Virus record (IMG/VR): IMGVR_UViG_3300021400_000020
Location: 1 to 64,000 of that record
Length of the DNA: 64,000 nucleotides
Reading direction: 5' to 3' (one strand)
Source: a virus
Shown: piece by piece, positions 1 through 64,000 of the stretch
Layout: the number at the start of each line of letters is the position of its first letter
Position numbering within the stretch: position 1 is the first letter of the stretch
The notes under the pieces: model-generated
What the model was told of the DNA's origin: nothing
What the model saw: the letters and a program-made list of their open reading frames with translations, nothing else
Databases searched by the model: none
Translations under genes and position numbers: made by a program

Positions 1-125
1 ATCTTTGATTCAAGTTTTTCAGAAATCCTTTCAATCCTTGATTTTCTCCAAGGCTCTTCGTTTCAGGTTCCAAGAAAATCCTTTTCAATCCTCAAAATCC
101 CTGACACCTTTCAAATCCTTGACAA
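1..125 (+). repeat. Dispersed repeat, copy 1 (iterated AAATCCTT; complement AGGATTT); partner at 46561-46734
   Basis: By-eye alignment: 71-122 caagaaaatccttttcaatcctcaaaatccctgacacctttcaaatccttga vs 46685-46734 caagaaatcctttcaaatccttaaaatccctgacctctttaaatccctga. Also 20-46 vs 46588-46626. Confidence 0.7.
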
Positions 126-453
126 CCTTGCCCGTCCGCCTATAACGTTCCTCTGTAGTCGCAACCATCGCTTCACGAAACTCACGCTCAGGACGGAAGT
201 GAACCAGACCACGAGGAGGTATCGTACCATCTGTGAACCCTTTCACGCCCTTCTTGAAATAATGGACCTTGCGAGACTGACGAAACGAAATCCCGAAGTG
301 ACCGAAACCCTTCAAGAAGAAAGACTCACCATCCAACAAGGCTGCCTTCATCTCTTCAAGAAACGCTTGAATGACAAGCTGACAAGTAACCTTACTAACA
401 CCACTCTTCTTGCAGATATTCTGCAACATTTTGGCTTTTGTGATATATGGCAT
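85..453 (-). CDS. HU/IHF-family DNA-binding protein
   Basis: 122 aa. HU-like pattern: helical N-terminus (SKVTCQLVIQAFLEEMKAAL), GESFFLKGFGHFGISFRQSRK, and a beta-arm-like segment with IPPRGLVHFRP. Lies next to parA. Confidence 0.6.
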   Translation of the reverse strand: MPYITKAKMLQNICKKSGVSKVTCQLVIQAFLEEMKAALLDGESFFLKGFGHFGISFRQSRKVHYFKKGVKGFTDGTIPPRGLVHFRPEREFREAMVATTEERYRRTGKVVKDLKGVRDFED

Positions 454-656
454 ATATGTTCCTTTTAATAATGTATGTTAATATGAGACAAATGACTTCC
501 AATCGCAGACAAAGATAGGGAAAAAATTTCTATTGTACCAAAACAAAAATGCAATAATTTCAAAATTCTATCATTTCAAAATTATAAAAAGTAAAATATT
601 TTTCATTTTTAAATGTTAAAATTAAATTTTTTCTTTGCAATAAAAAAAACAAGACG

Positions 657-664
657 TATCTTTG
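657..664 (+). promoter_or_regulatory. Bacteroidota-type -7 box TATCTTTG
   Basis: Matches TAnnTTTG, 35 nt upstream of the parA ATG in an AT-rich region. Confidence 0.5.
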
Positions 665-698
665 CGCACGTCTTTAAAATCAATTTACACGCAAAACT

Positions 699-1484
699 AT
701 GATTATCTCTATCCTTAATTACAAAGGTGGAGTGGCTAAAACCACCACCACCCTGAACCTCGGAACAGCACTATGGCTGCTCGACAAGTCGGTACTTCTC
801 ATCGACACGGACTCACAGTGTAACCTCACCAAAGCACTCGGATTCGACCCGAAGACTGACGGCAACGAAACCATCTACGAAATGCTAACAGGCAAATGCC
901 ACTCCTTTCCTATATATGAAAGAGGAAAAGGACTGGACTATATGCCAGGCTCACCCGCACTGGAAAGCATCGCCAAGGAACTGCCAGAGTATAAGAAACT
1001 AACCGTACTCCGACACTACCTCTCTCAAATCGCAACACAATACGACTACATCCTGATTGACTGCCCACCATCAGCATCACTACTCAACTACAACGCAATG
1101 ATAGCGTCCGAGTCTATCATCATCCCTCTCGAATGCGCCGCATTCTCAGTACAAGGCTCACTCAAGCTGATACCAGACATCGAAGGCATCAAGGCTGAAC
1201 TGAACCCGAAACTCACCATCCTCGGCTACCTCTTCACCAAATTCGACAAGAGAACCAACATCGCCCGACAAGTGAAGGAACTCTTCGAACAAAACAAGAA
1301 CGTACCTACTTTCAAGACAACCATCAGAAGATGCGTGGCTTTCGATTCCACACCTATCGAACACCAGTCTATCTTCGAATTCGATGCAGAGTCCAACGGA
1401 GCAAAAGACTACCTCGCACTCGCAGAAGAAATCACCAAAACAAAAAGGAAGAAAAACTGGAAACGAAAAATCAATCCATCCTAA
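699..1484 (+). CDS. parA: ParA/Soj-type partition ATPase
   Basis: 261 aa. N-terminal deviant Walker A (MIISILNYKGGVAKTTTTLNLG), LIDTDSQ and ILIDCPP motifs. Confidence 0.9.
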   Translation: MIISILNYKGGVAKTTTTLNLGTALWLLDKSVLLIDTDSQCNLTKALGFDPKTDGNETIYEMLTGKCHSFPIYERGKGLDYMPGSPALESIAKELPEYKKLTVLRHYLSQIATQYDYILIDCPPSASLLNYNAMIASESIIIPLECAAFSVQGSLKLIPDIEGIKAELNPKLTILGYLFTKFDKRTNIARQVKELFEQNKNVPTFKTTIRRCVAFDSTPIEHQSIFEFDAESNGAKDYLALAEEITKTKRKKNWKRKINPS

Positions 1485-1487
1485 CAG

Positions 1488-1553
1488 CCACCGTTCCCGA
1501 AAGTTCTGTTTTCGGGTTCCCCTCGCCACCGTTCCCGAAAGTTCTGCTTTCGG
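1488..1553 (+). repeat. Hairpin-A elements x2 (CCACCGTTCCCGAAAG-TTCTG-YTTTCGG)
   Basis: Copies at 1488-1516 and 1526-1553, directly after the parA stop. Each has a 7-8 bp inverted repeat and a 5-nt loop. Confidence 0.9.
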
Positions 1554-1560
1554 CTTTCAG

Positions 1561-1590
1561 TTTCTCAGTATGCAGCGGTTTTGCCGCTGC
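1561..1590 (+). repeat. TTTCTCAGTA box + hairpin B (GCAGCGG-TTTTG-CCGCTGC)
   Basis: Box at 1561-1570 and hairpin at 1572-1590. The same box+hairpin recurs at 50357-50386 and 50417-50446. Confidence 0.85.
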
Positions 1591-1627
1591 CGTATTCTTC
1601 CATTCTGCTTTCGGTCCCCCACCCCAC

Positions 1628-1657
1628 CCCCCCATTAAACCCATCAACCCCATAAAA
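1628..1657 (+). repeat. C-rich CCCAT-type tract
   Basis: cccccattaaacccatcaaccccataaaa, upstream of the 1685 start. Confidence 0.6.
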
Positions 1658-1684
1658 TAACAACATCTTTAAATCATAAAAATC

Positions 1685-2017
1685 ATGGCTAAGAAAAAAA
1701 TCACCATCCAGCAATTTGCTGACCAGACAGAAGCTGAGTACCGCAACCCCATCAACATCGGCAGCGCAGAGCTTAAAAAACTGAAGCAAAAGCGCATCCG
1801 CAAATACGGACGAGCAAACCCTACGCAGTTCTTCATGCCTGATGAACTCGCCAAAAAAATCAACTTCTGCTCCGTCAGAAACGAAATCGAGAAACAAAAC
1901 CTGCTCTATGCTGTCACACAGTTCTTCTTCTCTACCTACGTCACCGATGAAGGATTCATCGACGAGAAGATGAAGGAAACCATCAACAACATCATCGAGG
2001 AATCCTACTCGCTCTAA
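1685..2017 (+). CDS. Hypothetical protein; candidate ParA partner by position only
   Basis: 110 aa, immediately downstream of parA. No motif recognised. Confidence 0.5.
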   Translation: MAKKKITIQQFADQTEAEYRNPINIGSAELKKLKQKRIRKYGRANPTQFFMPDELAKKINFCSVRNEIEKQNLLYAVTQFFFSTYVTDEGFIDEKMKETINNIIEESYSL

Positions 2018-2026
2018 CCCACCACC

Positions 2027-2055
2027 CCACCGTTCCACGAAATTCTGTTTCGTGG
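2027..2055 (+). repeat. Hairpin-A variant (CCACGAAA-TTCTG-TTTCGTGG)
   Basis: Keeps the CCACCGTT prefix and the loop. Both stem arms are changed in a compensatory way. Confidence 0.85.
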
Positions 2056-2194
2056 CAACCAATGACCAACGAACCACTTTTTTTCACTTTTTCTTTTTTA
2101 TTTCTTTTTAAGAAGGGTATATATCTATAATATCAGTTTGAGAAAATTGAAATAAAATTGTGAAATTGTCAACCTACAAAACAACTGATATTCA

Positions 2195-2425
2195 ACACCT
2201 TACACTTAAAAAGGTAAACAAGATGGTAGAATATCGTAAACAAGATGGTAGATTATTGGCAAAATACGTAAACAAGATGGTAGAATACCGTGAACAAAAT
2301 GGTAGATGGATTTTGCCAAATAAGAACAAAAGGCGATAACGAAGTGAAAAAAGAGGCTTCTTGTTGTAAGTGCAAAAACTTCATTATCAAACACTTACAC
2401 TTAAAAAGGTAAACAAGATGGTAGA
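2195..2425 (+). promoter_or_regulatory. Iteron array (candidate oriV): GTAAACAAGATGGTAGA x5
   Basis: Copies at 2214-2230, 2236-2252, 2268-2284, 2290-2306 (degenerate) and 2409-2425. The outer copies sit inside a 35-bp direct repeat (acacyttacacttaaaaaggtaaacaagatggtaga). The array ends 18 nt before the Rep-like ORF. Confidence 0.8.
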
Positions 2426-2442
2426 TTAAAAATTGAAAAGGT

Positions 2443-3930
2443 ATGAAAAAGGACGACAAAAATAACCCGATAGAAAAGAAAGCGAATCTACTGGATGCAA
2501 GATGGATTAACACGCCCTTCGTCTATACGGAATTCTTCAAAGGATTATCACTCCTGCAACAGGACATCATGATAAAGGTGTCTGACAACATCCAGAACTT
2601 TATCAACTCGTATTTTTCCGACGGCAGAAACAACTCGAAAGACGTTCCAAGACCTCTTTTCACGGAGGACGATAAAGAACACCACCTTGAACCCATACGC
2701 ATCACACTCGCTGAATATGGCATCACAGCTGGGCATTACGACCAAATCGAGAAAGCCGTCAAGGAAATACTCGAAATCAAAGCCAAACGCATCACGCATG
2801 ACGAAAAGGGAGGACTCGTCATTCAGTGGATAAACATCTTCCTGCAAGGCGAAACACCCATCACCACAGAAGGATATACCTTCACAAGCAAGAACGGAGA
2901 ACTCAAAACCGTCACACGCTCTAAAGGATGGCTCGACTTCCGAATCAATCCAGAAGTCGCTGACTGGGTATTCGATATGTCGAAAGGCTATGTCAACCAT
3001 CCTAACATCATCGCACGTATCAGCACGGCATCACACACTCCACAACTCTACTCCCTCCTCAAACACAAATGCGAACAGTCAGGCAAGGGAAAACTCACCG
3101 TCAACGAAATCAAAGACTACTTAGGACTCTTCGTCAAGAACGAGAAGACAGGTGAAAAAACCTACCAACTGCCTAAATACTCGCAGTTCAAGAAGTACGT
3201 GCTCCAGAAAGTACAAAGCGACCTCGTGCGCATGAGCCAAGAGAAACAAATCGACATCACCTTCGACTTCCACGAAATCATGCCCAATGGACGAAAGACA
3301 GGCGACCCACTCTACATTGAATTCAAACTGCACAAGACAGCAATGGACAAGAAGAAATATAGGATGGCTGCCAACAAGAAAATCGTCGATACACTCATGA
3401 AACGATGTGGTGACCTAAAGGAAGCACTCATCGAACCTATCATCATCAAGGTCAAGGATGAAGACTTCAGCGACTTCTCATCCTACGTCTATCAGGAACT
3501 GCCAGGCATCATCGAACACCACTACCCAGAAGATGTGGCGGCATACACCATCGCGCTACTTCGCAACTGGGTGAAGAACCGACTCAAGAAGATGCAGGAG
3601 GCAACTCAACTGAACCTGTTCGAACAAGTAAACGAAAAACAAAACTACACACCAAAAAAGAACAAAGGGGAATTCGCAGAAGAATGGCAACAGATACTTC
3701 GTGAATACGACGGCATCCTCCACCCTGTCCTGCAAAAGGCAAAGCACCAAGGCAGCATCGACGGATTCATCTGGATAGAATTCAATACCTACGAGGAATA
3801 TCAGCAGTACATCCAAATGACCGAACATAACCCATCGGAAATGAACACCTTAATGAATACCGTCAGAAAGGTCATGGGAGGCATGGACCACGGCAGAGTC
3901 CTCAAAACTGGCTACAAGAAATCCAACTAA
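2443..3930 (+). CDS. Putative iteron-binding replication initiator (Rep)
   Basis: 495 aa, directly downstream of the iteron array and next to parA. No strict catalytic motif recognised, so the call is mostly from context. Confidence 0.55.
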   Translation: MKKDDKNNPIEKKANLLDARWINTPFVYTEFFKGLSLLQQDIMIKVSDNIQNFINSYFSDGRNNSKDVPRPLFTEDDKEHHLEPIRITLAEYGITAGHYDQIEKAVKEILEIKAKRITHDEKGGLVIQWINIFLQGETPITTEGYTFTSKNGELKTVTRSKGWLDFRINPEVADWVFDMSKGYVNHPNIIARISTASHTPQLYSLLKHKCEQSGKGKLTVNEIKDYLGLFVKNEKTGEKTYQLPKYSQFKKYVLQKVQSDLVRMSQEKQIDITFDFHEIMPNGRKTGDPLYIEFKLHKTAMDKKKYRMAANKKIVDTLMKRCGDLKEALIEPIIIKVKDEDFSDFSSYVYQELPGIIEHHYPEDVAAYTIALLRNWVKNRLKKMQEATQLNLFEQVNEKQNYTPKKNKGEFAEEWQQILREYDGILHPVLQKAKHQGSIDGFIWIEFNTYEEYQQYIQMTEHNPSEMNTLMNTVRKVMGGMDHGRVLKTGYKKSN

Positions 3931-3943
3931 GCCACCACTCCTG

Positions 3944-3971
3944 CCACCGTCCCCGAAAGTTTCGCTTTCGG
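3944..3971 (+). repeat. Hairpin-A element
   Basis: ccaccgtccccgaaagtttcgctttcgg, 14 nt after the Rep stop. A TTTCTCAGCA box follows. Confidence 0.9.
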
Positions 3972-4010
3972 TCTTCGTTTCTCAGCAAGTCGCGCTTCTG
4001 GCATGGCAAT

Positions 4011-4052
4011 AAAAAAAGAGGAAAGGGAAGCACTAAGCCACCCCTTTCCTCT
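4011..4052 (-). terminator. Intrinsic terminator (minus-strand sense)
   Basis: 11-bp stem AGAGGAAAGGG/CCCTTTCCTCT (4017-4027 / 4042-4052). The A7 run on the + strand is a U-run for minus-strand transcripts. Lies between convergent Rep and terL. Confidence 0.7.
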
Positions 4053-4300
4053 TTGCTATATATATCAACGATTCTCGCGAATGGTCAATACGTCGTCCTT
4101 TTAGAATGAAACCTAAACCTTGTATAATATTTATGATCAGTTTTAATTCTCGAAAACAAAGGACAGGTGAGCGTTCTACAGCAACTCCCCCCCCCTATCC
4201 TAATCTTTGGAAGTCTTGTCTAAAACAACGCAAAGATACGAATAAATTTTAAAATTCAAAAATTTTTAAATGCAAAAATGATTTGATAGTCATAAATAAA

Positions 4301-6127
4301 TCAACCCATTACAGGTCGGCTCACACGCATCTTACCACCAAAGGAAGCTGCACTGAATCCCCTACCACCAAAACCATAGAACCGACAGCCGATAATCAGG
4401 GTATCAGCGGCATCGGAAATATCAGTGCGCTCTTCAAGCGGTCCTGCCGTCGGAGAACTGGACCTGTACTTCTCCCTACCCTTGTCCTTCTTCACGTAGG
4501 TATGCCCATTCTTGTCAACGGCTGTAGCCACCTTCGCGTTCTCCATCGCTACTATCAAGTATTCGTTATTCTCAACATTGATTCTGAAGAATAACTGCTG
4601 CTGACCGCTCATGACATCATTCAGAAACTGATACTTCTGGTCGTGACGCATAGGTGTCTTCATATCCACCATAATGACATGCCAACCTCGCGCCGTCAAC
4701 TCTTCATTCACGACATTATAAAACTTGTACTTTTCCTGCTCCTCCAAGGCATAAGTACCACCCTGCTTCGCCGTTGCATCATAATAATATATAACATCAT
4801 TGCAAGTTGCCTTGTGAGGCTCATAGTAACGACACCACTTCCTACAAAGCTCACGCAGCTTTTGCTCATTCTTTACATACATGGAACTCAACACCACAAC
4901 ACTCTCCACACCATCCATCTTGTACTGCTGACCTGTCACCACAGTATTGATGTTCTTGTTGTAGTCGAAAGCAATCCGCAATGGCAAGCCAGGCACTACG
5001 TCCGTATCAAGCACACAGTTGTAAGTGGCACGCTGCAAGGCATCAAGGTCTGGTGCCTTATACGAGTCGCCGTTCATCATCTTGTGCTTCGCCATGAACT
5101 TCTTCTGGATCACTTCGGTCTGGTCGTCCTCACGTGGCGCATACCCATGAACATGGACATCGAAACTCGAATAATATCCGTCCTTCGCCGCAGCCGTGCG
5201 CTTACCCAAAATCTGCCTGTCAAATACCAACTTCGGCAACTGACGCTCCATCCTCGCTATATAATCCTCACCAAGTATTTCAATATTTTCCAAGGAACTA
5301 AAATTGAAAAATGCCAGACTCTGACAACGCAACTCCTGCAATCGACTGCTCCACTCAGGAAACTCATGACTATTCGACAAGTCAATGCCATACTCCTCCA
5401 TGTAATGCTGCTGCTCTGCAAGCATCTCGACAATCTGCTGATTCACTTCTTCGGTCTGGTCATCCTCCGCACTCTCCCACTCCTGCTGAGCCAACGTCAA
5501 ACCACTATCACTACACCAAGTCTGACTCAAATAACGAGGGTTCTTCTTCGACCAACCAGGATGGTCATAGACATCGCCACGCAAGGCGGGAATTACCTCT
5601 TGCAAGACTTTCTGCCAATTAAAGAAACGAACCTCGTCCCCCATAATCCAACATAGGTTGTAACTGTTGGCAGACGCTCGCTGCTCCATCGAAACCATAA
5701 TCATCACAGCACCATTGTAGAAATGCAAAGCGTTCTCCCAGACACGAGGCTTCACCAAGGGCTCAACATAACCCGAACGCTTCGGAGCATGACCACGGAA
5801 ATACTGCACACCCTCCTTCCATCCTAACATCGTCTCTAACGACTTAACCATATTCGGCATCGTCTTACAGTACAGCTGCTTCAAACTATTACCTAAGAAC
5901 GCACCTAAACCTCTCGGTATCGTCTGCACATTCGCCGTCAGAAATGGGGCTTCTATACTTGTCTTGCCGAATCCTCGACCTGCACGGATATAGGTCTCCC
6001 TCGCACCAAAATTATATATCAACTGCTGAGCACGACTTAGGTACATCTCACGATACTTCGGTGTGAGCTTCTTTCCCTCAGCCAAATCCAAAGGCAATAC
6101 ACTGTCTAATAGCCCTGTGTGCATCAT
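4301..6127 (-). CDS. terL: Terminase large subunit
   Basis: 608 aa. Walker A-like RAGRGFGKTS, Walker B-like IMGDEVRF, and the size and layout typical of TerL. Confidence 0.7.
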   Translation of the reverse strand: MMHTGLLDSVLPLDLAEGKKLTPKYREMYLSRAQQLIYNFGARETYIRAGRGFGKTSIEAPFLTANVQTIPRGLGAFLGNSLKQLYCKTMPNMVKSLETMLGWKEGVQYFRGHAPKRSGYVEPLVKPRVWENALHFYNGAVMIMVSMEQRASANSYNLCWIMGDEVRFFNWQKVLQEVIPALRGDVYDHPGWSKKNPRYLSQTWCSDSGLTLAQQEWESAEDDQTEEVNQQIVEMLAEQQHYMEEYGIDLSNSHEFPEWSSRLQELRCQSLAFFNFSSLENIEILGEDYIARMERQLPKLVFDRQILGKRTAAAKDGYYSSFDVHVHGYAPREDDQTEVIQKKFMAKHKMMNGDSYKAPDLDALQRATYNCVLDTDVVPGLPLRIAFDYNKNINTVVTGQQYKMDGVESVVVLSSMYVKNEQKLRELCRKWCRYYEPHKATCNDVIYYYDATAKQGGTYALEEQEKYKFYNVVNEELTARGWHVIMVDMKTPMRHDQKYQFLNDVMSGQQQLFFRINVENNEYLIVAMENAKVATAVDKNGHTYVKKDKGREKYRSSSPTAGPLEERTDISDAADTLIIGCRFYGFGGRGFSAASFGGKMRVSRPVMG

Positions 6128-6240
6128 ACTAAAATTTTATTATTTTTGCATGATAAAATTACATAATTCTAAAATCTAAATATTTCAAAACTTTTAAATT
6201 ACTGCATCATAGAATATTGAAATAATATAATACCAGAATT

Positions 6241-7104
6241 TTAAAAGTCCTCCTCTTCCAATTCCTCCACCTCTTTATATGCAGGAGTTTCGCCATTGCC
6301 ATCATCATCCACCTCGTCAGCTTCTCCGTATGCAGCGGTTCTGCCGTTGCCATCATCATCCACCTCGTCAGTTTCTCTGTATGCAGCGGTTCTGCCGCTG
6401 CCATCATCGTCCACCTCGTCAGCTTCTCCGTATGCAGCGGTTCTGCCGCTGCCATCATCGTCCACCTCGTCAGTTTTTCTGTATGCAGCGGTTCTGCCGC
6501 TGCCATCATCGTCCAGCGAACGACGCTCCAACTCTTCCATGCGTTGCTCCAGCATCTGCTGAATATGGTCCTTCGTACCACCATATCTGTTATACAAGGC
6601 TATCAACTCCTTACGGGTAATCGTCTTCTTGTCACTACTAATCGTCTCGACACGGGAGGTGAGGAATATAGGCAACTGAGCTGTATTGCTGGCTGCCTCT
6701 ACCGCACTGTCCTCCTTGTCCAAGTGGTCTATGTCCTTCAGCAACTCAGCTCCCTTGATTTTTGCCGTGTTGTCACCCACTGCATCACCATGACGAATGG
6801 AATCCATCGCCACCCTACGCACAATCACCTTCGACATCTCACGACTACTGTTCCTTTGACAAAGCGAAAGAATATGTAGGAAAATCTGCTTGTCTATCAC
6901 AATCTGCCAAGTTCGCCTTCCCTTCCGCTTCAACCACATGTCAACATCCATATAGGGATTGTCTTCGAATCTGTGATATAACTCTAAACATAACTTCACT
7001 CGCTCACGCTGCTTGTCACCTAAGCGCAGCTCCTCCAACGGAATTCCCAGCTCAATATGACGTGTCACCTGCTGCATGGTGTGCTGACTCGGTTCTGTAC
7101 CCAT
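6241..7104 (-). CDS. Hypothetical protein upstream of terL (small-terminase candidate by position) with acidic repeat tail
   Basis: 287 aa. The C-terminus is five 17-aa repeats (DDDGSGRTAAYxxxDEV). Confidence 0.6.
   Translation of the reverse strand: MGTEPSQHTMQQVTRHIELGIPLEELRLGDKQRERVKLCLELYHRFEDNPYMDVDMWLKRKGRRTWQIVIDKQIFLHILSLCQRNSSREMSKVIVRRVAMDSIRHGDAVGDNTAKIKGAELLKDIDHLDKEDSAVEAASNTAQLPIFLTSRVETISSDKKTITRKELIALYNRYGGTKDHIQQMLEQRMEELERRSLDDDGSGRTAAYRKTDEVDDDGSGRTAAYGEADEVDDDGSGRTAAYRETDEVDDDGNGRTAAYGEADEVDDDGNGETPAYKEVEELEEEDF
6259..6513 (-). repeat. 51-bp tandem repeat x5 inside the CDS; each unit contains hairpin B
   Basis: Each unit carries gcagcggttctgccg(c/t)tgc, the same stem as intergenic hairpin B, with loop TTCTG. 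Confidence 0.85.
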
Positions 7105-7172
7105 AATTTTATAATTTTGTTATGATAAAATTTCAAAATATTAAAATCTCAGAATTTCAAAATGTAATAATA

Positions 7173-7237
7173 CCACCGTTCCCGAAAGTTCCGCTTTCGG
7201 TTCTTTCTTTCCCTGTTCCCGAAAGTTTCGCTTTCGG
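7173..7237 (+). repeat. Hairpin-A elements x2
   Basis: Copies at 7173-7200 and 7212-7237, between two minus-strand genes but in + orientation. Confidence 0.9.
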
Positions 7238-7243
7238 CTCTCA

Positions 7244-7519
7244 TCACTTAATAATACACAGCAAGCCAGGCTCGCCATAACTTGTCAAGTGAAGAGTAAA
7301 ACCTAAACCCGCCAGCATCGCAAGATAATCATCCAAAGGGTCGTTCTCACTATCCTTTCGAGGATAAGCACCAAGCGCATTACGAAGCATACCACGGGTG
7401 AAGACCATATCGGCTATGCCCTCAATATCAACAGGAGCATACGACCGCACAAAATCCTCAATCACCGATGGATAGGTGACAGTCTGAATAGAACTATTTT
7501 CTTCCTCCTTCTCTTTCAT
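7244..7519 (-). CDS. Hypothetical protein
   Basis: 91 aa. Its start overlaps the stop of the upstream gene by 1 nt. Confidence 0.6.
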   Translation of the reverse strand: MKEKEEENSSIQTVTYPSVIEDFVRSYAPVDIEGIADMVFTRGMLRNALGAYPRKDSENDPLDDYLAMLAGLGFTLHLTSYGEPGLLCIIK

Positions 7520-7794
7520 CAGTTCACGACTATCTTAAATTCGTTCACACTCAGTAATAAAACATCACGCAATGTCCGCACAACACCACTATCAGGAAAC
7601 TGCACAGTATGACGATGATGCTTGATGTCGTACTTGATACACACAACATTCTCACACTCCACAAGACGACCGTTCTTCGCCATATAAACACAATCAAACG
7701 GAATACGACGCTTTTCGGCATCTTCACGCTCCATCACCAAACCCACCTTCTTGTAACTGAGCAACTTCGGAAAACGTTTGTCTGGAATTCTCAT
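7519..7794 (-). CDS. Hypothetical protein
   Basis: 91 aa. No motif recognised. Confidence 0.6.
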   Translation of the reverse strand: MRIPDKRFPKLLSYKKVGLVMEREDAEKRRIPFDCVYMAKNGRLVECENVVCIKYDIKHHRHTVQFPDSGVVRTLRDVLLLSVNEFKIVVN

Positions 7795-7981
7795 ATTCTA
7801 TCATTTTTGAATTTCAAAATTCTTGAATTAAAAAAATATAGGATTTTCTCAAAACAAAGTTAAGACAATTTATTTCCGCACAAAAGGACAAATGAAGAAT
7901 GCGATAGCTGAAACAACTACCGCATTCTCTCTCTAACAACACTCAAACGTTGAAATCATGGAAAAACAACGCTATACTATA

Positions 7982-8416
7982 TCACTTTAAATCAATGCTA
8001 ATCTCCGTTGCATTGGCACTACCATAAAACAAAACGGCATCTCGGTCTAAATGACTGTTATACGTACAGACATAGAATTTCAAGTCCTCATCTTCATCCA
8101 ATGGGGAAGGGGAGTCACCACCTGAACGAATGCCTCGCGCCTCTGTCAAGGCGAAATTCATCTGCAACCTGCACAGCCAAAGGAAATTCTTCAGCTTCTC
8201 CATGTCAGCGCCTGTATCAGAGAAGAAATCATAGCAGTCGAAATCCATCCAGACAGTCCTGTCAGAAAGCGACAACAGCAAAAGCCCTGCATCCATCAGC
8301 TTCTTAATCTCTGTACCACTGTCTAAGAACAAGCGTGTGGCAGAGGGACGCTCCGACTTACCGAATGAACGGAACCAGGCAAGGCAGCCCAAAAGAAATC
8401 GCAGTATCTTTTTCAT
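7982..8416 (-). CDS. Hypothetical lipoprotein-like protein
   Basis: 144 aa. N-terminal MKKILRFLLGC resembles a signal peptide with a lipobox Cys. Confidence 0.6.
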   Translation of the reverse strand: MKKILRFLLGCLAWFRSFGKSERPSATRLFLDSGTEIKKLMDAGLLLLSLSDRTVWMDFDCYDFFSDTGADMEKLKNFLWLCRLQMNFALTEARGIRSGGDSPSPLDEDEDLKFYVCTYNSHLDRDAVLFYGSANATEISIDLK

Positions 8417-8417
8417 A

Positions 8418-9467
8418 TCAACTCTTTTTTGTGTGGGAAGAATTCAACATTCTCCGTGTTTCTTCTGCATCTTTCGCCATCGTATTCAATATGTCAAACA
8501 CCAAAATTGCATTGGTATCATAGACACTCTGCTGAGTCGTATAGCCACTGTACTTCATCACGGCATTCACCGTGGCAAGGTCTGCCATCAACACGTCCTT
8601 CGGATAGCGACTACCAGCAGAACTGAACAAGGAAGGCAACTGACGGCTGAAATACCGCAAGCAGCTCTGGACATGCTGCAACACCAACTTGAAGACAACA
8701 TCATCTACGACATCTAAATGACTCGCAAAACACTCTGCATCCCTCGGCTTGTACTCATACACAGTATGACTACCCAAACGAATTCCTGTATCACTCCGCT
8801 CCATGAACTCCCAGCGAGGATAACAACAGGCATGAGCAAGGAAACGGTTACGGGCATCGCGGATGCGAGATTGCAGTTGCGAAAACTGCCGATTCATCAA
8901 TGGGGTAGGGGACTCGTCTTCATGGTCCGACAAGTAACGACGCAGACGCTCGACACTCTGCCAGTACTGAAGCATGTACCGCTGGATGTAAGTGTACTGA
9001 CGAAAACTGATATTCGTAAGAAGATTGGAAGGAGGCTGGATCTTCACACCACGCCCCCACCAATGACGCTTGGGAATCTCAATAAAAGGGTAGGGGGCTT
9101 TCGTCAGACTGTAGATATTGTCCAAAAACAAACTCGTGCTGTCAAGCGTCCATGAGTACAGTTGCTCAGCCGTGGCGGAAAAACGAATACTCGCATCACG
9201 AGTGCCACGGAAATGGAACATCCGACGAACGGAACTGCCAATGTAAGCATCACTTTCACCACAACGAAAGTCCTTGACAACATCCACAGAACCTCCATCA
9301 TGCACCACCTCAATATCCATCAGCACAAGGAAGATGTCAAACCACCATTCCACCTCCGACGAATAACGATTACTGCTATCCATCAGACGGGTCATTGACT
9401 CCAACTGGTCCAAACGCAAGTCGTTCCAGCTACGAGGACAATGCAGGATAAGAGACTCGGACTCCAT
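8418..9467 (-). CDS. Hypothetical protein
   Basis: 349 aa, tightly packed in the minus-strand operon. Confidence 0.7.
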   Translation of the reverse strand: MESESLILHCPRSWNDLRLDQLESMTRLMDSSNRYSSEVEWWFDIFLVLMDIEVVHDGGSVDVVKDFRCGESDAYIGSSVRRMFHFRGTRDASIRFSATAEQLYSWTLDSTSLFLDNIYSLTKAPYPFIEIPKRHWWGRGVKIQPPSNLLTNISFRQYTYIQRYMLQYWQSVERLRRYLSDHEDESPTPLMNRQFSQLQSRIRDARNRFLAHACCYPRWEFMERSDTGIRLGSHTVYEYKPRDAECFASHLDVVDDVVFKLVLQHVQSCLRYFSRQLPSLFSSAGSRYPKDVLMADLATVNAVMKYSGYTTQQSVYDTNAILVFDILNTMAKDAEETRRMLNSSHTKKS

Positions 9468-10039
9468 CAGAATGGCAGGTCGTCAGTATCATCCACAGCT
9501 GAACCCGCATCGGCAGAAGAACCACCACTACCCACTACTGTCATGTCCTCACTCATCGGAACGGACTGCACGGCGACATCCTTCGGGAACAAGACGGACT
9601 GCCTTCGGTTATAGAGGTATCTGAAACACTCCTTACGCAAGAGTTCTTCCTGCTTGTCCTCAGGTAAACCATTGTAGTCGGTATGATGAGCGAGAAACGA
9701 ATTCATGAATTTTTCATCATGTAACAGACGCTCTCTCAGCTTGGGATAAATATCATTGTTGAACTGCTTGGTTCCATTCATCGTAATCACATGGGATGGA
9801 ACCAACTTCGCATTAGGATGATTACTACTCCACGCTTCCGCGAAATTGGGATGTATGTCCGTAATGCTAACATTCAAATTGGCAACTTGGTAAGTCTTAC
9901 CATCACGACCGTCAAACTGCTTCACATCCAATCCGCTCTGCTTAACGGGAATGACAACAAACAGATTGCCATCCTTGTCTTTCTGCAGGTTTGCCTGCTT
10001 GCAGAGATTCAGTAAATTCAAACTTCCGAATACTTCCAT
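9467..10039 (-). CDS. Putative ssDNA-binding protein (SSB-like C-terminal tip)
   Basis: 190 aa. A Gly/Ser/acidic tail ends in DDTDDLPF, resembling the SSB tip DDDIPF. The N-terminal fold was not recognised. Confidence 0.4.
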   Translation of the reverse strand: MEVFGSLNLLNLCKQANLQKDKDGNLFVVIPVKQSGLDVKQFDGRDGKTYQVANLNVSITDIHPNFAEAWSSNHPNAKLVPSHVITMNGTKQFNNDIYPKLRERLLHDEKFMNSFLAHHTDYNGLPEDKQEELLRKECFRYLYNRRQSVLFPKDVAVQSVPMSEDMTVVGSGGSSADAGSAVDDTDDLPF

Positions 10040-10078
10040 GATAGAATTCTTGAATGATAAAATTACAAAATGAGAGAA

Positions 10079-10366
10079 TTATCCAAAGAGGGATGTCAAA
10101 GGGTTATCCATAGGAGATACCCTGGAACTTGATACTAACCTCTTCCTGAAACCTTTGTGACTGAAGACGTGCTTCGTAGTAAAAGGTCCTATCGTAGCCA
10201 TCTGCGCCTTGTAGATTCGCTCGTTCTCCGTCACAAAGGCTGGCTTGTCTTGCAATCTGCCGTAATGCTCCTTCGGATAAAAAAGACAATGATTGCCTAC
10301 TCCTGTAAAACCATGTTCTAACTTACGCCTGGTTCGCGCGTTTCCTTTCTGTCTGAAAAATTCCAT
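10079..10366 (-). CDS. Hypothetical protein
   Basis: 95 aa, basic. Confidence 0.5.
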   Translation of the reverse strand: MEFFRQKGNARTRRKLEHGFTGVGNHCLFYPKEHYGRLQDKPAFVTENERIYKAQMATIGPFTTKHVFSHKGFRKRLVSSSRVSPMDNPLTSLFG

Positions 10367-10368
10367 AG

Positions 10369-11628
10369 TTACTTGTTTTTATTTTTGATTTTACGAATCT
10401 CATCCACCATAGCACAAAACTTGTTGGCTATCTCATCTATATCTGCATGGAGCAGATTGTGCTTCAGCTTCGCAATCATCGGATACTTCACTTCACCACT
10501 CTCTTCTCCATTGTAGTCATCGTCTAAAAGCCGATTGTAAAAGGTCAACTGATTCTCATCTGTGTCAAAGACCATATCGTACTCACTCGCTAAGTCCTTC
10601 AACTCCATAATCACCGACTGAAGCGCATCGATGTCACTCTCCATATAAGCCAAGAGGTAAACACCCAACTCCGTTTCGATGATCGAACGAGCGGAAGTAG
10701 AAAAGATTCCCTTGCCATAACCTGCCGCCATGCAACTGATGGACCAGTCAACATAGGCTTCGAAAGCGGAACGGTTTGACTGAACATAGACTTCACGCAA
10801 ATGGTTCACCCATTTGGCTATCTCTTCAATACGCTTGTCCATGCGCTTGCGGAAACGACGGGAGACAGTATAATTAGCTTCCTCAAAGTAAGTGTCCAGG
10901 TAGGAGGAACAGGCATTGTTGATGACTTTCCACGACTCGCACAACGGCACATCCACACTAAGACTGGCTGCCTGTTCGTTGATGGCTCGCATATCAGCAA
11001 GACAGTCCTCTTCCAAATGCTGAATAACCTGAGTCAACTGAATAATCAGAATCAAACGACTCAAGACAAATACATTCTCCTTCTTCTTGGAAGACAAGTC
11101 CTCCATCAGGATAGCAAGGGACTTGTGTATAGAATCGCTCACGCTTTTATGCCACGTAAACTGCATCTGGGCAAAACACCCGCCAACCATCTGAACATAA
11201 CTCCTCACAAAACAAGGAAAATTACCAAAGACCTTGGGCATGTACTCTTCGCGCTCACAACGAACCAGGAAATTGGACAGCTTCGTCAAACCGTCCTTCA
11301 CCTGCAACAGACTCTTCTTACGGGAACGCTCATAATGAAACTTACGCTTCTTGTCACTGAGATAAGCAAAGACATCCGAAAGCAAAGGCTCTATCTCGCC
11401 GGCAATAGCTGCCTGAACGATATAACAGGAAAGATGAATATCGACATGATGAGACTCTAACTCGTGAAACTTCTTATAACCCAAACGCACAAGGTCGTCG
11501 GCACGACGCAAGTCATCATGACGGCTCAACGTGGCAACCGAATGAAGGGATTTCTGATAAAGAGAAAACACACTTTGTTCTTCCATGACTATTTTAGTTG
11601 TTAGTGTTTTGTATGAGATGCCGCCCAT
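10369..11628 (-). CDS. Hypothetical protein
   Basis: 419 aa. No motif recognised. Confidence 0.7.
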   Translation of the reverse strand: MGGISYKTLTTKIVMEEQSVFSLYQKSLHSVATLSRHDDLRRADDLVRLGYKKFHELESHHVDIHLSCYIVQAAIAGEIEPLLSDVFAYLSDKKRKFHYERSRKKSLLQVKDGLTKLSNFLVRCEREEYMPKVFGNFPCFVRSYVQMVGGCFAQMQFTWHKSVSDSIHKSLAILMEDLSSKKKENVFVLSRLILIIQLTQVIQHLEEDCLADMRAINEQAASLSVDVPLCESWKVINNACSSYLDTYFEEANYTVSRRFRKRMDKRIEEIAKWVNHLREVYVQSNRSAFEAYVDWSISCMAAGYGKGIFSTSARSIIETELGVYLLAYMESDIDALQSVIMELKDLASEYDMVFDTDENQLTFYNRLLDDDYNGEESGEVKYPMIAKLKHNLLHADIDEIANKFCAMVDEIRKIKNKNK

Positions 11629-11801
11629 TCAAGACTTTGCATCAAGGCAAAATGAAGCATACGATTCTCGTTCTCGCTCAACGGAACACCCCATTCCTCC
11701 AACAAGTGATACACAAGACGCTCACGCTGCTGGTAGGTACGGATGGGATAATAATGCTTGGGGTCGGCATTGAAGTAATCTGATTTTTTTATAGGCTTCA
11801 T
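11601..11801 (-). CDS. Hypothetical protein (start moved to the ATG at 11801)
   Basis: The ORF-track TTG start at 11822 overlaps a -7 box. The ATG (MKPIKKSDY) lies 18 nt downstream of that box. Confidence 0.5.
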   Translation of the reverse strand: MKPIKKSDYFNADPKHYYPIRTYQQRERLVYHLLEEWGVPLSENENRMLHFALMQSLEWAASHTKH

Positions 11802-11819
11802 CACAAATGAAATATGTTG

Positions 11820-11827
11820 CAAAGATA
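11820..11827 (-). promoter_or_regulatory. -7 box TATCTTTG (minus strand)
   Basis: caaagata on the + strand. Likely heads the 11801-to-7244 minus-strand operon and is divergent from dnaB. Confidence 0.5.
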
Positions 11828-11987
11828 CATAAAAACTTATAACATCAAAAATAAAATTGTAATAAATTTTTTGGAAGTATATAAAAAAAATGCTTACTTT
11901 GCAATTCGCTTTTTGAAGCTGTCGGAGTGATACAGTGTCGAAAAAGTAAACGATTTCTCTGTATAGCAGTCCCTAACACCTTGTATA

Positions 11988-13526
11988 ATGGCACATGATT
12001 CTAACATAACGGCTCCACAGTCGGGTATGACATTCAATGTCACACCAAAGGAATCCCGTATGCCACTCGTTTCCGTCGAACTGGAGAAAAGAGTCATTGG
12101 AGAACTGATGAATTCCAATAAGGAAAATTTCTTCAAGATAAAGGAATTCCTCTCTGAAGACTGCTTCTACATGTCGATGAACAGGACAATCTACAAAGCT
12201 ATAAAGGCAGTCTGCGAAAACGGAGATAACCCCGACATGCCCATCGTCTGCAACGAAATCGTCAGACAAAACCCAAACCTGACACTCCCGCAAGTCATGC
12301 CAGAAGTCGCCAGCATCGTAGCCTATTCGGTGTTCACGGGACAACTCGCAAGAAATGCCATCATACTACAAGACTTCGCACGACGAAGACTGCTGAAAAT
12401 GACATTCGACACCTTCAGCGCAAAGGTGAACCAACTCGATACAAGCGTAGAGGAAATCGTGGAGAACCTGCATGACAAACTGAAAACCATCATGCAGGAC
12501 TCAGGTGTCAACGCAAAGACACTCACAAACGCACTCGAAGAACTCTACGAACGCGTCAAGACAAACCTCTCCACGGGAGGACAACATGGAAGCTACACTG
12601 GCTTCGAATTCATCGACGACAGAGGGGGATTCCAACCGTCAGACCTAATCGTACTCGGAGGAAGAACATCACAGGGAAAGACATCGTTCCTGCTCTCCAT
12701 CATCTCACACCTCATACGAGAGGGAGAAAAGACAGCACTCTTCTCACTCGAAATGACAAACGAACAACTCGCGGCTCGACTGGTATCAGGAGAGACCTTC
12801 GACATGAAAGCACACCCAACCGCCGCGGAACTCACAGAACAACCAATCATCCTTACATCAAACACCCTCCTGAACGTCAAACTTACCGATGCACAGTACA
12901 AGGTATTCGACCGAGCCATCGGAAATATCATGGTGTTCGGTGATTGCCTCTACTTCGACGACCGCTCACGACTCTCTATCGAAGTCATCATCTCCTCCAT
13001 CCGCACACTGCACTCAAAATATGGCATCAAGGGAGCTGCCATCGACTACCTCCAATCACTCTCATCGGCTGCTGATACGAGGGGAACGACACTCGAACTG
13101 CTCTACGGAGACTGGTGCAGACAACTGAAAAACCTCGCAAAGGAACTGAATATATGGATTATCATCGTGTCACAGCTGAGAAGAGACAACGACCCAGAAC
13201 CAACCAAGGAACAACTCAGAGGATCCGGACAGATCGAAGAGAATGCCGACCAGATATACCTTATCTACCGACCTGAATTCTACGGCAAGGAATACACAAT
13301 GGAAGGATTCGAGGACATCTCCACCAAAGGAACAGCACTCGTTAAACTCGATAAGGGACGAAACATAAAAACGGGAGCATTCATCTGCGGATGGGATGCA
13401 GCAACAACGAAATACTATAACATCCCTTACGACAGACTGCCACACAAGACAGACATCGTAAAGACAAACCAAACGACAGTCCAAACCGCCCACTCCGAAG
13501 AAGGACATAAGGACTACCCGTTTTAA
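11988..13526 (+). CDS. dnaB: Replicative DNA helicase DnaB
   Basis: 512 aa. N-terminal LEKRVIGELM, Walker A GGRTSQGKTS, IIVSQLRR and GSGQIEENAD motifs. Confidence 0.9.
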   Translation: MAHDSNITAPQSGMTFNVTPKESRMPLVSVELEKRVIGELMNSNKENFFKIKEFLSEDCFYMSMNRTIYKAIKAVCENGDNPDMPIVCNEIVRQNPNLTLPQVMPEVASIVAYSVFTGQLARNAIILQDFARRRLLKMTFDTFSAKVNQLDTSVEEIVENLHDKLKTIMQDSGVNAKTLTNALEELYERVKTNLSTGGQHGSYTGFEFIDDRGGFQPSDLIVLGGRTSQGKTSFLLSIISHLIREGEKTALFSLEMTNEQLAARLVSGETFDMKAHPTAAELTEQPIILTSNTLLNVKLTDAQYKVFDRAIGNIMVFGDCLYFDDRSRLSIEVIISSIRTLHSKYGIKGAAIDYLQSLSSAADTRGTTLELLYGDWCRQLKNLAKELNIWIIIVSQLRRDNDPEPTKEQLRGSGQIEENADQIYLIYRPEFYGKEYTMEGFEDISTKGTALVKLDKGRNIKTGAFICGWDAATTKYYNIPYDRLPHKTDIVKTNQTTVQTAHSEEGHKDYPF

Positions 13527-13569
13527 TCATATTCTATAACATTCTAAAAACATTCCAAATCATTCAATC

Positions 13570-13953
13570 ATGGAAAGAAAAAACGACAGACAAACGTGTG
13601 CAATCACCATCTACAAGCCTACAGGAAATGCAGAGAACCTGACAAGCGAACAGGACAAGCAAGGCATCCTTCAACACTTCAACGAAAAATTCGCACAACT
13701 CACTGAGAAACAGAAAAAAGAATTACTGCTGAACATCACAAGGGCTATCTCCACATCCACACTCCCCATCCGACTGCTCGAACGATTCTCAACAGACTTT
13801 GGAAATAAGCCGTGGAACTACATAGCCATCGATACAAACCAGAACATCATCGGCATCGTATATGACGGACCTGAGCCATTCGCCACCGACGGAGTACCAA
13901 AGAAATACATCTACGAATTCATAGAACCTCTACCACTCCCAGTTTCTCAGTAA
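13570..13953 (+). CDS. Hypothetical protein
   Basis: 127 aa. Its last codons form a TTTCTCAGTA box. Confidence 0.65.
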   Translation: MERKNDRQTCAITIYKPTGNAENLTSEQDKQGILQHFNEKFAQLTEKQKKELLLNITRAISTSTLPIRLLERFSTDFGNKPWNYIAIDTNQNIIGIVYDGPEPFATDGVPKKYIYEFIEPLPLPVSQ

Positions 13954-13960
13954 CCAAAAG

Positions 13961-14139
13961 CCACCGTTCCCGAAAGTTCTGCTTTCGGGTTCCCCTCGCC
14001 ACCGTTCCCGAAAGTTCCGCTTTCGGGTTCCCCTCGCCACCATTCCCGAAAGTTCCGCTTTCGGGTTCCCCTCGCCACCATTCCCGAAAGTTCCGCTTTC
14101 GGTCATTAGTTTCTCAGTAACCGAAAGTTTCGCTTTCGG
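13961..14139 (+). repeat. Tandem hairpin-A array (38-bp unit x4 plus a boxed terminal copy)
   Basis: Units start at 13961, 13999, 14037 and 14075 (ccaccgttcccgaaagttccgctttcgggttcccctcg). A TTTCTCAGTA box and a fifth hairpin follow at 14121-14139. Confidence 0.95.
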
Positions 14140-14150
14140 TCATCAAAAAA

Positions 14151-14179
14151 TCCCATTAACCCCATCAACCCCATCACCC
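14151..14179 (+). repeat. (AACCCCATY)-type tract running into the start codon
   Basis: tcccattaaccccatcaaccccatcaccc followed directly by ATG at 14180. Confidence 0.85.
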
Positions 14180-15595
14180 ATGCTCGGAGAATTCCTGTCA
14201 TCTATCATCGAAAGACCCATCTGGAGAGAACGACCCGCCACACCAGGACAAGCCCTCATAGAACTGGTCATACTCGCACTCCACAAAAATGAATACGCTC
14301 AGCGACGAGGAATAGACATCCCCATCGCATACGGAGAGGTGTGCCTGTCACGCGAGGAAATGGCTTACCGATGGAAGTGGTCACGTAACAAGGTTGACTA
14401 CTTCTTGGTACGACTGAAAAGGTACGGCTGGATACATATTCGCAAAACACCGATAATCAATGTATTGACATTCTTTTTCTCTCCTTTTTTTAAACTCTAT
14501 GGTACGGCTGAAAGTACGGCTCATGGTACGGCTCATGGAACGACTGAAAGTACGACAGAAAGTACGGCTCATGGAACGACTGAAGACTTTTTTCAGGAAG
14601 CCCGAATTATCAGCGACGAGAAGGTTGGGAAATACGATAGCAAACGTATTCCAATACAAACGTCCGATACACCGCTATCATCTGCAAATCAAGACTTTGC
14701 ATGGGCAATGAAACTGACTAACGAAGCTCTCGGCATACAAGAGGGGTGGGGTGGGGAGGTAGCAGCTATCAACAGCCTGCAAGACTATATGAATATATAT
14801 ATGAATGGGATGAATGGTACGGCTCAAAATGAGAAAAATGGTACGGCTCAAAGCAGTTTTCAAAAACGAAAGAAACAAAGACAAAACGAAAGAAAAGAAC
14901 CAAAAGAAAGAAAAAAAGAAACAAAGAAAGAAAAAATAACAAACACAATTTCTTTAGGATGGATAAACCATAAACCTAAAGAAAATTGTGTCTTTCTTAA
15001 CGAAAGCGCCGCTGGTGCGGCGACAGAGAGAGACGATGATTTTCTTGGGGAAAACCACGAGAGGGGGATGGAGAAGGACAGCACTCAGCCAATGGAGAAA
15101 GATAGTCTGCAGACGAATGAGAGAACACAGATAGAAAACCAACAAAATCCAAAAGCCGCCGCCGCTGCCGACGACCCCGCTGCCGCGAAAATCGACAAGA
15201 AAGCCTGGAAACAGGAACTCACCAGAACCGTACTCGAAGAAATCAGAAGATTCACCAACGACTTCATCGACAACATCGAACCCAAGGAGGACATCACACG
15301 ACGATGCTCCACCGTATGCTGGCACAAAGTGCCTGTCCACCACCTCGGCGAAACGGAAAACGCATACTTGTATATCCTCTACCTGCGCTACCTCGTCTTG
15401 AAATGCCCGAACATCTGCGCGTCTATGAAGAAACTGCCAACTCAACAGCAATACCTACAACTCGTTGAACTTTTCGGACACAAACTCGTCAACAAGAAAA
15501 CGGATCTGCTCGAAGGCTATTGCGACCGATACCATTACAAGACACTCTACCAACCATTGCTCGATTGGTGCCAACGGGAAAAACAGAAGAAATGA
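14180..15595 (+). CDS. Hypothetical protein; possible wHTH N-terminus with low-complexity middle
   Basis: 471 aa. N-terminus has ...REEMAYRWKWSRNKVDYFLVRLKRYGWIHI. Middle contains GTAESTAHGTAHGTTESTTESTAHGTTE repeats and a KE-rich stretch. Confidence 0.6.
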   Translation: MLGEFLSSIIERPIWRERPATPGQALIELVILALHKNEYAQRRGIDIPIAYGEVCLSREEMAYRWKWSRNKVDYFLVRLKRYGWIHIRKTPIINVLTFFFSPFFKLYGTAESTAHGTAHGTTESTTESTAHGTTEDFFQEARIISDEKVGKYDSKRIPIQTSDTPLSSANQDFAWAMKLTNEALGIQEGWGGEVAAINSLQDYMNIYMNGMNGTAQNEKNGTAQSSFQKRKKQRQNERKEPKERKKETKKEKITNTISLGWINHKPKENCVFLNESAAGAATERDDDFLGENHERGMEKDSTQPMEKDSLQTNERTQIENQQNPKAAAAADDPAAAKIDKKAWKQELTRTVLEEIRRFTNDFIDNIEPKEDITRRCSTVCWHKVPVHHLGETENAYLYILYLRYLVLKCPNICASMKKLPTQQQYLQLVELFGHKLVNKKTDLLEGYCDRYHYKTLYQPLLDWCQREKQKK

Positions 15596-15707
15596 AGTTT
15601 AAATCCAAAGGATTTAAAACGAAAAACCGTAAAAGATTCGTTTGTTAAAAAATACTTAATATCAAAAATAATTCTGATAAAAAAATTATTATAAGAAAAA
15701 ATTTTTC

Positions 15708-15715
15708 TACATTTG
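15708..15715 (+). promoter_or_regulatory. -7 box TACATTTG
   Basis: TAnnTTTG match 65 nt upstream of the 15780 ATG. Confidence 0.4.
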
Positions 15716-15779
15716 CAACGCTTCTCCCCTAATTGGCGAAGAGGTCGTCCGACCAAAATTTTTTGAAACGCAAAATCAA

Positions 15780-16850
15780 ATGAAACTCCTGCTTCAAATG
15801 AATAGCAAAGAACTAAAAGCATACTATTCCAACCTCGTCCACTACAAGGAAGAAACGCTACCACGACTATTCGCACTCGAAGATGCGTGGGAAGAACAGG
15901 ACTTCAAGGACTATGACGAAGGTCTCCAACTGGTACTGGCATTCCAAACGGCTAAGTCATTCGTGACATCTGCATACCGCTTCGACGTGGAGGACAGACT
16001 GAGACGAATCAACGGATTCATCGAAGCCATTGCCAAGTGGTTCCAGCGGTTCCACCCAGAAATCATGGAGGAAATCCAGAAGGGAAATGCCGACAAGTCG
16101 GTCCTGCACCTCACTCAGTCCCATCCAGTCTATAACGAGAAGGGCGAACACACGGGCTACGGCAGCGTGGCATTCGCTCCACCAGCACCAATGCCGGACG
16201 AGGATGGCAACATACCTCCACAGAAAACTTTCATCGAGGCAGTCAACGACATGGAACAACAGGTCGGAAACGGATACAAGCACGTAAGCGACATCCTACA
16301 CCTGCTTTCTCCTGAGACAAGGAAAAGAGCACTGTCACTGCCAGACCTCTACCTCTCCCTGACATCTCTCCGTCAGAAGTGCGAATTGCTCTACACCAAC
16401 AAACGGGCTTCCGAGACGGATAGGAAATACTTCGCTGACCAACTTACCAAGACAGAGGACAACATCCTGAACATCTACGAGCATATCAAGATGGAAGTGG
16501 AAGCTGCCAACGGGATGGTCATCAGCGAGGAAGCAAAAAACAAGATTCTCCAGGAAGCAGAAAAATTCAAGGAGAGAATACAAAAACCTGGAGAATACAC
16601 CAAGGACGACATCGACCTCCTGCCAGAAGGAGAGGAAAAGGAAAGCCTTCGCGCTGCACGAATCGAACGAAACAAGAAGTTCCTGCGACGCAAGGACATT
16701 CAAACTTCCCCTGAGCACGCTGAAGCTATGCGAATTGCAGCGACCGAACTGCTCGAATGGGGCATCAAGATAACACCTGCCATCATAGAGAACCTGAGAC
16801 GACATGGTGTTACACTACCATCAGAATCTGAAGAACAGCAACTTAGTTAG
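15780..16850 (+). CDS. Hypothetical protein
   Basis: 356 aa. No motif recognised. Confidence 0.7.
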   Translation: MKLLLQMNSKELKAYYSNLVHYKEETLPRLFALEDAWEEQDFKDYDEGLQLVLAFQTAKSFVTSAYRFDVEDRLRRINGFIEAIAKWFQRFHPEIMEEIQKGNADKSVLHLTQSHPVYNEKGEHTGYGSVAFAPPAPMPDEDGNIPPQKTFIEAVNDMEQQVGNGYKHVSDILHLLSPETRKRALSLPDLYLSLTSLRQKCELLYTNKRASETDRKYFADQLTKTEDNILNIYEHIKMEVEAANGMVISEEAKNKILQEAEKFKERIQKPGEYTKDDIDLLPEGEEKESLRAARIERNKKFLRRKDIQTSPEHAEAMRIAATELLEWGIKITPAIIENLRRHGVTLPSESEEQQLS

Positions 16851-16919
16851 ATGATACAGATGAATTTTTTTTCATTCGTTTAAATTTTAATGGATAAAAC
16901 TTTTAATTAATCTCATTTC

Positions 16920-17270
16920 AACAGGTGTGTTGTGAAACATGCCTGTTTCCAGAAAGACAATATCAAGACACTATCACGTGTTGAATAACAATATACCCTA
17001 AAAACTGAATTAAATTAAATAATTGATTTTAACTCTTCGTCCCAGTCTGTTGGGAAACACACTGGGACACTCCGATAAGGTTAATAATAAACTCGCAATA
17101 TATAATGCTATAGGATGATATTTTATAGTTTAAGAACATTTGAAGCAATTTTTTAGTTCAATTTAAGTGAAAAAGAAGTAAAGAACTTGGATGCTCCATA
17201 AGGAACGAATGCGGACCGAATGGGACACCAAAAGAGTCGAACCACTGAGAAGTTCTTCGACTCTTTTTTC
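16920..17270 (+). ncRNA. Candidate small RNA locus: two related GNRA-capped hairpins plus an intrinsic terminator
   Basis: No ORF of 60 aa or more. Hairpin 1 at 16920-16947 (12 bp, loop GTGA). Hairpin 2 at 17039-17068 (13 bp with 1 mismatch, loop GGGA). Both share the apex TGTT-GNGA-AACA. Terminator at 17232-17270. Confidence 0.45.
17232..17270 (+). terminator. Intrinsic terminator
   Basis: AAGAGTCGAA ... TTCGACTCTT stem followed by a T run. Confidence 0.75.
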
Positions 17271-17290
17271 AAAACAAAAGATTTTATTTA

Positions 17291-17298
17291 TAACTTTG
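17291..17298 (+). promoter_or_regulatory. -7 box TAACTTTG
   Basis: 23 nt upstream of the 17321 ATG. Confidence 0.6.
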
Positions 17299-17320
17299 CA
17301 AGCAAATTCAAAAACTGACA

Positions 17321-18256
17321 ATGACTAAAATAAACCAAAATCCCGTTCCATTGGCAATGGCAAATGAACTGTTCGACCATGCCTACCAACAGCTGCACCA
17401 GCTGCTGCCTAATACCGTATGCTTCTTCATCGACAACGCATCCACATGGATCATCGGTAATGATGCGGACACCATTCATCGATTGTTCGCCATCCCATAT
17501 ACTCATGCGGCAACCTTGTTCCAAATCACGGTACTGCCCACTGAACAGGCAATGCAACTCGTACCAGCAATCGTGGAGAAAGGACGACGCATCTACATCG
17601 CCGACCTGAGAACCGTCCTCTTCCATGCCACAAGCGAACAACCATTCTCACCACTACAGCCTGACGGAAAGAAAGTAGAAAACTCCGAATTCTCACAACC
17701 ACTCATGCTGAACGGGATTTCCGTACAGCCATCAGTTACCCCACTCCCACAACCTGCACAGACGGATTACGTACTGTCGGAAGGACTGAAAATAGCATCT
17801 CAATACCTCACGCAGAATTTCATCGCCTCTTGTTGCGGTATCGGAATACAGGGTATCAGCGCCTACACACAAAAGGAACCAAGACGATTCTTCAACCAGA
17901 ACAACACACTGGAGAAATATAACTACGGCATCCGTCGATGCGCACAGATGTTGCTCGACACAAAACTGGAGGAAGGACCTCAGTCTGCACTCGACTCGCC
18001 GCTCTTCTACGGACTCACGTTCATCGAGAAGTTCAGAGTGCTCGGCAAATTCGTCAAGATTCCATTCCTCTTCGAGACAGTCATGAACAAGTCCTATAAC
18101 TGGCGCTCCCTCCGACTCTTCAACAAACAGTCCAAACACTACAACAAGTTCACCGCCGAAGAACTGGAAGAAGTACACCAAGGTCTTCAGGAAATGGCAC
18201 ACACCATCCTCACCATCCACTTCATCCCCGACGAACTCCCACCCATCCACCCCTAA
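17321..18256 (+). CDS. Hypothetical protein; N-terminal region shares a pattern with the 21473 ORF
   Basis: 311 aa. CFFIDNASTWIIGNDADTIHRLF...VLPTEQAMQLVPAIVEKG compares with ILVNDGTNFHTFAEDVDAVMSCVF...FPKTQIDVITLLLRNN. Confidence 0.7.
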   Translation: MTKINQNPVPLAMANELFDHAYQQLHQLLPNTVCFFIDNASTWIIGNDADTIHRLFAIPYTHAATLFQITVLPTEQAMQLVPAIVEKGRRIYIADLRTVLFHATSEQPFSPLQPDGKKVENSEFSQPLMLNGISVQPSVTPLPQPAQTDYVLSEGLKIASQYLTQNFIASCCGIGIQGISAYTQKEPRRFFNQNNTLEKYNYGIRRCAQMLLDTKLEEGPQSALDSPLFYGLTFIEKFRVLGKFVKIPFLFETVMNKSYNWRSLRLFNKQSKHYNKFTAEELEEVHQGLQEMAHTILTIHFIPDELPPIHP

Positions 18257-18261
18257 CTCCC

Positions 18262-18331
18262 ACCACCCTCCCATCCTCCCCATCAATCCCATCAATCCCA
18301 TCAACCCCACCAACCCCATTAACCCCATCCC
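18262..18331 (+). repeat. Longest CCCAT-type tract, running into ATG 18332
   Basis: ccatcaatcccatcaatcccatcaaccccaccaaccccattaaccccatcccATG. Confidence 0.85.
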
Positions 18332-18685
18332 ATGATAAAGGAAAGCATGTTTTTCACCGAGCCCACCATTAAGGATTATCGTGATATGGATGTTGTGAAG
18401 ATAATCCGCGAACACTTATACACGAAGGGCACTTGGAACCATCCCATCTTAAAGGATGAACAGCCGAAACCTATTAACAAGACCGTACATCCGAAAGACC
18501 TTGTATCTGACGGACTGTTTGTATATGGACTTAAATGCAACGCAACCAACAAACGAGCTGTGGAATACTACTGTGAACGCTGGGCTCGCATCCACCAAAT
18601 ACTCGACCATCAAGGCTGCATAAAAATCCCCGAAGACCTTTGGCTGGAGTGTGACGAATATAATCACAAAATGACAGGAAGGTAA
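18332..18685 (+). CDS. Hypothetical protein
   Basis: 117 aa. Confidence 0.6.
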   Translation: MIKESMFFTEPTIKDYRDMDVVKIIREHLYTKGTWNHPILKDEQPKPINKTVHPKDLVSDGLFVYGLKCNATNKRAVEYYCERWARIHQILDHQGCIKIPEDLWLECDEYNHKMTGR

Positions 18686-18884
18686 AGAAGATAATTATGG
18701 CTTACGGAATCTGATGTTGTGAGCATGTTGAAAAACAGTCATTCATAAAACAATTCTTACTTAATATTGCAGAGTTGATGTAAAAGAATCACTGCATTCA
18801 CCCTCTTTTTGTGGTGACGATGCAGAAAAATATACGGCAAAAATTGCACATATTAACTATAAATGTGTAACAAATTCGCTTAAA

Positions 18885-18920
18885 ATTGCACACTACAACA
18901 ATAGTGTGCAATTTTTGTTT
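18885..18920 (+). terminator. Intrinsic terminator
   Basis: ATTGCACACT/AGTGTGCAAT 10-bp stem followed by TTTTTGTTTT. Confidence 0.7.
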
Positions 18921-19188
18921 TATTGAATTTTGAGTCATAATTTTTTTCGACCTGTAAAAATTTGCGCCATTCCGAATTTTTTTTTGATTTTTTTTGTTTT
19001 TTTTTCACGCGCACCCCACGCGCCCCGCAAAGGAACACGGGCGTTCCTCGCCTGGTTCGGAACGTTCGCAAATATGCCTGAATGATTCCACCAAAACGAG
19101 CAGCACACACCCAGACGATCGCCATAAAAGAGGTACGCGTAGAAATGGCATCCAAGACAGCGAAAAAGCATCTTTTCAGATTCGAGAG

Positions 19189-19237
19189 AAAAACACCCGA
19201 TTTTGTAAAGTCGAGTTTGCAAAATTGGGTGTTTTTT
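19189..19237. terminator. Long hairpin, possibly a bidirectional terminator
   Basis: AAAAACACCC ... GGGTGTTTTT with an inner TTTTG/CAAAA stem. Confidence 0.5.
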
Positions 19238-19340
19238 CGCTTTGTTGATGCTAAGTGAAATTTTTTTCAATCTTTAGATTGAAGCGAAAATGCGCTTAAA
19301 ATTTTTGTAGTGAAAATTTGCATGAATGAAAAACACTTTA

Positions 19341-19348
19341 TAACTTTG
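19341..19348 (+). promoter_or_regulatory. -7 box TAACTTTG
   Basis: TAnnTTTG match upstream of the 19508 gene. The distance (about 160 nt) is long. Confidence 0.35.
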
Positions 19349-19507
19349 CATCGTCGAAAACAAAAAAACGGCAACAAAACATTGACTGATTAGAGGTCTG
19401 GTTAAAGAGGCTTTTACACCTAAATAAACAAGCCCAACGTGAAAAGCAGCACGGCAAAAATTGCTAAAAATAACAAAATTTTCAAACTTAATAAAACTTT
19501 TTACATT

Positions 19508-20092
19508 ATGGCAACTAAAATTTTTGCAGCGCAAAAGAATAGCGCAAAGGTAGAACTTAATCAGGTATGTAAGTCCCCATTCGCAGCTTTTAACATGTTA
19601 AAAGCAGCCGCAAAGCGTGACGAATCCGTGGAAAATGCCGCTATTCGTGAAATTATTAGCACCTCTTGCATGTATGCGAACACCTCAAAACTCGACTTTT
19701 CATGTGTTCAACTGAACTCTATGGGTGACGTTTGCACGTTGAAAAAAGTATCTACTTTCATGCAAATTGAGGGTGTTTTGTACTCAAAAGAGGGTTACGA
19801 AGTCGTTTACATGTTGGGTGCATATTATGCACTTTTGCCAATCAAAACCTCCTCTCTGGGTGTTACTTTGTCGGGTTACATTAACGCTATCGTGTCCCTG
19901 TCAAATATCCGTGCATCTTATTGCGCTATTTGGGAGAAAAAAGCATCTAAGAAAAGCAGCGCAAAGAAGAGTGCAAAGAGTGTCGAAGAGGATGACGTGA
20001 ATAGTGCTGCTTTAGCACTTAACATTCAGGCTGCATTTGCTGCAAACGGAATCATTAAAAGTCTTGACGAATGTCGCAAAATGATTGCTTAA
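19508..20092 (+). CDS. Hypothetical protein (start moved from GTG 19439 to ATG 19508)
   Basis: 194 aa beginning MATKIFAAQ. Lys/Ser-rich segment near the C-terminus. Confidence 0.6.
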   Translation: MATKIFAAQKNSAKVELNQVCKSPFAAFNMLKAAAKRDESVENAAIREIISTSCMYANTSKLDFSCVQLNSMGDVCTLKKVSTFMQIEGVLYSKEGYEVVYMLGAYYALLPIKTSSLGVTLSGYINAIVSLSNIRASYCAIWEKKASKKSSAKKSAKSVEEDDVNSAALALNIQAAFAANGIIKSLDECRKMIA

Positions 20093-20642
20093 TAGCATCA
20101 TGGCGGGTGTGAATATTGGAACGTAGGGCGGTATCGTACACCGCCACACCCTCAAAAATAGGTTGGCACGACGGTGCTAATCAGGCTTTGAAAACAAAGT
20201 TTTGCATAGAAAAAAGTGGTTGCTTTGAGCGCGGATGGTTTGCGGTTGCTTACATTCAAATTTGCTCCTTTGCAAAGCTGTTGAAAAGTTGAAATAGTTC
20301 TTTTACATTTCTGGAACAATCAAACGAAAACGTAATCTTTCGGTTTTTGTAGCAAATAGGGAATCAAACGACTTTCGGGCGTGCTTTGTTAGTAGTAAGT
20401 GCTTTGCACACTGGGTTCTCTCTGAAGCTAAGGGATGCTGCTACATTGTCGAATGTTGGGCGCGGAAAACACGGAGAACATAAACGCATGAATGTTGAAA
20501 ACTTTTGGTTCATGTGTTGGTTCATATACTGAAATACATGCCGTTGTGTTGTAACACGTTGGCATCCGTGAATTGCAGGGAAAAAAGTTTATTGCTCTCT
20601 TTTTAAGTGTCCACCAGGTTCCGACCTGATGGGTGCTTCTCT
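20093..20642 (+). ncRNA. ORF-free structured region (candidate large ncRNA or leader)
   Basis: No ORF of 60 aa or more on either strand. Nested hairpins include GGCGGT-atcgtac-ACCGCC inside GGGTGT/ACACCC, CATGAA..TTCATG, ATGCC-GTT-GTGT-tgta-ACAC-GTT-GGCAT and CCACCAGGT-tccg-ACCTGATGG. Confidence 0.4.
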
Positions 20643-20727
20643 GGGAGTGTGCAGCATCATATCATTGGGATGCTGCTGGCGTGCTTCTCGAAGACATGCA
20701 AGGGGTTCGACTCCTCTCACTCCCCCA
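20643..20727 (+). ncRNA. tRNA-like cloverleaf (non-canonical)
   Basis: Acceptor GGGAGTG/CACTCCC. T-arm AGGGG-TTCGACT-CCTCT with a canonical T-loop. The D-position arm is 8 bp with a 10-nt loop. The anticodon-position arm is 5 bp with an 11-nt loop (CTTCTCGAAGA). The 3' tail is C-CAA. Confidence 0.5.
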
Positions 20728-20773
20728 AATTAGAATGAAGAATAACAAATCAAAATTATAGGAGAAAAGAAAA

Positions 20774-21025
20774 ATGAACGAAACAGTCACTATGTACCAT
20801 GTAGCATATACGGCTTTCAATGGTTCGAGAAACGAAAACGATTATACGACCTCAAAAGATGCTCGTGAAAAGTTGGATGGCATCCGCTCTCAGTATGTAA
20901 ACTTTGGTTATCATTTGACAAATCGTGAAAATAATGACGGCAAGTTACGTGAAGTGTGGAAGCACCCAAAACGTGCCGATATGGTTATTGAAAATTATCA
21001 ACACGAAGTAACATTTATTCTCTAA
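20774..21025 (+). CDS. Hypothetical protein
   Basis: 83 aa. Preceded by AGGAG (20760-20764), one of the few SD-like sites in the window. Confidence 0.6.
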   Translation: MNETVTMYHVAYTAFNGSRNENDYTTSKDAREKLDGIRSQYVNFGYHLTNRENNDGKLREVWKHPKRADMVIENYQHEVTFIL

Positions 21026-21075
21026 CAATATTCACTAAAACCTTTACGGTGGTGTAGGCAAACCGTTTCTCAAAA

Positions 21076-21210
21076 ATGGATCGCTTGAAAAATCTTTGGT
21101 ATCGACCTATCATAAATGATGGGGAGGACGTATTTACCTTCGGGCAATGCGTCATGGCTTGTCTGGGCACATTATTGCTCATAGTCATTTTAAACGTATC
21201 AACATTTTAG
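21076..21210 (+). CDS. Small hypothetical membrane protein (below the ORF-track cutoff)
   Basis: 44 aa, MDRLKNLWYRP...CLGTLLLIVILNVSTF, translated by hand. Hydrophobic C-terminus. Confidence 0.35.
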   Translation: MDRLKNLWYRPIINDGEDVFTFGQCVMACLGTLLLIVILNVSTF

Positions 21211-21246
21211 AATTTTATAATTTTACCATTCAAACATTTTAGCATT

Positions 21247-21402
21247 ATGAAAAAGGCAAGAATTATTCGATTTAACAAGAAAACAAGAGAAAATCTTTTG
21301 GTTTGTACTTTGGCTATCAGTGAGGCACTGATGACAGCTTTCTACTACAACATGGCAGAAACCGATAGCGATGTGCGCTATAAGGTTGAAACCTTGAAGT
21401 AA
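21247..21402 (+). CDS. Small hypothetical protein (below the ORF-track cutoff)
   Basis: 51 aa, MKKARIIRFNKKTRENLLVC..., translated by hand. Confidence 0.35.
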   Translation: MKKARIIRFNKKTRENLLVCTLAISEALMTAFYYNMAETDSDVRYKVETLK

Positions 21403-21443
21403 CTCTATTCTGTACTATGGAGACACGAACGCATCAAAATATA

Positions 21444-21472
21444 ATTTCAAACTTTTAAAATTTTACATCAAC
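21444..21472 (+). promoter_or_regulatory. Conserved upstream box ATTTCAAACTTTTAAAAYTTTACAWCAAC, copy 1
   Basis: Near-identical to 25422-25450. Both abut an ATG. Confidence 0.5.
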
Positions 21473-22924
21473 ATGAAAACTAACATGATTTACGCAACTT
21501 GGAATGTTGCACGTAACGAGAACAAAAACCAGAATCAGATTATCTTGGTTAATGATGGCACTAACTTCCATACCTTCGCAGAGGATGTGGATGCCGTTAT
21601 GTCGTGTGTATTTGGCACTGATTCCGAGAAGGTTGTTAATGAAAGCAAGTATCAAGATATGGCAACTTGTTCTTTCCCAAAGACACAGATTGACGTTATC
21701 ACTCTGCTGCTTCGCAACAACATGGCACCTATCATTCGCATGTTGCCAGAGGATGCAGAGGTTGCTTCTGAACCTACTGCCAAGGTAATAGCTATGCCTA
21801 CGAACAGCAAGCCAGAGGCAACCAAGGAAACCAAGCCAGAGGCAACCAAGGAAACCAAGCCAGAGGCAACCAAGGAAACCAAGCCAGAGCCTACCAAGAC
21901 AATCAAGTCAGAGCCTACCAAGACAACCAAGCCAGAGCCAGTTACATCTACTCCATCCATTGAGCCTATTGCAAACGAGCCAACACTTAGCAAAGCACAA
22001 CTCGCAACCCTTGAGAAGTATTGGATGAAAGGTTATGACCTTGCTAATGCATACGTGGCTTCATTGAGTTCGACTGAAATCAACGAGAAGTTGCTTGACC
22101 TGAAGAACAAACTTGATTCATCTTGGGCAAATGCTCAGAAAGTGAAGAAGAATCTTGCAAGTTTCTTTATCGCCATGATGGGGTATAGAACAGTGCAAGG
22201 TCAAATTGCTTGCATTGATAAATACCTGAAGGGTTGTGGTACTGAAGAACCTGCCGTGACCGATGAACCTACTACCACTGAAGAACCTACTACCACTGAA
22301 GAACCTACTACCACTGAAGAACCTACTACCACCGAAGAACCTACTGTGACCGAAACTCCTGCCGTGGCTGAAACTCCTGCCGTGGCTGAAACTCCTGCCG
22401 TGGCTGAAACTCCTGCCGTTGTTGTTAGTGTTGATGCAGACACTGACACGCCAACACCAACAATCTGGCTTGGGTACTCTCCTAAGAGCTTCGTATTCAC
22501 TGGTAGCATCAAGGATGATGCAGACATCCTTACAAACTTAGGCGGTCGTTGGAACAGCTTTGGGTTCAAGGAAATTGACGGCAAGCCACAAGGATGGACG
22601 TTTCAATCCGCTAAGCAAGACGTGCTTGTTGCTACTCTCAAACGTCTTTACCCTTCCGTTGTCTTGATGGACTGCCAGCGCAGTAGCGCAGTCGATGAAC
22701 CTCAGAAACCTCTCTGCCGACTTCAGATGATTGACTACTCTGATAGATGTGTTGCCTTGACAGGTGAGGGCATCGAGTTCTACGAGAAACAGATTATGAA
22801 TGAGCTTCACGGAGCACGTTGCAATCGTTTGGTGATTGGTACAGACAAACCTCGTCTTGGCTTCTTTATCAGCAAAAGACGTATGAGTGATGTAGAAAAG
22901 TTTGTGAACACTGTTAATGCGTAA
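21473..22924 (+). CDS. Hypothetical modular protein with PT/E-rich tandem linkers and two C-terminal repeat modules
   Basis: 483 aa. KPEATKET x3 plus variants (about 21809-21953). EEPTTT x4 and ETPAVA x4 (about 22244-22427). C-terminal modules at about 22463-22657 and 22721-22912. Confidence 0.75.
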   Translation: MKTNMIYATWNVARNENKNQNQIILVNDGTNFHTFAEDVDAVMSCVFGTDSEKVVNESKYQDMATCSFPKTQIDVITLLLRNNMAPIIRMLPEDAEVASEPTAKVIAMPTNSKPEATKETKPEATKETKPEATKETKPEPTKTIKSEPTKTTKPEPVTSTPSIEPIANEPTLSKAQLATLEKYWMKGYDLANAYVASLSSTEINEKLLDLKNKLDSSWANAQKVKKNLASFFIAMMGYRTVQGQIACIDKYLKGCGTEEPAVTDEPTTTEEPTTTEEPTTTEEPTTTEEPTVTETPAVAETPAVAETPAVAETPAVVVSVDADTDTPTPTIWLGYSPKSFVFTGSIKDDADILTNLGGRWNSFGFKEIDGKPQGWTFQSAKQDVLVATLKRLYPSVVLMDCQRSSAVDEPQKPLCRLQMIDYSDRCVALTGEGIEFYEKQIMNELHGARCNRLVIGTDKPRLGFFISKRRMSDVEKFVNTVNA

Positions 22925-22930
22925 TCTCCT

Positions 22931-23539
22931 ATGAATGATTTGAATGATTTCGAAAAGGCTGTCAAGTCATTGCTTGACAAGCGTGCTGAAACTGATAGTT
23001 TGTTCCGCACCACTTACGCAAAGCCTAACAAGAATATCAAAGAATGTTGCCAATACATCTTCGGCACTGTTTATGAACGCGCCAAGAATCAGCATTGCAG
23101 TTATGGCGGACGTTCAGGTTGCAGTGCAGCCGTGAGTGATGAAGAAGTGGTTGGCATGGCAGTCCACTACTACGATGAAGACGACATCAAGATACCAGGT
23201 GTAAGTGCTTCTGTCTCTACAAGTGTTGCAGGTGCTCCTCCAACCAAAAGCACGGGTGCAAAGAGGAAAGCAAAATCCGCTTCCTCTGTTGCACCTGCTC
23301 CAATGGCTGTTGCAGCATCATCGGATGGCGTGTCTGCCATTAGTGCTGAACCAACCACCAAGACTCTTTCTTTCAACATGGACGGTGACAAGGTTGCCGT
23401 CCGTGGAACTCTGACATCAAGCCAGAGAGGTGAGCTTTTGAAGGCTGGTGCTAAATATGATTTGCAGAAGAGATGCTTCTATGTGTCTCTCGACCAGATT
23501 CAGTTAGTGATGAATATCGTAAATGGCGACGTGAAATGA
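22931..23539 (+). CDS. PcfK-like protein (AcrIIA9-family-like N-terminus)
   Basis: 202 aa. FEKAVKSLLDKRAETDSLFRTTYAKPNKNIKECCQYI...VSDEEVVGMAVHYYDEDDIK matches my recollection of the PcfK/AcrIIA9 family signature. Followed by a PcfJ-like gene, as in pCF10. Confidence 0.5.
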   Translation: MNDLNDFEKAVKSLLDKRAETDSLFRTTYAKPNKNIKECCQYIFGTVYERAKNQHCSYGGRSGCSAAVSDEEVVGMAVHYYDEDDIKIPGVSASVSTSVAGAPPTKSTGAKRKAKSASSVAPAPMAVAASSDGVSAISAEPTTKTLSFNMDGDKVAVRGTLTSSQRGELLKAGAKYDLQKRCFYVSLDQIQLVMNIVNGDVK

Positions 23540-25176
23540 AAGCATACACAAAAACACAAGCAGAAGTGAAGTCACTCCATGAGCGGCTTCACTCTCTTTC
23601 GGATGAAGAGAATCAAGAGTTGATTGATAAGGCTTACCCGATTTCAATCTTCTATCGCAGCAAGATTACAAATTGGTGTACTTGTTGTGGTAAATCGTGG
23701 ATTTCGTCGAATCTTGAAACCGTCTGCCCTTACTGCAAGAGTAATGGGCAGGTGGAAGTGTCACGAAAGCAGAAGTACGATGATAAGAGGATGGCACTTG
23801 TTGTTGACACGTTGGACGGATGGCAGGTACTCAGGTTCTTTGAGGTGTCCCGATGGTCGCGTAAAGACTCCGTTCATAATTCAAGCACCACGTTTGAAGT
23901 GGTGCAAGCCTGGTATCATCCAAGCGGCAAACGAGAAATCTTGCGTCGTCCTCGTCGCCCATTCTCTTACATGTGGGATGCTTTCACTTCTCTTCCAATG
24001 TGCTTCTCTCAGGAACGAGAACAGCAGCAGTTCGATTATAGTTCTCTCGGTTACAGTGTCGTGATTGAGAAGAATGTATTGAAAGAGTTTGAAGGATTTG
24101 CATTTGACGAAGACGATTGCTTTCAAGATATAAGTCGCGCTTCACTCTATTACATTCTGTCACGCCATCCTTTAGCCAACTCATTGATTAGGGACGGGCA
24201 TCTGGATTTGGTGAAGAAAGTTCTGAAAAGGGATTTAATCACACCTAAAATGATGGTTGCCTTGAATGTAGCCATTCGCCATAAGTTCAACTTCAAAAAG
24301 AATGATGTTTCCTCGTGGATGGACATGGTGAATGCTATGATATACTTAGGCGACGATATTTTGGATCCAAAAAATGTCGCACCTAAAAGAACTTTCATGG
24401 TGATGCACAACACAGCCATTAGTCGAATGGCTGCAGAACAGAAAAGACGTCGTAGATGGGCAGTGAAAAAGAAACTATTGAAAACGAAAATTCCAATGGT
24501 TGAAACGCTTATTAAGAGTAACGATGTTTGGGTTGAAAGACTCGCAAAACTGAGCGACTCACACCGACTCACAGCAGATTACCTGAACGCTATCAAGATT
24601 GCCCGCCGAACTTCTTACGATTTCGGCACTTTGCAAGACTTCTCTAAATGGTCAGATTACATCGCTAATCTGATAAGACTTGGGAAAGATATTCACAACG
24701 CATATTATGTTGCTCCTAAGTTGTTAGACGATGCATATCGCAAGTCTGTTAATCAGATTGAAAAGCACCGAATTCAGGAATTGATAGAACGAAATAAGCG
24801 TGAAGCACAAACCAAAAACGACCAATATGTGAAAAGCAAGGGTGCGTACTTCAACATCGACATTAACGATGGCGTTGTATTCTGCCATGTTCTTCAGAGT
24901 GTTGCAGAATTTGTTGAAGAGGGCGCGACGATGCACCACTGCGTTTATCAGATGGGCTATTACAATAAACCTAACTCGCTCATCCTCTCCGCACGAGTTG
25001 ACGGTAAGCGGATGGAGACAGTCGAAGTCAATCTGAGAGACTTCACCATTTCGCAAAGCCGAGCTGTTTGCAATGGCGTGAGCAAGTATCACAATGAAAT
25101 CGTTGAACTTGTGAATAGTCAGATGCACAAGATTCGTGAAGTGAGGGAAGCGAGCTTTAAAAAGAAAGCAGCATGA
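23536..25176 (+). CDS. PcfJ-like protein
   Basis: 546 aa from the ATG at 23536 (ATGA overlap with the upstream stop). CxxC pairs (CTCCG, CPYCK) near the N-terminus. C-terminal EGATMHHCVYQMGYY...LILSARVDGKRMETVEV. Confidence 0.5.
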   Translation: MKAYTKTQAEVKSLHERLHSLSDEENQELIDKAYPISIFYRSKITNWCTCCGKSWISSNLETVCPYCKSNGQVEVSRKQKYDDKRMALVVDTLDGWQVLRFFEVSRWSRKDSVHNSSTTFEVVQAWYHPSGKREILRRPRRPFSYMWDAFTSLPMCFSQEREQQQFDYSSLGYSVVIEKNVLKEFEGFAFDEDDCFQDISRASLYYILSRHPLANSLIRDGHLDLVKKVLKRDLITPKMMVALNVAIRHKFNFKKNDVSSWMDMVNAMIYLGDDILDPKNVAPKRTFMVMHNTAISRMAAEQKRRRRWAVKKKLLKTKIPMVETLIKSNDVWVERLAKLSDSHRLTADYLNAIKIARRTSYDFGTLQDFSKWSDYIANLIRLGKDIHNAYYVAPKLLDDAYRKSVNQIEKHRIQELIERNKREAQTKNDQYVKSKGAYFNIDINDGVVFCHVLQSVAEFVEEGATMHHCVYQMGYYNKPNSLILSARVDGKRMETVEVNLRDFTISQSRAVCNGVSKYHNEIVELVNSQMHKIREVREASFKKKAA

Positions 25177-25436
25177 AACTACAGAAACGGGATGCGAACG
25201 GAGTCCTTGTGTTCGACTCGTGGGACGAGGGCGTTCACTATTTCCGTTCTTCGCCATCATCCATTCTCAACCGCTACATTTGGCAAATGCTGAATTGGGG
25301 CTACACCGAAGCTGAAGAGGATGAGATTTGGAAACAGGCAAGAATAGCCGATACACTACCAGGGCGTATCGCTGATATGAAAGAGTTGGTCCGCCGACTC
25401 AGAACTACTGGAAACATTTTTATTTCAAACTTTTAA
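25173..25436 (+). CDS. Hypothetical protein
   Basis: 87 aa. ATGA overlap with the upstream gene. Confidence 0.55.
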   Translation: MKLQKRDANGVLVFDSWDEGVHYFRSSPSSILNRYIWQMLNWGYTEAEEDEIWKQARIADTLPGRIADMKELVRRLRTTGNIFISNF

Positions 25437-25450
25437 AACTTTACAACAAC
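25422..25450 (+). promoter_or_regulatory. Conserved upstream box, copy 2
   Basis: atttcaaacttttaaaactttacaacaac followed directly by the ardC-like ATG. Confidence 0.5.
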
Positions 25451-26662
25451 ATGAGAAAGAACGTAAAAATGTCCGACGCACAAATCGGACGCTATTCAGA
25501 GATGATTACTTCCGCATTGACAAGCATGGAGGAAACCGAGTGGCAGAAGCCTTGGAACACAACGATGGTAATGCCTAAGAACTTCTATCGCAAGAAGGAG
25601 TTCGGCATCATCAACAAGTTCATGCTGATGCTGATGGGAGCGAACAAGTACAAGGTTCAGCTTTACATGACACTCAACCAAATCAAGAACATCAACGGTA
25701 CATTCAAGTATGACGGACTCTCCATATCGAAAGGCGAACGTGCATACCCAGTTTGGAGCACGACGGTCTTCTATCGCAACGAAGACGGCGGCATCATCTA
25801 CCCTAAGCAGTATGACGAATTGCCAGAAGAAGAGAAGGAGGAGTTCACGAAATGTTTCGCAGACAAGATTTACCCTGAGTGGAACATCGAACAGACGAAC
25901 TTTGCAGAAATCTACCCTGAAGACTACGCGAAATTGCTTGAGCAGATGGAGCAGGAGAAAGACGACATCGCTTGCACCAATGAAGTGCTCGACAAGATGA
26001 TTGAGGGCGGCGAGTGGATTTGCCCAATCGGTTTTGGTGGCGGTTCTGCTTGCTTCTACCCTAACCAAAAACGTATTTCTCTCCCTTTACGTAGCACATT
26101 CATTAGCAATGCCGCTTTTTACGGGACAGCACTTCACGAGATGGCTCACTCCACTAAGATTGCAATCCGCCGCGACTTCGGCAAGAAGTCCTGGGGCGAC
26201 GAGGGATATGCGATTGAGGAACTTGTAGCGGAAATGACCTCTGCCATCCTCTGTATGCATGTTGGCATCGAAAAAACCATCGACGAACAACATAAGGCAT
26301 ACGTTACAAGTTGGCGTAAGGAAATCAAGAAAGAAAAGAACAAGTTCATTCCGCTTGTTATCAGCCACATCTTTGCAGCGGCTCGTCTGATGCTCCGCCA
26401 CTATGCAGAGGTGGAGAGTACGGGACATATTCAGCTCTCCGACCACGAGAAAGCAAAGGTGGTGACAGAAGCAGCTACACAGTTGCTGATGGACATCGAG
26501 GACGACCAACTCAAAATCACGGGAACTCCTTCCCCTGTTCAGGTTGAACAACTCGAAAAGGTGGGCGCCACCTACGACATCGACAATGGTGTGTATCGAG
26601 CACCGCTTGAGTTAATCACAGATATTTGCACGATTATAACAAACGTCAATGAGGCTGCATAA
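25451..26662 (+). CDS. ardC: ArdC-like antirestriction protein (ssDNA-binding N-domain + zincin HExxH)
   Basis: 403 aa. N-terminal WQKPW region, LHEMAHST (HExxH), and YAIEELVAEMTSAIL typical of ArdC. Confidence 0.75.
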   Translation: MRKNVKMSDAQIGRYSEMITSALTSMEETEWQKPWNTTMVMPKNFYRKKEFGIINKFMLMLMGANKYKVQLYMTLNQIKNINGTFKYDGLSISKGERAYPVWSTTVFYRNEDGGIIYPKQYDELPEEEKEEFTKCFADKIYPEWNIEQTNFAEIYPEDYAKLLEQMEQEKDDIACTNEVLDKMIEGGEWICPIGFGGGSACFYPNQKRISLPLRSTFISNAAFYGTALHEMAHSTKIAIRRDFGKKSWGDEGYAIEELVAEMTSAILCMHVGIEKTIDEQHKAYVTSWRKEIKKEKNKFIPLVISHIFAAARLMLRHYAEVESTGHIQLSDHEKAKVVTEAATQLLMDIEDDQLKITGTPSPVQVEQLEKVGATYDIDNGVYRAPLELITDICTIITNVNEAA

Positions 26663-26717
26663 CAATCAAATGGTAACGGGGAGACTAACCACCTCCCCAT
26701 CAATCAAAATCATCATC

Positions 26718-27113
26718 ATGGAAAGAAATTTAGAAGAAATCAAGCGTTGCAAGGCAATCACAGACATCACCCTCGCACAAGTCAAGGGTTCTTGTTCCTC
26801 GATGTTCGTGTTCTACTCTTGGGGTGTAAGTAAGTTGCTCTACTCCTTCTACAATGAGATGCCTACTCTTCAGATGAAAGTGTCTGGTGCAATCCACAAA
26901 GGATGGGTGCTTGTCTCGCTGAATGAGGGAAAAGACCTCTATGAGATTCGTCTTCTGAACAACAGAAAAGAATTGAAGAAGGAGGTGATAGACATTTATG
27001 CCGACCAACTCGGAAGCATCATCGACTCTCTGGTTGAGCGCCCTGAAGGATGCTCAGATGAATACTACCAGAAACTGATTGACATCGACAACAAAAAGAA
27101 ACATCTCGTATGA
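26718..27113 (+). CDS. Hypothetical protein (start chosen at ATG 26718)
   Basis: 131 aa. Confidence 0.55.
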   Translation: MERNLEEIKRCKAITDITLAQVKGSCSSMFVFYSWGVSKLLYSFYNEMPTLQMKVSGAIHKGWVLVSLNEGKDLYEIRLLNNRKELKKEVIDIYADQLGSIIDSLVERPEGCSDEYYQKLIDIDNKKKHLV

Positions 27114-27499
27114 ATCTCGACGAAGAAATGCTCCTCTGGGAGAAACGAAACACAGACGACTTCGGCTGTATGATGAACAAGTTGCAAGAAACCCTGAAAG
27201 ATTCCCTTTTGGAAGAGGAAAACGATTTGGGCTTCCGTGAAACTTGGCTTTCATCCATCACCACTCGCTATGTAATAAACGTATATGACTCTCCGCAAGC
27301 ATACTTGTGGGACACATTCTATAACCTCGTGAACTACGATTACATTGCCATCAACGACGATTGCACTATCAACGTAAGTAATTCCAACCATCCCGACGCG
27401 GCTCAACTCATTGCCGACTACCTTGCAGCGCATCCACTCTACCAGATGCCTGACTATTTGAGAGACAAATTGAATCAGTTACTAAAAGTTTTTAGATAA
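27110..27499 (+). CDS. Hypothetical acidic protein
   Basis: 129 aa. ATGA overlap with the upstream gene. Confidence 0.6.
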   Translation: MNLDEEMLLWEKRNTDDFGCMMNKLQETLKDSLLEEENDLGFRETWLSSITTRYVINVYDSPQAYLWDTFYNLVNYDYIAINDDCTINVSNSNHPDAAQLIADYLAAHPLYQMPDYLRDKLNQLLKVFR

Positions 27500-28056
27500 T
27501 GGCAAACTACGCAACAACAACTTACAAGATAGAGGGACCTTCGCCAATCCTTCAGAACCTTCACAACATGCTTGAATCCTTACGCAATGGCGACATCAAA
27601 CCATCGCAGGACTACCCAGAAGACTGGGAGGGCACAGTCATTCACCTTCTCGGAGGCTCTATCAAGGGTTACAGCATGAGAGGCACCATCACTGACAGCA
27701 ATCTCAATGATGGTGTACTCACCATCTATGCCGAAGAAGCCTGGTCAGTCACCGACTTCCGCCACGCTCTCACGGACGTCTATCCCGACCTCACAGTCTA
27801 TTTCCGCACCGAGGAATGTGGATGTGATGTATTTATCTCCAACGATGTTGACGGAAAATATTTCTCCGAGGACTGTCTTTTAGATGCTTGCTTCGATGGG
27901 GACGGCTACTCAGAGTATTTTGCTACCTACGAGGACGCCTGTCAGTATCTGCTGGAGCGGACGGGATTCTCCGACCCCGACAAGTATAACGAGTTGAATC
28001 CTGATGGCGACTCATTCGCTTATATTCACACATTCGAATTTTCAACAGAATTTTAA
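27499..28056 (+). CDS. DUF1281/Api92-like (ferredoxin-like) protein, tentative
   Basis: 185 aa. MANYATTTYKIEG start and ...YAEEAWSVTDF...YPDLTVYFRTEECG pattern. Confidence 0.35.
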   Translation: MANYATTTYKIEGPSPILQNLHNMLESLRNGDIKPSQDYPEDWEGTVIHLLGGSIKGYSMRGTITDSNLNDGVLTIYAEEAWSVTDFRHALTDVYPDLTVYFRTEECGCDVFISNDVDGKYFSEDCLLDACFDGDGYSEYFATYEDACQYLLERTGFSDPDKYNELNPDGDSFAYIHTFEFSTEF

Positions 28057-28057
28057 C

Positions 28058-28591
28058 ATGGAAAAGAACAATTCACTAAGAACACACCCTTTCACCTATG
28101 GGGAATTCTTTAACATGCTGATGGAGCAGGCAAAATCACAGAACGCTCCTTGCATCAACGACCTCGATTATGCAGATGCAAATTTCCTTCTTCGGGATCG
28201 CGACTTCACGTTTGCAGATGCAGAGATTCGCTCAGTCACCAGCTTCGGAGGTTCCGAGGGCATCTACACCGACTTCTTCCTCTTGTGCAATGATGGGCGT
28301 CGGCTCGACTTCGCCACGGCAAAGACACTCCTTGAAGACGATGAGACATTCGTCGCCATGCACACCTTTGCGGGAATGGTGACGCTGATAGGAAACCGTT
28401 ACATCCGTCAGCATGTACAGGATTTCGTCTGGACCGACTACTCCTATGGGTTTATCGAAGAGGACGGCAGTTTGACCTGCTATTGCTATCAAGGTACACT
28501 CGAAGACTACAAGCAGTTCTTGCAGTTGTGCAAGGAACAAGGCAAGAAACCTTATCTCATGGAAAACACAACGAAAAAGGTAATTCAGTAA
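28058..28591 (+). CDS. Hypothetical protein (start moved to ATG 28058)
   Basis: 177 aa. Confidence 0.6.
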   Translation: MEKNNSLRTHPFTYGEFFNMLMEQAKSQNAPCINDLDYADANFLLRDRDFTFADAEIRSVTSFGGSEGIYTDFFLLCNDGRRLDFATAKTLLEDDETFVAMHTFAGMVTLIGNRYIRQHVQDFVWTDYSYGFIEEDGSLTCYCYQGTLEDYKQFLQLCKEQGKKPYLMENTTKKVIQ

Positions 28592-28598
28592 AACAGTA

Positions 28599-28630
28599 GG
28601 GTAGGGTGCTCCCATCGCTGCACCCTGCCC
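28599..28630 (+). terminator. GC-rich hairpin after the 28591 stop
   Basis: GGGTAGGGTGC-N10-GCACCCTGCCC (one G-U pair). No T run. Confidence 0.4.
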
Positions 28631-28669
28631 ATCCCCTTTCAAACTTCAAACTTAAATACATCATCAACA

Positions 28670-31600
28670 ATGAAACGATTAGACAAAAACATCGAGGCAC
28701 TGAAGATTGCTATCGAAATTGCAAACTCACCACGCACATTGAATCAGAAAGAAGTAGAAGCACTCCAGGCTTATAGCGGATTTGGAGGTATCGACATTGC
28801 ACACCTGAACAACGAGGATGCAGAGACATTGCAGAACGTCGTTGAGACTATCTCCCAAATCACCAACGAACCAGCCGACACACTGATGCGCTCACTGAAG
28901 ACATCAACACTGACAGCCTTCTACACTCCTACCGTCATACCGCAAGCAGTCAGCATCGCCATGCAGCTTGCAGGACTCCAGCCGAAGCGCATCCTCGAAC
29001 CGTCTTGTGGCACAGGCAACTTCCTCCAGCCTTTCGTACAGTCCTACCCACAAGCAGCAACCATCGCTTACGAGATTGACGCAGTGACAGCTCTTGTCAC
29101 AAAGGCGCTCTATCCTAACACAGACCTACGCATTGCAGGATTCCAGACCATATCATCTTCCGACTTGAAGACATTCGACCTCACGGCAAGCAACATCCCA
29201 TTCGCTGACGTGAAAGTGTTTGACCCATCGTTCACTTCACCCGTCGAATTGGACGCTTGCCGCTCACTGCATAGCTATTTCGTGATGAAAGGTGTCTCCA
29301 CACTTCGCAACGGTGGAGTCCTTGCTTTCCTCACCACACAAAGCTATCTCAACTCCCTTACTCACATCGAACAAGTGCGCCACATCTTCCGCAATGCAAG
29401 ACTCGTGTCGGCAACACGATTGCCCAACAACCTCTTCGCTGATACTGAAGTCGGAACCGACCTCCTGATTCTTCAGAAGGAACTCGGCAAGGAAGAACTC
29501 ACCGCAAACGAATGGTTGCTGACTTCTTCAGCCGACAATGCGGATGGGGTTGTTCGCAACGCTTACTTCGAGTGTTTCCCTGAGCATTACATCTGCACAA
29601 GCAAGGAAGTGAAGCGAGGACTGTACGGAAAGCTCCAACTCGTCACCAAGCATGAGGGTGGTGTGAACGGCATCGCTGCCGACCTCTTTCAGCAGGTAAG
29701 CCGCGACTTCGCCACGAACATCAACGTTGCCCTCTTCAACAACAACTTCGCCAAACTGACGGCATCCACTTCGAAGACAACGACCCAGAAGCCTACCACG
29801 GAAAAGACTCGCCACGAGGACGAGCGCCTGTCATTACTTCAAGAAATTCTGAAGGCATACGACAAGCTCTATGCCTACGAGATGGAACAACAGCAGGAGA
29901 ACACCGAAATGAGAGACGAACTGAATCGTCTCTACGACCAGTTTGTTGCTCGATACGGACAACTCAACAAACCCAGTAATCGTTCCTTCATACGCTCCAA
30001 GAATCTATCTGACCTTCTTGCTTTGGAACTACAAGAAACAGCGGGCATCTTCGTAAAGGCTGACATCCTCCATCATCCAGTGGCATTCGACATCAACGAG
30101 AAGTCATCATTCGACAATGCACATGAAGCCCTCTCTGCATCGCTGAACAAGTTTGGCAAAGTGAATCTTCGGTATATGCAGGATGTGAGCAACCTGAGCG
30201 AGAAGGAAATCTTCTCGGAACTCGCTGGCGAGATTTTCTTCAACCCTCTCAAAAACGAATGGGAAATCAAGGAAATGTTTATCAGCGGCGACGTTATTAG
30301 TAAGGCTGACCGCATCGAGACCATCATGCCAAACGTCGCAAAGGAGAACGAACGATTTGCCAAGGAGTCGTTGGAAGCACTCCGCGCTGCCACTCCCACG
30401 CCCATCCTCTTCGCCGACCTCGACTTCAACTTGGGCGAACGCTGGATGTCTCCAGAAGTGTATGAGAATTTTGCAATGGACTTCTTCAATGTTCACAGCG
30501 ATAGGGAGAAGGCTATCTCGGTGGTGTTCTCTCCCGACCTCGACCAGTACGAAGTGAACCTCAATATATGGGGAAATGAGAGAATATATACAGAGTATGC
30601 CGTGGTAGGCGAGAATGTCACATACGACGGTATCGAACTCTTCACTCATGCCCTCCACAACACCATTCCTGCTATCAAGAAATGGAATGGAGAATACGAC
30701 GCAAACGGAAAGAAAATCATGGTTCGTGACGAAGAGCGTATCCAGTTCGCCACATCGAAGATAGAAGAAATTCGAGATGGTTTCTGCCAATGGCTCTTCA
30801 GGCAGCCTGTGGATTTCCAACTCCAACTACAAGACACCTACAACCGACGCTTCAATGCTTGTGTGCGACCTGCTTACAACGGTTCGCATCAGACTTTTCC
30901 AGACCTCGACCTCGACGCACTCGGTGAGAAGTACGGCATCCGACAAATCTATCAGTCCCAAAAGGATTGCATTTGGATGCTCAAACTGAATCAAGGTGGT
31001 ATATGCGACCATGAGGTAGGAACAGGCAAAACGCTGATTATGTGCATGACGGCACACGAGATGCACCGACTCGGCATCGCTCACAAACCTATCATCATCG
31101 CACTCAAGGCAAACGTCGCTGCCATTGCAGAGACTTACCAAACTGCATACCCTAACGCTCGCATCCTCTACGCATCTGAACAGGACTACAGCTCTGCCAA
31201 CAGAGCAGACTTCTTCCGCCGTGCCAAAAACAACGACTATGACTGCATCATCATGTCACACGAGCAGTTCGGCAAGATTCCTCAGTCGCTCGAAGTACAG
31301 CGCGACATCATCGAGGATGAACTCCGACAGCTCGACGATGCTCTCTACCACTTCCTCGAAACAGGTGGCAGCGATTCGTTCAAAATTCGCAAGGGACTTG
31401 AGAAGCGTCGTGAGAACCTGCACGCCAAACTGACAAAGCTGGAGTACGACATCAACCATCGCAAGGATGATGTTATAGACTTCGCCATGATGGGCATCGA
31501 CCACATCTTCGTGGACGAAAGCCATCAGTTCAAGAACCTCATGTTCTCCACTCGACATGAGCGTGTGGCTGGACTCGGAAACCCTACGGGAAGTCAACGA

Positions 31601-33478
31601 GCATTCAACTTGCTCATTGCCATCCGCACCATTCAGCGCAAGAAGCAAAGAGACCTCTGCGCCACCTTCCTCAGCGGCACGACCATCACCAACTCGCTCA
31701 CCGAACTCTTCTGTCTCTTCAAGTATATGCGTCCTCGTGCTCTCGCTCGTCAGAACATCTTCTGCTTCGACGCATGGGCTGCCATCTTCACTCGCAAGAG
31801 TACGGAATATGAATTCTCCATCACCAACGAGATTCAGAGTAAGGAACGTTTCCGCTACTTCATCAAGGTTCCCGAGTTGGCTGCCTTCTACAACGAAATC
31901 ACGGACTACCGCACGGCAGAGGATGTAGGCATCGACCGACCTGTCAAGAAAGAAATCCTTCACAACATCGCACCGACCGAAGACCAGAAGGACTTCATCG
32001 AACGATTGATGAAATTCGCTAAGGGTGGCAATTCCTCACTCATCTATCGTCCATTCCTCACCGACAAGCAACAAAAGGCAAGGATGCTCATCGCTACCGA
32101 TGCAGCACGCAAGATGGCACTCGACATGCGCTTGATTGAGCCAACCATCTTCGAGGATGATCCGAACAACAAGGCATCACACTGCGCTCAGATGATAGCA
32201 CACTATTACCACAAGTACGAGGAACAGAAAGGAACTCAGTTCGTGTTTTCCGACCTCTCCACTTGGCACTCCAACGACGAGTGGAATATCTACAACGAAA
32301 TCCGTCACAAACTCGAAGTGGAGTATGGCATCCCACGCTCCGAAATCAAGTTCATCCAGGAATGCAAGGGTGAAGCGGCAAGAACGAAAGTCATTCAGCA
32401 GATGAACGAGGGAAAGGTTCGCGTACTCTTCGGCTCCACGTCCATGCTCGGCACGGGTGTCAACGCTCAGCAACGGGCAGTGGCAGTACACCACCTCGAC
32501 ACACCTTGGCGACCATCAGACCTCGAACAGCGAAACGGACGTGCTGTCCGCAAGGGAAACCTCGTGGCAAAACAGTTCGCTAACAATCAGGTGGACGTCA
32601 TCATCTACGCCGTGGAACGCTCACTCGACTCCTACAAATTTAACCTCCTCCACCTCAAGCAGACCTTCATCCACCAGCTGAAGAGTGGCACACTCGCCAC
32701 ACGAACCATCGACGAGGGCGCAATGGACGAGAAATCGGGAATGAACTTCTCGGAATACATGGCAATCCTCTCTGGCAACACCGACCTGTTGGACCGCGCA
32801 AAGCTCGAACGCAAGGTGGCTGCACTCATGGCGGAGCGCAAGACCTACCAGCGCACCATGCACGAGGCTGCCGTGGAGCAAATCACCAAGCAGGAGAAAC
32901 TCAACACCAACGAAGAGCGCATAGCATCCATGCAGCGAGACCTCGACATCGTGAATGCCATCCCTCCATGCAAGGAAGGTGAAACCATCCTCCGCATCGA
33001 CGGATGTAAGGAGACCGACGAGAAGTCAATGGGTGAGCGCATCATCAAGTACGTTGAGAAAGCCAACACCAACGGAGCCTACATCCCAATCGGTTCCTAC
33101 GGGCAGTTCCCTGTCGTAGTCAAGTCGGAAACCGTCACCAACTCAACAGGAGACACACACACCGTCACTCGTATGTTTGTTCGTGGCGAAACAACTTACT
33201 ACTGCACCAACAACGGAAACGTGCCTATATCTCCTATCTATGCAGCACGTCAGCCACAGCAGTCACTCACCAAGATTCCGGCACTCATTGCCAAACTGAC
33301 TGAGGAAAACGTTCAGCTGGCTCGATCCATCGAAGAACTCACTCCAATCATCAACAAGCCTTGGCATAAGGAAGACGAACTGAAGAAGCTGCGCAATGAA
33401 CTTGCACAACTCGACAAGAAAATCGCAAGCTCCCTCAATGCACAAGAGCGTGAGATGTCCACGGAGGAAGAGGACTAA
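28670..33478 (+). CDS. Fused N6-adenine DNA methyltransferase / SNF2-DEAD-type helicase (polyvalent anti-restriction-type protein)
   Basis: 1602 aa. AFYTP, EPSCGTGNF (SAM motif I) and SNIPF (motif IV variant). Helicase motifs DHEVGTGKT, VDESHQFKN, SGTTITNS, GTGVNAQ and LEQRNGRAVRKGN. Confidence 0.85.
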   Translation: MKRLDKNIEALKIAIEIANSPRTLNQKEVEALQAYSGFGGIDIAHLNNEDAETLQNVVETISQITNEPADTLMRSLKTSTLTAFYTPTVIPQAVSIAMQLAGLQPKRILEPSCGTGNFLQPFVQSYPQAATIAYEIDAVTALVTKALYPNTDLRIAGFQTISSSDLKTFDLTASNIPFADVKVFDPSFTSPVELDACRSLHSYFVMKGVSTLRNGGVLAFLTTQSYLNSLTHIEQVRHIFRNARLVSATRLPNNLFADTEVGTDLLILQKELGKEELTANEWLLTSSADNADGVVRNAYFECFPEHYICTSKEVKRGLYGKLQLVTKHEGGVNGIAADLFQQVSRDFATNINVALFNNNFAKLTASTSKTTTQKPTTEKTRHEDERLSLLQEILKAYDKLYAYEMEQQQENTEMRDELNRLYDQFVARYGQLNKPSNRSFIRSKNLSDLLALELQETAGIFVKADILHHPVAFDINEKSSFDNAHEALSASLNKFGKVNLRYMQDVSNLSEKEIFSELAGEIFFNPLKNEWEIKEMFISGDVISKADRIETIMPNVAKENERFAKESLEALRAATPTPILFADLDFNLGERWMSPEVYENFAMDFFNVHSDREKAISVVFSPDLDQYEVNLNIWGNERIYTEYAVVGENVTYDGIELFTHALHNTIPAIKKWNGEYDANGKKIMVRDEERIQFATSKIEEIRDGFCQWLFRQPVDFQLQLQDTYNRRFNACVRPAYNGSHQTFPDLDLDALGEKYGIRQIYQSQKDCIWMLKLNQGGICDHEVGTGKTLIMCMTAHEMHRLGIAHKPIIIALKANVAAIAETYQTAYPNARILYASEQDYSSANRADFFRRAKNNDYDCIIMSHEQFGKIPQSLEVQRDIIEDELRQLDDALYHFLETGGSDSFKIRKGLEKRRENLHAKLTKLEYDINHRKDDVIDFAMMGIDHIFVDESHQFKNLMFSTRHERVAGLGNPTGSQRAFNLLIAIRTIQRKKQRDLCATFLSGTTITNSLTELFCLFKYMRPRALARQNIFCFDAWAAIFTRKSTEYEFSITNEIQSKERFRYFIKVPELAAFYNEITDYRTAEDVGIDRPVKKEILHNIAPTEDQKDFIERLMKFAKGGNSSLIYRPFLTDKQQKARMLIATDAARKMALDMRLIEPTIFEDDPNNKASHCAQMIAHYYHKYEEQKGTQFVFSDLSTWHSNDEWNIYNEIRHKLEVEYGIPRSEIKFIQECKGEAARTKVIQQMNEGKVRVLFGSTSMLGTGVNAQQRAVAVHHLDTPWRPSDLEQRNGRAVRKGNLVAKQFANNQVDVIIYAVERSLDSYKFNLLHLKQTFIHQLKSGTLATRTIDEGAMDEKSGMNFSEYMAILSGNTDLLDRAKLERKVAALMAERKTYQRTMHEAAVEQITKQEKLNTNEERIASMQRDLDIVNAIPPCKEGETILRIDGCKETDEKSMGERIIKYVEKANTNGAYIPIGSYGQFPVVVKSETVTNSTGDTHTVTRMFVRGETTYYCTNNGNVPISPIYAARQPQQSLTKIPALIAKLTEENVQLARSIEELTPIINKPWHKEDELKKLRNELAQLDKKIASSLNAQEREMSTEEED

Positions 33479-33489
33479 ACTCAACCATC

Positions 33490-33522
33490 GGTTTGCGGAA
33501 TGACTCACACATTCCGCAAACC
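33490..33522 (+). terminator. 13-bp perfect hairpin after the methyltransferase-helicase stop
   Basis: GGTTTGCGGAATG-actcaca-CATTCCGCAAACC. No T run. Confidence 0.5.
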
Positions 33523-33583
33523 TCCATCCAAAGATAACTAACTTAACAAGGGAGTAGCACCTGCCCTGAGTGGTGCGCTGAAT

Positions 33584-34036
33584 ATGAGTTGTTTTATTAT
33601 TGACAAGATTGAGTATGTGAAGGCAGCTGGACTTCTCTACGGCGTCACAGAACAAGACGAAGACATGCTTCACTCGCGTTTCCTGGCAAACATCCGAGAG
33701 AACTTCATGGATGCCTACAAGAAGAACGTGCAAAGCGTTAACGAACGCTACAACGAAAACACCAAACCCGAAGAAGAGGAATACGATGAGATGTTTGAAG
33801 TCTATCGGGTGTTGGGACATGAGATTGGTACCAACACGAACGCCACCATGAACATGGAACAGTTCCGATGGAGCCTGTATCACTTCTTTGGCTCGGTCCT
33901 CTACCAAATCGAGAACCAACAACTGCACATGGAAGTGTCCGCATACTTCTACCAGGTAATGACAAACCTCTTCTATAAAAAGATTCACCAATCTGGAACT
34001 TGGTGGGGTGAAGTCTCCGTTGATGCTAATGCCTAA
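33584..34036 (+). CDS. Hypothetical protein
   Basis: 150 aa. Confidence 0.65.
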   Translation: MSCFIIDKIEYVKAAGLLYGVTEQDEDMLHSRFLANIRENFMDAYKKNVQSVNERYNENTKPEEEEYDEMFEVYRVLGHEIGTNTNATMNMEQFRWSLYHFFGSVLYQIENQQLHMEVSAYFYQVMTNLFYKKIHQSGTWWGEVSVDANA

Positions 34037-34082
34037 TATATAATAAGGTGTGATAAGTGAAAAGCAAAAATTCAAAATCGCA

Positions 34083-34433
34083 ATGGGAACAAAAAGAAAA
34101 CCAAACTATAGTGCAAAGATTGCCAACATGAACCGCGCTATGATTAACGAAATGTGGAACATCATAGGACAGCGGGCTAAGACCGATGACCGTTATAAAG
34201 CATCGAATCAATTTTGCGAGCGCACTTTCGAGAGCGAACATGAAGTTTGCGAGGTGTCGTTTGGCGGGCATGACTATGGTGTGACAGGCATTCGCATTGA
34301 AGAACATTGGAAATGGGGTAGAAGTGTTAGTATCACAGCGCATGATGGTTATGATTACTCAGGTCTTGATACTGAAAGTTTGTGCGTTTTGCTCTCTGCT
34401 TTGCGCCGCCAGCGTTGCAGAAAGGTAGCTTGA
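34083..34433 (+). CDS. Hypothetical protein (start moved to ATG 34083)
   Basis: 116 aa. Confidence 0.5.
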   Translation: MGTKRKPNYSAKIANMNRAMINEMWNIIGQRAKTDDRYKASNQFCERTFESEHEVCEVSFGGHDYGVTGIRIEEHWKWGRSVSITAHDGYDYSGLDTESLCVLLSALRRQRCRKVA

Positions 34434-34503
34434 CAATTCCGTTACTCCTTAACTCCGTAGATATAAAATCAAAATCAGTTGTAATATAATAAGGTATAAG
34501 ACT

Positions 34504-34683
34504 ATGGCAAAGAAAACAACGAAAGCAGAACTCAGACACGCCATCTTTAAATTCAAAGATGCGATCCGTGAAGAACTCGTCAACAACTATGCAAAGTACG
34601 GAGAGAACCCTCCGAACATCGAACTTTGGAAGAAGATGCACGACATCTGGAACGAAATGAACGAGTATTGCAAATCCATCTAA
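34504..34683 (+). CDS. Small hypothetical protein (below the ORF-track cutoff)
   Basis: 59 aa, MAKKTTKAELRHAIFKFKDAIREEL..., translated by hand. Preceded by atataataaggt, as is the 34050 ORF. Confidence 0.45.
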   Translation: MAKKTTKAELRHAIFKFKDAIREELVNNYAKYGENPPNIELWKKMHDIWNEMNEYCKSI

Positions 34684-34740
34684 TCTCAAAACCTGCTGCA
34701 CAACATATTTTGTGCGGCAGGTTAATCCAAGAAACCCGTG

Positions 34741-34748
34741 TAACTTTG
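34741..34748 (+). promoter_or_regulatory. -7 box TAACTTTG
   Basis: 56 nt upstream of ATG 34804. Confidence 0.45.
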
Positions 34749-34803
34749 CATGGGATAGTCACTAACTAAAACAGCCCTCGACAACACGGTTAAGTCATGA
34801 ATC

Positions 34804-35490
34804 ATGAAAAAAGTATTCGATTCCATTAACCTTGACATTCCTGAAGTGGAATCCTTTATCGAAGAACAAGGTCTTTCGTTCGTATGTAATGACAAGATGC
34901 AGGTGGAAGCATCAGAAGAGGATTTTGAAACCCTCTTGGAACGTTTCCCTTTCATCGACTATGTGGAAGCAGAAGAAAAATCCTTGCAAGATATTGCAGA
35001 CGAGAATGACTTGTTAGTCGTTGAAACAACCAGCTCGCGCAATGGTTACCCATCGAATCTACGTAAGGCAATCACAGGATTCAGCGGCTTTGAAGAAGCA
35101 AAACGTATTGCAAGTGAGAACGGACTGACACTTGTCTGGCTTGATTTGCGTGAAGGTTGGAAACTCTGGCATCGTGGCGACACCGCCACTGAACCGATGA
35201 CCATCACCAGCAACGACTTCGGAGACGACTACAACTTTGAGGACAACAGCGAAGAAATCATGCAGTGTGCTTACGATGTGATAGCAGACTTAGCTAACCA
35301 AGGTGCATCGTTTGACGACATTCGTTCCTACATGGCGAAGGTGGAAAAGATAACAGATGCTATCAAGAAGGCAGACTACCGCCAAGTGGTTGTAACCTAT
35401 AAAGGTGAATACTACGACACCATCGAGGAGCACCCTATCTATTTCCACTTCGATTCCAAGTACACACAACTTGCCGCAATAGAATCATAG
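34804..35490 (+). CDS. Hypothetical acidic protein
   Basis: 228 aa. Confidence 0.7.
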   Translation: MKKVFDSINLDIPEVESFIEEQGLSFVCNDKMQVEASEEDFETLLERFPFIDYVEAEEKSLQDIADENDLLVVETTSSRNGYPSNLRKAITGFSGFEEAKRIASENGLTLVWLDLREGWKLWHRGDTATEPMTITSNDFGDDYNFEDNSEEIMQCAYDVIADLANQGASFDDIRSYMAKVEKITDAIKKADYRQVVVTYKGEYYDTIEEHPIYFHFDSKYTQLAAIES

Positions 35491-35496
35491 CGAATC

Positions 35497-35524
35497 ATAT
35501 TAACCCCATAAACCCCATTACCCC
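35497..35524 (+). repeat. CCCAT-type tract running into ATG 35525
   Basis: attaaccccataaaccccattaccccATG. Confidence 0.85.
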
Positions 35525-35944
35525 ATGAAAAAAATAATCACCCTGATAGCACTCTTGTGCATCACCATCACACTCTCCGCACAGAACAACAACCCTCGTC
35601 CAGACGACATCTATTCCCTTGCCAATGGTTATAACGAGAAAGTCCAAAAGGAAAAAATCAATCAGGAACGCATGGCGAAAGTAGAAGCCAACAAGAACGC
35701 CATCTTTGCAGCTGGCACAGCACTCAAGTCATCCGCCAACTGGCAATGGGTAGCTTTCGGCAGTGCAGCCGTCGGTGGAGCAACATTAGCCATCGGCTTC
35801 GACCAGAAAGAGGATGCACTGAAAATCGTCGGTTACACCTGCATGGGCTTCGCACTCGTCTCGCAAGTCGTTTCCATCACCAAGAAATACAAGGCAGGAA
35901 AACAACTCCAAATCGGTGCAGGAAAAATTACCTACACCTTCTAA
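35525..35944 (+). CDS. Secreted/membrane hypothetical protein
   Basis: 139 aa. Signal-like MKKIITLIALLCITITLSAQ and two hydrophobic segments near the C-terminus. Confidence 0.7.
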   Translation: MKKIITLIALLCITITLSAQNNNPRPDDIYSLANGYNEKVQKEKINQERMAKVEANKNAIFAAGTALKSSANWQWVAFGSAAVGGATLAIGFDQKEDALKIVGYTCMGFALVSQVVSITKKYKAGKQLQIGAGKITYTF

Positions 35945-36131
35945 ATGCCATCCGATATAATCGACTGAACCATCGCGCTCACCACGTTCCGACGAATGGT
36001 GAGCCACATCGGGTAGGGGATGCTCGACAGTCCTCTACCCACTCCTTCACCCATCTTGGGTGACGTGTTTCATGTTGTTGCACATTTTTAGTTGCGCACA
36101 TGATGTATTTAAAAGTTTGAAAATTTTTTGG

Positions 36132-36162
36132 AGTGGCTGCCCGTGAGGGTCGCCACTTTTTC
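36132..36162 (+). terminator. Intrinsic terminator
   Basis: AGTGGC-N14-GCCACT followed by TTTTTC. Confidence 0.55.
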
Positions 36163-36444
36163 TTTCGAAAATTATGTTCTACAACATATTTCCCAAAATA
36201 ATTAGAAAATAATTTGGCAGTTCAAACCGAAAACCATACATTTGCACTGTCAAAACCAGAATTGCGGTACGAAATGGATGCCGCCCAACAGCGGCTATTT
36301 TTGTATCTGCCAACATTGTAATAAACCTATTATATCCTATAGGCAATAATGAGTCGGGTAGTGGTGACACCCCGAAAGTTTCCGCAGTTTTGGACTTTGA
36401 CAACTCTTATTGCCTATTTTTTATTTTGTCAAAACCAAAACTTT

Positions 36445-36891
36445 ATGAGTAAAAGAATCAAAGCCCTTACAAATCAGCAGCGTGACTATGCCAAGATGCT
36501 GAAGGAGTATTTCAGCTTCCATCTTCGAGGCATGGAAGTGAAGGAAGAAGGCGGCCAGGTACAGGCGCAAGTCATCTACAGCGATTACAAGCACATCGAC
36601 ACCGTTCGACACGAACTCGCACAGATGATGCCAGAAGTGGAATTCACAAAGCTTCGACGCGACTTTTCCGATTCGGCAAAGATGTGGGCGTTGCGAAGCA
36701 TCTTATGGGAAGACTGCCCTGTGCCTGTCATCTACGTGCAGCGTGGAGAAACGCTCGTCCAAACCACACTCCGAGACATCGCCATCAGCGAACTCCGACA
36801 ACTGGAACTCGAAGACGGCGACATCCAGTATCAGGATTACGAGACAAAGCATCTCGACAACGAACGACTCGAAGAAAACTCTTGGAATTAA
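36445..36891 (+). CDS. Hypothetical protein (start moved to ATG 36445)
   Basis: 148 aa beginning MSKRIKALTNQQ. Confidence 0.6.
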   Translation: MSKRIKALTNQQRDYAKMLKEYFSFHLRGMEVKEEGGQVQAQVIYSDYKHIDTVRHELAQMMPEVEFTKLRRDFSDSAKMWALRSILWEDCPVPVIYVQRGETLVQTTLRDIAISELRQLELEDGDIQYQDYETKHLDNERLEENSWN

Positions 36892-36956
36892 CCACCGTGC
36901 CCGAAAGTTCTGCTTTCGGGATTCCCATTCATCAACCCCATCAACCCCATTTTCCC
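36892..36956 (+). repeat. Hairpin A + CCCAT tract module
   Basis: Hairpin at 36892-36920. It is followed by attcccattcatcaaccccatcaaccccattttccc, which abuts ATG 36957. Confidence 0.9.
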
Positions 36957-37121
36957 ATGATTCTACTACTTATCATCGGCTCCCTCGTCTCAGCCATTAT
37001 CGACATCCTCTTGAAGAGACGTAACGGCTTCACGACCGAAGAGCAAGCCCTGCTCCAGTCGAACAGCATCAACGAGGACGAACTCCGAGAACTCCGCAAG
37101 AACCTCTCCAACTTCAGGTAA
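36957..37121 (+). CDS. Small membrane protein
   Basis: 54 aa, MILLLIIGSLVSAIIDILLKRR... Flanked on both sides by complete repeat modules, like neighbouring genes. Confidence 0.5.
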   Translation: MILLLIIGSLVSAIIDILLKRRNGFTTEEQALLQSNSINEDELRELRKNLSNFR

Positions 37122-37125
37122 TCCA

Positions 37126-37224
37126 CCACCGTTCCCGAAAGTTCTGCTTTCGGGTATTGTCCTTCTCAGTACCCGAAAGTTCCGCTTTCGGTTCCCCATC
37201 AACCCCATTAACCCCATCAACCCC
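37126..37224 (+). repeat. Full module: hairpin A, box + hairpin A, (AACCCCATY)x3-4
   Basis: Hairpins at 37126-37154 and 37172-37191. At 37194-37224 there are four C4 runs separated by 5 nt, and the last unit forms CCCCATG. Confidence 0.95.
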
Positions 37225-37521
37225 ATGCTTACACTCAACGATATCCGCAAACTGCAAGGTCCAGACTCCGACATCGAATGGACTTGCACCTCCATCAGCG
37301 AGGAACTGTCAGAGACATGCAGGAACTTCTTCACCCTGCCCATCCTCCTCACACTCTTTTTCAAGTTCGAAGTAGAGTGGGAGGGACACCTGCTCGAAAT
37401 GCAGCAGAACGCATCCAACGTAAAGCTGCGACTCGACAACCGAACTGCCACCATCCCCGTCAACACCCGTGGCTACGTCACCTCCTCCGACTACGCTCAA
37501 GCATTTGCCTCCCTTGTCTAA
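37225..37521 (+). CDS. Hypothetical protein
   Basis: 98 aa. Confidence 0.6.
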   Translation: MLTLNDIRKLQGPDSDIEWTCTSISEELSETCRNFFTLPILLTLFFKFEVEWEGHLLEMQQNASNVKLRLDNRTATIPVNTRGYVTSSDYAQAFASLV

Positions 37522-37554
37522 TTCCGTTGTTTCCCTGCAATCCTTTTTCTCTCG

Positions 37555-37619
37555 CCACCGTCCCCGAAAGTTTCGCTTTCGGTCTTTGATTTCTCAGTAC
37601 CCGAAAGTTTTGCTTTCGG
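37555..37619 (+). repeat. Hairpin A x2 at the convergent junction with the tape measure gene
   Basis: Copies at 37555-37582 and 37600-37619 (boxed). Confidence 0.9.
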
Positions 37620-37679
37620 CACAAAAGCGAGGAAGTGACAACAACCGTTGCCACTTCCCTGCTTTTTCGTGTTTGTCAA

Positions 37680-40600
37680 CTATCCTCTACCTCTGCGTTG
37701 CATGAACCTTTCAGCCTTCTTCATCCGCTGACGAACTCCATTGTCGCCATACATGTCCACGTGGGCATCAATGCCAGCTTCCAACTGTGCATGAAGGGCT
37801 TTGAGCATCGCGGTATTCGCGGCAATCAAAGACTGCATACCTTCCATGCTGTCACCACCATCGTCCACCGCTGCACCCGCATCGGTCGTTGTGCCAATCT
37901 CGTCAAGATTGCCATCCGCATAAGTGGCAACACCTCGTTGCTTCCTCCGCTTCGGATAGTTAGGAATGACACCCGTCTTACTGAGCACTTGAATGTTGTC
38001 CCAGATTTCAGGGTAGTTCAGAACCAGCTTCTGCGTCGTTGGTCCATCAATCACGGCTTCAGGCATCTTCTCTGAGAAGATACCATAATGCGCACCACCT
38101 CGGTAAATCTTCGTCTGTAGCTTGTCCTCGCGCTTAGCCATGTAAGTCTCACCATCTGCACCCAACACAGGATAACGACCTTCAGCATAGGTGAGGAAAC
38201 CTGCTTTCAACTGTCCCGAACTGGCTCCCGTGGCAGCGGCTACCTCGCTCTTGCTCTTATTGATAGCACCTAAAGCGAGTCCTAACAGCGAACTCAAAGC
38301 AAGACTGATGGCAGCACCGATGGCGAGACCCAGCCAGCCTTTCTTGGCAACTTCTTGCGATGTTCCTTTTATGCCACCAACGGCTGCTTCTGCCGTGCTC
38401 GTACTGCCTTCCACTTCCAGCTCGGCAATCTTCTTAGCACCGTAGTCCGCTAAGCTCTTTTGACGAAGGGCTTGTATCTGCGTTTGCTTCTGCGCTTCAA
38501 GTTGCACCTCCATCTGGTCCACCGTGCGCTTGGTGCTGACTTGTATCAGATACTGCTGAACCAAGTTCTTGGTCGTCGTCAACACGTCGGTCAACAACTG
38601 CTTGGCGGCATTCTGGCGGTCTTCCTTGCTACCAAATACACCCTCGCCGAAACTCTGGGCAAAACTGCTCATCTCATTGCTGTATTCCTGCAAGGTGTCG
38701 AAGTCTCGTGCTGCACGCTCCACCATCTTCTGCATATACTTCTCTTGCAAATCGGTCATGGCAGTGTAGCTGTCACTCAGAGCGATATTCTGCTCCTCCT
38801 GCAACTCCCTCACCGACATCTGCAAGCTGGCGCGACGTGCCTCTAACGACTGAATCTCGTTCTCGGCTGCCTTGCGCTCTTCGTCGGACATAGAACTGCT
38901 GCGACGGGCATAGTCCAACTCCTTGGCGGCAAGACGGGCAGTCGTCTCGGCTTCCTGAGCCTTCATGTTCTCGATGTGCTTGTCTGTCTCCTGCTGCAAG
39001 AGGGCGATATAGGCTTTCTTGGCTTCCATCTGAGCATAAATCACGTCTATCTCAGCATTGGCGGAAACCAACTCACCACCAAAGCCCCAACTGCTGGCAT
39101 AGTTCGCGGCAGTCTGCCCCGACTGGCTTCTGCGCTCTCGGTCTTCGGCTAACTCGCTCTGAGTCCTGCCACCAAGTCCCTCTTCCCTGCGACCTGTCCA
39201 AATCTTGTCAGCCACACGGGTGTACTCCTTGGCTGCCTTGCGCTCGGCATCGATGATGTCGTCGGAATACTGCTGGAGCTTCTGAAGAAAGGCGGTCAAC
39301 TCGGCATCGGCATTGTCTCCTAAGCCCTCAAACCACACGTGGTAGATATTATCCTCCTTGCGCATGGCTTCTTTCAGCTGCTCGATGGTCAGGGAATAGG
39401 CATCCCTCGCCCATGTCTGCAACTGCGCCAGACGCTTCTCGGCTAATGCCTTCGTGCGCTCCTCGGCTTCTTCGTTGATACCGAAGATAAAACCGATGGT
39501 GTCCATCGACCGACGAAACTCTTCACGCACCTTGCCGGTGAAGTCACCCTCAAGAAGTATCTTCTCGATGGCATCCTTGTGCTTGTGAATAATCTCCTGT
39601 ATCTTGGTAGCATCCTCCTGCATCTTACGGGTGGCTCCGTCATACTCACTGCGCACATCATACATGAACTTCTGAATCAGGCTCCAATTCGCCTTTCTCA
39701 ACTTCAGTTCATTGTTCCAGTGCTCCACAAACTGCTTGCTCTCCGTGGCGTTGAGCTGCTTCGTCCACTGCTTTCTCAACTTCATCCTGTCAGCCAACCA
39801 GACAAGTTCATTCTCGTTGTTCCTGCGCTCGGCTTCCTCCTCGGTAATGGATTCCTCGGCTAACCGCTGCTTGATAAGGGCTTCACGCTCCTGGTAGTAG
39901 GCATCCAACTGCGCGAGAGTGGCATCACGCTCGTCTTTTGCCTCACGCTTCCATTTGTCCTTGTCACGATCGCTATTCTTGTCACTCTTATAGTTGCCTT
40001 GAATTGTGTCGTGGCGACGGTCAAGCTCTGCCTTCACCTTGTCATACTCTTCCTTCACACTTCTCTGAGCATCCTCCATGCTCATACTGTCATCAAGCAC
40101 TCCCTTCTTCACGAGGTCGGCATAAATCTTGCTGAATTGCTGCCCCACTTTCAAGCCGTTCTCAACCACGCTGTCCAGATAATCAGCATAGTTCTTCAAG
40201 GTCTCGGTATCCATTTTGTCAAGGGTGGTACCATTCTTTCCCCATACATTCGGATGGGCAATGTCCTCCCACTGATTACGTACCTGTCCTTGCAGATAGC
40301 GGTTGTTGTTCTCCACACGCTGAAGCACCTGACCGCTCATCCGTGGACCTGCCTGATGAGCAAGGTTCTGATAGTCGGCTGAGAGTTCAACGAGACGCTG
40401 GGCTAACTGCTGACGTTCTTTCTTGTCGGTACTGCCATTGAACTGCTTCTGCAAGTTCTGAATCTCCTTGAGGGTGCTATTCAGCATCTTCAAGGTGTCT
40501 TGGTAGCTACGGGTGACAGCTTCGTCCATCTGAGCACCTGTACTCTCTGCAAGACGCACACGCTCACCACGCTCCTTCACAAGGTCGTTCCACAACTTCT

Positions 40601-43600
40601 TGATGTCGTCGAAATTATCATAGATGGCATCCTTGGCAGTCTTGTTCAGCTTCAAGCCACTCTGCGTAATGAGATATTCCATCATGTTACCTTGACGCAT
40701 GTTCTGAACGCCCCAGTTGTCCTGGCTGTTTTTCAACTCCGACTTAGGAAGGGCATCCACCAGTCGCTGCATCGTCCTACGAAGCGCACTCTCAATGACA
40801 CTCGTATTGCGGTCGCCTACTTCCTCGGTCAACTTGTCGCGCACGCCCGTCCAACGGTTTTCACGAGTCGTTCCATACTTCTCTTCCAACAGCTTTTCAG
40901 CGGCTTCCTGCTTCTTCAGCACGATAGTTTCACGAATCTTGCTGTTCAGGAGGTCACGGGCTTGCGTCTGGTTCTTTAATAGGTTCGTCTCGCTAAGTTG
41001 AAAACCGAGGTAGCTCTGCATCACGCCATTTAAGTCGTTAATCGTCTTCTTCAACTCTCGATGGCTATCTACATTCTGCTCATTGTTCTTGGTGAGCTGG
41101 GAAATACGATCCGAGAGTTGACGACTCTTTGCAATCATCTCGTCCTCCTCCTTGGCGGCGGCAGCGATGGCTTCGTTAAACTCCTTTGTGGCTTCTACTC
41201 CCTTGCGGATGTACTGAATCAACTTAATGATACCATCAAGCACAGCGAATACAATAAAGGTCTTGAGTGCCGACTTCAATCCTTCTATCGCCACCTTGAA
41301 TGTCTGTGCAGCTCCTTGGGCTGCAACCAGCCGCTGCCAGAACTGCTTGAGGGCTCTGCTACCATGTTCCAAGGCTTGACGAAACTTCGTGCCGATATTC
41401 AACTGAAGGGAAATCAACGTAAGAATAAGCGCCTTGATGGTGGATTGCCACGAGACGATACTCTGAGAACCTTTCTGCATCCACGAAAGGAAATTGCCCA
41501 AGCCCTTGATGATACCATTGAAGAAGTCATAGATAACACTGTTGGTAAACAGCTCATTGAAGGCATTTCTCAGTCGGGCAAGACTACCTGCGGCATTATC
41601 CTGCACCTTCGTGAACTCACGCGACATCACACTCACATTGCCCATACCGACGGTGGCACTCTCATAACCCTCACTGGCATACTGCAAGGCATCACCCAAG
41701 GCAGCGGTATTTGTCGCCAGAGAACTGAGCGTCATCGCCAGTCCTGCACTCTGTTTCATGCGTCCTGTACCCACGGCATTCATCACCTCCTGCACCTTAC
41801 CTGCCCTGTCTTCGGCATCCTCAATCTTTTCCAACACGGCAACCAAGGCTTCATAGCTCTTGCCCTCGTCAATCAGACTTTGCAGATAGGTAGGAGCCAG
41901 CTCTGCGGCTTTCGCCATCTCGAAGGTGTGGTTCATCACGCCACGAATCAAGTGTATCAAGGCGGTACTGCCCTGCTCTGCACTGATACCGACGGCATCC
42001 AAACGTCCTCCCAAGGCAATCAGTTGGGGCATGGTCATCTTGGCTGTAGCACCCACTGCGCCAAGTCTTCTCACGTACTCCATGATACCCTGATAGCTGG
42101 CGGCGGTATTGTTACCGAGGTTCAGAATGGAACTACCTGCGGCATCCAAGGCTTCGCCAACATCGTCACCATGTTTTTTCGTCTCACCCAGCACGTCATT
42201 CACCTTTGCCAGTCCTGCAATGGCTTCCGCTCCACCAATATCTTCACCAAGGGTGGCATTGATACGTTCACCCATCTCCACGAAACCCTTCATGCCTTCA
42301 AGCCCATGCTCGGTATAGATACCTAACTTACCTGCTTGCGTGGCAAACTCCATCAGGTCGTGGGTGGTGGTGCGGGTGTCGAGGTCCTGCAAGCTCTTCG
42401 ACAAGCGGCGCACCTCCTCAGTCGTCATGTTCGTTACCTTCTGCACATTCGTCATCTGGTCACTGAGTTCCATGATATGCCCGAACTGCTTGCGTACCTC
42501 GTTCATGATGGCATTGAAGCCCAGATAGACGGCGATATAGCTTTTGAGTCGGTTGATGGCGCCACGAATACCACTTTGATGATGTGTCCAAGTTTCTGTC
42601 AACTCCTTCATCTGCTTGTCAATGGCTTTCATCTGCGCCGCCTTCGCTATATACTCGTCCTGCGTCAGTTCTGTATTGTTGATTTCGAATTTCAGACGCT
42701 TATACGCCATCCTCAATTCGTCGATATTCTTCACACCCTTTGGGTTTTTAAGAATTTCATCAAACCGCTCGGCAGTCAAGGTGGCAGTCTCCTGCAACAT
42801 GTCGAGACGCTGTAACTCGCGCTCAACGGCAATGATTTTTTCTTGTCCGTCCTTGCTCGTCACGTCAAGCGTACTCTTATAGGCACGGAGTCCATTGCGT
42901 AAGCGGTCGAGGTCGGTCAACGTACCCTTGAAGCCATTGCCGCTGTTCACATTCTCCAAGTATTTCTTGGCTTCCAGCACACGGTCATTGGCTTGCTGCA
43001 AGTCGGCAGTCATCTTGCGGATAGTTTCATCAACCCTCGATAAACCTCCCTCATTGGTGGTCTCCAAGTTCTCCCTGTACTGCTGCAAGAGCTTGATATT
43101 CTCCTGAATCTTGGTGGTACTCTGCGACCCCGATGTGTAGTTCATCGCTTGCTGGGCTTTGTCTTCCAACGAGGTCTGCGCACGATGCTGGATGGTGTCG
43201 TTGATGGCTTCCAACTGGTTCTTCACCCGCTCAAGCACCCGCTCTTCCATGTTTCCGGCATCCACCATGCCCTGCAAGAAACGTTGCACATCCGACAACT
43301 GCTTGTCGGTGGCGTTGCCGATGTCGGCAAGGACATTTCCTCCACCTGTCTTCATCCAGTTACTGAACTTAACGCTGTTGATGCGCTTCTCATAAATCGC
43401 CCATTGCGATTGGGTCTTGGCAAGGGTCTGCTGCTCCTGCTTCAGCACCTCAATCACACGCAAATTCGTGGCAACACTGTTGTTGGAGGCGTTCTCGCTG
43501 GTTTGCCAGACAGATTGAAAACCTGCCTTCAGTTCGTTCAAGCGGTTCTTGATGAGCTGCATCACCTCCGACTTACGGGCAAACTCCTCGGCGGAAACGC

Positions 43601-44957
43601 CCGACTTCTGAACCTCGAAACTCAGACGCTCGTAGGCTTGCTCCAACTCCTTCACACTGCGCCAACTCCTTGGGTCGCCGACAATCTCACGGTAATGCTC
43701 GGCGGTCAGCGAAGCGGTCTTTTCCAGCACCGTCAGACGTTGGAACTCCTCTTCCACACGGGCAATCTCCTTCACACCATCGTCCGTGGTGGCATCGATG
43801 GTTTTGCGGTATTCGGTTAAGCCCGTCTTCAGCCGCTCAATGTCCTTCACACTGTTGGCAAAACCCGAACCACCCTCGGCAATACTGCTAATATGCCCTT
43901 TGGCTTCCAAAATGCGCTCGTTGGCTTGCTGCAAGTCGGCGGTCATCTTGCGGATGGTCTCGTCCACACGCATCAAGCTACTGGCGTCAGTCGTTGCCAG
44001 ACTCTCCCTGTACTGCTGCAAGAGTTTGATGCTCTCCTGCAACTGGGTACTGTTCAAACCTGTGGTTGGAGGAGCACCTGCGGCACTCAATGCCTGACGT
44101 GCGGCGGTAGCTTGCTCATAGCTCTGCATGATACCACCAGCCCGCTCGCTCAGCGAGGTCTGAGCACGCTGCTGAATGGTGTCGTTCACACTTTGCAAAC
44201 TGGCTTTGACCTTTTCAAGCACCTTGGCTTCCAGATTGCCTGCATCCACCATACCCTGCAAGAAACGCTGCATATCCGACAGCTGCTTGTCGGTGGCGGC
44301 ACTCAGGTCCTTCAAGAGGGTGTCACCACCTGCCTTCTTGAAATTCTCAAAGGTGATGGCGTTGATGCGTTGGGTAATCTTCGTCCACTCCTTGCTGTTC
44401 TTCGACAAGACGTCGCGCTGCTCGGTCAAGACACGCTTCAGACGCTCGTTTTCATCAAGACTACCCTTCGTATAGTTGCTGCTCTGCTTCCAAGCATCGG
44501 CAAATCCAGCCTTCAATTCCTTAATGCGCACCTCTAACTGGGAAATATGGTTGGCTAACCGACGGAAAGACTCCATGTCCTCGTCGGTCATCGTACTCTT
44601 GCCAAATTTGCGCATCTCGTTCCTCGCCTGACTTAATGCCGTGGTCAGGTCGCGCACCGACATGCCCGTCATATTCGTCAGACTCTCTTGCAGACGGTTT
44701 AGATTCTCACGGCTCTGCTTGATAAGGCGGTTCTGCGTCTTGAGTTGTTCCTCCGTTTGTTTCATCTGCACCTGTAAGTCCTTTCCCTTAGTTCCTGCCT
44801 TCTCTGCTTCGCTAAGGGACTCGTACTGCGCTTGGAGACTCTTCAGTTCTTCCTCCAACTTATGAGCGGTATCGGTCAGCAACTTAATCTGCTTGTTAGA
44901 TTCCTTCGTCGTAACATGCACCTGCACATTACTCACATAACTTGATATTCCTGGCAT
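37680..44957 (-). CDS. Tail tape measure protein
   Basis: 2425 aa, mostly coiled-coil. Central ...VTNMTTEEVRRLSKSLQDL...AGKLGI... core, hydrophobic segments, and position within a virion gene block. Confidence 0.85.
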   Translation of the reverse strand: MPGISSYVSNVQVHVTTKESNKQIKLLTDTAHKLEEELKSLQAQYESLSEAEKAGTKGKDLQVQMKQTEEQLKTQNRLIKQSRENLNRLQESLTNMTGMSVRDLTTALSQARNEMRKFGKSTMTDEDMESFRRLANHISQLEVRIKELKAGFADAWKQSSNYTKGSLDENERLKRVLTEQRDVLSKNSKEWTKITQRINAITFENFKKAGGDTLLKDLSAATDKQLSDMQRFLQGMVDAGNLEAKVLEKVKASLQSVNDTIQQRAQTSLSERAGGIMQSYEQATAARQALSAAGAPPTTGLNSTQLQESIKLLQQYRESLATTDASSLMRVDETIRKMTADLQQANERILEAKGHISSIAEGGSGFANSVKDIERLKTGLTEYRKTIDATTDDGVKEIARVEEEFQRLTVLEKTASLTAEHYREIVGDPRSWRSVKELEQAYERLSFEVQKSGVSAEEFARKSEVMQLIKNRLNELKAGFQSVWQTSENASNNSVATNLRVIEVLKQEQQTLAKTQSQWAIYEKRINSVKFSNWMKTGGGNVLADIGNATDKQLSDVQRFLQGMVDAGNMEERVLERVKNQLEAINDTIQHRAQTSLEDKAQQAMNYTSGSQSTTKIQENIKLLQQYRENLETTNEGGLSRVDETIRKMTADLQQANDRVLEAKKYLENVNSGNGFKGTLTDLDRLRNGLRAYKSTLDVTSKDGQEKIIAVERELQRLDMLQETATLTAERFDEILKNPKGVKNIDELRMAYKRLKFEINNTELTQDEYIAKAAQMKAIDKQMKELTETWTHHQSGIRGAINRLKSYIAVYLGFNAIMNEVRKQFGHIMELSDQMTNVQKVTNMTTEEVRRLSKSLQDLDTRTTTHDLMEFATQAGKLGIYTEHGLEGMKGFVEMGERINATLGEDIGGAEAIAGLAKVNDVLGETKKHGDDVGEALDAAGSSILNLGNNTAASYQGIMEYVRRLGAVGATAKMTMPQLIALGGRLDAVGISAEQGSTALIHLIRGVMNHTFEMAKAAELAPTYLQSLIDEGKSYEALVAVLEKIEDAEDRAGKVQEVMNAVGTGRMKQSAGLAMTLSSLATNTAALGDALQYASEGYESATVGMGNVSVMSREFTKVQDNAAGSLARLRNAFNELFTNSVIYDFFNGIIKGLGNFLSWMQKGSQSIVSWQSTIKALILTLISLQLNIGTKFRQALEHGSRALKQFWQRLVAAQGAAQTFKVAIEGLKSALKTFIVFAVLDGIIKLIQYIRKGVEATKEFNEAIAAAAKEEDEMIAKSRQLSDRISQLTKNNEQNVDSHRELKKTINDLNGVMQSYLGFQLSETNLLKNQTQARDLLNSKIRETIVLKKQEAAEKLLEEKYGTTRENRWTGVRDKLTEEVGDRNTSVIESALRRTMQRLVDALPKSELKNSQDNWGVQNMRQGNMMEYLITQSGLKLNKTAKDAIYDNFDDIKKLWNDLVKERGERVRLAESTGAQMDEAVTRSYQDTLKMLNSTLKEIQNLQKQFNGSTDKKERQQLAQRLVELSADYQNLAHQAGPRMSGQVLQRVENNNRYLQGQVRNQWEDIAHPNVWGKNGTTLDKMDTETLKNYADYLDSVVENGLKVGQQFSKIYADLVKKGVLDDSMSMEDAQRSVKEEYDKVKAELDRRHDTIQGNYKSDKNSDRDKDKWKREAKDERDATLAQLDAYYQEREALIKQRLAEESITEEEAERRNNENELVWLADRMKLRKQWTKQLNATESKQFVEHWNNELKLRKANWSLIQKFMYDVRSEYDGATRKMQEDATKIQEIIHKHKDAIEKILLEGDFTGKVREEFRRSMDTIGFIFGINEEAEERTKALAEKRLAQLQTWARDAYSLTIEQLKEAMRKEDNIYHVWFEGLGDNADAELTAFLQKLQQYSDDIIDAERKAAKEYTRVADKIWTGRREEGLGGRTQSELAEDRERRSQSGQTAANYASSWGFGGELVSANAEIDVIYAQMEAKKAYIALLQQETDKHIENMKAQEAETTARLAAKELDYARRSSSMSDEERKAAENEIQSLEARRASLQMSVRELQEEQNIALSDSYTAMTDLQEKYMQKMVERAARDFDTLQEYSNEMSSFAQSFGEGVFGSKEDRQNAAKQLLTDVLTTTKNLVQQYLIQVSTKRTVDQMEVQLEAQKQTQIQALRQKSLADYGAKKIAELEVEGSTSTAEAAVGGIKGTSQEVAKKGWLGLAIGAAISLALSSLLGLALGAINKSKSEVAAATGASSGQLKAGFLTYAEGRYPVLGADGETYMAKREDKLQTKIYRGGAHYGIFSEKMPEAVIDGPTTQKLVLNYPEIWDNIQVLSKTGVIPNYPKRRKQRGVATYADGNLDEIGTTTDAGAAVDDGGDSMEGMQSLIAANTAMLKALHAQLEAGIDAHVDMYGDNGVRQRMKKAERFMQRRGRG
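42530..44520 (-). repeat. About 1-kb in-frame tandem duplication inside the tape measure gene
   Basis: ELKAGF...LSDMQRFLQGMVDAGNLE...IKLLQQYRESL...ETIRKMTADLQQANERILEAK is repeated about 335 aa later as ELKAGF...LSDVQRFLQGMVDAGNME...IKLLQQYRENL...ETIRKMTADLQQANDRVLEAK. Boundaries are approximate. Confidence 0.8.
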
Positions 44958-44972
44958 GGCTATATATTGTTA

Positions 44973-45021
44973 TTTTCACTTTGCACTCTTCACTTTTCAC
45001 TTCTCACTTTTCCCTTCTCAC
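44973..45021 (-). repeat. Heptad leader repeat (GTGARAA)x7 upstream of the tape measure start
   Basis: Minus strand reads gtgagaa gggaaaa gtgagaa gtgaaaa gtgaaga gtgcaaa gtgaaaa. It ends 15 nt before the ATG. Confidence 0.85.
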
Positions 45022-45545
45022 GTCCAGTTCCTCGTCGTCTGACGCTTGTAGCCATTGCTACGGAGGAACTGTCCTTGTGTGGTGGCATTCGCCACACTCT
45101 GCATGATGACAACACTGCCCGTATAAGCATACTGCCGAGCAAGCCTATCCATCAGCATCCTGGCGTGAAGACGAATTTCACTCATCATAAACGGCTTCGC
45201 CATACGAGGCTTGCCGTCAGGACGAGGGATAGGTCTGAGCGGCTTACCCGTCGTCAGCTGGGGAATAGTCATGTATTTCATGCCCTTGCCAACCGCCATC
45301 TCCACATACTGAGCATAGTTCATGTAATAAAACTGAATCAGGGCTTCGTCACCATTCGCATTGTTGTGGATGTCGGCATGGATGCTGCGCTCCAAGTCAC
45401 CCGAAAACTTTTTGCCGTAGGGACTAATCTCTAAGTCCTGCATGTTCTGAAGAATCTGCTCCGTCGTTTCAAGGGCGAAATAATGAATGCGTTGCTGAAC
45501 CTTTTTGTTCATCAACGCAAATTCATCTATCACTTGCTTTGCCAT
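45018..45545 (-). CDS. Hypothetical virion protein, possibly HK97 gp10-like (start moved to ATG 45545)
   Basis: 175 aa. ...GDLERSIHADI...YYMNYAQYVEMAVGKG pattern. A -7 box lies 18 nt upstream. Confidence 0.5.
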   Translation of the reverse strand: MAKQVIDEFALMNKKVQQRIHYFALETTEQILQNMQDLEISPYGKKFSGDLERSIHADIHNNANGDEALIQFYYMNYAQYVEMAVGKGMKYMTIPQLTTGKPLRPIPRPDGKPRMAKPFMMSEIRLHARMLMDRLARQYAYTGSVVIMQSVANATTQGQFLRSNGYKRQTTRNWT

Positions 45546-45562
45546 CGTAATTCCTTTTCTCG

Positions 45563-45570
45563 CAAAGTTA
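45563..45570 (-). promoter_or_regulatory. -7 box TAACTTTG (minus strand)
   Basis: caaagtta on the + strand, 18 nt upstream of ATG 45545. Confidence 0.55.
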
Positions 45571-45630
45571 GTGATAGACAACCAAAATCATAAGGACAAA
45601 TTTCTTAGTCATCCCTGTCTTTCTCCGTAT

Positions 45631-46012
45631 GCGAAAGTTCCGCTTTCGCCTTTCATCCTCCCCCGAAAGTTCTGCTTTCGGTCCTTAGTTTCTCCGTATC
45701 TGAAAGCTCTGCTTTCAGCCATCAAAGAAACAAGGTTTCCACGCTCTCGTGAAAACCTTGAACTTTTGAGTCTCAATTCACGCAAAAAAATTGAAACTCC
45801 ATCTTTAAATCATGGCAAAGATACGACTTTCATCGTTCCCCTCAAAATCTTTCCGTCAATTTCTGCACCACCGTCCACGAAAGTTCCTGCCACCGTTCCC
45901 GAAAGTTCCTGCCACCGTTCCCGAAAGTTCCGCTTTCGGGTAAAAAGAAAGTTCCGCTTTCGGTTTAGCTTTCAGCCCTTGCTTTCTCCGTACCCGAAAG
46001 TTCCGCTTTCGG
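45631..46012 (+). repeat. Dense pile-up of hairpin-A elements and fragments
   Basis: Copies at 45631-45649 (GCGAAAG variant), 45660-45681, 45700-45718 (CTGAAAG variant), 45912-45940, 45946-45963 (degenerate) and 45993-46012. Half-units of 22 bp at 45868-45889 and 45890-45911. Confidence 0.9.
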
Positions 46013-46014
46013 CT

Positions 46015-46560
46015 TCAGTCCTCCTCTCCGAACAGCATCCCGTTCACATACTCATCCTCCACCACGCAGATATTGTACTGTTCCGGCAGATGAATCGTCA
46101 GATACACTGCCACCCATCCGTCATAAAACGGAGCTTGCGTCTTGTACTCTATATCACTAAAGTCCATCCTGCGAAGGAACTTCGGACAGCGTTGCTTATC
46201 ATGCTGCAACTTGTTCAGCCAGTTCAGGAAATTGCGCATGTGTTCCTTGGCTTCTTTCTTCGCATCCCTATTCGCGTGACCGTCACCTGCGTCCGTACTT
46301 CGCACACAGAAGTGGATGGTAAAACTCTGCTTGTCGTAGGCAAACTGCTCTATCTCGCCCTCCAGGTTACTCTCCATGATGACACACGGACTCATCCGCA
46401 CGTTCATTCCCTGCATAAAGTTCTGCAGGTCCCAGTAACTGTTGCAGAAATAAAACCTACGACGTTCGGAATTCTTGGCGAAGTTATGTTGCATCTTCTT
46501 ATAGATGCTACACCAGAACTCTACTAACTGAGGATAGTCACTGACTTCACTTAATTTCAT
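46015..46560 (-). CDS. Hypothetical virion-block protein (start moved to ATG 46560)
   Basis: 181 aa. Confidence 0.65.
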   Translation of the reverse strand: MKLSEVSDYPQLVEFWCSIYKKMQHNFAKNSERRRFYFCNSYWDLQNFMQGMNVRMSPCVIMESNLEGEIEQFAYDKQSFTIHFCVRSTDAGDGHANRDAKKEAKEHMRNFLNWLNKLQHDKQRCPKFLRRMDFSDIEYKTQAPFYDGWVAVYLTIHLPEQYNICVVEDEYVNGMLFGEED

Positions 46561-46734
46561 GTTTTCGTTATTGTTTTCGTTATCGTTCAAGAAATCCCTT
46601 CAAATCCTTTAAATCCTTGATTTTTATCTACGGAGTCTCGGAGTAAAGGAATTTCCTGTTTCCGTTTTCGTTATCGTTATCGTCCAAGAAATCCTTTCAA
46701 ATCCTTAAAATCCCTGACCTCTTTAAATCCCTGA
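46561..46734 (+). repeat. Dispersed repeat, copy 2 (see 1-125)
   Basis: Two AAATCCTT-rich blocks (46588-46626 and 46685-46734), each preceded by (CGTTWTC)-type short repeats. Confidence 0.7.
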
Positions 46735-47280
46735 TGGGGCTTTCACATGACAAAAAGCATGTAGCTTCCTCATGCTGCGCTCATACAAGTTCGTGTCACG
46801 CGAAAGCAAAAGCATCTCGCTACTCCTGCTTCGACTTTGATTAAGAGAACCAGTCAACAAGAGGTTCCCTTTTTCGTTTCCGATACACAGACAACGGAAA
46901 GCAATGTCCCTTTCGGCTATCGTGACAACGGAATAGCGGGCATGATGAGCGAGGTACTTCTCGATACGCTCACGGCTCTTGCGAGGCTGGACAATGATAT
47001 TCAGTTTCCGAATCAGCCAGTCACTCTTGCCATCATCCATGACAGCCATCCTACCGAGCAAGCTATGAAGCATGTCTAACGTACTGTCTTCTATGTGGAC
47101 CAAGGCAACGGTGACTTCCGAACCAGGCAACCACCACACCATCTGACCGAGGAATTCGGACAACTGGGTTTCACTGTTTGTAAAGAATACCTCGGTACCA
47201 CTCTTAGGCATATTGCCCCAAATCGCACTAATCTCGGTCTTGTAACAGCATGGCTCCACCTGCATCACATTCTCTGACAT
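46723..47280 (-). CDS. Hypothetical protein
   Basis: 185 aa. Confidence 0.65.
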   Translation of the reverse strand: MSENVMQVEPCCYKTEISAIWGNMPKSGTEVFFTNSETQLSEFLGQMVWWLPGSEVTVALVHIEDSTLDMLHSLLGRMAVMDDGKSDWLIRKLNIIVQPRKSRERIEKYLAHHARYSVVTIAERDIAFRCLCIGNEKGNLLLTGSLNQSRSRSSEMLLLSRDTNLYERSMRKLHAFCHVKAPSGI

Positions 47281-47295
47281 CGGCTCCCTCCTTTC

Positions 47296-48417
47296 TTAAA
47301 ATCGTCTAACACCCTTCACGAAAGGAGCAAAGACACTGTTGCATGGGTTCTTAGGGTCGTAGTCATTGGAAGGAGGACAGTGCTTAGGGCATTGCTGCTG
47401 TCTGTTCAGACGCTTCTGCTCTTCTTCTGGCAACGCATTCCCGTCCTCGTCATACCACAAGCCGTCATCACCGAGGGTGGGAGGTGCTGGCACATAGAGA
47501 GGAGAGGTTTTCACGTAAGGGCGGAAAGAATCCTGATGTGCGACGATACACCTCTTGGCTAAGGCAAGCTGCATGTCTCCACGCTCCACACTGTCCTTGC
47601 GACCCTCGCCCGAAAGGGATTCAGCATAGCGCACCAACGCACGACGTAGGTAATTCTTTGCTTTCTTGCGCCAGATATAATGTTCCACCTGACTTGCTGC
47701 ATCCTCACCATCATTCCCATCCGACCCATTATCCCCATCATGCCACTCATGAACAAAAGCAGAAAACAACTCCTCACCGATGGCTGGTTCCAGATATACG
47801 CTCTGAGCCTCCTGAAGATTCGGGAACATCTCAATGAACTGCTTCCTGCCATCCTTCAGAGTCGTGTAGTTTCTGAGTTCATGGGCTGTCGTAAATAGCA
47901 AGTCAGCCTTATAGTAGAAGAACTCGCTTTCCTTCCATTCTGTCTGATACAACGGTTCTTTAGACTCCGCATCCAACTCTAAAAGGGTCAGCAAATTGTC
48001 CTCGCTTTGCCGCGCTTTACGCCAAGCATCACGCTCGAAGCGGTCCAAGGCTTTCTGCTCTGCCGATTCGTAGTAGTCTGCAGACATCTGATTAAAACCA
48101 CCTCCCTCATTGAAACTCAACGCATACACACCTGCATTGTCTGCCAACGTGTAGTAGAGGGCGATGCGCTGACACTGGCGGAGAATCCTGATATTCAAGT
48201 CTCTGTTATTGAATGTGGCGTTTGTCAAGCCTGTGTCCTGCAAGTTCTCCACAAGACTGTCATACTCGGTGGCGAGCTTATCCAACAAGGCATCACCCAA
48301 GAGGGGCGTGAGGCGGACATTCACTTCATTGTCGATGTCACTAATCAAGCGGTCGAGGTTCGTCCACTTACTCTGAGGATAGATAGCTTCTATCTCTTTG
48401 ATATTACAGAAAAACAT
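47296..48417 (-). CDS. Hypothetical virion-block protein
   Basis: 373 aa, preceded by the heptad leader repeat. Confidence 0.7.
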   Translation of the reverse strand: MFFCNIKEIEAIYPQSKWTNLDRLISDIDNEVNVRLTPLLGDALLDKLATEYDSLVENLQDTGLTNATFNNRDLNIRILRQCQRIALYYTLADNAGVYALSFNEGGGFNQMSADYYESAEQKALDRFERDAWRKARQSEDNLLTLLELDAESKEPLYQTEWKESEFFYYKADLLFTTAHELRNYTTLKDGRKQFIEMFPNLQEAQSVYLEPAIGEELFSAFVHEWHDGDNGSDGNDGEDAASQVEHYIWRKKAKNYLRRALVRYAESLSGEGRKDSVERGDMQLALAKRCIVAHQDSFRPYVKTSPLYVPAPPTLGDDGLWYDEDGNALPEEEQKRLNRQQQCPKHCPPSNDYDPKNPCNSVFAPFVKGVRRF

Positions 48418-48428
48418 ATTTCATTCTA

Positions 48429-48463
48429 TTTTTCACTTTTCACTCTTCACTTTTCACTTTTTA
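48429..48463 (-). repeat. Heptad leader repeat (GTGARAA)x4
   Basis: Minus strand reads gtgaaaa gtgaaga gtgaaaa gtgaaaa, about 12 nt upstream of ATG 48417. Confidence 0.85.
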
Positions 48464-50227
48464 TTTGCTCTCCGTTGATACAACCCCCGTCTTGCTGTTG
48501 TCCAGCGTCGTGAGGTTCTGCTGTTCTATCACCCATTTCAAGTGCTTGTCACAGTCATTGAAGGTGGAAATCATGTCCAAGAGCCATAGGTAACGACGCT
48601 GACTTGGACTCACCTGCTGCTCCTTCAGCAAATGCAACTCACGCTGGAACGTGCCTCCCTTACCAGAACTACCAGGACGTGAGCCGATCAGTTCGGGATG
48701 AACACCCATTGCAAAGAAGATGATACTGCTCACTTCCTCCAACTCGGCTTTTAAGTCCTTGGCGTTCTGAGGTTGTGGCACATCTACAATCTCAATCGAC
48801 TTCACGAGCGTCTTCTCATCTTGGCTCAGATAGGCATCCAATGCAACGGTCTTACCGTTATTGTCGCGCTTCTTCAGGAATTGGTTGATGTCGTTAATCA
48901 GACCCGTCTTGATAGCATCCTGCTCGTCCTCGTTCGTCGCTCCCATCTGGTCGTAGAGTTTCTGAAGGTAGTTGAGATTGATGTAGATGATTTTTCCCCA
49001 CATCGTAGAGTTGTTCCTCGCCGCTGCCTTGTCGAACATCATTGTATAGGCATAGTTATACACATAGCTCAGGAAGATACTCCACCACATAGGCTGTGGA
49101 TAGTAAGGGCGGAGTATGTTCGCACGTTTCAGAGGGATGCAGAACCATGCCGTGCGCTCATTCACCTTCTGACGTTGTTGACGCGATACCCACGAATTCA
49201 ATTCTTCAATGGCACTGTCGGAATTGATGACAGGGTAGGCGATGACCTCGCCAAATTGCAAGTCGGGAGTGCATTCCTTGCGCCAACGCTCGGCATAGAA
49301 GACATTCTCAATCTTCAAGTCCTTGCTCATCTCCTCGTAACGGGTGCAGACACAAGGCAGAAAACCGAGTTTCACAATCTTAGGATTCCACTTGCCGCTC
49401 TTACCTCGCGACAAGCCAATCGTAGGAAAGGCGATGTTCATGTGGGCATCGTCAGTACAATACTTCTCATAATGCTCACAGAGATTGTTGTTCTCAAGGA
49501 ACTCACGAAGCCATTGACTTGTGCTTTCCCATTTTTCATAGTCTTTGACAAGCTGATCGATTTCCTTGTCAAGGTACTCTTTGAGACGAGTATGCTTGCC
49601 ACCCTTACGCGGACCTTCCTCGCCACCGTTCCCGAAAATTTGGTTTTCGGGTAAAAGGTTACCGTTCCCGAAGGTTCTGCCTTCGGATTCCCCGTTCACC
49701 CCATCATCCTGCGACTCATCATCATCCAAGGCATCTCGTCGTGAAGATAACTCTATAAGTCTATTCAGAATCAGCGTACCAGCAAGAGGGTAGGGGATGC
49801 TCTCTTCCTTGACCGTCCCTCCAGCGTATCGTGCCCATACGTAAGTGGGTTTGGGACCATGCCCTTGCGTGAGGTTGATGATGTATTCCATAGCAGCAGC
49901 AGTGTAGGGGAGGGCTGCCACTAACTGCGCAATCCTGTTCGGCTGGTCGTTGGCACTGCCCCAGGCGATATACTTGCCTTTGACGGTCTTGCTATCCACA
50001 CTGATTGCCTGTATTTGCTTACCGTCGGGAATGAGGTTGCTGCCCGTACCAAGCATCGACTTGTTCGCCCATTCCGCGCAGCCACTCACCACCGAAGGGT
50101 CGTTATTCTTGCTGTTGCCAAACCCTGTCACCGTGATGGGAATATAACCACGTTTCTGCAAGCTCTGAATCTTGCTGAAGGCTTTATCAACGGTTTTTTT
50201 AAACTGATTCTTCTGATTCTTTGCCAT
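48461..50227 (-). CDS. Portal-like protein (tentative) with embedded repeat module
   Basis: 588 aa, first gene of the minus-strand virion block, with a -7 box 25 nt upstream. The portal call rests on size and position only. Residues ...GRTFGNGNLLPENQIFGNGG... are encoded by two hairpin-A copies. Confidence 0.45.
   Translation of the reverse strand: MAKNQKNQFKKTVDKAFSKIQSLQKRGYIPITVTGFGNSKNNDPSVVSGCAEWANKSMLGTGSNLIPDGKQIQAISVDSKTVKGKYIAWGSANDQPNRIAQLVAALPYTAAAMEYIINLTQGHGPKPTYVWARYAGGTVKEESIPYPLAGTLILNRLIELSSRRDALDDDESQDDGVNGESEGRTFGNGNLLPENQIFGNGGEEGPRKGGKHTRLKEYLDKEIDQLVKDYEKWESTSQWLREFLENNNLCEHYEKYCTDDAHMNIAFPTIGLSRGKSGKWNPKIVKLGFLPCVCTRYEEMSKDLKIENVFYAERWRKECTPDLQFGEVIAYPVINSDSAIEELNSWVSRQQRQKVNERTAWFCIPLKRANILRPYYPQPMWWSIFLSYVYNYAYTMMFDKAAARNNSTMWGKIIYINLNYLQKLYDQMGATNEDEQDAIKTGLINDINQFLKKRDNNGKTVALDAYLSQDEKTLVKSIEIVDVPQPQNAKDLKAELEEVSSIIFFAMGVHPELIGSRPGSSGKGGTFQRELHLLKEQQVSPSQRRYLWLLDMISTFNDCDKHLKWVIEQQNLTTLDNSKTGVVSTESK
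49623..49686 (+). repeat. Two hairpin-A variants inside the portal-like CDS
   Basis: 49623-49651 (CCCGAAAA-tttgg-TTTTCGGG) and 49660-49686 (CCGAAGG-ttctg-CCTTCGG). Followed by caccccatcatcc. Confidence 0.9.
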
Positions 50228-50251
50228 GATGATTTGTTTTCGTTACTTAGG

Positions 50252-50259
50252 CAAAGTTA
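50252..50259 (-). promoter_or_regulatory. -7 box TAACTTTG (minus strand)
   Basis: caaagtta on the + strand, 25 nt upstream of ATG 50227. Confidence 0.55.
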
Positions 50260-50309
50260 ATATCTCCCCACCAAAATCAAGCGGACATTTTTCTCCCCCG
50301 CCCCTCCTG

Positions 50310-50446
50310 CCACCGTCCCTGCCACCGTCCCCGAAAGTTCCGCTTTCGGTTTCCAGTTTCTCCGTATGCAGCGGTTTTGCCGCTGCCCCTTCCCCTGTTC
50401 CGCTTTCGGCTTTCAGTTTCTCCGTATGCAGCGGTTTTACCGCTGT
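50310..50446 (+). repeat. Hairpin A (one and a half copies) + two box/hairpin-B units
   Basis: Half-copy at 50310-50321, hairpin A at 50322-50349, hairpin B at 50368-50386, half-site at 50391-50409, and hairpin B' at 50428-50446. Confidence 0.9.
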
Positions 50447-50519
50447 CCCTTCCTCCTGTTTCTATTTCTGCTTTCCCCTCCCCATCTTTTTTGTCCTTTC
50501 CTCTGTCATAGATTCCTCC

Positions 50520-50527
50520 TATCTTTG
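50520..50527 (+). promoter_or_regulatory. -7 box TATCTTTG
   Basis: 24 nt upstream of ATG 50551. Confidence 0.55.
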
Positions 50528-50550
50528 TTCAAAGCAAAGACACTTACTCC

Positions 50551-53500
50551 ATGAACCAGTTAGCTCTCTATATCGACTCCATCCCCGTCTGTCTGGATGA
50601 CGACCAATCAATCAAAATAGAATGGATTTCTCCTGTCTGGAACCCCGAATCTAACGGACTGTTTTCTTACAACTTCCTGCTGAGCTGCGAGGCAAACCGC
50701 GAACTCTTCGGCAATATAGATGAACTGCACGGACAGTCCATCTATGAACGACTGCACGAGAAGCCGTTCTCGCTATACGTCAAAGGACTGCCTTTCTGCA
50801 CGGGAAAGGTAGAGGTGGAAGCGGAGGTGGAGATAGAAGAGGGTCATATCCCCATCGCGCTCGTCTCCAACGGTCAGGAGCTGTCTAAACTCATAGATGG
50901 TATGAACTGCCAGGATGTACCAGTCAAGGACAAGATACCCGTGGGAACGGTGTTCGACCATCTGGAGTGCGCATTACAATACGAACTGGAAGGAGACTAC
51001 TCCGACACAAACGCATTCATACGATTCGTCACGCATGTCGAGGAAAGGAACGGACATACATATCCTATCACCTATTCGGAGATGGAAGAGGATTTCGACA
51101 TCGCCATCCCTGAAAACGTGTTTGCCATCAACCGACATTCCATGAGTGGACGGGAACAGGACTTCGAACACATGGTGTCGGACATCAACGTGTCGTTGCC
51201 ATACCCTGCCGCCAAGTTCTGCAACGTGCGAACCTGCATACAGCGAAGGGTCAAGGATGAAGAGTCGAACTCGTGGAAGTCTGTTCGACAATACGATGTG
51301 TTCGACCCCGTACTCGACGAGGAAAATGCTCTTCAGCCTACGGAAGAGGACATCGAGACAGCACGTAACTCCAGAATACCGCTCTACGGCACTTGCTTCT
51401 ATGTGCCTTATTTTTTCGACTGCCTCTTTCAGCATATCAACGTCTATGTCAAGTCGAACCGACTCACGGACATGGACGACTACAACCGACTGGCGTTCTT
51501 CACGACGCAGTGCAACTACGACAAAGGGACGGCTCGCGTGGTGTTTCGCTCTCAGGAGAGATTTGCAGACAGGTACGGACTCGAAATCAAGGAAGTGGCA
51601 AGCGCCATCCGAGAGACGCATTTACAGTACGTAGCAGTCGGCAATACGGTCTATGCCAACTCGAAGAACTTCCCGAATAAGGATGTGAAGGAGGTGATGG
51701 AATCCATACAGAACGCCTTCTGCGCACGATTCGACTATTCCAGCGATGAGCAAGCCATCGAAATGTACTACGTAAAAGACATCCTCGAAGATAACCAGCA
51801 GCACGACCTCAATATCGAGGTGAGCGAGGTGCACAAGGGCGAGAACCTGGTGCGTGGCTTCAGACTCAGGTACGGAGGTGACGACGGAGACACATCCTAC
51901 AACTACCAAGACTTCTTCAAGTCACAGCTACAGTCCTACAAGTACATATCGGCATCGGTTAACGACGACACATGCTACATTGATCCGACAACGGGCAACG
52001 CTTACCGAACCAAAATCAACGAGGAAGCAGAGGACGTGGATGAACTCTACCCTGTACTCGTCGAAGTGGGACAATACAACGCCGCAGAGGACGGAGACTG
52101 CACGGACAGCGACTACGTGGAGGAACTGACGATAGGCTTCGCGCCCGCCATCGTGAATGCAGTCGTATTCAGCGAGGACGACGACGAATCAAAGTCTTCT
52201 GGTAGGACTGCCAACAGGACTTCGAGCCAGGGGGAGAGGGAAGAGAGTCATAGCACAACGCGATATGCGGTGCTGATAGCAGAGGAAATAAACGGACTTG
52301 AGGAAAAGACAGTGCCTGTGAAATACCTCACCACCTATGGACCGAAGCGCACCATCGACGGCAGGGTTTTTTATGATACGATGACTTACCGCTGTAGCTA
52401 TACCTTCAAGGCTCGCTACTCCTACCGTGAGGCTTATCTGAAAAAACTGGATGAAGCCTACAGCGCACGCGACGGACGCTCCTACGACGCTAACGGAAAC
52501 AGAGAGCAGACATCGCAACGCACCATCAACAAATACACGACATTCTTCACGCCTTACGAGGATTCCCCTTTCCAGAACTATGACGCAGGATTCACGCTCG
52601 GCATCATGCGAGGACCTGGCAACGCGGGCGGCGTGGAAATCTTCGATACCAACTATGACGGTGAAGGAAACAGCAAATGGAATACCGTACCAAAGGACTA
52701 TGCCTTTCATATCGACACGCTCGACTACGAGGGCAGTGTTTTCGACTATAACGGTACGGAGGAATCCATCGGTGGCGAACTGGAAAACCGCTTCTCGCTC
52801 AAACTCAGGGCGGAGAAACAAACCCCTGCTGGCATCTACCATCAGCGTACCATGCACACCGTCGAAAGCCAAAGCGACGCAATCGACTTGCTCAACACGT
52901 ACTTCTCGGACGGGAATATCACGACACACACGGGCGTACACCAGACATTCTACAACGAAATGCTGCTGGCAGGATGGTCAATGTCGGAATACTCAGGACA
53001 ACGCACCTTCGCTACGCTACTGACAACAAGGGATAAGAAGAATCGCGAGAGACGACTGCTCATCACACCTATCATATCTTCTACCCTCGTACTCACACCA
53101 GCGGAATTGGAGGATTACGTGAACGAGCATATCCGCTATGCAGAGGATTTTCTCGCTGCCGACACACAAGGACTCATCATCCGCGTGGATGCAGACTTCA
53201 TCGATGCAGCCACATACATACAACTCGCCAATATCGCTTACGGCATTACTGACGTGTCGGAGGTGAGCGGACGAAGCAGGAGAGTGACGAACATCGCCAT
53301 CGCACAGAAGATAGAGTCCGACTACTACCCTGTCGAACCGACAATAGCAGCTTACCGTGGACTCATGGACAAGTTTTATTCGGCGTATTCCTACTGGATT
53401 CGACACCGAAATACGGCATTCATCACGGGACACATGGAAATAGCCGACCTTATCAACATCGATTTCAAGAAGAAATACAAAATAAACGACCTCGTGGGAC

Positions 53501-53580
53501 TCATCAACCGCATCCTCTTTTCCCTCGATAACAAAAAGGGACTCTCGGATGTGAATATCGAACTCTACTACATCTCTTAA
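50551..53580 (+). CDS. Large hypothetical protein (virion/tail-associated by context)
   Basis: 1009 aa. No motif recognised. Confidence 0.75.
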   Translation: MNQLALYIDSIPVCLDDDQSIKIEWISPVWNPESNGLFSYNFLLSCEANRELFGNIDELHGQSIYERLHEKPFSLYVKGLPFCTGKVEVEAEVEIEEGHIPIALVSNGQELSKLIDGMNCQDVPVKDKIPVGTVFDHLECALQYELEGDYSDTNAFIRFVTHVEERNGHTYPITYSEMEEDFDIAIPENVFAINRHSMSGREQDFEHMVSDINVSLPYPAAKFCNVRTCIQRRVKDEESNSWKSVRQYDVFDPVLDEENALQPTEEDIETARNSRIPLYGTCFYVPYFFDCLFQHINVYVKSNRLTDMDDYNRLAFFTTQCNYDKGTARVVFRSQERFADRYGLEIKEVASAIRETHLQYVAVGNTVYANSKNFPNKDVKEVMESIQNAFCARFDYSSDEQAIEMYYVKDILEDNQQHDLNIEVSEVHKGENLVRGFRLRYGGDDGDTSYNYQDFFKSQLQSYKYISASVNDDTCYIDPTTGNAYRTKINEEAEDVDELYPVLVEVGQYNAAEDGDCTDSDYVEELTIGFAPAIVNAVVFSEDDDESKSSGRTANRTSSQGEREESHSTTRYAVLIAEEINGLEEKTVPVKYLTTYGPKRTIDGRVFYDTMTYRCSYTFKARYSYREAYLKKLDEAYSARDGRSYDANGNREQTSQRTINKYTTFFTPYEDSPFQNYDAGFTLGIMRGPGNAGGVEIFDTNYDGEGNSKWNTVPKDYAFHIDTLDYEGSVFDYNGTEESIGGELENRFSLKLRAEKQTPAGIYHQRTMHTVESQSDAIDLLNTYFSDGNITTHTGVHQTFYNEMLLAGWSMSEYSGQRTFATLLTTRDKKNRERRLLITPIISSTLVLTPAELEDYVNEHIRYAEDFLAADTQGLIIRVDADFIDAATYIQLANIAYGITDVSEVSGRSRRVTNIAIAQKIESDYYPVEPTIAAYRGLMDKFYSAYSYWIRHRNTAFITGHMEIADLINIDFKKKYKINDLVGLINRILFSLDNKKGLSDVNIELYYIS

Positions 53581-53585
53581 TTAAC

Positions 53586-54677
53586 ATGGCATCATTCGGA
53601 CCTCTCACTCAAGGCGAAGGACTGAACTTCGCACATTCTCCCATTATCGTGCAAGTGGTGGCGGGCACATTCCCTGCTACTGCATACCTCTGCAAGGTAA
53701 AGCTCAGAGTGGCTTGCACATTCCTGCTCTATGATGAAAACGGTGACTACACGGCGGTCACTTCTGAACATCCGTTCTCTGCCGAAGCTGCATCGGGACA
53801 GTCAATTCCGTTCGATATTTCGTCGGCAATACGCTCGGCACTGGCTCCGTTCATCCCAGATGCCAACGAGATATTGCAAAGCGGTGCGTCATTCACCTAC
53901 CCATTCATCAAATACCACCTCTACGCCAAGGATGAATACATGCTGAAAAACGTGCGCTACGACTCGCCCGAAGCCATCTTTGGAGGATACGTCAACGAAC
54001 AGCCTGCCGTCAACGGAATTGGCGTGGCTGGAGGATTGTCGGCATTCGAGCGGTACAAAACCGCTCACTTCCCTTCGGAATACCCAATCAGCTTTTCTGA
54101 CCTAACTCGCAAACCTGCCAACGGAGAGGTGTATGCTGTGGGCGACATCATTACTCATGCCTATTTCGATACGCAACTCAAACGGGTGGTAGCAACAAAC
54201 GCGACCATCATCCAAGGGATGAACACGTACTTCGACGGAATGCGACGGGTATTCGGAGAGACAAACGCTGATAGACGACTCTTCGCCTTCGTGAATGCCT
54301 TCGGAGTGGTAGAGACGGTTTCTGCACTGTCAAAGGAAAGTCTTGAATGGGAATCGGAAAGTGAAGAAACAAACCTCTCACAAACCCCATCGTTTCATCC
54401 TGCTCCTGTTCGAACCATGATACAGGCGGAAGGCACGGAGTTCTACGGATGCTCGTCTGGACCTCAGACAAGGGAATGGATTGCATGGTGGGCAACGGAA
54501 TTTCTCTCGGCGAAGCACTTCTGGATGATGATGGAAGGACTATGGGTTCCTTGCACCATCAAACCAACCGATGAGAAAGTCACCATCTACGATAAGAAAA
54601 CTCAGAATCTTCAGTCGGTGGACTTCGACGTGACTCCTGCCCTGAACGGATCATCCATCACATCATTCGTCCTTTGA
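53586..54677 (+). CDS. Hypothetical protein (virion-associated by context)
   Basis: 363 aa. Confidence 0.7.
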   Translation: MASFGPLTQGEGLNFAHSPIIVQVVAGTFPATAYLCKVKLRVACTFLLYDENGDYTAVTSEHPFSAEAASGQSIPFDISSAIRSALAPFIPDANEILQSGASFTYPFIKYHLYAKDEYMLKNVRYDSPEAIFGGYVNEQPAVNGIGVAGGLSAFERYKTAHFPSEYPISFSDLTRKPANGEVYAVGDIITHAYFDTQLKRVVATNATIIQGMNTYFDGMRRVFGETNADRRLFAFVNAFGVVETVSALSKESLEWESESEETNLSQTPSFHPAPVRTMIQAEGTEFYGCSSGPQTREWIAWWATEFLSAKHFWMMMEGLWVPCTIKPTDEKVTIYDKKTQNLQSVDFDVTPALNGSSITSFVL

Positions 54678-55319
54678 CTCTTCTCGCGTATAGGCACTCT
54701 TCAGAATACGAGCACGTAAGGCTTTATTCTCCTTCTGCATCTCCTCGATTTTCTCCTCCAGCTTGCTAATCTGAACACGCAACAAGCCTATCGTGATATT
54801 TGTTTCTCCCTGCTTCTGGTAGTCCAAACTCTTATAGATGTCTTTCACGGGGGAATTCTTGTCTATCAGATACTTACTCGGATTCAAAGAGAAAGCATCG
54901 CACAAACGTAAGAATTCTCCTACCCATATATTCGAAGGCTTGTCGTCCTTCGGCGGAAACCACTGGTCGAAAGTGACTTGATTCGTTCCAAGCACTTTCC
55001 TTAGCTTGATTTTACTTGACACACCTGGACGGGAAAGCAAGTCACTCAGCAACGTCTGGATGTCAAAGGTGATGTCCGTCCACTTCCCTTTAAACACCTT
55101 GTAGTCGTTCTCTCCCTCACCATCGGGCGTGATAAATGCACTCGTCCCAATCCAGTAGCGGTTGCAGTAGTAGATAAGTGTGGAAAGACGTACTCGCTTC
55201 CTACGCTTCATCTTCTGCAACTCGTCACTGTCTTCCTCTATCAACTTTCGAACCTCCAAAAGATTCTTACTCGTCAGCAAGGGAAAGAGCTGAAGCAGTT
55301 TCTGATTGAACTTATACAT
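54663..55319 (-). CDS. Hypothetical protein, possible regulator divergent from dcm (start moved to ATG 55319)
   Basis: 218 aa with a C-terminal coiled coil. A -7 box lies 19 nt upstream. Confidence 0.55.
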   Translation of the reverse strand: MYKFNQKLLQLFPLLTSKNLLEVRKLIEEDSDELQKMKRRKRVRLSTLIYYCNRYWIGTSAFITPDGEGENDYKVFKGKWTDITFDIQTLLSDLLSRPGVSSKIKLRKVLGTNQVTFDQWFPPKDDKPSNIWVGEFLRLCDAFSLNPSKYLIDKNSPVKDIYKSLDYQKQGETNITIGLLRVQISKLEEKIEEMQKENKALRARILKSAYTREESKDE

Positions 55320-55337
55320 GTGTGTTTTATTTTTGTG

Positions 55338-55345
55338 CAAATATA
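55338..55345 (-). promoter_or_regulatory. -7 box TATATTTG (minus strand)
   Basis: caaatata on the + strand. Confidence 0.5.
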
Positions 55346-55462
55346 ATAAAAATTTTATCCTACACAAAAATTATTTTGAGGTAAAAATTTATTTGTGTGA
55401 AAATATTTTAGGCAATTCGTAATTTTTTGCATAAAAATTTTTGTTGATAAAAATTTATCTGC

Positions 55463-55470
55463 TATATTTG
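55463..55470 (+). promoter_or_regulatory. -7 box TATATTTG
   Basis: Upstream of the dcm leader, which contains two hairpin-A copies. Confidence 0.45.
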
Positions 55471-55543
55471 CAAGCGAATTTTAAAGAGATAAAATTTTTT
55501 ACAAATCCATTTTCGCACCCTCTGCGAATCTACTTTCCAAAAA

Positions 55544-55611
55544 CCACCGTTCCCGAAAGTTCTGCTTTCGGGTTCAGAAAAAACCACCGTTCCCGAAAGT
55601 TCTGCTTTCGG
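55544..55611 (+). repeat. Hairpin A x2 in the dcm 5' leader
   Basis: Copies at 55544-55572 and 55584-55611 (40-bp spacing). Confidence 0.9.
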
Positions 55612-55632
55612 TCATCAGAAAGAAAGAAATCT

Positions 55633-57303
55633 ATGAGCTCCTGTCCTTACCTATTATATATAGACCTCTTCTGTGGGGCTGGTGGAACGTCCACTGGCGT
55701 TGAACATGCAACCATCAACGGCTCTAAATGCGCCAAGGTGATTGCTTGTGTCAACCATGATGCCAATGCCATCCTCTCGCACCAGGCTAACCATCCCGAC
55801 GCCCTGCACTTCATGGAGGATATTCGCACACTGGAACTCACTCCGCTCATCGAGCACCTGCACAAGATGAAGAGCCTATACCCTGACGCACGCGTCGTAC
55901 TGTGGGCATCGCTGGAATGCACGAACTTCTCGAAGGCAAAGGGAGGACAGCCAAGGGATGCGGACAGCCGCACACTCGCTGAACACCTGTTCCGCTATAT
56001 CAAAACCATCAAACCCAACTATATCCAAATAGAGAATGTGGAGGAATTCATGTCGTGGGGAAAACTCGACGAGAACGGACACCCACTATCTCGGTTCAAC
56101 GGCGCGGATTATGTCCGATGGGTGAAGCAGGTGAACGCCTATGGCTATGAATTCGATTACCGCATCCTCAATGCCGCTGACTTTGGCGCATACACTTCAA
56201 GGAAAAGGTTCTTCGGACTCTTCGCACAAATCGGACTACCCATCGCTTTCCCTATACCTACATACGCCAAGGATGGCGACTCTGGCATGTTCCTCACCTA
56301 CAAGAAATGGAAAGCCGTCCGCGATGTGCTCGACCTCCAAGAGGAAGGGACAAGCATATTTCAACGTAAGAAGCCGCTCTGCGAGAAAACACTTCAGCGC
56401 ATCTATGCAGGACTGGTGAAGTTCGTGGCAGGTGGAAAGGACAAGCACGACGCTTGGATTCTCAAGTACAATTCCATGAACCAGTCCGCACAGCATAACG
56501 CACCCTCCATCGACGAGCCTTGTCCCACCGTGGCGGTACAGAACCGCCTCGGATTGGTCAAACTGAATTTTCTCAGTAAGCAGTTTTCAGGTGAACCGAT
56601 GAGCAAGAATCAAAGCATCGAACAGCCAGCGGGCACAGTCACGTGCGTGGATCATCACGCTCTGGTATCTGCACGTTTCATCTCTGAGTATTATGGTGGT
56701 AACGAGCATAATCATTCTCTCAACGTACCAGCTTCTACCATCACCACAAAGGACCGACACGCTTTCGTGACTGCCTATTTCGGAAATGGCTACAACAGCT
56801 CTATCGATGAACCCAACCCTACCATCACCACCAAGGAGCGACACGCCCTCGTAAGTATCGACATGGATGCTCCCATGCCAGACGTGCCTTTCGACAAGCT
56901 AAGATTAGCGTCATCTCAGTACCTAATGAATCCGTATTCGTTCCAAAGCGATGGAGGAAGCATCGAAAAGCCTTGTTTCACACTCATTGCACGGATGGAC
57001 AAGATGCCTCCTTACCTGGTCAGCACGGAACAAGGCGACCTCGCCATCGAAATCTATGAGCACGACTCACCCATGACTCGACAAATCAAGGAATTCATGG
57101 CAATGTACGGCATCATCGACATCAAAATGCGAATGCTCACAGTAATGGAACTGAAACGCATCATGGGATTCCCTTCCGACTACATCCTCATTGGTACTCA
57201 GGCGGAACAAAAGAAATTCATTGGCAACGCGGTAGAGGTGGGCATGGCACAGAAGCTGTGTGAAGCACTCTGCACGAAACTACTCAACGAGAAATGGCTG
57301 TAG
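55633..57303 (+). CDS. dcm: DNA (cytosine-5) methyltransferase (start moved to ATG 55633)
   Basis: 556 aa. Motif I DLFCGAGG, catalytic-Cys region ASLECTNFS, IENVEEF, TSRKRFFG and GNAVEV. Confidence 0.8.
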   Translation: MSSCPYLLYIDLFCGAGGTSTGVEHATINGSKCAKVIACVNHDANAILSHQANHPDALHFMEDIRTLELTPLIEHLHKMKSLYPDARVVLWASLECTNFSKAKGGQPRDADSRTLAEHLFRYIKTIKPNYIQIENVEEFMSWGKLDENGHPLSRFNGADYVRWVKQVNAYGYEFDYRILNAADFGAYTSRKRFFGLFAQIGLPIAFPIPTYAKDGDSGMFLTYKKWKAVRDVLDLQEEGTSIFQRKKPLCEKTLQRIYAGLVKFVAGGKDKHDAWILKYNSMNQSAQHNAPSIDEPCPTVAVQNRLGLVKLNFLSKQFSGEPMSKNQSIEQPAGTVTCVDHHALVSARFISEYYGGNEHNHSLNVPASTITTKDRHAFVTAYFGNGYNSSIDEPNPTITTKERHALVSIDMDAPMPDVPFDKLRLASSQYLMNPYSFQSDGGSIEKPCFTLIARMDKMPPYLVSTEQGDLAIEIYEHDSPMTRQIKEFMAMYGIIDIKMRMLTVMELKRIMGFPSDYILIGTQAEQKKFIGNAVEVGMAQKLCEALCTKLLNEKWL

Positions 57304-57512
57304 CATCAAAGAAAACAAAGAAACAACAGACGGGCGTCTGCTGCATGGACTGCAAACACGCCATCTGTATGAGGCGAGTCAAAGAAAACCCTATTATAGC
57401 GGAATGCAAAATCACCAAAGAAAGGTTTGTGGCACGATACAAAAAATGCTGTAACGAATACGAACCAAGAATCGGAGCACTCCGACTTTCTCAATGGGTC
57501 GATGCCACTTAA
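57294..57512 (+). CDS. Small Cys-rich protein
   Basis: 72 aa with eight Cys (CCMDCKHAIC...AEC...KKCC). Overlaps the dcm stop by 10 nt. Confidence 0.5.
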   Translation: MAVASKKTKKQQTGVCCMDCKHAICMRRVKENPIIAECKITKERFVARYKKCCNEYEPRIGALRLSQWVDAT

Positions 57513-57521
57513 CCCCTCCAG

Positions 57522-57661
57522 CCACCGTCCCCCGAAATTTTGTTTCGGGTTTCAAAAGCCACCGTTCTCAAAAGTTTCGCTTTCAGGTTCCCCTCTCCAC
57601 CGTCCCCGAAAGTTCTGCTTTCAGTCCTTCGTTTCTCCGTACCTCTCGGCTCAGCCGAGAG
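57522..57661 (+). repeat. Hairpin A x3 + box + hairpin C (CTCTCGG-CTCAG-CCGAGAG)
   Basis: Hairpin A at 57522-57549, 57559-57587 (degenerate) and 57597-57624. Hairpin C at 57643-57661. Confidence 0.9.
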
Positions 57662-57703
57662 CCCACTCATAAAAACCATTAACCCCATAAACCCCAAAAA
57701 CAA

Positions 57704-58225
57704 ATGGCAAACACTTACCTCAAAGAACCCTACGTTCACCCCAAAATCGAGCTGAACGAATCAGACTACAAGCGAATCCTCAGTCTGGCACGAGCAAACG
57801 CCAAGCAGATTGAGAAACGAGCGCGAGAACTATACGAGCAATACGGCGTGTTCGAAGTCCGCATCCGTGCAGAAGTCAGAAAAACAAACATCGGTTGCGA
57901 TGACCTGAAACACTCTTACGAACTGGACTGCAAGCCATCCTCTCTCTATATCTATGCCCCATCGATGGATGACAACACCGACAAGCCACTCGTCTTGCTG
58001 TCTGAGGAAGAGAGAAGAAGAATTTCAGTCTTTGCTACTAATTACGTGAGAAGCTTGTTCGATACTTGCTTTGGCGAAAACCTTGCCAGCATCAATAAGG
58101 CACATTCATACGAGCGTTCGGCTCGACGCACATGGAAAATCACCTTCCTCTTCACCATCTTAGGATGGCTCGTAGCATTCGCATTCTTCGTTTTCTTATT
58201 TCAAGTTTACTTTCATGGGAACTAA
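57704..58225 (+). CDS. Hypothetical protein with C-terminal TM segment
   Basis: 173 aa. Confidence 0.65.
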   Translation: MANTYLKEPYVHPKIELNESDYKRILSLARANAKQIEKRARELYEQYGVFEVRIRAEVRKTNIGCDDLKHSYELDCKPSSLYIYAPSMDDNTDKPLVLLSEEERRRISVFATNYVRSLFDTCFGENLASINKAHSYERSARRTWKITFLFTILGWLVAFAFFVFLFQVYFHGN

Positions 58226-58556
58226 TACTTTCGCACCTGTCTGCATGGCAGAAGAATATTGGGCAAACACTTACTTTTCCATCGCCCGACATACAGGTGA
58301 AGTTAAAATCGGCTCACATGAGTACATCATCGTGAACAAGGAAGGAAAGGACATCTACGAATGCTCCATCGAAGCGGAAAAGGCTGGGCGTGAAAAAGCC
58401 ATCGAACCAGGCGAACCCGCCGACCTCTGCCGCAAGGACTTCGTAAAATTCTACCGCGCCCTGGGACGTGAGAAATTCCTGAACGTACTCAAGGAACACC
58501 AACATGCCTCCGACAAGGAACTCATCCAAATCTACCAAAAACTCACCAAGAAATGA
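58215..58556 (+). CDS. Hypothetical protein
   Basis: 113 aa. Confidence 0.6.
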   Translation: MGTNTFAPVCMAEEYWANTYFSIARHTGEVKIGSHEYIIVNKEGKDIYECSIEAEKAGREKAIEPGEPADLCRKDFVKFYRALGREKFLNVLKEHQHASDKELIQIYQKLTKK

Positions 58557-58560
58557 CATC

Positions 58561-58962
58561 ATGAGCCGGAAACAAACGCCTTACTTCACACCCTACAACC
58601 TAAGCATCGGCGACTGGGTGATGATAAACAAGCAAAAAGAAAAAGTAAGATTCATCGACGATTACGGCAACGTAGGATTATCCGACGAGAAACCTTGTCT
58701 GATAAGCGAACTGCGCCCCATTCCACTCACCTCCGAAATCCTCATGAAGAACGGATTCAAGCACACAGGTATTGGCTTTATCATCGCTGACATCAACTTT
58801 GCCAATATCGAAGGTGGTGGACAACTGATTTGGGATGGTGGACGCATAGAGACCTTCGTCCATTTCAGCAAACACGAATTTGCTGTATGCCAATGTAAAT
58901 ACGTACACTTGCTCCAGCACTTCCTACAAGTAATCGGCATAGAAAAAGACATCGAACTTTAA
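58561..58962 (+). CDS. Hypothetical protein, paralog of the next gene (start moved to ATG 58561)
   Basis: 133 aa. C-terminus YVHLLQHFLQVIGIEKDIEL compares with YVHELQHALNLFGLSKELEL in the next gene. Confidence 0.6.
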   Translation: MSRKQTPYFTPYNLSIGDWVMINKQKEKVRFIDDYGNVGLSDEKPCLISELRPIPLTSEILMKNGFKHTGIGFIIADINFANIEGGGQLIWDGGRIETFVHFSKHEFAVCQCKYVHLLQHFLQVIGIEKDIEL

Positions 58963-58972
58963 TATCTTAATC

Positions 58973-59362
58973 ATGGAAATAACAGGCTTGACTATAGGTG
59001 ATAAGCTGCTGCTGAATGGACACCCTCACACCATTCAAGGACTGCAAATGAAGGATGGCAACTGGCTGTTCTTCTCGAAGGAACTGCAAACATGGTGCTC
59101 TGTTATGGATGCCTTCCCCATCTTCATCACACAGACATTCTTGGCTAAGAACTTCGACGAGAAAAACGGAGGATTCAAGTACGGCATATTCGAGGATTAC
59201 TTCGACCTCTCCATCGAGGAATACAACGACGGCACTTACTCCATCGAATACCACATCACGGAAATGTCACTGCCTGATACCGTCATCTCCAACGTCTGTT
59301 ATGTCCACGAACTCCAGCACGCCCTCAACCTCTTCGGACTCTCCAAGGAACTGGAACTTTAA
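58973..59362 (+). CDS. Hypothetical protein, paralog of the previous gene
   Basis: 129 aa. Confidence 0.6.
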   Translation: MEITGLTIGDKLLLNGHPHTIQGLQMKDGNWLFFSKELQTWCSVMDAFPIFITQTFLAKNFDEKNGGFKYGIFEDYFDLSIEEYNDGTYSIEYHITEMSLPDTVISNVCYVHELQHALNLFGLSKELEL

Positions 59363-59365
59363 AAG

Positions 59366-59480
59366 CCACCGTTCCTGCCACCGTTCCCAAAAGTTTCGCT
59401 TTCGGGTTCCCCTCTCCACCGTCCCTGAAACTTCTGCTTTCAGTCCTTCGTTTCTCCGTACCTCTCGGCTCAGCCGAGAG
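59366..59480 (+). repeat. Hairpin A half-copy + 2 copies + box + hairpin C
   Basis: Half-copy at 59366-59377, hairpin A at 59378-59406 and 59416-59443, and hairpin C at 59462-59480. Confidence 0.9.
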
Positions 59481-59520
59481 CTTTCTCACCAAACCCATTA
59501 ACCCCATCAACCAAAAAACT

Positions 59521-59796
59521 ATGACACCTGCAACCATCATTCTCACAGTCTTCCTGATACTGGCGGTTTTTGTTGCTGCACAGCTCGACGACAAACTTCT
59601 CAAGGAACGCCACGTCACTAAGGGACTACTCGAACAACTGGGACAAGCCAAGGCTCAGACGAAAGACCTTGAAAAACGTCTTCAAGAAGCCAACACAACC
59701 ATTCAGAAGCTCAATCACAAGCTCGAAGCTTGTGGAATCGATTACGACAGACTCCTGACCGACTACCACCGTTTGGAAAACGAAAATCTAAAATGA
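59521..59796 (+). CDS. TM + coiled-coil small protein
   Basis: 91 aa. N-terminal TM (IILTVFLILAVFVAA) followed by a coiled coil. Confidence 0.6.
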   Translation: MTPATIILTVFLILAVFVAAQLDDKLLKERHVTKGLLEQLGQAKAQTKDLEKRLQEANTTIQKLNHKLEACGIDYDRLLTDYHRLENENLK

Positions 59797-59797
59797 T

Positions 59798-60046
59798 ATG
59801 GCAAGAATCTCCAGAGTTATCAAACTAAAACTGGGACCAGACACGCACATCATCAAGAAGAATGCTGCCGACAAACAAGGTACTCAGGCTTGCCAGCAAT
59901 GCTCTTTGCGAAGCCTCTGCTTCGAAATCGGAAAGACAGAGCGAAAACGACTCTGCGACGCTATCCTCATAGAAGTTTATGACTCACCATCAGACTTCTC
60001 TCCCTACGGCGGACACTTCGAAGTCTCCAGCCATAACCCAGTCTAA
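59798..60046 (+). CDS. Hypothetical protein
   Basis: 82 aa. Confidence 0.5.
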   Translation: MARISRVIKLKLGPDTHIIKKNAADKQGTQACQQCSLRSLCFEIGKTERKRLCDAILIEVYDSPSDFSPYGGHFEVSSHNPV

Positions 60047-60066
60047 ATCCCTTTTCTCCATCCCCA

Positions 60067-60094
60067 CCACCGTCCCCGAAAGTTCCGCTTTCGG
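60067..60094 (+). repeat. Hairpin A
   Basis: ccaccgtccccgaaagttccgctttcgg. Confidence 0.9.
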
Positions 60095-60113
60095 TCAAAA
60101 CAACCCATCAACA

Positions 60114-60755
60114 ATGAATAACGAAAAAGCCCTGCTCTACCTCTTTGTCTCAGCCGACGAACACCGACCTTCCATCACGGCACCATTCCTTCAGCATGGC
60201 AAGGTATGTGCCACAGACGGACGTAATCTCATCCGCATCAATGCAGCACTATGCGAAAATACATATCCCGAAACCGTCAACGACCGCACACCTCCTAATA
60301 CGGAAACAGTGATTCCTGCACCCACACGCAACGAAAAACTGACACAGAAAATGCTATCGGACGCATTTGCAAAAGCACCGGAAAAAGAAAAAGACCGTAC
60401 CTGCCCTGAATGCGGAGGGAACGGAGAGGTATATTGGCATTACCACGATAGGGACGGTAAACATTATACTCATTGGTACGGTTGTCCCGTGTGCGAAGGA
60501 ACAGGAGACATTTCCGGCTACAAACCAATCACATGTCAGTTCACTATCAACGGCTGTTATCTGGCTTACGGACACATCAAACTCCTGTCAAACGTTATGA
60601 AATACCTTGAAGTGGACACACTGATACTTCGACACGCGGAAATGCTCGAACACAGAGTCACACCCATGCTATTGGGCGTTGAAGACAAAGACATTGAAAT
60701 AGTCATAATGCCCCTATGCCCTGGTGAAGACATCGAAGAAATCACCATTCTCTAA
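60114..60755 (+). CDS. Beta-clamp (DnaN)-like protein with inserted CxxCxGxG zinc finger, tentative
   Basis: 213 aa from ATG 60114. VCATDGRNLIRI compares with the DnaN ATDGHRL motif. Also FTINGCYLAYGHIKLL and a terminal IVIMPL. Insert is CPECGGNG...CPVCEGTG. Confidence 0.4.
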   Translation: MNNEKALLYLFVSADEHRPSITAPFLQHGKVCATDGRNLIRINAALCENTYPETVNDRTPPNTETVIPAPTRNEKLTQKMLSDAFAKAPEKEKDRTCPECGGNGEVYWHYHDRDGKHYTHWYGCPVCEGTGDISGYKPITCQFTINGCYLAYGHIKLLSNVMKYLEVDTLILRHAEMLEHRVTPMLLGVEDKDIEIVIMPLCPGEDIEEITIL

Positions 60756-60759
60756 CCCA

Positions 60760-60824
60760 CCACCGTTCCTGAAAGTTCTGCTTTCAGTCTTTCGTTTCTC
60801 CGTACCTCTCGGCTCAGCCGAGAG
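60760..60824 (+). repeat. Hairpin A (CTGAAAG variant) + box + hairpin C
   Basis: Hairpin A at 60760-60787 and hairpin C at 60806-60824. Confidence 0.9.
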
Positions 60825-60851
60825 CCTTCTCACCAACCCCATTAACCCCAT

Positions 60852-60861
60852 CCCCCCCCCC
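60852..60861 (+). repeat. Poly-C tract (C10), 3 nt upstream of ATG 60865
   Basis: Counted from the in-frame reading ...ATC CCC CCC CCC ATC ATG. Confidence 0.8.
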
Positions 60862-60864
60862 ATC

Positions 60865-61287
60865 ATGGAAATAGCAATCATCATCGCATTCGCTGTCGTC
60901 TTACTCCAAGCCATCGTTATCTTCGGACTTGGAAAGCGATACACCCAAGCAATCAAGCAAATCAAAGAGATGGAACTTGACCTTCAAGACCATATCACTG
61001 GCAGCGACAAGGACGCACGAACCATCACCGCCCTCAGACGTACCATCAATGAAATAAAGACATTCCCTAACGATTATCCTCCTATGGAGTGGACTCAAAA
61101 GGACGAATCTATATGTAATTCCATCCTCTCCGATTTGGATCAAGAACTTAAACAGGCAATAATAAAAGGGTACGACGCTGTTTGTAAAGAGAAATTGGAC
61201 TGGCTTCAGTCCATCAGAGAAAGGATTAGACTCCAAATGAATCTCTACACAGACATAAAGAATTCCCAAACCTCCAATCATCCGTAG
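60865..61287 (+). CDS. TM + coiled-coil protein (start moved to ATG 60865)
   Basis: 140 aa. MEIAIIIAFAVVLLQAIVIFGLG followed by helical sequence. Confidence 0.6.
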   Translation: MEIAIIIAFAVVLLQAIVIFGLGKRYTQAIKQIKEMELDLQDHITGSDKDARTITALRRTINEIKTFPNDYPPMEWTQKDESICNSILSDLDQELKQAIIKGYDAVCKEKLDWLQSIRERIRLQMNLYTDIKNSQTSNHP

Positions 61288-61305
61288 AAAAAACTCAATA
61301 GAACC

Positions 61306-61875
61306 ATGAAGAAAGCTTATTTCAGCAAGAGGTACGGACTTCGGCAAGCCGTTTTGAAAAGACGAAAGACCAAGACTCGGCGCATCATCAAAGGCGACTT
61401 CGAGAACGTGACCGCGTACCATGCAAATGGAGTTTGGCACTTTATCGCAGACACAAAGGATGGCGACTCAATCGAATTGAAACCAGCCTTTCAAATTGGC
61501 GAAGTGGTTGCCGTGGCGCAAAGCTATGCGAGTGCTATCAATCCTCTTGATTGGGCAAATAGATTGATATACAAAGACACACCTGGCTGGAACAATGCTT
61601 TATACACCCGTCCCGACCTCATGCCCCATTGCATCCGCATCACCGACATCAAATGTGAGCGCTTGCAGGACATCAGCGACGAGGATTGCATCAAGGAAGG
61701 ATTGCTTGTAGGCGAAACAGACCCAAAGATGTATGGTTTCAAGGTTGGGAAGCACGTTAATAGTTATATGTCTCCTCGCGAAGCCTACGCTGTCCTCATC
61801 GACCGCATCTGTGGCAAAGGCACATGGAACCGCAACCCTTGGGTATTCGCTTACGGTTTTGAACTCATAGAATAA
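61306..61875 (+). CDS. ASCH-domain-like protein
   Basis: 189 aa. ...KTKTRRI..., IGEVVAV, and CERLQDISDEDCIKEG pattern. Confidence 0.45.
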   Translation: MKKAYFSKRYGLRQAVLKRRKTKTRRIIKGDFENVTAYHANGVWHFIADTKDGDSIELKPAFQIGEVVAVAQSYASAINPLDWANRLIYKDTPGWNNALYTRPDLMPHCIRITDIKCERLQDISDEDCIKEGLLVGETDPKMYGFKVGKHVNSYMSPREAYAVLIDRICGKGTWNRNPWVFAYGFELIE

Positions 61876-61901
61876 TTCACCCCATTATCCCCGTCAACCC
61901 A

Positions 61902-62324
61902 ATGGAAAGAAGACTACTCCCTGTCTATTACGGATGGGCAAAACTTAACAAGATAGCCAAGCGTGAGGCTTTGACGGTCGTCTTTCTTAATGACTTCACA
62001 TCGCCACGCACCAACAAGGACGGCTACGATGGTGTGACACGATACATCGACGTGTGCGCCATGAGATACCAGACGGATGCAGAACGGGAGGATGCAAAGC
62101 TCTGCAACCGCATCTACACCGTCTATAGCATCTTCATGGATGACAAGCACATCCGTGGAAGTTTGGCAGCCGCCCTCCATGCCAACTTCATGGCTGACAA
62201 GAACAACGTCAGCGAGAAGGACAGAAAGGAAATCATGGAGAAGCTGAAGACTCACTACATAGCAACCCATCGAGGCTACAGAGAGCCAAGAGGCTACCAA
62301 CTAAGTATTGAATTTGAAGATTAA
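61902..62324 (+). CDS. Hypothetical protein
   Basis: 140 aa. Confidence 0.6.
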   Translation: MERRLLPVYYGWAKLNKIAKREALTVVFLNDFTSPRTNKDGYDGVTRYIDVCAMRYQTDAEREDAKLCNRIYTVYSIFMDDKHIRGSLAAALHANFMADKNNVSEKDRKEIMEKLKTHYIATHRGYREPRGYQLSIEFED

Positions 62325-62336
62325 AAAGATTTGACT

Positions 62337-62921
62337 ATGAAACTATACGAAGGAACTGCCCCATGCCCAGGATGCGGGCGAACGGGTGAAGAGGTGGCAC
62401 GTAGTAGTAAAGATTCGCTGTGCCATGACTGCATGAACGCATTGGAAATAGGCAAAGCTATCGTCAAGGAAAGGAACCTTGACCGTAACAATTACATAAT
62501 GGATGACCTCAGAATAGGACTATTAACGTGGTACACCATTCCTATTAGAAAAATTGAAAATGCTTTGACCGACTTACTCTCTACATTCTCTCAGTTCGAC
62601 AGCAAGCATGTAGTAACGAAAGACGGTTTTGATGGGAGCATTCTGGCAGGAAGGCTTGAAGCAGCTACAGCAAGAGATAGGTTTGTTTTGCCTGATATAA
62701 CTTTTGACGCTGCAAAACGGTTGTGTGAGTCTCTAAGAGAGGCTTGTTTGCAATTGAAGAATGACCGTGATAATTACAAAAATGAGCTCGACAAAAAACT
62801 GAACGAGGAACGTAATCGCATCTATAATGATGGTGTAGCACACGGTCGTAACCTTCTGATGCAATTAAATAGTGGCGAAATCGGTGTCAACGACTTCGAG
62901 AAGCCTGTCAAGAAATTCTGA
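62337..62921 (+). CDS. Hypothetical protein with N-terminal zinc ribbon
   Basis: 194 aa. CPGC...CHDC. Confidence 0.6.
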   Translation: MKLYEGTAPCPGCGRTGEEVARSSKDSLCHDCMNALEIGKAIVKERNLDRNNYIMDDLRIGLLTWYTIPIRKIENALTDLLSTFSQFDSKHVVTKDGFDGSILAGRLEAATARDRFVLPDITFDAAKRLCESLREACLQLKNDRDNYKNELDKKLNEERNRIYNDGVAHGRNLLMQLNSGEIGVNDFEKPVKKF

Positions 62922-62956
62922 ATTGCAAACTAAACAATGATTAAACAGATGTAATC

Positions 62957-63169
62957 ATGAACAAACGAATAGCAAGAAAGGTGCTGAACAGAGACAGTTT
63001 TCATTGGCAATGGTACAGGAGAGGTCCACTCATATCTCTTGCACCCATCCACTCTGAGCTGTACTTCAGAGCCTGCAAAAGACTCCACGAAAAGCCATAC
63101 TACGACAGAACGTGGTTGGCAAAAATCCAAAGATGGAGAAAAGAATCAAAGGTAACCATCAGACGTTAA
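62957..63169 (+). CDS. Hypothetical protein
   Basis: 70 aa, basic. Confidence 0.45.
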   Translation: MNKRIARKVLNRDSFHWQWYRRGPLISLAPIHSELYFRACKRLHEKPYYDRTWLAKIQRWRKESKVTIRR

Positions 63170-63223
63170 CCTCCTAAATTAAACAAAACAAAAACTTATT
63201 CAAGAACTGAAAGGAGGTAAAGA

Positions 63224-63484
63224 ATGAAAAAGATTATAATATTTGTACTTGCTGCCTTTATGATGGTGGCATGCGACTATAGAACAGAAGCTGAAATAGA
63301 AGAGGCAAAGCGTTTAAAAGGTTGTAACATTATTGTTATTGATAGTTGTGAGTATCTTAAAAATGATATGGCTAATGGTAATCAAGGATTCGGACATTTC
63401 GCCCACAAAGGCAACTGCCGTTTTTGCAAAGAACGCAGACAAAAAGAATTAGAATGGTTGATAATCAAATTAAAAGAAAAATAA
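63224..63484 (+). CDS. Small lipoprotein
   Basis: 86 aa. MKKIIIFVLAAFMMVAC lipobox. Strong SD AAGGAGGT at 63211-63218. Confidence 0.65.
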   Translation: MKKIIIFVLAAFMMVACDYRTEAEIEEAKRLKGCNIIVIDSCEYLKNDMANGNQGFGHFAHKGNCRFCKERRQKELEWLIIKLKEK

Positions 63485-63487
63485 GTT

Positions 63488-63694
63488 ATGCACATCTTTC
63501 ATAATCATTTTAAGTATAATGATAGTTGGATGTGGTGTGATTGGGTAAGACATCAGCCTTTATTCGGAATGCCACACCTTCACATTGCATGCACAAGATT
63601 TGACATGTATTTCATTTTTGAAATTATATGGGGAAAACTTCATTGGTATTGGACTACTGGGAATGTAAAATATAAAGCACGAAAAGAACACTAA
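63488..63694 (+). CDS. Hypothetical protein
   Basis: 68 aa, Trp-rich. Confidence 0.45.
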   Translation: MHIFHNHFKYNDSWMWCDWVRHQPLFGMPHLHIACTRFDMYFIFEIIWGKLHWYWTTGNVKYKARKEH

Positions 63695-63700
63695 TCAATC

Positions 63701-63856
63701 ATGAAACTAAAAGACGAAAACTCCCTTATTGATAAAATTGAATTTGCGGTTGCAGATTATTGCAGTGATTGTAATGATAACGACTTTAATATTATCTTGT
63801 CTGTATCAGCTTCAGATGGGTGGGTTAAAGTAAAAATAGAAAAAGAAAACAACTAA
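63701..63856 (+). CDS. Small hypothetical protein (below the ORF-track cutoff)
   Basis: 51 aa, MKLKDENSLIDKIEF..., translated by hand. Confidence 0.35.
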   Translation: MKLKDENSLIDKIEFAVADYCSDCNDNDFNIILSVSASDGWVKVKIEKENN

Positions 63857-64000
63857 CGATTATGAGAACAATAAAATTCAGAGGCAAAGATGTGACGATT
63901 ATAAAACTATCAAAACATAATCTCATTTAATTATAGAAAAAACGAAAAAATGGAACTATGAACGAATTTCCAATGACTTACGATGATGCACTGGCCGTGA

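Follow-up and report, generated by a model that had tools for sequence, protein, structure and literature searches.

What is specified by a stretch of some 550 nt in a rumen phage that holds no sizeable open reading frame (ORF), is strewn with hairpins and abuts an element shaped like a tRNA? The stretch, positions 20093–20642, lies within 64 kb of viral DNA, the whole of which was analysed and is hereafter called the window; an initial annotation of its sequence put the stretch forward as a candidate large ornate RNA of the pattern seen in ROOL and GOLLD, to be checked against the models of these families, HEARO and other large RNAs. Few bacterial RNAs are as poorly understood as ROOL and GOLLD, large structured RNAs of phages with examples drawn mostly from Firmicutes and Actinobacteria.

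Genomic context of the region

The window derives from a Bacteroidota phage of the ruminant gut (rumen), possibly a plasmid-like one, and the sequencing runs in which it occurs are gut metagenomes of sheep, cattle and goats. In one of these gut runs (X1) the phage reaches ~120x assembler depth, whereas it is all but absent from two other DNA runs of that sample; the contrast suggests a fraction enriched in virus particles and speaks for a free phage. A first impression of a conjugative element, created by PcfK, PcfJ and ArdC, was abandoned because the window carries a terminase, a tape measure and ParA (Table 1), and because PcfK, PcfJ and ArdC also occur in phages; PcfK–PcfJ pairs of ~40% identity are found in the early regions of other phages, with the best annotated match in a Bacteroides salyersiae phage. 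Together with the 1602-aa methylase-helicase, which is like the large anti-restriction methylase-helicases of phage-plasmids, and the C5 methylase, these three proteins make up a large anti-restriction gene set, and the replication genes include a match to a DnaD-like loader. The strongest folding-energy outlier of the window is located at 35750–36520 (both strands, z ~ -4 after composition regression), where a search for long repeats returned none.

Table 1. Positions of the region, its predicted structural elements and selected genes in the window (hairpin z-scores are against dinucleotide shuffles)
Feature	Position	Strand	z	Remarks
ParA	699-1484
Large terminase	4301-6127	-
DnaB	11988-13526
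Bacteroidota-type promoter -7 box	19339-19350	+		TATAACTTTGCA (TAnnTTTG)
ORF194	19508-20092	+		Orphan; lysine-rich tail; adjoins region upstream
Conserved non-coding core	20093-20642	+		Candidate structured RNA
Nested hairpin	20105-20151	+	-1.3	Outer GGGTGT/ACACCC, inner GGCGGT/ACCGCC
9-bp hairpin (helix 4)	20161-20182	+	-5.3	GGTTGGCAC-GACG-GTGCTAATC
Predicted 5' multi-helix domain	20184-20290	+	-0.3	Consensus helices 5-9
Ultra-conserved central domain	20309-20460	+		Predicted junction of helices 11-17
Long hairpin	20476-20523	+	-3.4	Helices 19-20
Hairpin (helix 22)	20538-20565	+	-3.3	ATGCCG.TGTGT-TGTA-ACACG.TGGCAT
Terminal hairpin of core	20605-20638	+	-2.4	14 bp
tRNA-like cloverleaf	20643-20727	+	-3.1	Four arms
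ORF83	20774-21025	+		Small orphan protein, downstream
PcfK	22931-23539
PcfJ	23536-25176
ArdC-N plus zincin protein	25451-26662
1602-aa protein	28670-33478			N6-methylase and SNF2/helicase domains; downstream of ArdC
2425-aa protein	37680-44957	-		Tape-measure domain
C5 methylase	55441-57303

A conserved region without coding signature

The longest ORF within the region comprises 58 aa and begins with TTG, in keeping with the initial statement that none reaches 60 aa, and no ORF in 20093–20642 keeps its boundaries in all five homologues now known. A single frame is open in all five copies; it bears no coding signature, because its substitutions are distributed 7/6/7 over the three codon positions, and the five-sequence alignment contains many indels of 1–2 nt spread across the region. 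Small translated ORFs, the objection that the initial annotation had itself raised, were accordingly rejected on the unconserved ORF boundaries and the even codon-position counts. The region is also less AT-rich than other gaps, as had been claimed, with a GC content of 42.7% against 30.9%, 35.3% and 35.7% in the three nearest. No significant segment complementary to the region, or repeating it, occurs elsewhere in the window, which disposes of an antisense-target or paralogue reading, and a CsrA-type sponge was rejected with eight GGA motifs in the region against ~9 expected by composition.

Five distinct copies of the region are known (the window, L001, L002, L004 and L055), all close relatives: L001, L002 and L004 were recovered via homologues of ORF194, and L055 was the sole further relative gained by scanning contigs of JGI metagenomes with the most conserved 20-mer. 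Four more assemblies, reached through exact-protein look-ups, carry a copy identical to that of the window. The region occupies the same position in each of the four relatives, and every copy sits in a gap of ~680 nt between a 194-aa ORF and a small ORF. The five sequences are about 89–100% identical and mosaic by recombination; identity to the region is 88.6% in L001, whose flanking genes are mostly at 78–82%, and 92.9% in L002, whose flanking genes, at 98%, are more conserved than the region. Conservation is greatest in the centre, where 20309–20413 differs from the window at no position in L002 and L004, at three in L055 and at four in L001, and where most of the central-domain differences beyond 20413 fall in predicted stems; among metagenome variants, 20309–20448 is invariant except for 20383 G>A.

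Searches over wider collections returned no further members. The region had no blastn match among INPHARED phages and PLSDB plasmids; two scans of genome contigs, with ORF194 and with a PcfJ alignment, recovered no homologue; and in viral contigs three DNA patterns from the region gave chance matches only or nothing, the PcfJ alignment found nothing, and an ArdC search returned four distant phages, all without the RNA. An nhmmer search of the collected loci retrieved self-matches only, as did a covariance model built on the central domain, a search of 5.8 billion proteins revealed no such RNA beside relatives of ORF194 and PcfJ, and a search with a 483-aa ORF was swamped by low-complexity matches. 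Identity in the PcfJ search falls from 83% directly to ~45%, and the phage lineage is therefore an isolated one; the next-nearest PcfJ phages (L056, L058 and Bacteroides phage BS-TP3) have no comparable gap.

Predicted fold and conservation of base pairing

The fold of the whole region betters shuffles only modestly on the plus strand (z=-2.36) and not on the minus strand (z=-0.23); set against 1154 windows of the phage genome and regressed on composition, its folding energy is unexceptional (z=-0.59). The description of the region as hairpin-rich consequently holds for four or five local hairpins, and not for the region as a thermodynamic whole.

These local elements differ in the support that the relatives lend them. 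The nested hairpin at 20105–20151, with a one-sided internal loop of 16 nt, shows a compensatory C-G to U-A change of its inner stem in L002; the 9-bp hairpin (helix 4) shows compensatory double changes at three pairs, in L001 and L002; and in the long hairpin at 20476–20523 two sequences have replaced a C-G pair by U-A, the one compensatory change there, beside four changes of the wobble type. Helix 8 of the 5′ multi-helix domain has one compensatory pair, and the stability of this domain does not exceed that of shuffles. Neither does that of 20331–20460 (z=+0.4) within the central domain, which contains twin AATCAAACGA motifs at 20318–20327 and 20362–20371, 44 bp apart. Two pairs of helix 22 are broken in L001. 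The terminal hairpin includes three G.U pairs on the plus strand and two wobble-type changes, and is not a typical intrinsic terminator, since no U-tract follows it.

An RNAalifold consensus over the five sequences comprises 165 pairs and several junctions, with long-range helices that are without compensatory support among these five sequences. Seven of its pairs have changed on both sides and still pair, against 2.7±1.1 in shuffles (0 of 500 reach seven) and 0–1 in controls with slid partners. Because a consensus structure is fitted to its alignment, the count was repeated on the minimum free energy (MFE) fold of the window sequence itself, where five compensatory pairs stand against 1.15±1.04 in column shuffles (0 of 300 reach five) and 49% of paired-site changes keep pairing, versus 32% (P=0.003). 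Paired columns vary less than unpaired ones (13.3% and 21.8%, respectively). Double changes are located in helices at 20127–20145, 20161–20182 (three pairs), 20227–20267, 20399–20409 and 20476–20523; among variants seen in reads, 20256 T>C together with 20257 C>T exchanges G.U and G-C in helix 9, and 20383 G>A converts a G.U pair to A-U. Of the nine substitutions that L001 shows within 20309–20460, eight affect predicted stems without loss of pairing, among them one double change and six wobble-type transitions. Some ten predicted pairs are disrupted in one or another of the five sequences. The long-range helices have wobble-type support only and total stability is ordinary for the genome, so that one large ornate fold was not supported.

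Pairing is also conserved with respect to strand. On the plus strand the variable pairs comprise 63 canonical pair types and 10 non-canonical ones, whereas read on the minus strand they give 43 and 30; G.U pairs make up 27 of the 165 (16%); and in single-sequence folds ~50% of changes are kept on the plus strand and ~30% on the minus. This strand specificity points to a plus-strand RNA, in the sense of the surrounding genes, rather than to a DNA cruciform or single-stranded DNA site. Across the five sequences, base pairing is preserved beyond chance and on the plus strand only; the covariation rests on few events, since these sequences are closely similar and recombinationally mosaic. To this extent the proposal of a structured, conserved, non-coding element in a phage is upheld.

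Relationship to known RNA families

No Rfam 15 model matches the region at its gathering score in a search of the whole window, and no large-RNA family matches it at E<=10 in 19900–21300 or in the corresponding part of L001 (6500–7700). The covariance models of ROOL (RF03087) and GOLLD (RF01998), the latter with a conserved 3′ half, are silent even at E<=10, as is that of HEARO, or IS605-type omega RNA (RF02033), at the level of a model match; the ORFs neighbouring the region are without any Pfam, PHROG or NCBIfam match, and hence without a TnpB/IscB-type domain. Group I and II introns, RNase P RNA, tmRNA, 6S, OLE, raiA and all other Rfam 15 families likewise gave no match, the only one above noise around the region being that of tRNA-Sec on the adjoining cloverleaf (see below). 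Membership of any of these families falls with these results, as far as covariance models can tell, and the region looks like a conserved folded RNA whose family stands outside the curated ones and has not been described before.

ROOL RNAs average 581 nt, were first discovered in the rumen, occur in phages or prophages and often near tRNA-type genes, and have no known protein partner or function (PMC5737381; PMC12286853). [quoted passage not shown] GOLLD is a large phage or prophage RNA often situated beside tRNAs, sometimes with a tRNA inside the transcript (PMC12286853); a tRNA-shaped module likewise follows the core of the region directly, although GOLLD measures at least 800 nt against ~550 nt here, and the module is no real tRNA and is exchangeable. 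The initial remark that size and phage context fit the ROOL/GOLLD pattern was thus sound, given a 550-nt core, phage genes and a ruminant gut: the region resembles both families in size, habitat and tRNA neighbourhood, and is recognised by the model of neither.

Two IMG/VR phage contigs of 117–135 kb (L068 and L069) contain an ORF-free, stem-rich block of ~500–550 nt (2269–2765 and 2075–2625, respectively) that also lies a few kb (4.5 kb) upstream of PcfK-PcfJ-ArdC and is headed by a Bacteroidota-type promoter box, TATCTTTGCA. These blocks differ from the region in showing no sequence or covariance-model similarity to it, in having unrelated neighbouring genes, and in their perfect CTATAG-type palindromes, which fold equally on both strands and look like operator DNA; very stable on either strand, they too have no Rfam match. 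On a further IMG/VR phage contig of 100 kb (L070), a Pistol ribozyme (6642–6720; 47.9 bits, gathering score 34.5) is situated 2.3 kb upstream of an ArdC-like gene.

Possible transcription of the region

A single RNA library of the searched index, a bovine rumen metatranscriptome, contains words from the region, and it yields three genuine contigs over the full 64 kb. One falls inside the region (20170–20345; 174 nt, one mismatch, depth ~4, from an unstranded assembly), one in another ORF-free gap (16832–17239) and one in the tape-measure gene (43149–43318), with no contig of this library on the ORFs flanking the region. Random DNA carry-over is unlikely, though possible, as two of the three contigs lie in gaps that make up ~2% of the window. 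Three metatranscriptomes from the sample richest in phage DNA gave no match and say little, because the phage is nearly absent from the bulk DNA runs of that sample; what there is amounts to a trace of transcription in one library. Short, high-depth RNA matches of 31 nt at 18977–19005 are to low-complexity T-runs.

The promoter box of Table 1 occurs exactly at 17289 and 19339 and with one mismatch at 34739, in all three cases directly upstream of plus-strand genes, and by its sequence and placement the box at 19339 likely marks the start of a unit containing ORF194 and the non-coding region. No promoter box was found between 20093 and 20773, and neither terminator nor promoter between ORF194 and ORF83, so that the simplest unit runs from the 19339 promoter through ORF194, the region and the cloverleaf to ORF83, which has no box of its own and is probably co-transcribed. 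ORF194 has four homologues among 5.8 billion proteins and no match in Pfam, PHROG, NCBIfam or the PDB.

Three neighbouring stretches deserve mention in their own right. The gap at 16832–17320 (GC 31%) is represented by a 415-nt contig of the bovine metatranscriptome at depth 6 and ~93% identity, and contains several hairpins and a terminator-like stem plus T-run (17235–17268), followed by the 17289 promoter box; a second small RNA gene may lie here. The AT-rich gap of 820 nt at 18686–19507 features long T-runs, a GC-rich island (19008–19140) and perfect inverted repeats (18882–18915, and 19189–19236, the latter leading into a T-run), is a folding-energy outlier on both strands, and is a candidate origin or regulatory region. 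Downstream of ORF83, an uncalled 44-aa ORF with a hydrophobic tail (21076–21210, plus strand; MDRLKNLWYRPIINDGEDVFTFGQCVMACLGTLLLIVILNVSTF) is probably a real small membrane protein, to judge by its sequence in L001, where many of the differences are synonymous and at third codon positions.

The tRNA-like element as part of an exchangeable cassette

The cloverleaf begins 4 nt past the last hairpin of the core. It agrees with tRNA in its four arms, 7-bp acceptor stem, U8 and 5-bp T stem, whose TTCGACT loop conforms to TTCRANY and which is followed by CCA; it departs from tRNA in a ‘D’ arm with a 7-bp stem and 10-nt loop, which is not that of a normal D arm, and in a third arm with a 5-bp stem and an 11-nt loop (CTTCTCGAAGA), in place of the 5-bp stem and 7-nt loop of an anticodon arm. 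ARAGORN reports 0 tRNA genes on it, and the best match in the Rfam tRNA clan is tRNA-Sec, on 20643–20724, at 21 bits (E=0.31), where 47 is the gathering score; the cloverleaf does not qualify as a decodable tRNA. The natural variants 20646 A>G and 20724 C>T each turn an acceptor pair into G.U without breaking it. A copy of the 3′ end of a host tRNA, serving as attP, was considered and appears unlikely, both acceptor strands being present and no integrase being found among the scanned ORFs.

In L001, everything from the cloverleaf through the end of ORF83 is swapped for a different closed multibranch structure (z=-3.9) and a 71-aa ORF unrelated to ORF83; the exchange spans 20643–21032 of the window and 7133–7499 of L001, with homology resuming at 21033. 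The cloverleaf is therefore no constant portion of the RNA but belongs, with ORF83, to an exchangeable cassette, and both versions of the cassette place a tightly closed structure directly after the core. Of the initial claim of tRNA adjacency, what stands is that a tRNA-shaped element adjoins the region; a decodable tRNA is missing, and the element itself is replaced in L001.

tRNA-like modules that direct 3′ processing are known from MALAT1-mascRNA and from RNase P-processed phage RNAs such as the c4 RNA precursor of P1 and P7. The cloverleaf is likewise positioned directly 3′ of a longer non-coding stretch, and its modelled acceptor stem and T arm would suit recognition by RNase P and the CCA enzyme; it differs from these systems in having no sequence or model similarity to them, in being missing from one of five homologues, and in that its cleavage is only proposed.

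A possible RNA and its alternatives

The region is non-coding and conserved, its pairing is specific to the plus strand, and it falls outside the curated families. The explanation that we tentatively favour on moderate evidence, as possible more than probable, is a lineage-specific structured plus-strand RNA, probably released from an early operon transcript with the aid of the tRNA-shaped element. Encoded by 20093–20642 within the early (replication and anti-restriction) region of the phage, such an RNA would be transcribed together with ORF194 from the TAnnTTTG promoter at 19339 and would be built as a series of local hairpins surrounding a multi-helix centre of ~150 nt that is highly conserved. 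Its 3′ end would be set by cleavage of the RNase P type at the 5′ edge of the cloverleaf, as for MALAT1/mascRNA or transcripts linked to a tRNA, and the freed RNA might then outlast the surrounding mRNA and act in trans during infection.

A less likely, although serious, competitor is that the region is a cis-acting structured spacer of a polycistronic ORF194–ORF83 mRNA and no independently functional RNA, guarding the upstream message from 3′ exonucleases or uncoupling or tuning the expression of the downstream genes, from ORF83 to PcfK-PcfJ-ArdC, with the cloverleaf as a cleavage point between cistrons. The lack of any promoter box or terminator from ORF194 to ORF83, with the nearest promoter at 19339, is what such a spacer predicts, as are plus-strand-specific structure, expected of any mRNA element, stability residing mostly in separate local hairpins rather than in a global fold, and a 3′ module that moves with the downstream gene as a cassette. 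However, a spacer of 550 nt is unusually long for a compact phage, conservation peaks in the centre, 200–330 nt from either gene, and the metatranscriptome contig covers the region and not the adjacent ORFs.

Compared with a plus-strand RNA, a site acting at the level of DNA (a replication origin, a packaging or partition site, or an operator cluster, its hairpins being incidental or formed in single-stranded DNA) appears improbable. It would accord with the location of the region downstream of the replication genes (DnaB, the DnaD-like loader), with the 44-bp spacing of the twin motifs, with the high conservation of a central 150 nt that has no excess RNA stability, with folds under DNA parameters of z=-1.9 on the plus and -1.3 on the minus strand, and with the palindrome-rich non-coding blocks upstream of PcfK-PcfJ-ArdC in L068 and L069. 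A search of the region for iteron arrays and perfect palindromes found none, however; the 16% of G.U pairs become A.C mismatches on the opposite strand, and it is only on the plus strand that substitutions respect pairing; the region is less AT-rich than other gaps, and the AT-rich gap at 18686–19507, with its inverted repeats, is a better candidate for an origin. Nor does the region resemble a single-strand DNA promoter or origin (Frpo, ssi, sso), with a phage window and pairing on the plus rather than the template minus strand; such elements, known from conjugation, are unexpected in a phage, which injects double-stranded DNA.

That the region has no function, being a decayed remnant or neutral spacer whose similarity stems from recent ancestry and recombination and whose covariation comes from a few linked changes, appears equally improbable: a tiny, closely related family, an unexceptional MFE, faster divergence than the flanking genes in L002 and viral, genome and metagenome scans that returned close copies and no other homologue are what neutrality predicts, but in the most distant relative the region is more conserved than most neighbouring coding DNA, its compensatory pairs exceed every control, its paired columns evolve more slowly than its unpaired ones, and the central stem substitutions of L001 all preserve pairing.

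Implications

So far this amounts to a lead rather than a discovery: rigorous covariation statistics would need a larger family, and a single assembled contig represents expression. It is a long shot, argued by analogy, that the region represents a new class of large phage RNA in Bacteroidota, of which it would be the first member known, a functional analogue of ROOL and GOLLD with a covalently linked tRNA mimic. Were this so, an RNA like those two would be abundant, protein-independent and possibly self-assembling, and the tRNA mimic would either provide a handle for processing or act as a decoy for host defences directed at tRNAs, a picture that would agree with the exchange of the 3′ module as a cassette and with the position of the region at the head of an anti-restriction block (PcfK, PcfJ, ArdC and the methylase-helicase). 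The region would then be a compact new subject for work on structure and function, and the combination of a large RNA with a tRNA-shaped element would suggest a device to which phages turn repeatedly, rather than a peculiarity of the ROOL and GOLLD families.

Follow-up and report, generated by a model that had tools for sequence, protein, structure and literature searches.

A non-decoding tRNA-like element follows a conserved structured RNA in a rumen phage

Is an 85-base look-alike of a tRNA in a rumen phage genome a tRNA gene, the residue of one, or the tRNA shape put to another use? The question is raised by positions 20643–20727 (+ strand) of a viral sequence, IMG/VR record IMGVR_UViG_3300021400_000020, of which the first 64,000 nucleotides were analyzed; this whole stretch is referred to below as the window. 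In the window sequence and in its predicted fold the element is a four-way junction. An initial annotation, made from the letters alone, had described it as tRNA-like, with a canonical acceptor and T-arm and with oversized D and anticodon arms, and every detail that it listed was found at this locus.

The 5' half of the element (20643–20699) reads GGGAGTG-T-GCAGCATC-ATATCATTGG-GATGCTGC-TG-GCGTG-CTTCTCGAAGA-CATGC, and the 3' half (20700–20727) reads A-AGGGG-TTCGACT-CCTCT-CACTCCC-CCA. The acceptor stem is formed by GGGAGTG (20643–20649), which has a U at position −1, and by CACUCCC (20718–20724). A single U (20650) occupies the position of tRNA U8, where canonical tRNAs have two nucleotides, and is followed at the D-arm position by hairpin 1 (20651–20676), an 8-bp stem (GCAGCATC/GATGCTGC) closed by the 10-nt loop ATATCATTGG; in RNA form this loop is AUAUCAUUGG and has GG at its end, like G18 and G19. 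A two-nucleotide linker, UG (T20677 and G20678), leads to hairpin 2 at the anticodon-arm position (20679–20699; GCGTG/CATGC, 5 bp, with the 11-nt loop CTTCTCGAAGA), which in the MFE fold is stretched to 8 bp with a bulged A and a CUCG tetraloop. After a variable region of 1 nt (A20700) comes the T-arm (20701–20717; AGGGG/UUCGACU/CCUCU), with the G53–C61 pair and a U54 U55 C56 G57 A58 loop. The terminal CCA (20725–20727) abuts the acceptor stem with no discriminator nucleotide between them, or the end can be read instead as C73 followed by CAA.

For the + strand RNA, the MFE and centroid folds are both the four-way cloverleaf (−36.8 kcal/mol, z = −3.49), and none of 200 shuffles of the element, which averaged −25.7 ± 3.2 kcal/mol, was as stable as the real fold. 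The − strand folds more weakly (−28.2 kcal/mol, z = −1.6), and one G·U pair each in the T-stem and in hairpin 2 becomes C·A on that strand. When the whole 681-nt intergenic RNA was folded, pair probabilities were 0.93–0.96 for the acceptor stem and at least 0.98 for hairpins 1 and 2; the canonical register of the T-arm reached only approximately 0.2, with the energy model favoring a register of 6 bp and a 3-nt loop. The frequency of such patterns by chance was estimated with a scan that required a fully paired acceptor (7/7), a fully paired T-stem (5/5) with G53–C61 and a TTCRA loop, and that placed no requirement on the inner hairpins. One site was found in the real window, and at least one site was found in 5 of 300 Markov-simulated windows. 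The T-loop word GGTTCGANTCC has its sole exact match in the window at 20704. We conclude that the four-way structure is real and no chance pattern.

Gene finders do not accept the element as a tRNA. ARAGORN, run on the window with the tmRNA mode that the initial annotation had recommended, reported 0 tRNA and 0 tmRNA genes, and no Rfam family matched the window at gathering thresholds; the best relaxed Rfam match of the element was tRNA-Sec, with 21 bits against a cutoff of 47. Compared with canonical tRNAs, and with tRNA-Trp(CCA) among them (RF00005), the element has the same 7-bp acceptor stacked on a 5-bp T-stem, the G53–C61 pair, a 7-nt T-loop of the form UUCGANU, U8, and the GG of the D-loop. 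Unlike them, it has a D-position stem of 8 bp instead of 3–4 bp, with U8 alone before it, so that one nucleotide rather than two follows the acceptor. The variable region is 1 nt instead of at least 4 nt, the CCA has no discriminator, and the anticodon arm of 5 bp with a 7-nt loop, U33, and a purine at position 37 is missing, neither hairpin containing a 7-nt loop with U33 and an anticodon. An amino-acid identity set also does not seem to be recognizable (C73 or none, G3–C70, no anticodon, and no G−1). The tRNA-like domain of tmRNA resembles the element in combining an acceptor and a T-arm without an anticodon arm, but the halves of the element are contiguous instead of being split by pseudoknots and a tag reading frame, no mRNA-like insert is present, and the pair at 3–70 is G–C in place of G·U.

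Recoded stop codons and suppressor tRNAs are features of some gut and rumen phages, which gives a precedent for reading the element as a genuine decoding tRNA of odd shape, for instance a suppressor for recoded stop codons. We consider this reading scarcely credible: there is no anticodon loop in either hairpin, the genes of the window use TAA, TAG, and TGA alike as stops, no single recoding opens the intergenic region into a frame compatible with the 1- and 2-nt indels among haplotypes, and ARAGORN and Rfam are negative.

The relationship of the canonical half to real tRNAs is close. The 20-mer GGTTCGACTCCTCTCACTCC, scanned across the metagenome collection, was found at five loci: another copy of the element (L012), two tRNA-Trp(CCA) genes in a tuf-tRNA context (L010 and L011), a tRNA-Leu(TAG) gene in a tRNA cluster (L013), and a 3' end that was left unclassified (L009). 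The tRNA-Trp genes read AGGAGTG...GGGGGTTCGACTCCTCTCACTCCT. Over the T-arm and 3' acceptor strand 22 of 24 nucleotides are the same in the element and in these genes, as are 6 of 7 nucleotides over the 5' acceptor strand, and the T-arm of the element is identical to those of the tRNA-Trp and tRNA-Leu genes at L010, L011, and L013. A covariance model made from the element alone (R1) retrieved real tRNAs at E = 5e-5 to 2e-3, those of the 20-mer scan scoring 27–31 bits (E = 5e-5 to 4e-4), and found no second copy of the element in the phage. Because the acceptor and T-arm are near-identical to tRNA-Trp and tRNA-Leu on both strands of their stems, the element is, judging from sequence, tRNA-derived yet neither a tRNA nor a tmRNA gene. 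The initial annotation had offered a degenerate tRNA as one possibility, and the part of that proposal concerning derivation is borne out by the near-identity and by the tRNAs that the R1 model finds.

The source genome is a circular rumen phage or phage-plasmid of approximately 97 kb, and the window genes around the element all lie on the + strand. They include genes for ParA, a DnaB helicase, a DnaD-like loader, PcfK, PcfJ, an ArdC-like protein, a 1602-aa methylase-helicase, a 2425-aa tape-measure protein, and a DNA methyltransferase. Exact-protein look-ups located the same genes on a 97,040-bp rumen scaffold, on which an S49 head protease and HU are also encoded; PcfK stands at the start of this assembly and the 83-aa ORF that follows the element stands at its end, so the assembly is circular or terminally redundant. 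PcfK, PcfJ, and ArdC had brought a conjugative transposon into consideration, an assignment that was dropped in favor of a phage or phage-plasmid on account of the tape measure, the head protease, and the circular 97-kb scaffold. The host phylum is probably Bacteroidota. Approximately 81 of the 97 kb (on scaffold_390, the sequence on either side of 50,041–65,850) were examined for tRNA genes and integrases; this portion contained no tRNA gene, and no integrase was found in its scanned ORFs (Pfam and PHROG) or precomputed domains.

These features bear on another proposal of the initial annotation, that the element is an attP core with a copied host tRNA 3' end, a reading to which it had tied an exact match of the 3' half only; such a core, taken from a tRNA or tmRNA gene, would serve site-specific integration. 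The 3'-terminal 20–22 nt are identical to tRNA-Trp and tRNA-Leu genes from other environments. However, the 20-mer scan showed that the tRNA matches extend to the 5' acceptor strand, which is perfectly paired, so that a complete fold is present and not a 3' fragment. Just five loci in the metagenome collection carry the 20-mer, and no host tRNA from the rumen samples of the phage could be identified among them. Moreover, no integrase was found in the approximately 81 kb examined, ParA and the circular assembly point to an episome, and the site is internal to a co-oriented gene array. An attP core is therefore very improbable, and this part of the earlier interpretation is not upheld.

Every copy of the element comes from rumen metagenomes and from one closely related group of contigs. 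No sequence similar to 20100–20800 was present among INPHARED phages or PLSDB plasmids; in IMG/VR, no match was obtained with five exact DNA patterns (the 23-mer of the T-arm and 3' acceptor, both flanks, and two cores of the upstream RNA) or with the PcfJ and 194-aa proteins; and GTDB representative genomes contained no relative of the 83-aa ORF or of the PcfJ alignment. A 483-aa ORF likewise had no real relatives. As these databases hold no relatives, they supply no diverged copies of the element for covariation analysis. The only distant relative is L014, a 152,853-bp rumen scaffold with a PcfJ that is 83% identical.

The known copies of the element are near-identical and without internal covariation, and only three substitutions separate the haplotypes. 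Two fall in the acceptor stem and keep the pair: A20646G changes A4–U69 to G·U, and C20724T changes G1–C72 to G1·U72. The third, T20677G, is a change within the two-nucleotide linker. All three are neutral for the + strand fold, and the G·U changes are not tolerated on the complement, which is weak evidence in favor of the + strand RNA. The same observations can be set against the view that the element is a phage tRNA gene in decay, now without function. Rejection by ARAGORN and Rfam, absence from L014, and confinement to one closely related rumen contig group are all consistent with a relic, but decay normally breaks stems and does not extend them. Here the four helices are fully paired, two of them are longer than those of a tRNA, the fold has z = −3.5, and the substitutions seen preserve pairing; we regard a relic as improbable.

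The region immediately upstream is itself a structured RNA. Between the stop codon of a 194-aa ORF and the element lies a conserved non-coding stretch of approximately 550 nt (20093–20642, + strand), which contains stops of all three kinds in all six frames. It is 90.8% identical to the corresponding region of L014, compared with 78–88% for the neighboring genes. A consensus fold of four haplotypes comprises 26 helices and 161 pairs, and 98.8% of its cells are paired. Compensatory double changes occur at 7 pairs, compared with 0–1 in slid controls, and none of 500 shuffles reached 7, the structure having been predicted on the same four sequences that were used for this count. The best-supported helices lie at approximately 20126–20145, 20160–20181, 20400–20411, 20478–20525, and 20605–20638. 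The last of these, which is also the last helix of the RNA, is a conserved 14-bp hairpin (20605–20638, + strand) situated four nucleotides 5' of G20643; in L014 it differs by one-sided changes, A–U to G·U and U·G to C–G. A likeness of the L014 version to ctRNA_pGA1 (22.7 bits against a threshold of 45) was discounted. Rfam gave no family match for the upstream RNA, the ROOL and GOLLD models gave none at E values up to 10, and no iterons or obvious origin were found in 20093–20640. We conclude that this ~550-nt structured phage RNA is previously undescribed.

A perfect match to a Bacteroidota-type promoter motif, TTTG-N20-TAACTTTG, is present at 19313–19348 (+ strand), and the transcript that contains the 194-aa ORF, the structured RNA, the element, and the 83-aa ORF probably starts there. 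From the element to the 83-aa ORF, no −7 box of the Bacteroidota type was found, and we infer that the four are co-transcribed from the promoter at 19313–19348.

L014 is colinear with the window at 77–98% identity across 21 kb, with the sole exception of 20652–21029 (+ strand), a module without an L014 counterpart that contains the element and the 83-aa ORF. At the swap site L014 has a different element of approximately 100 nt (−34.6 kcal/mol, z = −3.5), in which a 9-bp terminal stem (GGUAUGUGU/GCACAUACC) closes off a three-way branch together with a mini-hairpin of 3 bp. This element lacks a T-loop and gave no tRNA match, and it is followed by an unrelated 71-aa ORF, with conservation returning 8 nt past the stop codon. 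Homology between the two elements was considered and rejected, as the alignments were inconsistent and the matches of the first ~10 nt and of UGCAA...UCGA were too weak. The common feature at this site is a stem-closed structured RNA and not the tRNA shape. By this alignment, the tRNA-like element and the 83-aa ORF form one exchangeable unit.

Within this unit, an A-rich leader containing AGGAG (20728–20773, + strand) precedes the 83-aa ORF (20774–21025, + strand). One relative of the ORF was found by word search and two were found among 1.8 billion representatives. Its sole distant homolog, P0013, is 43% identical and lies on a 534-nt contig, where a plain hairpin and no tRNA-like element is present upstream. 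The AF2 prediction for the 83-aa protein was unstable across models and gave no convincing fold match; the top Foldseek hit against the PDB, an archaeal ribosomal protein with a TM score of 0.52, was judged uninformative.

An exchangeable unit of this kind would suit a trans-acting tRNA mimic, carried as an accessory cassette and serving, in released or embedded form, as a decoy or sponge for a host or phage factor that reads the top half of tRNAs; such a factor could be, for example, an acceptor-end toxin or defense nuclease, a modification enzyme, EF-Tu, or the CCA-adding enzyme. The top half is intact, and the decoding parts have been swapped for longer, perfectly paired stems, which simple decay would not do. 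The module is also upstream of PcfK, PcfJ, and the ArdC-like anti-restriction gene, and the element is the sole tRNA-related sequence in approximately 81 of 97 kb. Against this, no defense or anti-defense annotation was found for the adjacent 83-aa ORF, and the only distant homolog of that ORF has no tRNA-like element upstream. A decoy is compatible with processing of the transcript, as set out below, and the two are not exclusive; we rate it as unlikely.

The element is also linked to the upstream RNA by words that its odd arms share with it. An 11-mer, GGGATGCTGCT, occurs at 20667 (the 3' strand of hairpin 1) and at 20432; a 9-mer, GGCGTGCTT, occurs at 20678 and 20378; and an 8-mer, AGCATCAT, occurs at 20653 and 20094. 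These longest non-overlapping shared words amount to 28 nt, a sum that none of 1000 shuffles of the upstream region reached; a further word, GTGCTTCTC, at 20681 and 20633, overlaps the 9-mer and was left out of the sum. No such enrichment was seen for the L014 module. The shared words suggest an origin of the odd arms in place or else a capacity for strand exchange between these arms and the upstream RNA; an alternative pairing between arms and upstream RNA has no weight in the thermodynamic ensemble.

The shared words, together with the contiguity of the element with a conserved structured RNA, are consistent with an uncleaved 3' domain of a single ornate phage RNA of approximately 640 nt, a tRNA-shaped handle like the GOLLD-linked tRNAs and exchangeable among lineages. 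The closed multi-branch element with its 9-bp terminal stem at exactly the same site in L014 fits this proposal, as does the occurrence of tRNAs in some GOLLD linker regions (PMC12286853). However, one would expect RNase P to cut a canonical acceptor/T minihelix that has U−1 and G+1, the swap begins at the 5' boundary of the element and takes in the ORF as well, and there is no match to a ROOL or GOLLD model. An uncleaved domain is therefore rather doubtful.

We tentatively favor, at not quite an even chance, a non-decoding tRNA-like module of a polycistronic transcript, one that would be cut by RNase P and by 3'-processing enzymes and would act as tRNA-type punctuation. Of a tRNA, the element retains the top half (an acceptor stem stacked with the T-arm and its T-loop, U8, and a D-type loop that has GG at its end); it has lost an anticodon loop, a D-stem of normal short length, and a variable loop. 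The + strand transcript would carry, in order, the 194-aa ORF, the ~550-nt structured RNA, the element, and the 83-aa ORF. RNase P would cut at U20642/G20643, and the 3' side would be processed at approximately 20724–20727 by RNase Z or exonucleases and by the CCA-adding enzyme; CCA addition after C73 would give the 3' end CUCCCCCCA, with six C compared with the genomic five. The cuts would fix where the upstream structured RNA ends and where the downstream mRNA begins, and they would set free a small, stable RNA of tRNA-like shape. That RNase P and RNase Z cleave here is a prediction, and so is any role for the released RNA.

RNase P binds to the stacked T-arm and acceptor, with the elbow as its reference point for measuring, and RNase Z and the CCA-adding enzyme rely on the same ruler (PMC4919913). 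The sequence features of an RNase P substrate are all present in the element (the 12-bp acceptor/T stack, a canonical T-loop for the elbow, G53–C61, G1–C72, G+1, and U−1), which favors the processing model. The model is also favored by the cloverleaf being the MFE fold on the + strand (z = −3.5 compared with −1.6) and persisting in the full-length context, by the matches to tRNA-Trp (22/24 and 6/7) and the retrieval of tRNAs by the R1 model, and by haplotype substitutions that are tolerated in the + strand RNA and not on the complement. The genomic context points in the same direction: a conserved structured RNA lies upstream on the same strand, no −7 box stands before the 83-aa ORF while a perfect promoter is found at 19313–19348, and tRNA neighbors are a habit of the large phage RNAs ROOL and GOLLD, which typically adjoin or are covalently linked to tRNAs (PMC5737381 and PMC12286853).

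Several points argue against the processing model. The 8-bp stem at the D position and the 1-nt variable region would distort the core and perhaps the elbow on which RNase P docks. The 3' tail differs from a canonical RCCA, as it is a CCA lacking a discriminator or, in the other reading, C73-CAA. The corresponding site in L014 holds a non-tRNA-like element without a T-loop, so tRNA-type processing is not required at this position. The swap includes the ORF and could tie the element to the ORF instead of to the upstream RNA, and the known copies are all near-identical, hence the lack of covariation within the element. The initial annotation had listed a tRNA-like 3' module of the upstream RNA, serving as a substrate for RNase P or the CCA-adding enzyme, among its possible readings. 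This reading gives the best fit, given the conserved structured RNA four nucleotides upstream on the same strand and the retention of U−1, G1–C72, and the acceptor/T stack; the element is nevertheless not an obligatory part of the upstream RNA, having been swapped together with the ORF in L014. Overall, the original observation holds, and its interpretation is supported in part, for tRNA derivation and the 3' module and not for attP.

Eukaryotes (mascRNA) and RNA viruses provide well-known cases in which a non-decoding tRNA mimic is attached to a long non-coding RNA. At the MALAT1 and NEAT1 loci, an RNase P cut creates the 3' end of the long RNA and frees a small tRNA-like RNA; the tRNA-like elements at these 3' ends, mascRNA and MEN-beta, were reportedly described by Wilusz, Freier, and Spector in 2008. 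They resemble the phage element in being non-decoding cloverleafs directly 3' of a long structured non-coding RNA. Unlike it, they are eukaryotic and nuclear; here the setting is a phage of a probable Bacteroidota host, the processing is predicted, and an ORF follows. Bacterial Y RNAs (YrlA), said to have been reported with a tRNA-like module by Chen et al. in 2014, are also non-coding mimics of the T-arm, D-arm, and acceptor and are sometimes phage encoded. In YrlA, however, the tRNA-like part is loop-closed and the ends of the RNA form the Ro-binding stem; no Rsr or RtcB was found near the element, and no Rfam match was obtained.

With ROOL and GOLLD the locus shares a multi-helix phage RNA of approximately 550 nt from rumen samples, joined directly to a tRNA-shaped unit, and the context by which those families are recognized, a large multi-helix phage RNA beside a tRNA-like gene (PMC5737381 and PMC12286853), is found here. 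It differs from them in giving no covariance-model match at E values up to 10, in having a mimic as the tRNA-shaped unit, and in its host, which is probably a member of the Bacteroidota. The 3' tRNA-like structures of plant viruses are top-half mimics that end in CCA and are recognized by RNase P and the CCA-adding enzyme (PMC5723415). They belong to RNA genomes, are often pseudoknotted, and can be aminoacylated, in contrast to the present element, which is a DNA-encoded four-way junction without a recognizable identity set. By these comparisons the element is a non-decoding tRNA-like element, a known kind, in a new form.

Of greater interest than the element by itself is its context, a previously undescribed, conserved ~550-nt structured RNA whose 3' cartridge can be exchanged. 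A more far-reaching proposal, which we put forward as speculative and on balance unlikely, is that the element and the upstream 550 nt together represent a new class of large ornate RNA that is found in Bacteroidota phages of the rumen. Such an RNA would have an exchangeable 3' cartridge, in this lineage a mimic of the tRNA top half, with arms that were built from the main RNA or exchange strands with it. If so, it would be a functional parallel to the tRNAs tethered to GOLLD nanocage RNAs, and the cartridge could recruit or divert RNase P, the CCA-adding enzyme, or tRNA-targeting defense nucleases. Both the processing and the decoy proposals are drawn from one narrow phage lineage. Acting as a decoy, the element would amount to a counter-measure made of RNA. 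If processing takes place as predicted, the element would provide a simple case of tRNA-type punctuation ending a large phage RNA in Bacteroidota, and with it a way into the question of why RNAs such as ROOL and GOLLD travel with tRNAs.

Directly 5′ of the tRNA-like element (window 20643–20727, plus strand) lies a conserved, non-coding stretch of approximately 550 nt (window 20093–20642, plus strand), and the neighboring genes are less conserved than this stretch. Twenty-six helices were predicted within it, and comparison of four haplotypes revealed seven compensatory pairs. A search against Rfam gave no match; we consider the stretch a candidate for a new, large structured phage RNA. Just before the element is a conserved hairpin (window 20605–20638), found at 7115–7177 in L014, a distantly related rumen scaffold of 152,853 bp that is colinear with the window. 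The hairpin matched ctRNA_pGA1, a plasmid counter-transcript family, at a sub-threshold score of 22.7 bits (cutoff 45), which is probably mere hairpin resemblance.

Exact words of the upstream RNA (11, 9, and 9 nt; window 20432–20442, 20378–20386, and 20633–20641, respectively) reappear within the element (window 20667–20689), in its two arms that are not tRNA-like. The longest non-overlapping words common to the arms and the upstream RNA amount to 11 + 9 + 8 = 28 nt, a total reached by none of 1,000 shuffles. These repeats may reflect either an origin of the arms in place or strand exchange.

In the 21 kb of colinear sequence, the sole non-homologous segment is window 20652–21029 versus L014 7179–7534. 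The window module comprises the structured RNA element and a small ORF, whereas its L014 counterpart comprises a different structured element and an unrelated ORF. A 20-mer from the 3′ end of the element is also present in the metagenome contig L009, where the sequence at 156–211 ends in GGAGGTTCGACTCCTCTCACTCCGACCA, followed by a terminator. Neither ARAGORN nor Rfam called L009 156–211 as a tRNA or tmRNA; as the contig begins just 188 nt upstream, a longer stable RNA may be represented here by its truncated 3′ end.

The intergenic region at window 18686–19438 (750 nt) has long T tracts, two strong hairpin-plus-T-run terminators (18882–18915 and 19189–19236), a GC-rich patch (19008–19060), and, after both terminators, a perfect Bacteroidota promoter (19313–19348).

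The genome represented by the whole window and by scaffold_390 of ERZ28612966 (L005, L017, L020, L022, and L025) is a circular assembly of approximately 97 kb. The approximately 81 kb seen yielded neither an integrase gene nor tRNA genes, and no relatives were found in phage, plasmid, IMG/VR, or GTDB collections. Two tRNA-Gly genes with the unusual anticodon ACC lie in tandem at 13193–13346 of L015, an unrelated phage contig that encodes PcfK and PcfJ. The approximately 97-kb genome encodes plasmid-type proteins (ParA, PcfK, PcfJ, and an ArdC-like protein) together with phage head and tail proteins (an S49 protease and a 2425-aa tape measure), and is possibly a phage-plasmid of rumen Bacteroidota.

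Follow-up and report, generated by a model that had tools for sequence, protein, structure and literature searches.

The ArdC-N domain, the MPTase zincin and the DarB-type methylase-helicase are early-acting effectors in phages as well as in conjugative elements (Iyer et al. 2017, PMC5512222), a source in which PcfK and PcfJ find no mention; the PcfK domain is carried by AcrIIA9 (PMC6739104). That phages and plasmids share anti-restriction tools has already been described for polyvalent-protein domains, for the Dar system of phage P1 and for ArdC. Here we describe a gene block in a 64,000-nt window (the whole stretch of DNA analysed) of a ~97-kb, circularly assembling genome of sheep rumen origin. 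We favour, with a probability of roughly 0.6, the reading that this block is the establishment/anti-restriction module of a ~97-kb putative phage-plasmid, assembled from genes circulating among Bacteroidales conjugative elements. The block is a real but expected example of such sharing; its new details are a lineage-specific 59-aa module, a structured non-coding element and a downstream variable slot.

Results

We regard the element as a putative phage-plasmid of rumen Prevotellaceae because genes for a terminase large subunit (TerL), a tape-measure protein and an S49 head protease (the last just beyond the window edge) co-occur with those for a RepB-like initiator and ParA (Table 1); packaging/structural genes and plasmid replication/partition genes, the gene combination of phage-plasmids, are thus found on one replicon. 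Of the terminase, portal and tape-measure genes to which the original prediction had linked the block, the first and last are present, while no portal was identified. The plasmid replicon (RepB-like initiator plus ParA) had been missed, as had the published account of ArdC-N, MPTase and DarB-type domains common to phages and conjugative elements (PMC5512222). No integrase family was found among the larger window ORFs scanned, nor in the precomputed Pfam annotation of the loci, and Pfam data for the larger window ORFs, together with the precomputed annotation, gave no relaxase, T4SS or coupling-protein family over about 82 of the 97 kb, scaffold_390 being covered on either side of a ~13-kb stretch at ~50.5-63.3 kb.

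Table 1. Positions in the window of the block, its flanking features and the phage and plasmid genes
Feature	Position	Strand	Remarks
ParA	699-1484	+	AAA_31 E 4e-44; plasmid module 699..3930
RepB-like initiator	2443-3930	+	33-37% identity to RepB initiators of Segatella plasmids
Terminase large subunit (TerL)	4301..6127	-	29.6% identity over 91% to annotated terminases
Candidate promoter	19317..19348	+	Bacteroidota-type consensus TTTG-N-TAnnTTTG; consensus match only
g194	19508..20092	+	basic protein; first ORF past candidate promoter; 194 aa in relatives' gene calls
Conserved ORF-free element	20093..20730	+	~570-640 nt; candidate large structured RNA, just upstream of block
g83	20774-21025	+	small ORF; different ORF in its place in L014
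g51	21247-21402	+	small ORF; kept in L014 (86%, dN/dS 0.14)
33-nt near-identical stretch, copy 1	21441..21476	+	extends into g483 start codon
g483	21473..22924	+	483 aa; first gene of block
PcfK-like protein	22931..23539	+	PF14058 E 1.4e-19; phrog_7445
59-aa C-terminal module (PcfK-like)	23360-23536	+	common to PcfK-like and ArdC-like proteins
PcfJ-like protein	23536..25176	+	546 aa; PF14284 E 1.9e-32; 4-nt overlap with PcfK
g87	25173..25436	+	small conserved ORF; 88.5% identity in L014, dN/dS 0.11
33-nt near-identical stretch, copy 2	25419-25454		precedes ArdC-like gene
ArdC-like protein	25451..26662	+	403 aa; ArdC-N, MPTase zincin, then 59-aa C-terminal module
59-aa C-terminal module (ArdC-like)	26477-26653	+	common to PcfK-like and ArdC-like proteins
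g131	26718-27113	+	small protein
g129	27110-27499	+	small acidic protein, pI 4.3
g185	27499-28056	+	small acidic protein, pI 4.05
g177	28058-28591	+	small acidic protein, pI 4.7
DarB-like N6-adenine methyltransferase-SF2 (SNF2-like) helicase	28670..33478	+	1602 aa; N6_Mtase, SNF2, Helicase_C domains
Downstream small ORFs (g150, g116, g59, g228, g139)	33584..35944	+	
g150	downstream of DarB-like	+	acidic, pI 4.8
g116	34083-34433	+	downstream small ORF
g228	34804-35490	+	variable slot; acidic, pI 4.3
g139	downstream of DarB-like	+	predicted membrane or lipoprotein-like
Tape-measure protein	37680..44957	-	2425 aa; PhageMin_Tail E 5.6e-10

The block consists, as predicted, of consecutive genes on one strand, and it is syntenic in three close relatives: L014, which keeps the full order, and L001 and L081, which keep it in the parts that each locus spans. 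Of four IMG/VR contigs of 100-144 kb (L015-L018), retrieved via the ArdC-like protein, three (L016-L018) hold PcfK, PcfJ, ArdC and DarB in a looser arrangement, and L015 shows ArdC and DarB only; the gene directly before DarB in L016 encodes a protein that combines DnaJ with the polyvalent-protein domain LPD29. All block genes are under purifying selection, with dN/dS 0.04-0.30 at dS 0.27-1.3, and divergence is greatest in g483 and the small proteins. The kinship with conjugative elements that had been proposed is real: homologues of the parts are found on Bacteroidales plasmids beside tra, relaxase or zincin genes, or beside each other.

Upstream of the block, the promoter match at 19317..19348 may mark where the transcription unit containing it begins. 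The consensus occurs 12 times in the window, where 2.2 would be expected, and after 19348 the next on the + strand is at 36213, with none between; a terminator-like hairpin with a T-run (19189-19242, also a consensus match only) lies just 5' of the candidate promoter. The g194 protein has 87% identity to its L014 counterpart (dN/dS 0.20) and no Pfam or PHROG match. The ORF-free element that follows is 89-95% identical in nucleotides across three relatives and has an MFE z-score of -3.6; RNAalifold gave 170 pairs, of which 7 are compensatory, where shuffles had 2.7+-1.2 and slid controls 0-2. At the 3' end (20643-20724) the element is tRNA-like, with a tRNA-Sec score of 21 bits only, and it reached the gathering score of no Rfam family and gave no match with ARAGORN. 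The 33-nt stretch, with 2 matches in place of 0 expected, is found too before the g483 homologue in L014.

The g483 gene does encode a modular repeat protein: three in-frame tandem arrays (24 nt x5.4, 18 nt x4.5 and 18 nt x3.8) encode P/T/E-rich linkers between four conserved globular segments, and the relatives' versions are 483, 461 and 470 aa long. The protein matches phrog_15511 (E 6e-9); its N-terminal segment has a weak likeness to MutS_I (PF01624; E 0.059, 14 bits, below the 20.6 cut-off), a PDB profile search gave no MutS and the AF2 model was uninformative. Both of the 97,040-bp contig's ends fall within this gene, the one hint of extrachromosomal maintenance.

In the two genes that follow, the assignments as PcfK/AcrIIA9-like and PcfJ-like are upheld by Pfam gathering scores. 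The PcfK domain (PF14058) scores 71 bits against a cut-off of 27 and covers profile positions 4-75 of 139, and is followed by a low-complexity linker and then the 59-aa C-terminal module; the PF14284 match of the PcfJ-like protein covers positions 2-147 of 147, and two CxxC pairs lie close to its N-terminus. The PcfJ ORF spans 23473-25176, and its start in the relatives' gene calls is at 23536. Both proteins match PHROG phage families, and an overlapping PcfK-PcfJ pair adjoins traJ-traO on the B. fragilis plasmid p214_V8GG_COL1.

The ArdC-like protein has the ssDNA-binding and zincin domains expected of it, both passing their gathering scores: ArdC-N (ArdcN, PF08401) with E 5.6e-14 and 52.8 bits against a cut-off of 22.6, and MPTase-PolyVal (PF18818) with E 1.3e-26 and an HEMAH motif at residue 229. 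It also matches the solved ArdC structures 6SNA/6I89 (E 3e-14) and phrog_7245, 'anti-restriction protein' (E 3.6e-38), and its dN/dS is 0.036. The predicted methyltransferase-helicase is equally clear, its three domains all being found, with E 1.6e-265 to phrog_10089 ('DarB-like antirestriction'). Its motifs are ILEPSCGTGNF, NIPF (a variant methyltransferase motif IV), GTGKT, DESH and QRNGR. It is 95.8% identical to its L014 counterpart and has relatives in 139 phage and 2020 plasmid records, the closest (44-51% identity) being on Bacteroides/Prevotella plasmids, where they adjoin a zincin/ArdC-like gene.

The eight small ORFs put forward in the original prediction as anti-defence candidates are genuine genes, with dN/dS of 0.08-0.30 in comparison with a relative, and three of the starts given there, 26718, 28058 and 34083, are the starts in the relatives' gene calls. 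Several of the small proteins were expected to be acidic, and the computed pI is 4.05-4.8 for g129, g185, g177, g150 and g228. The g131, g129, g185 and g177 proteins are conserved (dN/dS 0.09-0.24), yet at 70-79% identity they are the most divergent of the block. On Bacteroidales plasmids, g131 and g185 have homologues in the vicinity of traM/traN, of MobV or relaxase genes and of zincin genes; homologues of g177 are in L016 and L017, and g87 has no family match (Pfam and PHROG included). The label 'DUF1281-like' for g185 was not confirmed, as neither PF06924 nor any other Pfam family matched at E<=10, and its two plasmid homologues had no match at E<=0.1. A low-confidence AF2 model of g185 (pLDDT 53.8) has a beta-alpha-beta-beta-alpha-beta order in residues 6-104, for which Foldseek returned generic ferredoxin-like matches only (E>=0.036, TM about 0.3). 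In L001 and L014 other ORFs occupy the g228 slot, and none of these alternative cargo ORFs that was tested has a Pfam match.

Discussion

We propose that the block, probably transcribed as one long + strand unit, acts in establishment of the element and against restriction. Early or middle expression is likely because the candidate promoter (~19.3 kb) is downstream of DnaB/DnaD-like replication genes. The activities and targets that we infer come from homology: the ArdC-N domain would bind exposed DNA, and type I restriction would be neutralised through the intact zincin site; methylation or remodelling of the element's own DNA by the DarB-like enzyme would shield it; and accessory roles or further inhibition could fall to PcfJ, g483 and the acidic, fast-diverging small proteins. 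On the one ground of the Pfam family common to it and AcrIIA9, the PcfK-like protein may have anti-CRISPR activity and inhibit Cas9 as AcrIIA9 does (PMC6739104).

Several points count against this explanation: ArdC has been characterised with ssDNA that arrives in conjugation, while the DNA injected by a tailed phage is dsDNA; the PcfK match spans just the first half of its profile; we know of no function for PcfJ; and motif IV of the methyltransferase is the variant NIPF. The block proteins might instead be packaged in the virion and injected with the DNA, in the style of P1 Dar and the polyvalent proteins, acting pre-transcription, with the shared C-terminal module as a targeting/assembly signal; P1 DarB and many polyvalent proteins with the same domains are delivered with DNA (PMC5512222), and the DarB-like match to phrog_10089 is a strong one. 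In this lineage the module itself occurs in exactly two block proteins, the PcfK-like and the ArdC-like one, and a search of 1.84 billion representatives gave no other protein with it; it is under strong purifying selection, with 19-21 nt changes to 1-2 aa changes. However, the DarB-like protein itself lacks it, as do the IMG/VR relatives' ArdC and PcfK homologues; the block adjoins replication genes, away from the head genes; and scanning the block ORFs against Pfam and PHROG gave none of the Dar accessory families (DarA, Hdf, DdrA, DdrB, Ulx), divergent analogues being possible. We consider delivery with the virion unlikely.

A little more doubtful still is a role of the block in DNA metabolism or in establishing the plasmid (handling of ssDNA, restart of replication, regulatory self-methylation) and not in counter-defence. 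The block's place directly 3' of the same-strand genes for DnaB and a DnaD-like loader would fit such a role, as would the NAD-dependent DNA ligase within the L016 block, the toprim gene that adjoins the DarB-like gene on Bacteroides plasmids and the lack of an established function for PcfJ and PcfK in Bacteroidota; but anti-restriction is experimentally established for relatives of ArdC and DarB (as cited in PMC5512222), and small proteins that are acidic, fast-diverging and swapped among relatives have the pattern of conflict genes, not of replication genes. That the phage and plasmid genes were brought together by chimeric assembly is highly improbable: the data are all metagenomic and the reference contig breaks within the g483 repeats, but the same junctions occur in independent assemblies from different samples (ERZ27256871, ERZ28612966, ERZ28653742, JGI Ga0326511, NCBI AUXO01, Logan SRR5322755) and a similar arrangement is kept in the diverged IMG/VR contigs. 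Such a mixture is less surprising because the element has a plasmid replicon and phage-plasmids swap genes with plasmids (PMC12282955).

The establishment/anti-restriction reading remains the one that we prefer. As a long shot, we mention a joint reading in which the 59-aa module would serve for docking and bring anti-defence proteins from separate genes together in one complex, equivalent to a polyvalent protein without the covalent links; this complex would perhaps be loaded into the virion and co-delivered with DNA, and the upstream structured element would perhaps be a new regulatory RNA of the module.

To our knowledge, experimental tests of counter-defence genes of Bacteroidota are rare. 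The block offers a conserved Bacteroidota case in which anti-restriction genes pass between conjugative plasmids and a phage-plasmid. In it, g129, g131, g185, g177, g150 and g228, with their replacements in relatives, are candidate new inhibitors of Bacteroidales/Prevotella restriction and CRISPR systems; such inhibitors could help to make these bacteria genetically tractable.

Set beside the polyvalent proteins (PMC5512222), the block has a common repertoire of ArdC-N, MPTase, adenine methylase, SNF2-type helicase and possibly MutS-I, with LPD29 in a relative; here, in contrast, the set is split over separate adjacent genes, of which the ArdC-like and DarB-like each hold 2-3 domains, and it is not beside head genes. 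P1 DarB and the proteins of PHROG 10089 likewise fuse an N6-methyltransferase to an SF2 helicase with motifs intact, but the protein here stands by itself at 1602 aa and is not part of a >4000-aa polyvalent protein. The plasmid leading-region islands (Samuel et al. 2024, PMC11541004) also line up anti-restriction genes with uncharacterised small ORFs on one strand, behind a structured non-coding element; here no relaxase marks a leading region in the about 82 of 97 kb scanned, and the element is not a recognised ssDNA promoter. The overlapping PcfK-PcfJ pair followed by small ORFs is an arrangement of Bacteroidales conjugative plasmids/transposons too, although PcfJ identity is only about 29-32%, tra genes are not nearby, and the PcfK match covers half of the profile, in a protein with a linker and C-terminal module added. 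Finally, ArdC of the IncW plasmids pSa and R388 (6I89/6SNA) has the same order of ArdC-N and then zincin peptidase with HExxH, whereas the ArdC-like protein described here is in a phage-plasmid with no T4SS seen, would meet injected dsDNA and not conjugative ssDNA, and adds the 59-aa C-terminal module.

Results

The original prediction of a same-strand gene run was borne out: ORFs (named here by protein length, so that g483 is the 483-aa product of the first gene) are densely packed across the block, and Pfam and PHROGs agree on the proposed PcfK, PcfJ and ArdC-like proteins (see table). The ArdC-like protein, labelled ‘anti-restriction protein’ in PHROGs (E 3.6e-38), matches the solved ArdC structures 6SNA/6I89 (E 3e-14) and retains the HEMAH zinc site. 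The expected methyltransferase-helicase carries the PHROGs label ‘DarB-like antirestriction’ (E 1.6e-265), with methylase motif I kept, motif IV as NIPF, and helicase motifs GTGKT, DESH and QRNGR intact. Several small block products are acidic (pI 4.05-4.8), as had been claimed; the ‘DUF1281-like’ assignment of g185 is without sequence support, a weak model giving a generic ferredoxin-like hint only.

Features of the block and its surroundings (window positions unless a relative is named)
Feature	Position	Strand	Remarks
AACCCCATYAA clusters	1637-1656, 14149-14177, 18285-18322, 35502-35521, 37201-37220, 57681-57691, others	+	9-nt unit
Intergenic region before block	18700-19440		regulatory-looking; poly-T tracts
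Perfect 14-nt palindrome	18882-18915		AAAATTGCACACTA/TAGTGTGCAATTTT; in intergenic region
Terminator-like hairpin	19189-19242		24-nt arms, T-run
Promoter consensus	19317-19348		follows hairpin
ORF-free element	20093-20730	+	640 nt; between g194 and g83
tRNA-like 3' end of element	20643-20724	+	GGTTCGACTCC T-loop, acceptor-like stem, CCA
Block	21473-33478	+	
33-nt stretch, two copies	21441-21476, 25419-25454	+	ATTTCAAACTTTTAAAAyTTTACAwCAACATGA
g483	21473-22924	+	first gene
g483 repeat arrays	21808-22419	+	
PcfK	22931-23539	+	Pfam E 1.4e-19
PcfJ	directly after PcfK	+	Pfam E 1.9e-32
59-aa module, two copies	23360-23536, 26477-26653	+	PcfK-like and ArdC-like C-termini
ArdC-like protein	25451-26662	+	Pfam ArdcN + MPTase-PolyVal
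g185	27499-28056	+	
DarB-like protein	28670-33478	+	1602 aa; Pfam N6_Mtase, SNF2, Helicase_C
Variable slot downstream of DarB-like gene	34700-36300; relatives L001 19375-21142, L014 16586-16987 and 17733-19120	+	
C-5 cytosine DNA methyltransferase	55441-57303	+	E 2e-31; own consensus promoter
Giant ORF just before window start	locus L011, 1-3947	-	2167 aa (gene call)

We consider that the block would most likely be a counter-restriction and establishment operon, expressed soon after entry, because it follows replication genes on the same strand, because a terminator-like hairpin and then a consensus promoter precede it, and because the + strand holds no further consensus promoter until 36.2 kb (the Bacteroidota-type consensus being enriched overall, with 12 sites vs 2.2 expected). 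The activities of its products are inferred from ArdC, P1 DarB and AcrIIA9 (PMC5512222, PMC6739104). A live alternative, given the DarB-like protein, is that these proteins are co-injected from the virion, like the P1 Dar proteins; a purely replicative role, for a block that does lie behind replication genes, is less likely.

The operon reading concerns an arrangement that is conserved. In the close relative L014, a contig from a different rumen sample, the complete gene order is retained, with ~95% identity for the ArdC-like and DarB-like proteins and only 70-79% for g483, PcfK, g131, g129, g185 and g177. A chimeric assembly, which would explain the mix of phage and plasmid genes, is excluded as highly improbable, since the arrangement recurs in independent samples. 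Purifying selection acts on all genes (dN/dS 0.04-0.30, with dS 0.27-1.3), and this includes, wherever a counterpart exists, the eight small ORFs singled out at the outset as candidate anti-defence genes, which are thus real genes. We regard g228 and g83 as variable slots, because other ORFs take their place in relatives; the g228 slot, where the replacements are unrelated ORFs, is the one listed in the table downstream of DarB. The replacement ORFs tested from relatives had no Pfam match, and NCBIfam contributed nothing. Through matches to the ArdC-like protein (35-50% identity), four IMG/VR contigs (100-144 kb) were retrieved. Three (L016-L018) hold a looser block of PcfK, PcfJ, ArdC, other genes and then DarB, with a g177-like gene in addition in L016 and L017, and with an NAD-dependent ligase and a DnaJ+LPD29 protein among the intervening genes of L016. 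The fourth, L015, has ArdC and DarB only.

The first gene is modular and repeat-bearing, as foreseen: three in-frame tandem arrays in g483 encode P/T/E-rich linkers between conserved segments. Array copy number differs among relatives (483, 461 and 470 aa). Low-complexity matches swamped the whole-protein homologue search, the sole match to the N-domain was a fragment of g483 itself, and AF2 run on the single sequence gave no usable model (pLDDT 36). The protein may or may not carry a MutS-I domain; MutS was not among the matches of a PDB profile search. For g185, just two close homologues were found among 5.8 billion proteins searched, a PDB sequence match was absent, and a fold search with a weak model gave generic matches only.

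The PcfK-like protein ends in 59 residues that are homologous to residues 343-401 of the ArdC-like protein (24% identity; with the 812 ORFs of the window as search space, phmmer gave E ~1e-3 in both directions). When 1.84 billion representative proteins were searched exhaustively with a profile, this module was recovered in these two proteins only, and homologues of ArdC and PcfK in the IMG/VR relatives lack it. Against L014 it shows 19-21 nucleotide changes and just 1-2 amino-acid changes, indicating strong constraint (purifying selection), and we suggest a common docking or assembly function. DUF5710 was rejected as its identity (weak match only, E 0.19); hmmsearch and hhalign ruled out its presence in two C-terminal segments of g483.

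Directly upstream of the block lies an ORF-free element that is a candidate structured RNA of ~570-640 nt. It is 89-95% identical in relatives, whereas synonymous sites of the adjacent genes differ at 30-60%, and it folds better than shuffles (MFE z -3.6). Seven compensatory pairs were counted, vs 2.7+-1.2 in shuffles and 0-2 in slid controls, a thin result from four close sequences only, scored on a structure derived from those same sequences. It matched no Rfam family; nhmmer placed it in close relatives only, two pattern scans of viral contigs returned nothing related, and a metagenome scan added one further close relative carrying it. Its tRNA-like 3' end scored 21 bits against Rfam tRNA-Sec (E 0.17, below gathering), ARAGORN found no tRNA there, and L014 has unrelated sequence in its place.

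Two other motifs lie near start codons. The 33-nt near-identical stretch runs into those of g483 and the ArdC-like gene (2 matches vs 0 expected) and is also present in L014. The 9-nt unit AACCCCATYAA forms short tandem clusters exclusively on the + strand (19 matches vs 2.25 expected), most of which stop 2-12 nt ahead of a + strand start codon.

The same proteins are encoded on ENA scaffold_390 (ERZ28612966; 97,040 bp, sheep rumen). Both ends of this contig lie in g483, the C-terminal portion at its start and the N-terminal portion at its end, so that the genome appears to close into a circle, the assembly having broken in the g483 repeats. The predicted linkage to terminase and tape-measure genes holds (TerL with 29.6% identity over 91% to annotated terminases; a 2425-aa tape-measure protein), and an S49 head protease lies just beyond the window; the portal also claimed was sought among the genes and none was identified. 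DnaB and a DnaD-like loader are present in the window or flanks, together with ParA and a RepB-like initiator that shares 33-37% identity with Segatella plasmid Rep proteins; integrase, relaxase and T4SS families were absent from the about 82 of 97 kb searched. From this gene content, the enriched Bacteroidota-type promoters and the best homologues, which are from Bacteroidales, we propose a putative phage-plasmid of rumen Prevotellaceae. The giant ORF in the head-gene cluster, which adjoins the S49 protease and had no informative Pfam match, might encode a virion-associated or ejection protein. The C-5 cytosine methyltransferase is predicted to be a second self-methylation function.

Discussion

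The closest DarB-like homologues (44-51% identity) are on plasmids of Bacteroides, Phocaeicola and Prevotella; on pBFS01_1 the gene adjoins a zincin/ArdC-like gene, DUF4116, DUF1896 and a toprim gene. PcfJ has homologues on 39 plasmids from Bacteroidota (36 from Bacteroidales), and p214_V8GG_COL1 carries a PcfK-PcfJ pair with overlapping genes, plus small ORFs, beside traJ-traO. Bacteroidales plasmids also encode homologues of g131 and g185, in the neighbourhood of traM/traN, ParB, MobV or relaxase genes, and zincin genes. The gene set is thus common to this element and conjugative elements, as the original prediction held; its description as a ‘leading region’ was not established, here or on those plasmids.

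At the nucleotide level (Megablast) the block had zero matches to phages and plasmids. At the protein level all four named families (PcfK, PcfJ, ArdC and DarB) match PHROG phage families, and DarB-like genes are present in 139 phage records. Work from 2017 (PMC5512222) described the ArdC-N, MPTase and DarB-type methylase-helicase domains as early effectors common to phages and conjugative elements, with a MutS-I domain within the same polyvalent proteins, and gene trade between phage-plasmids and plasmids is known (PMC12282955). The overall gene sharing is therefore not new, and what we add to these known systems is modest: a conserved example from putative Prevotellaceae phage-plasmids, candidate inhibitors, a lineage-specific module and a candidate RNA.
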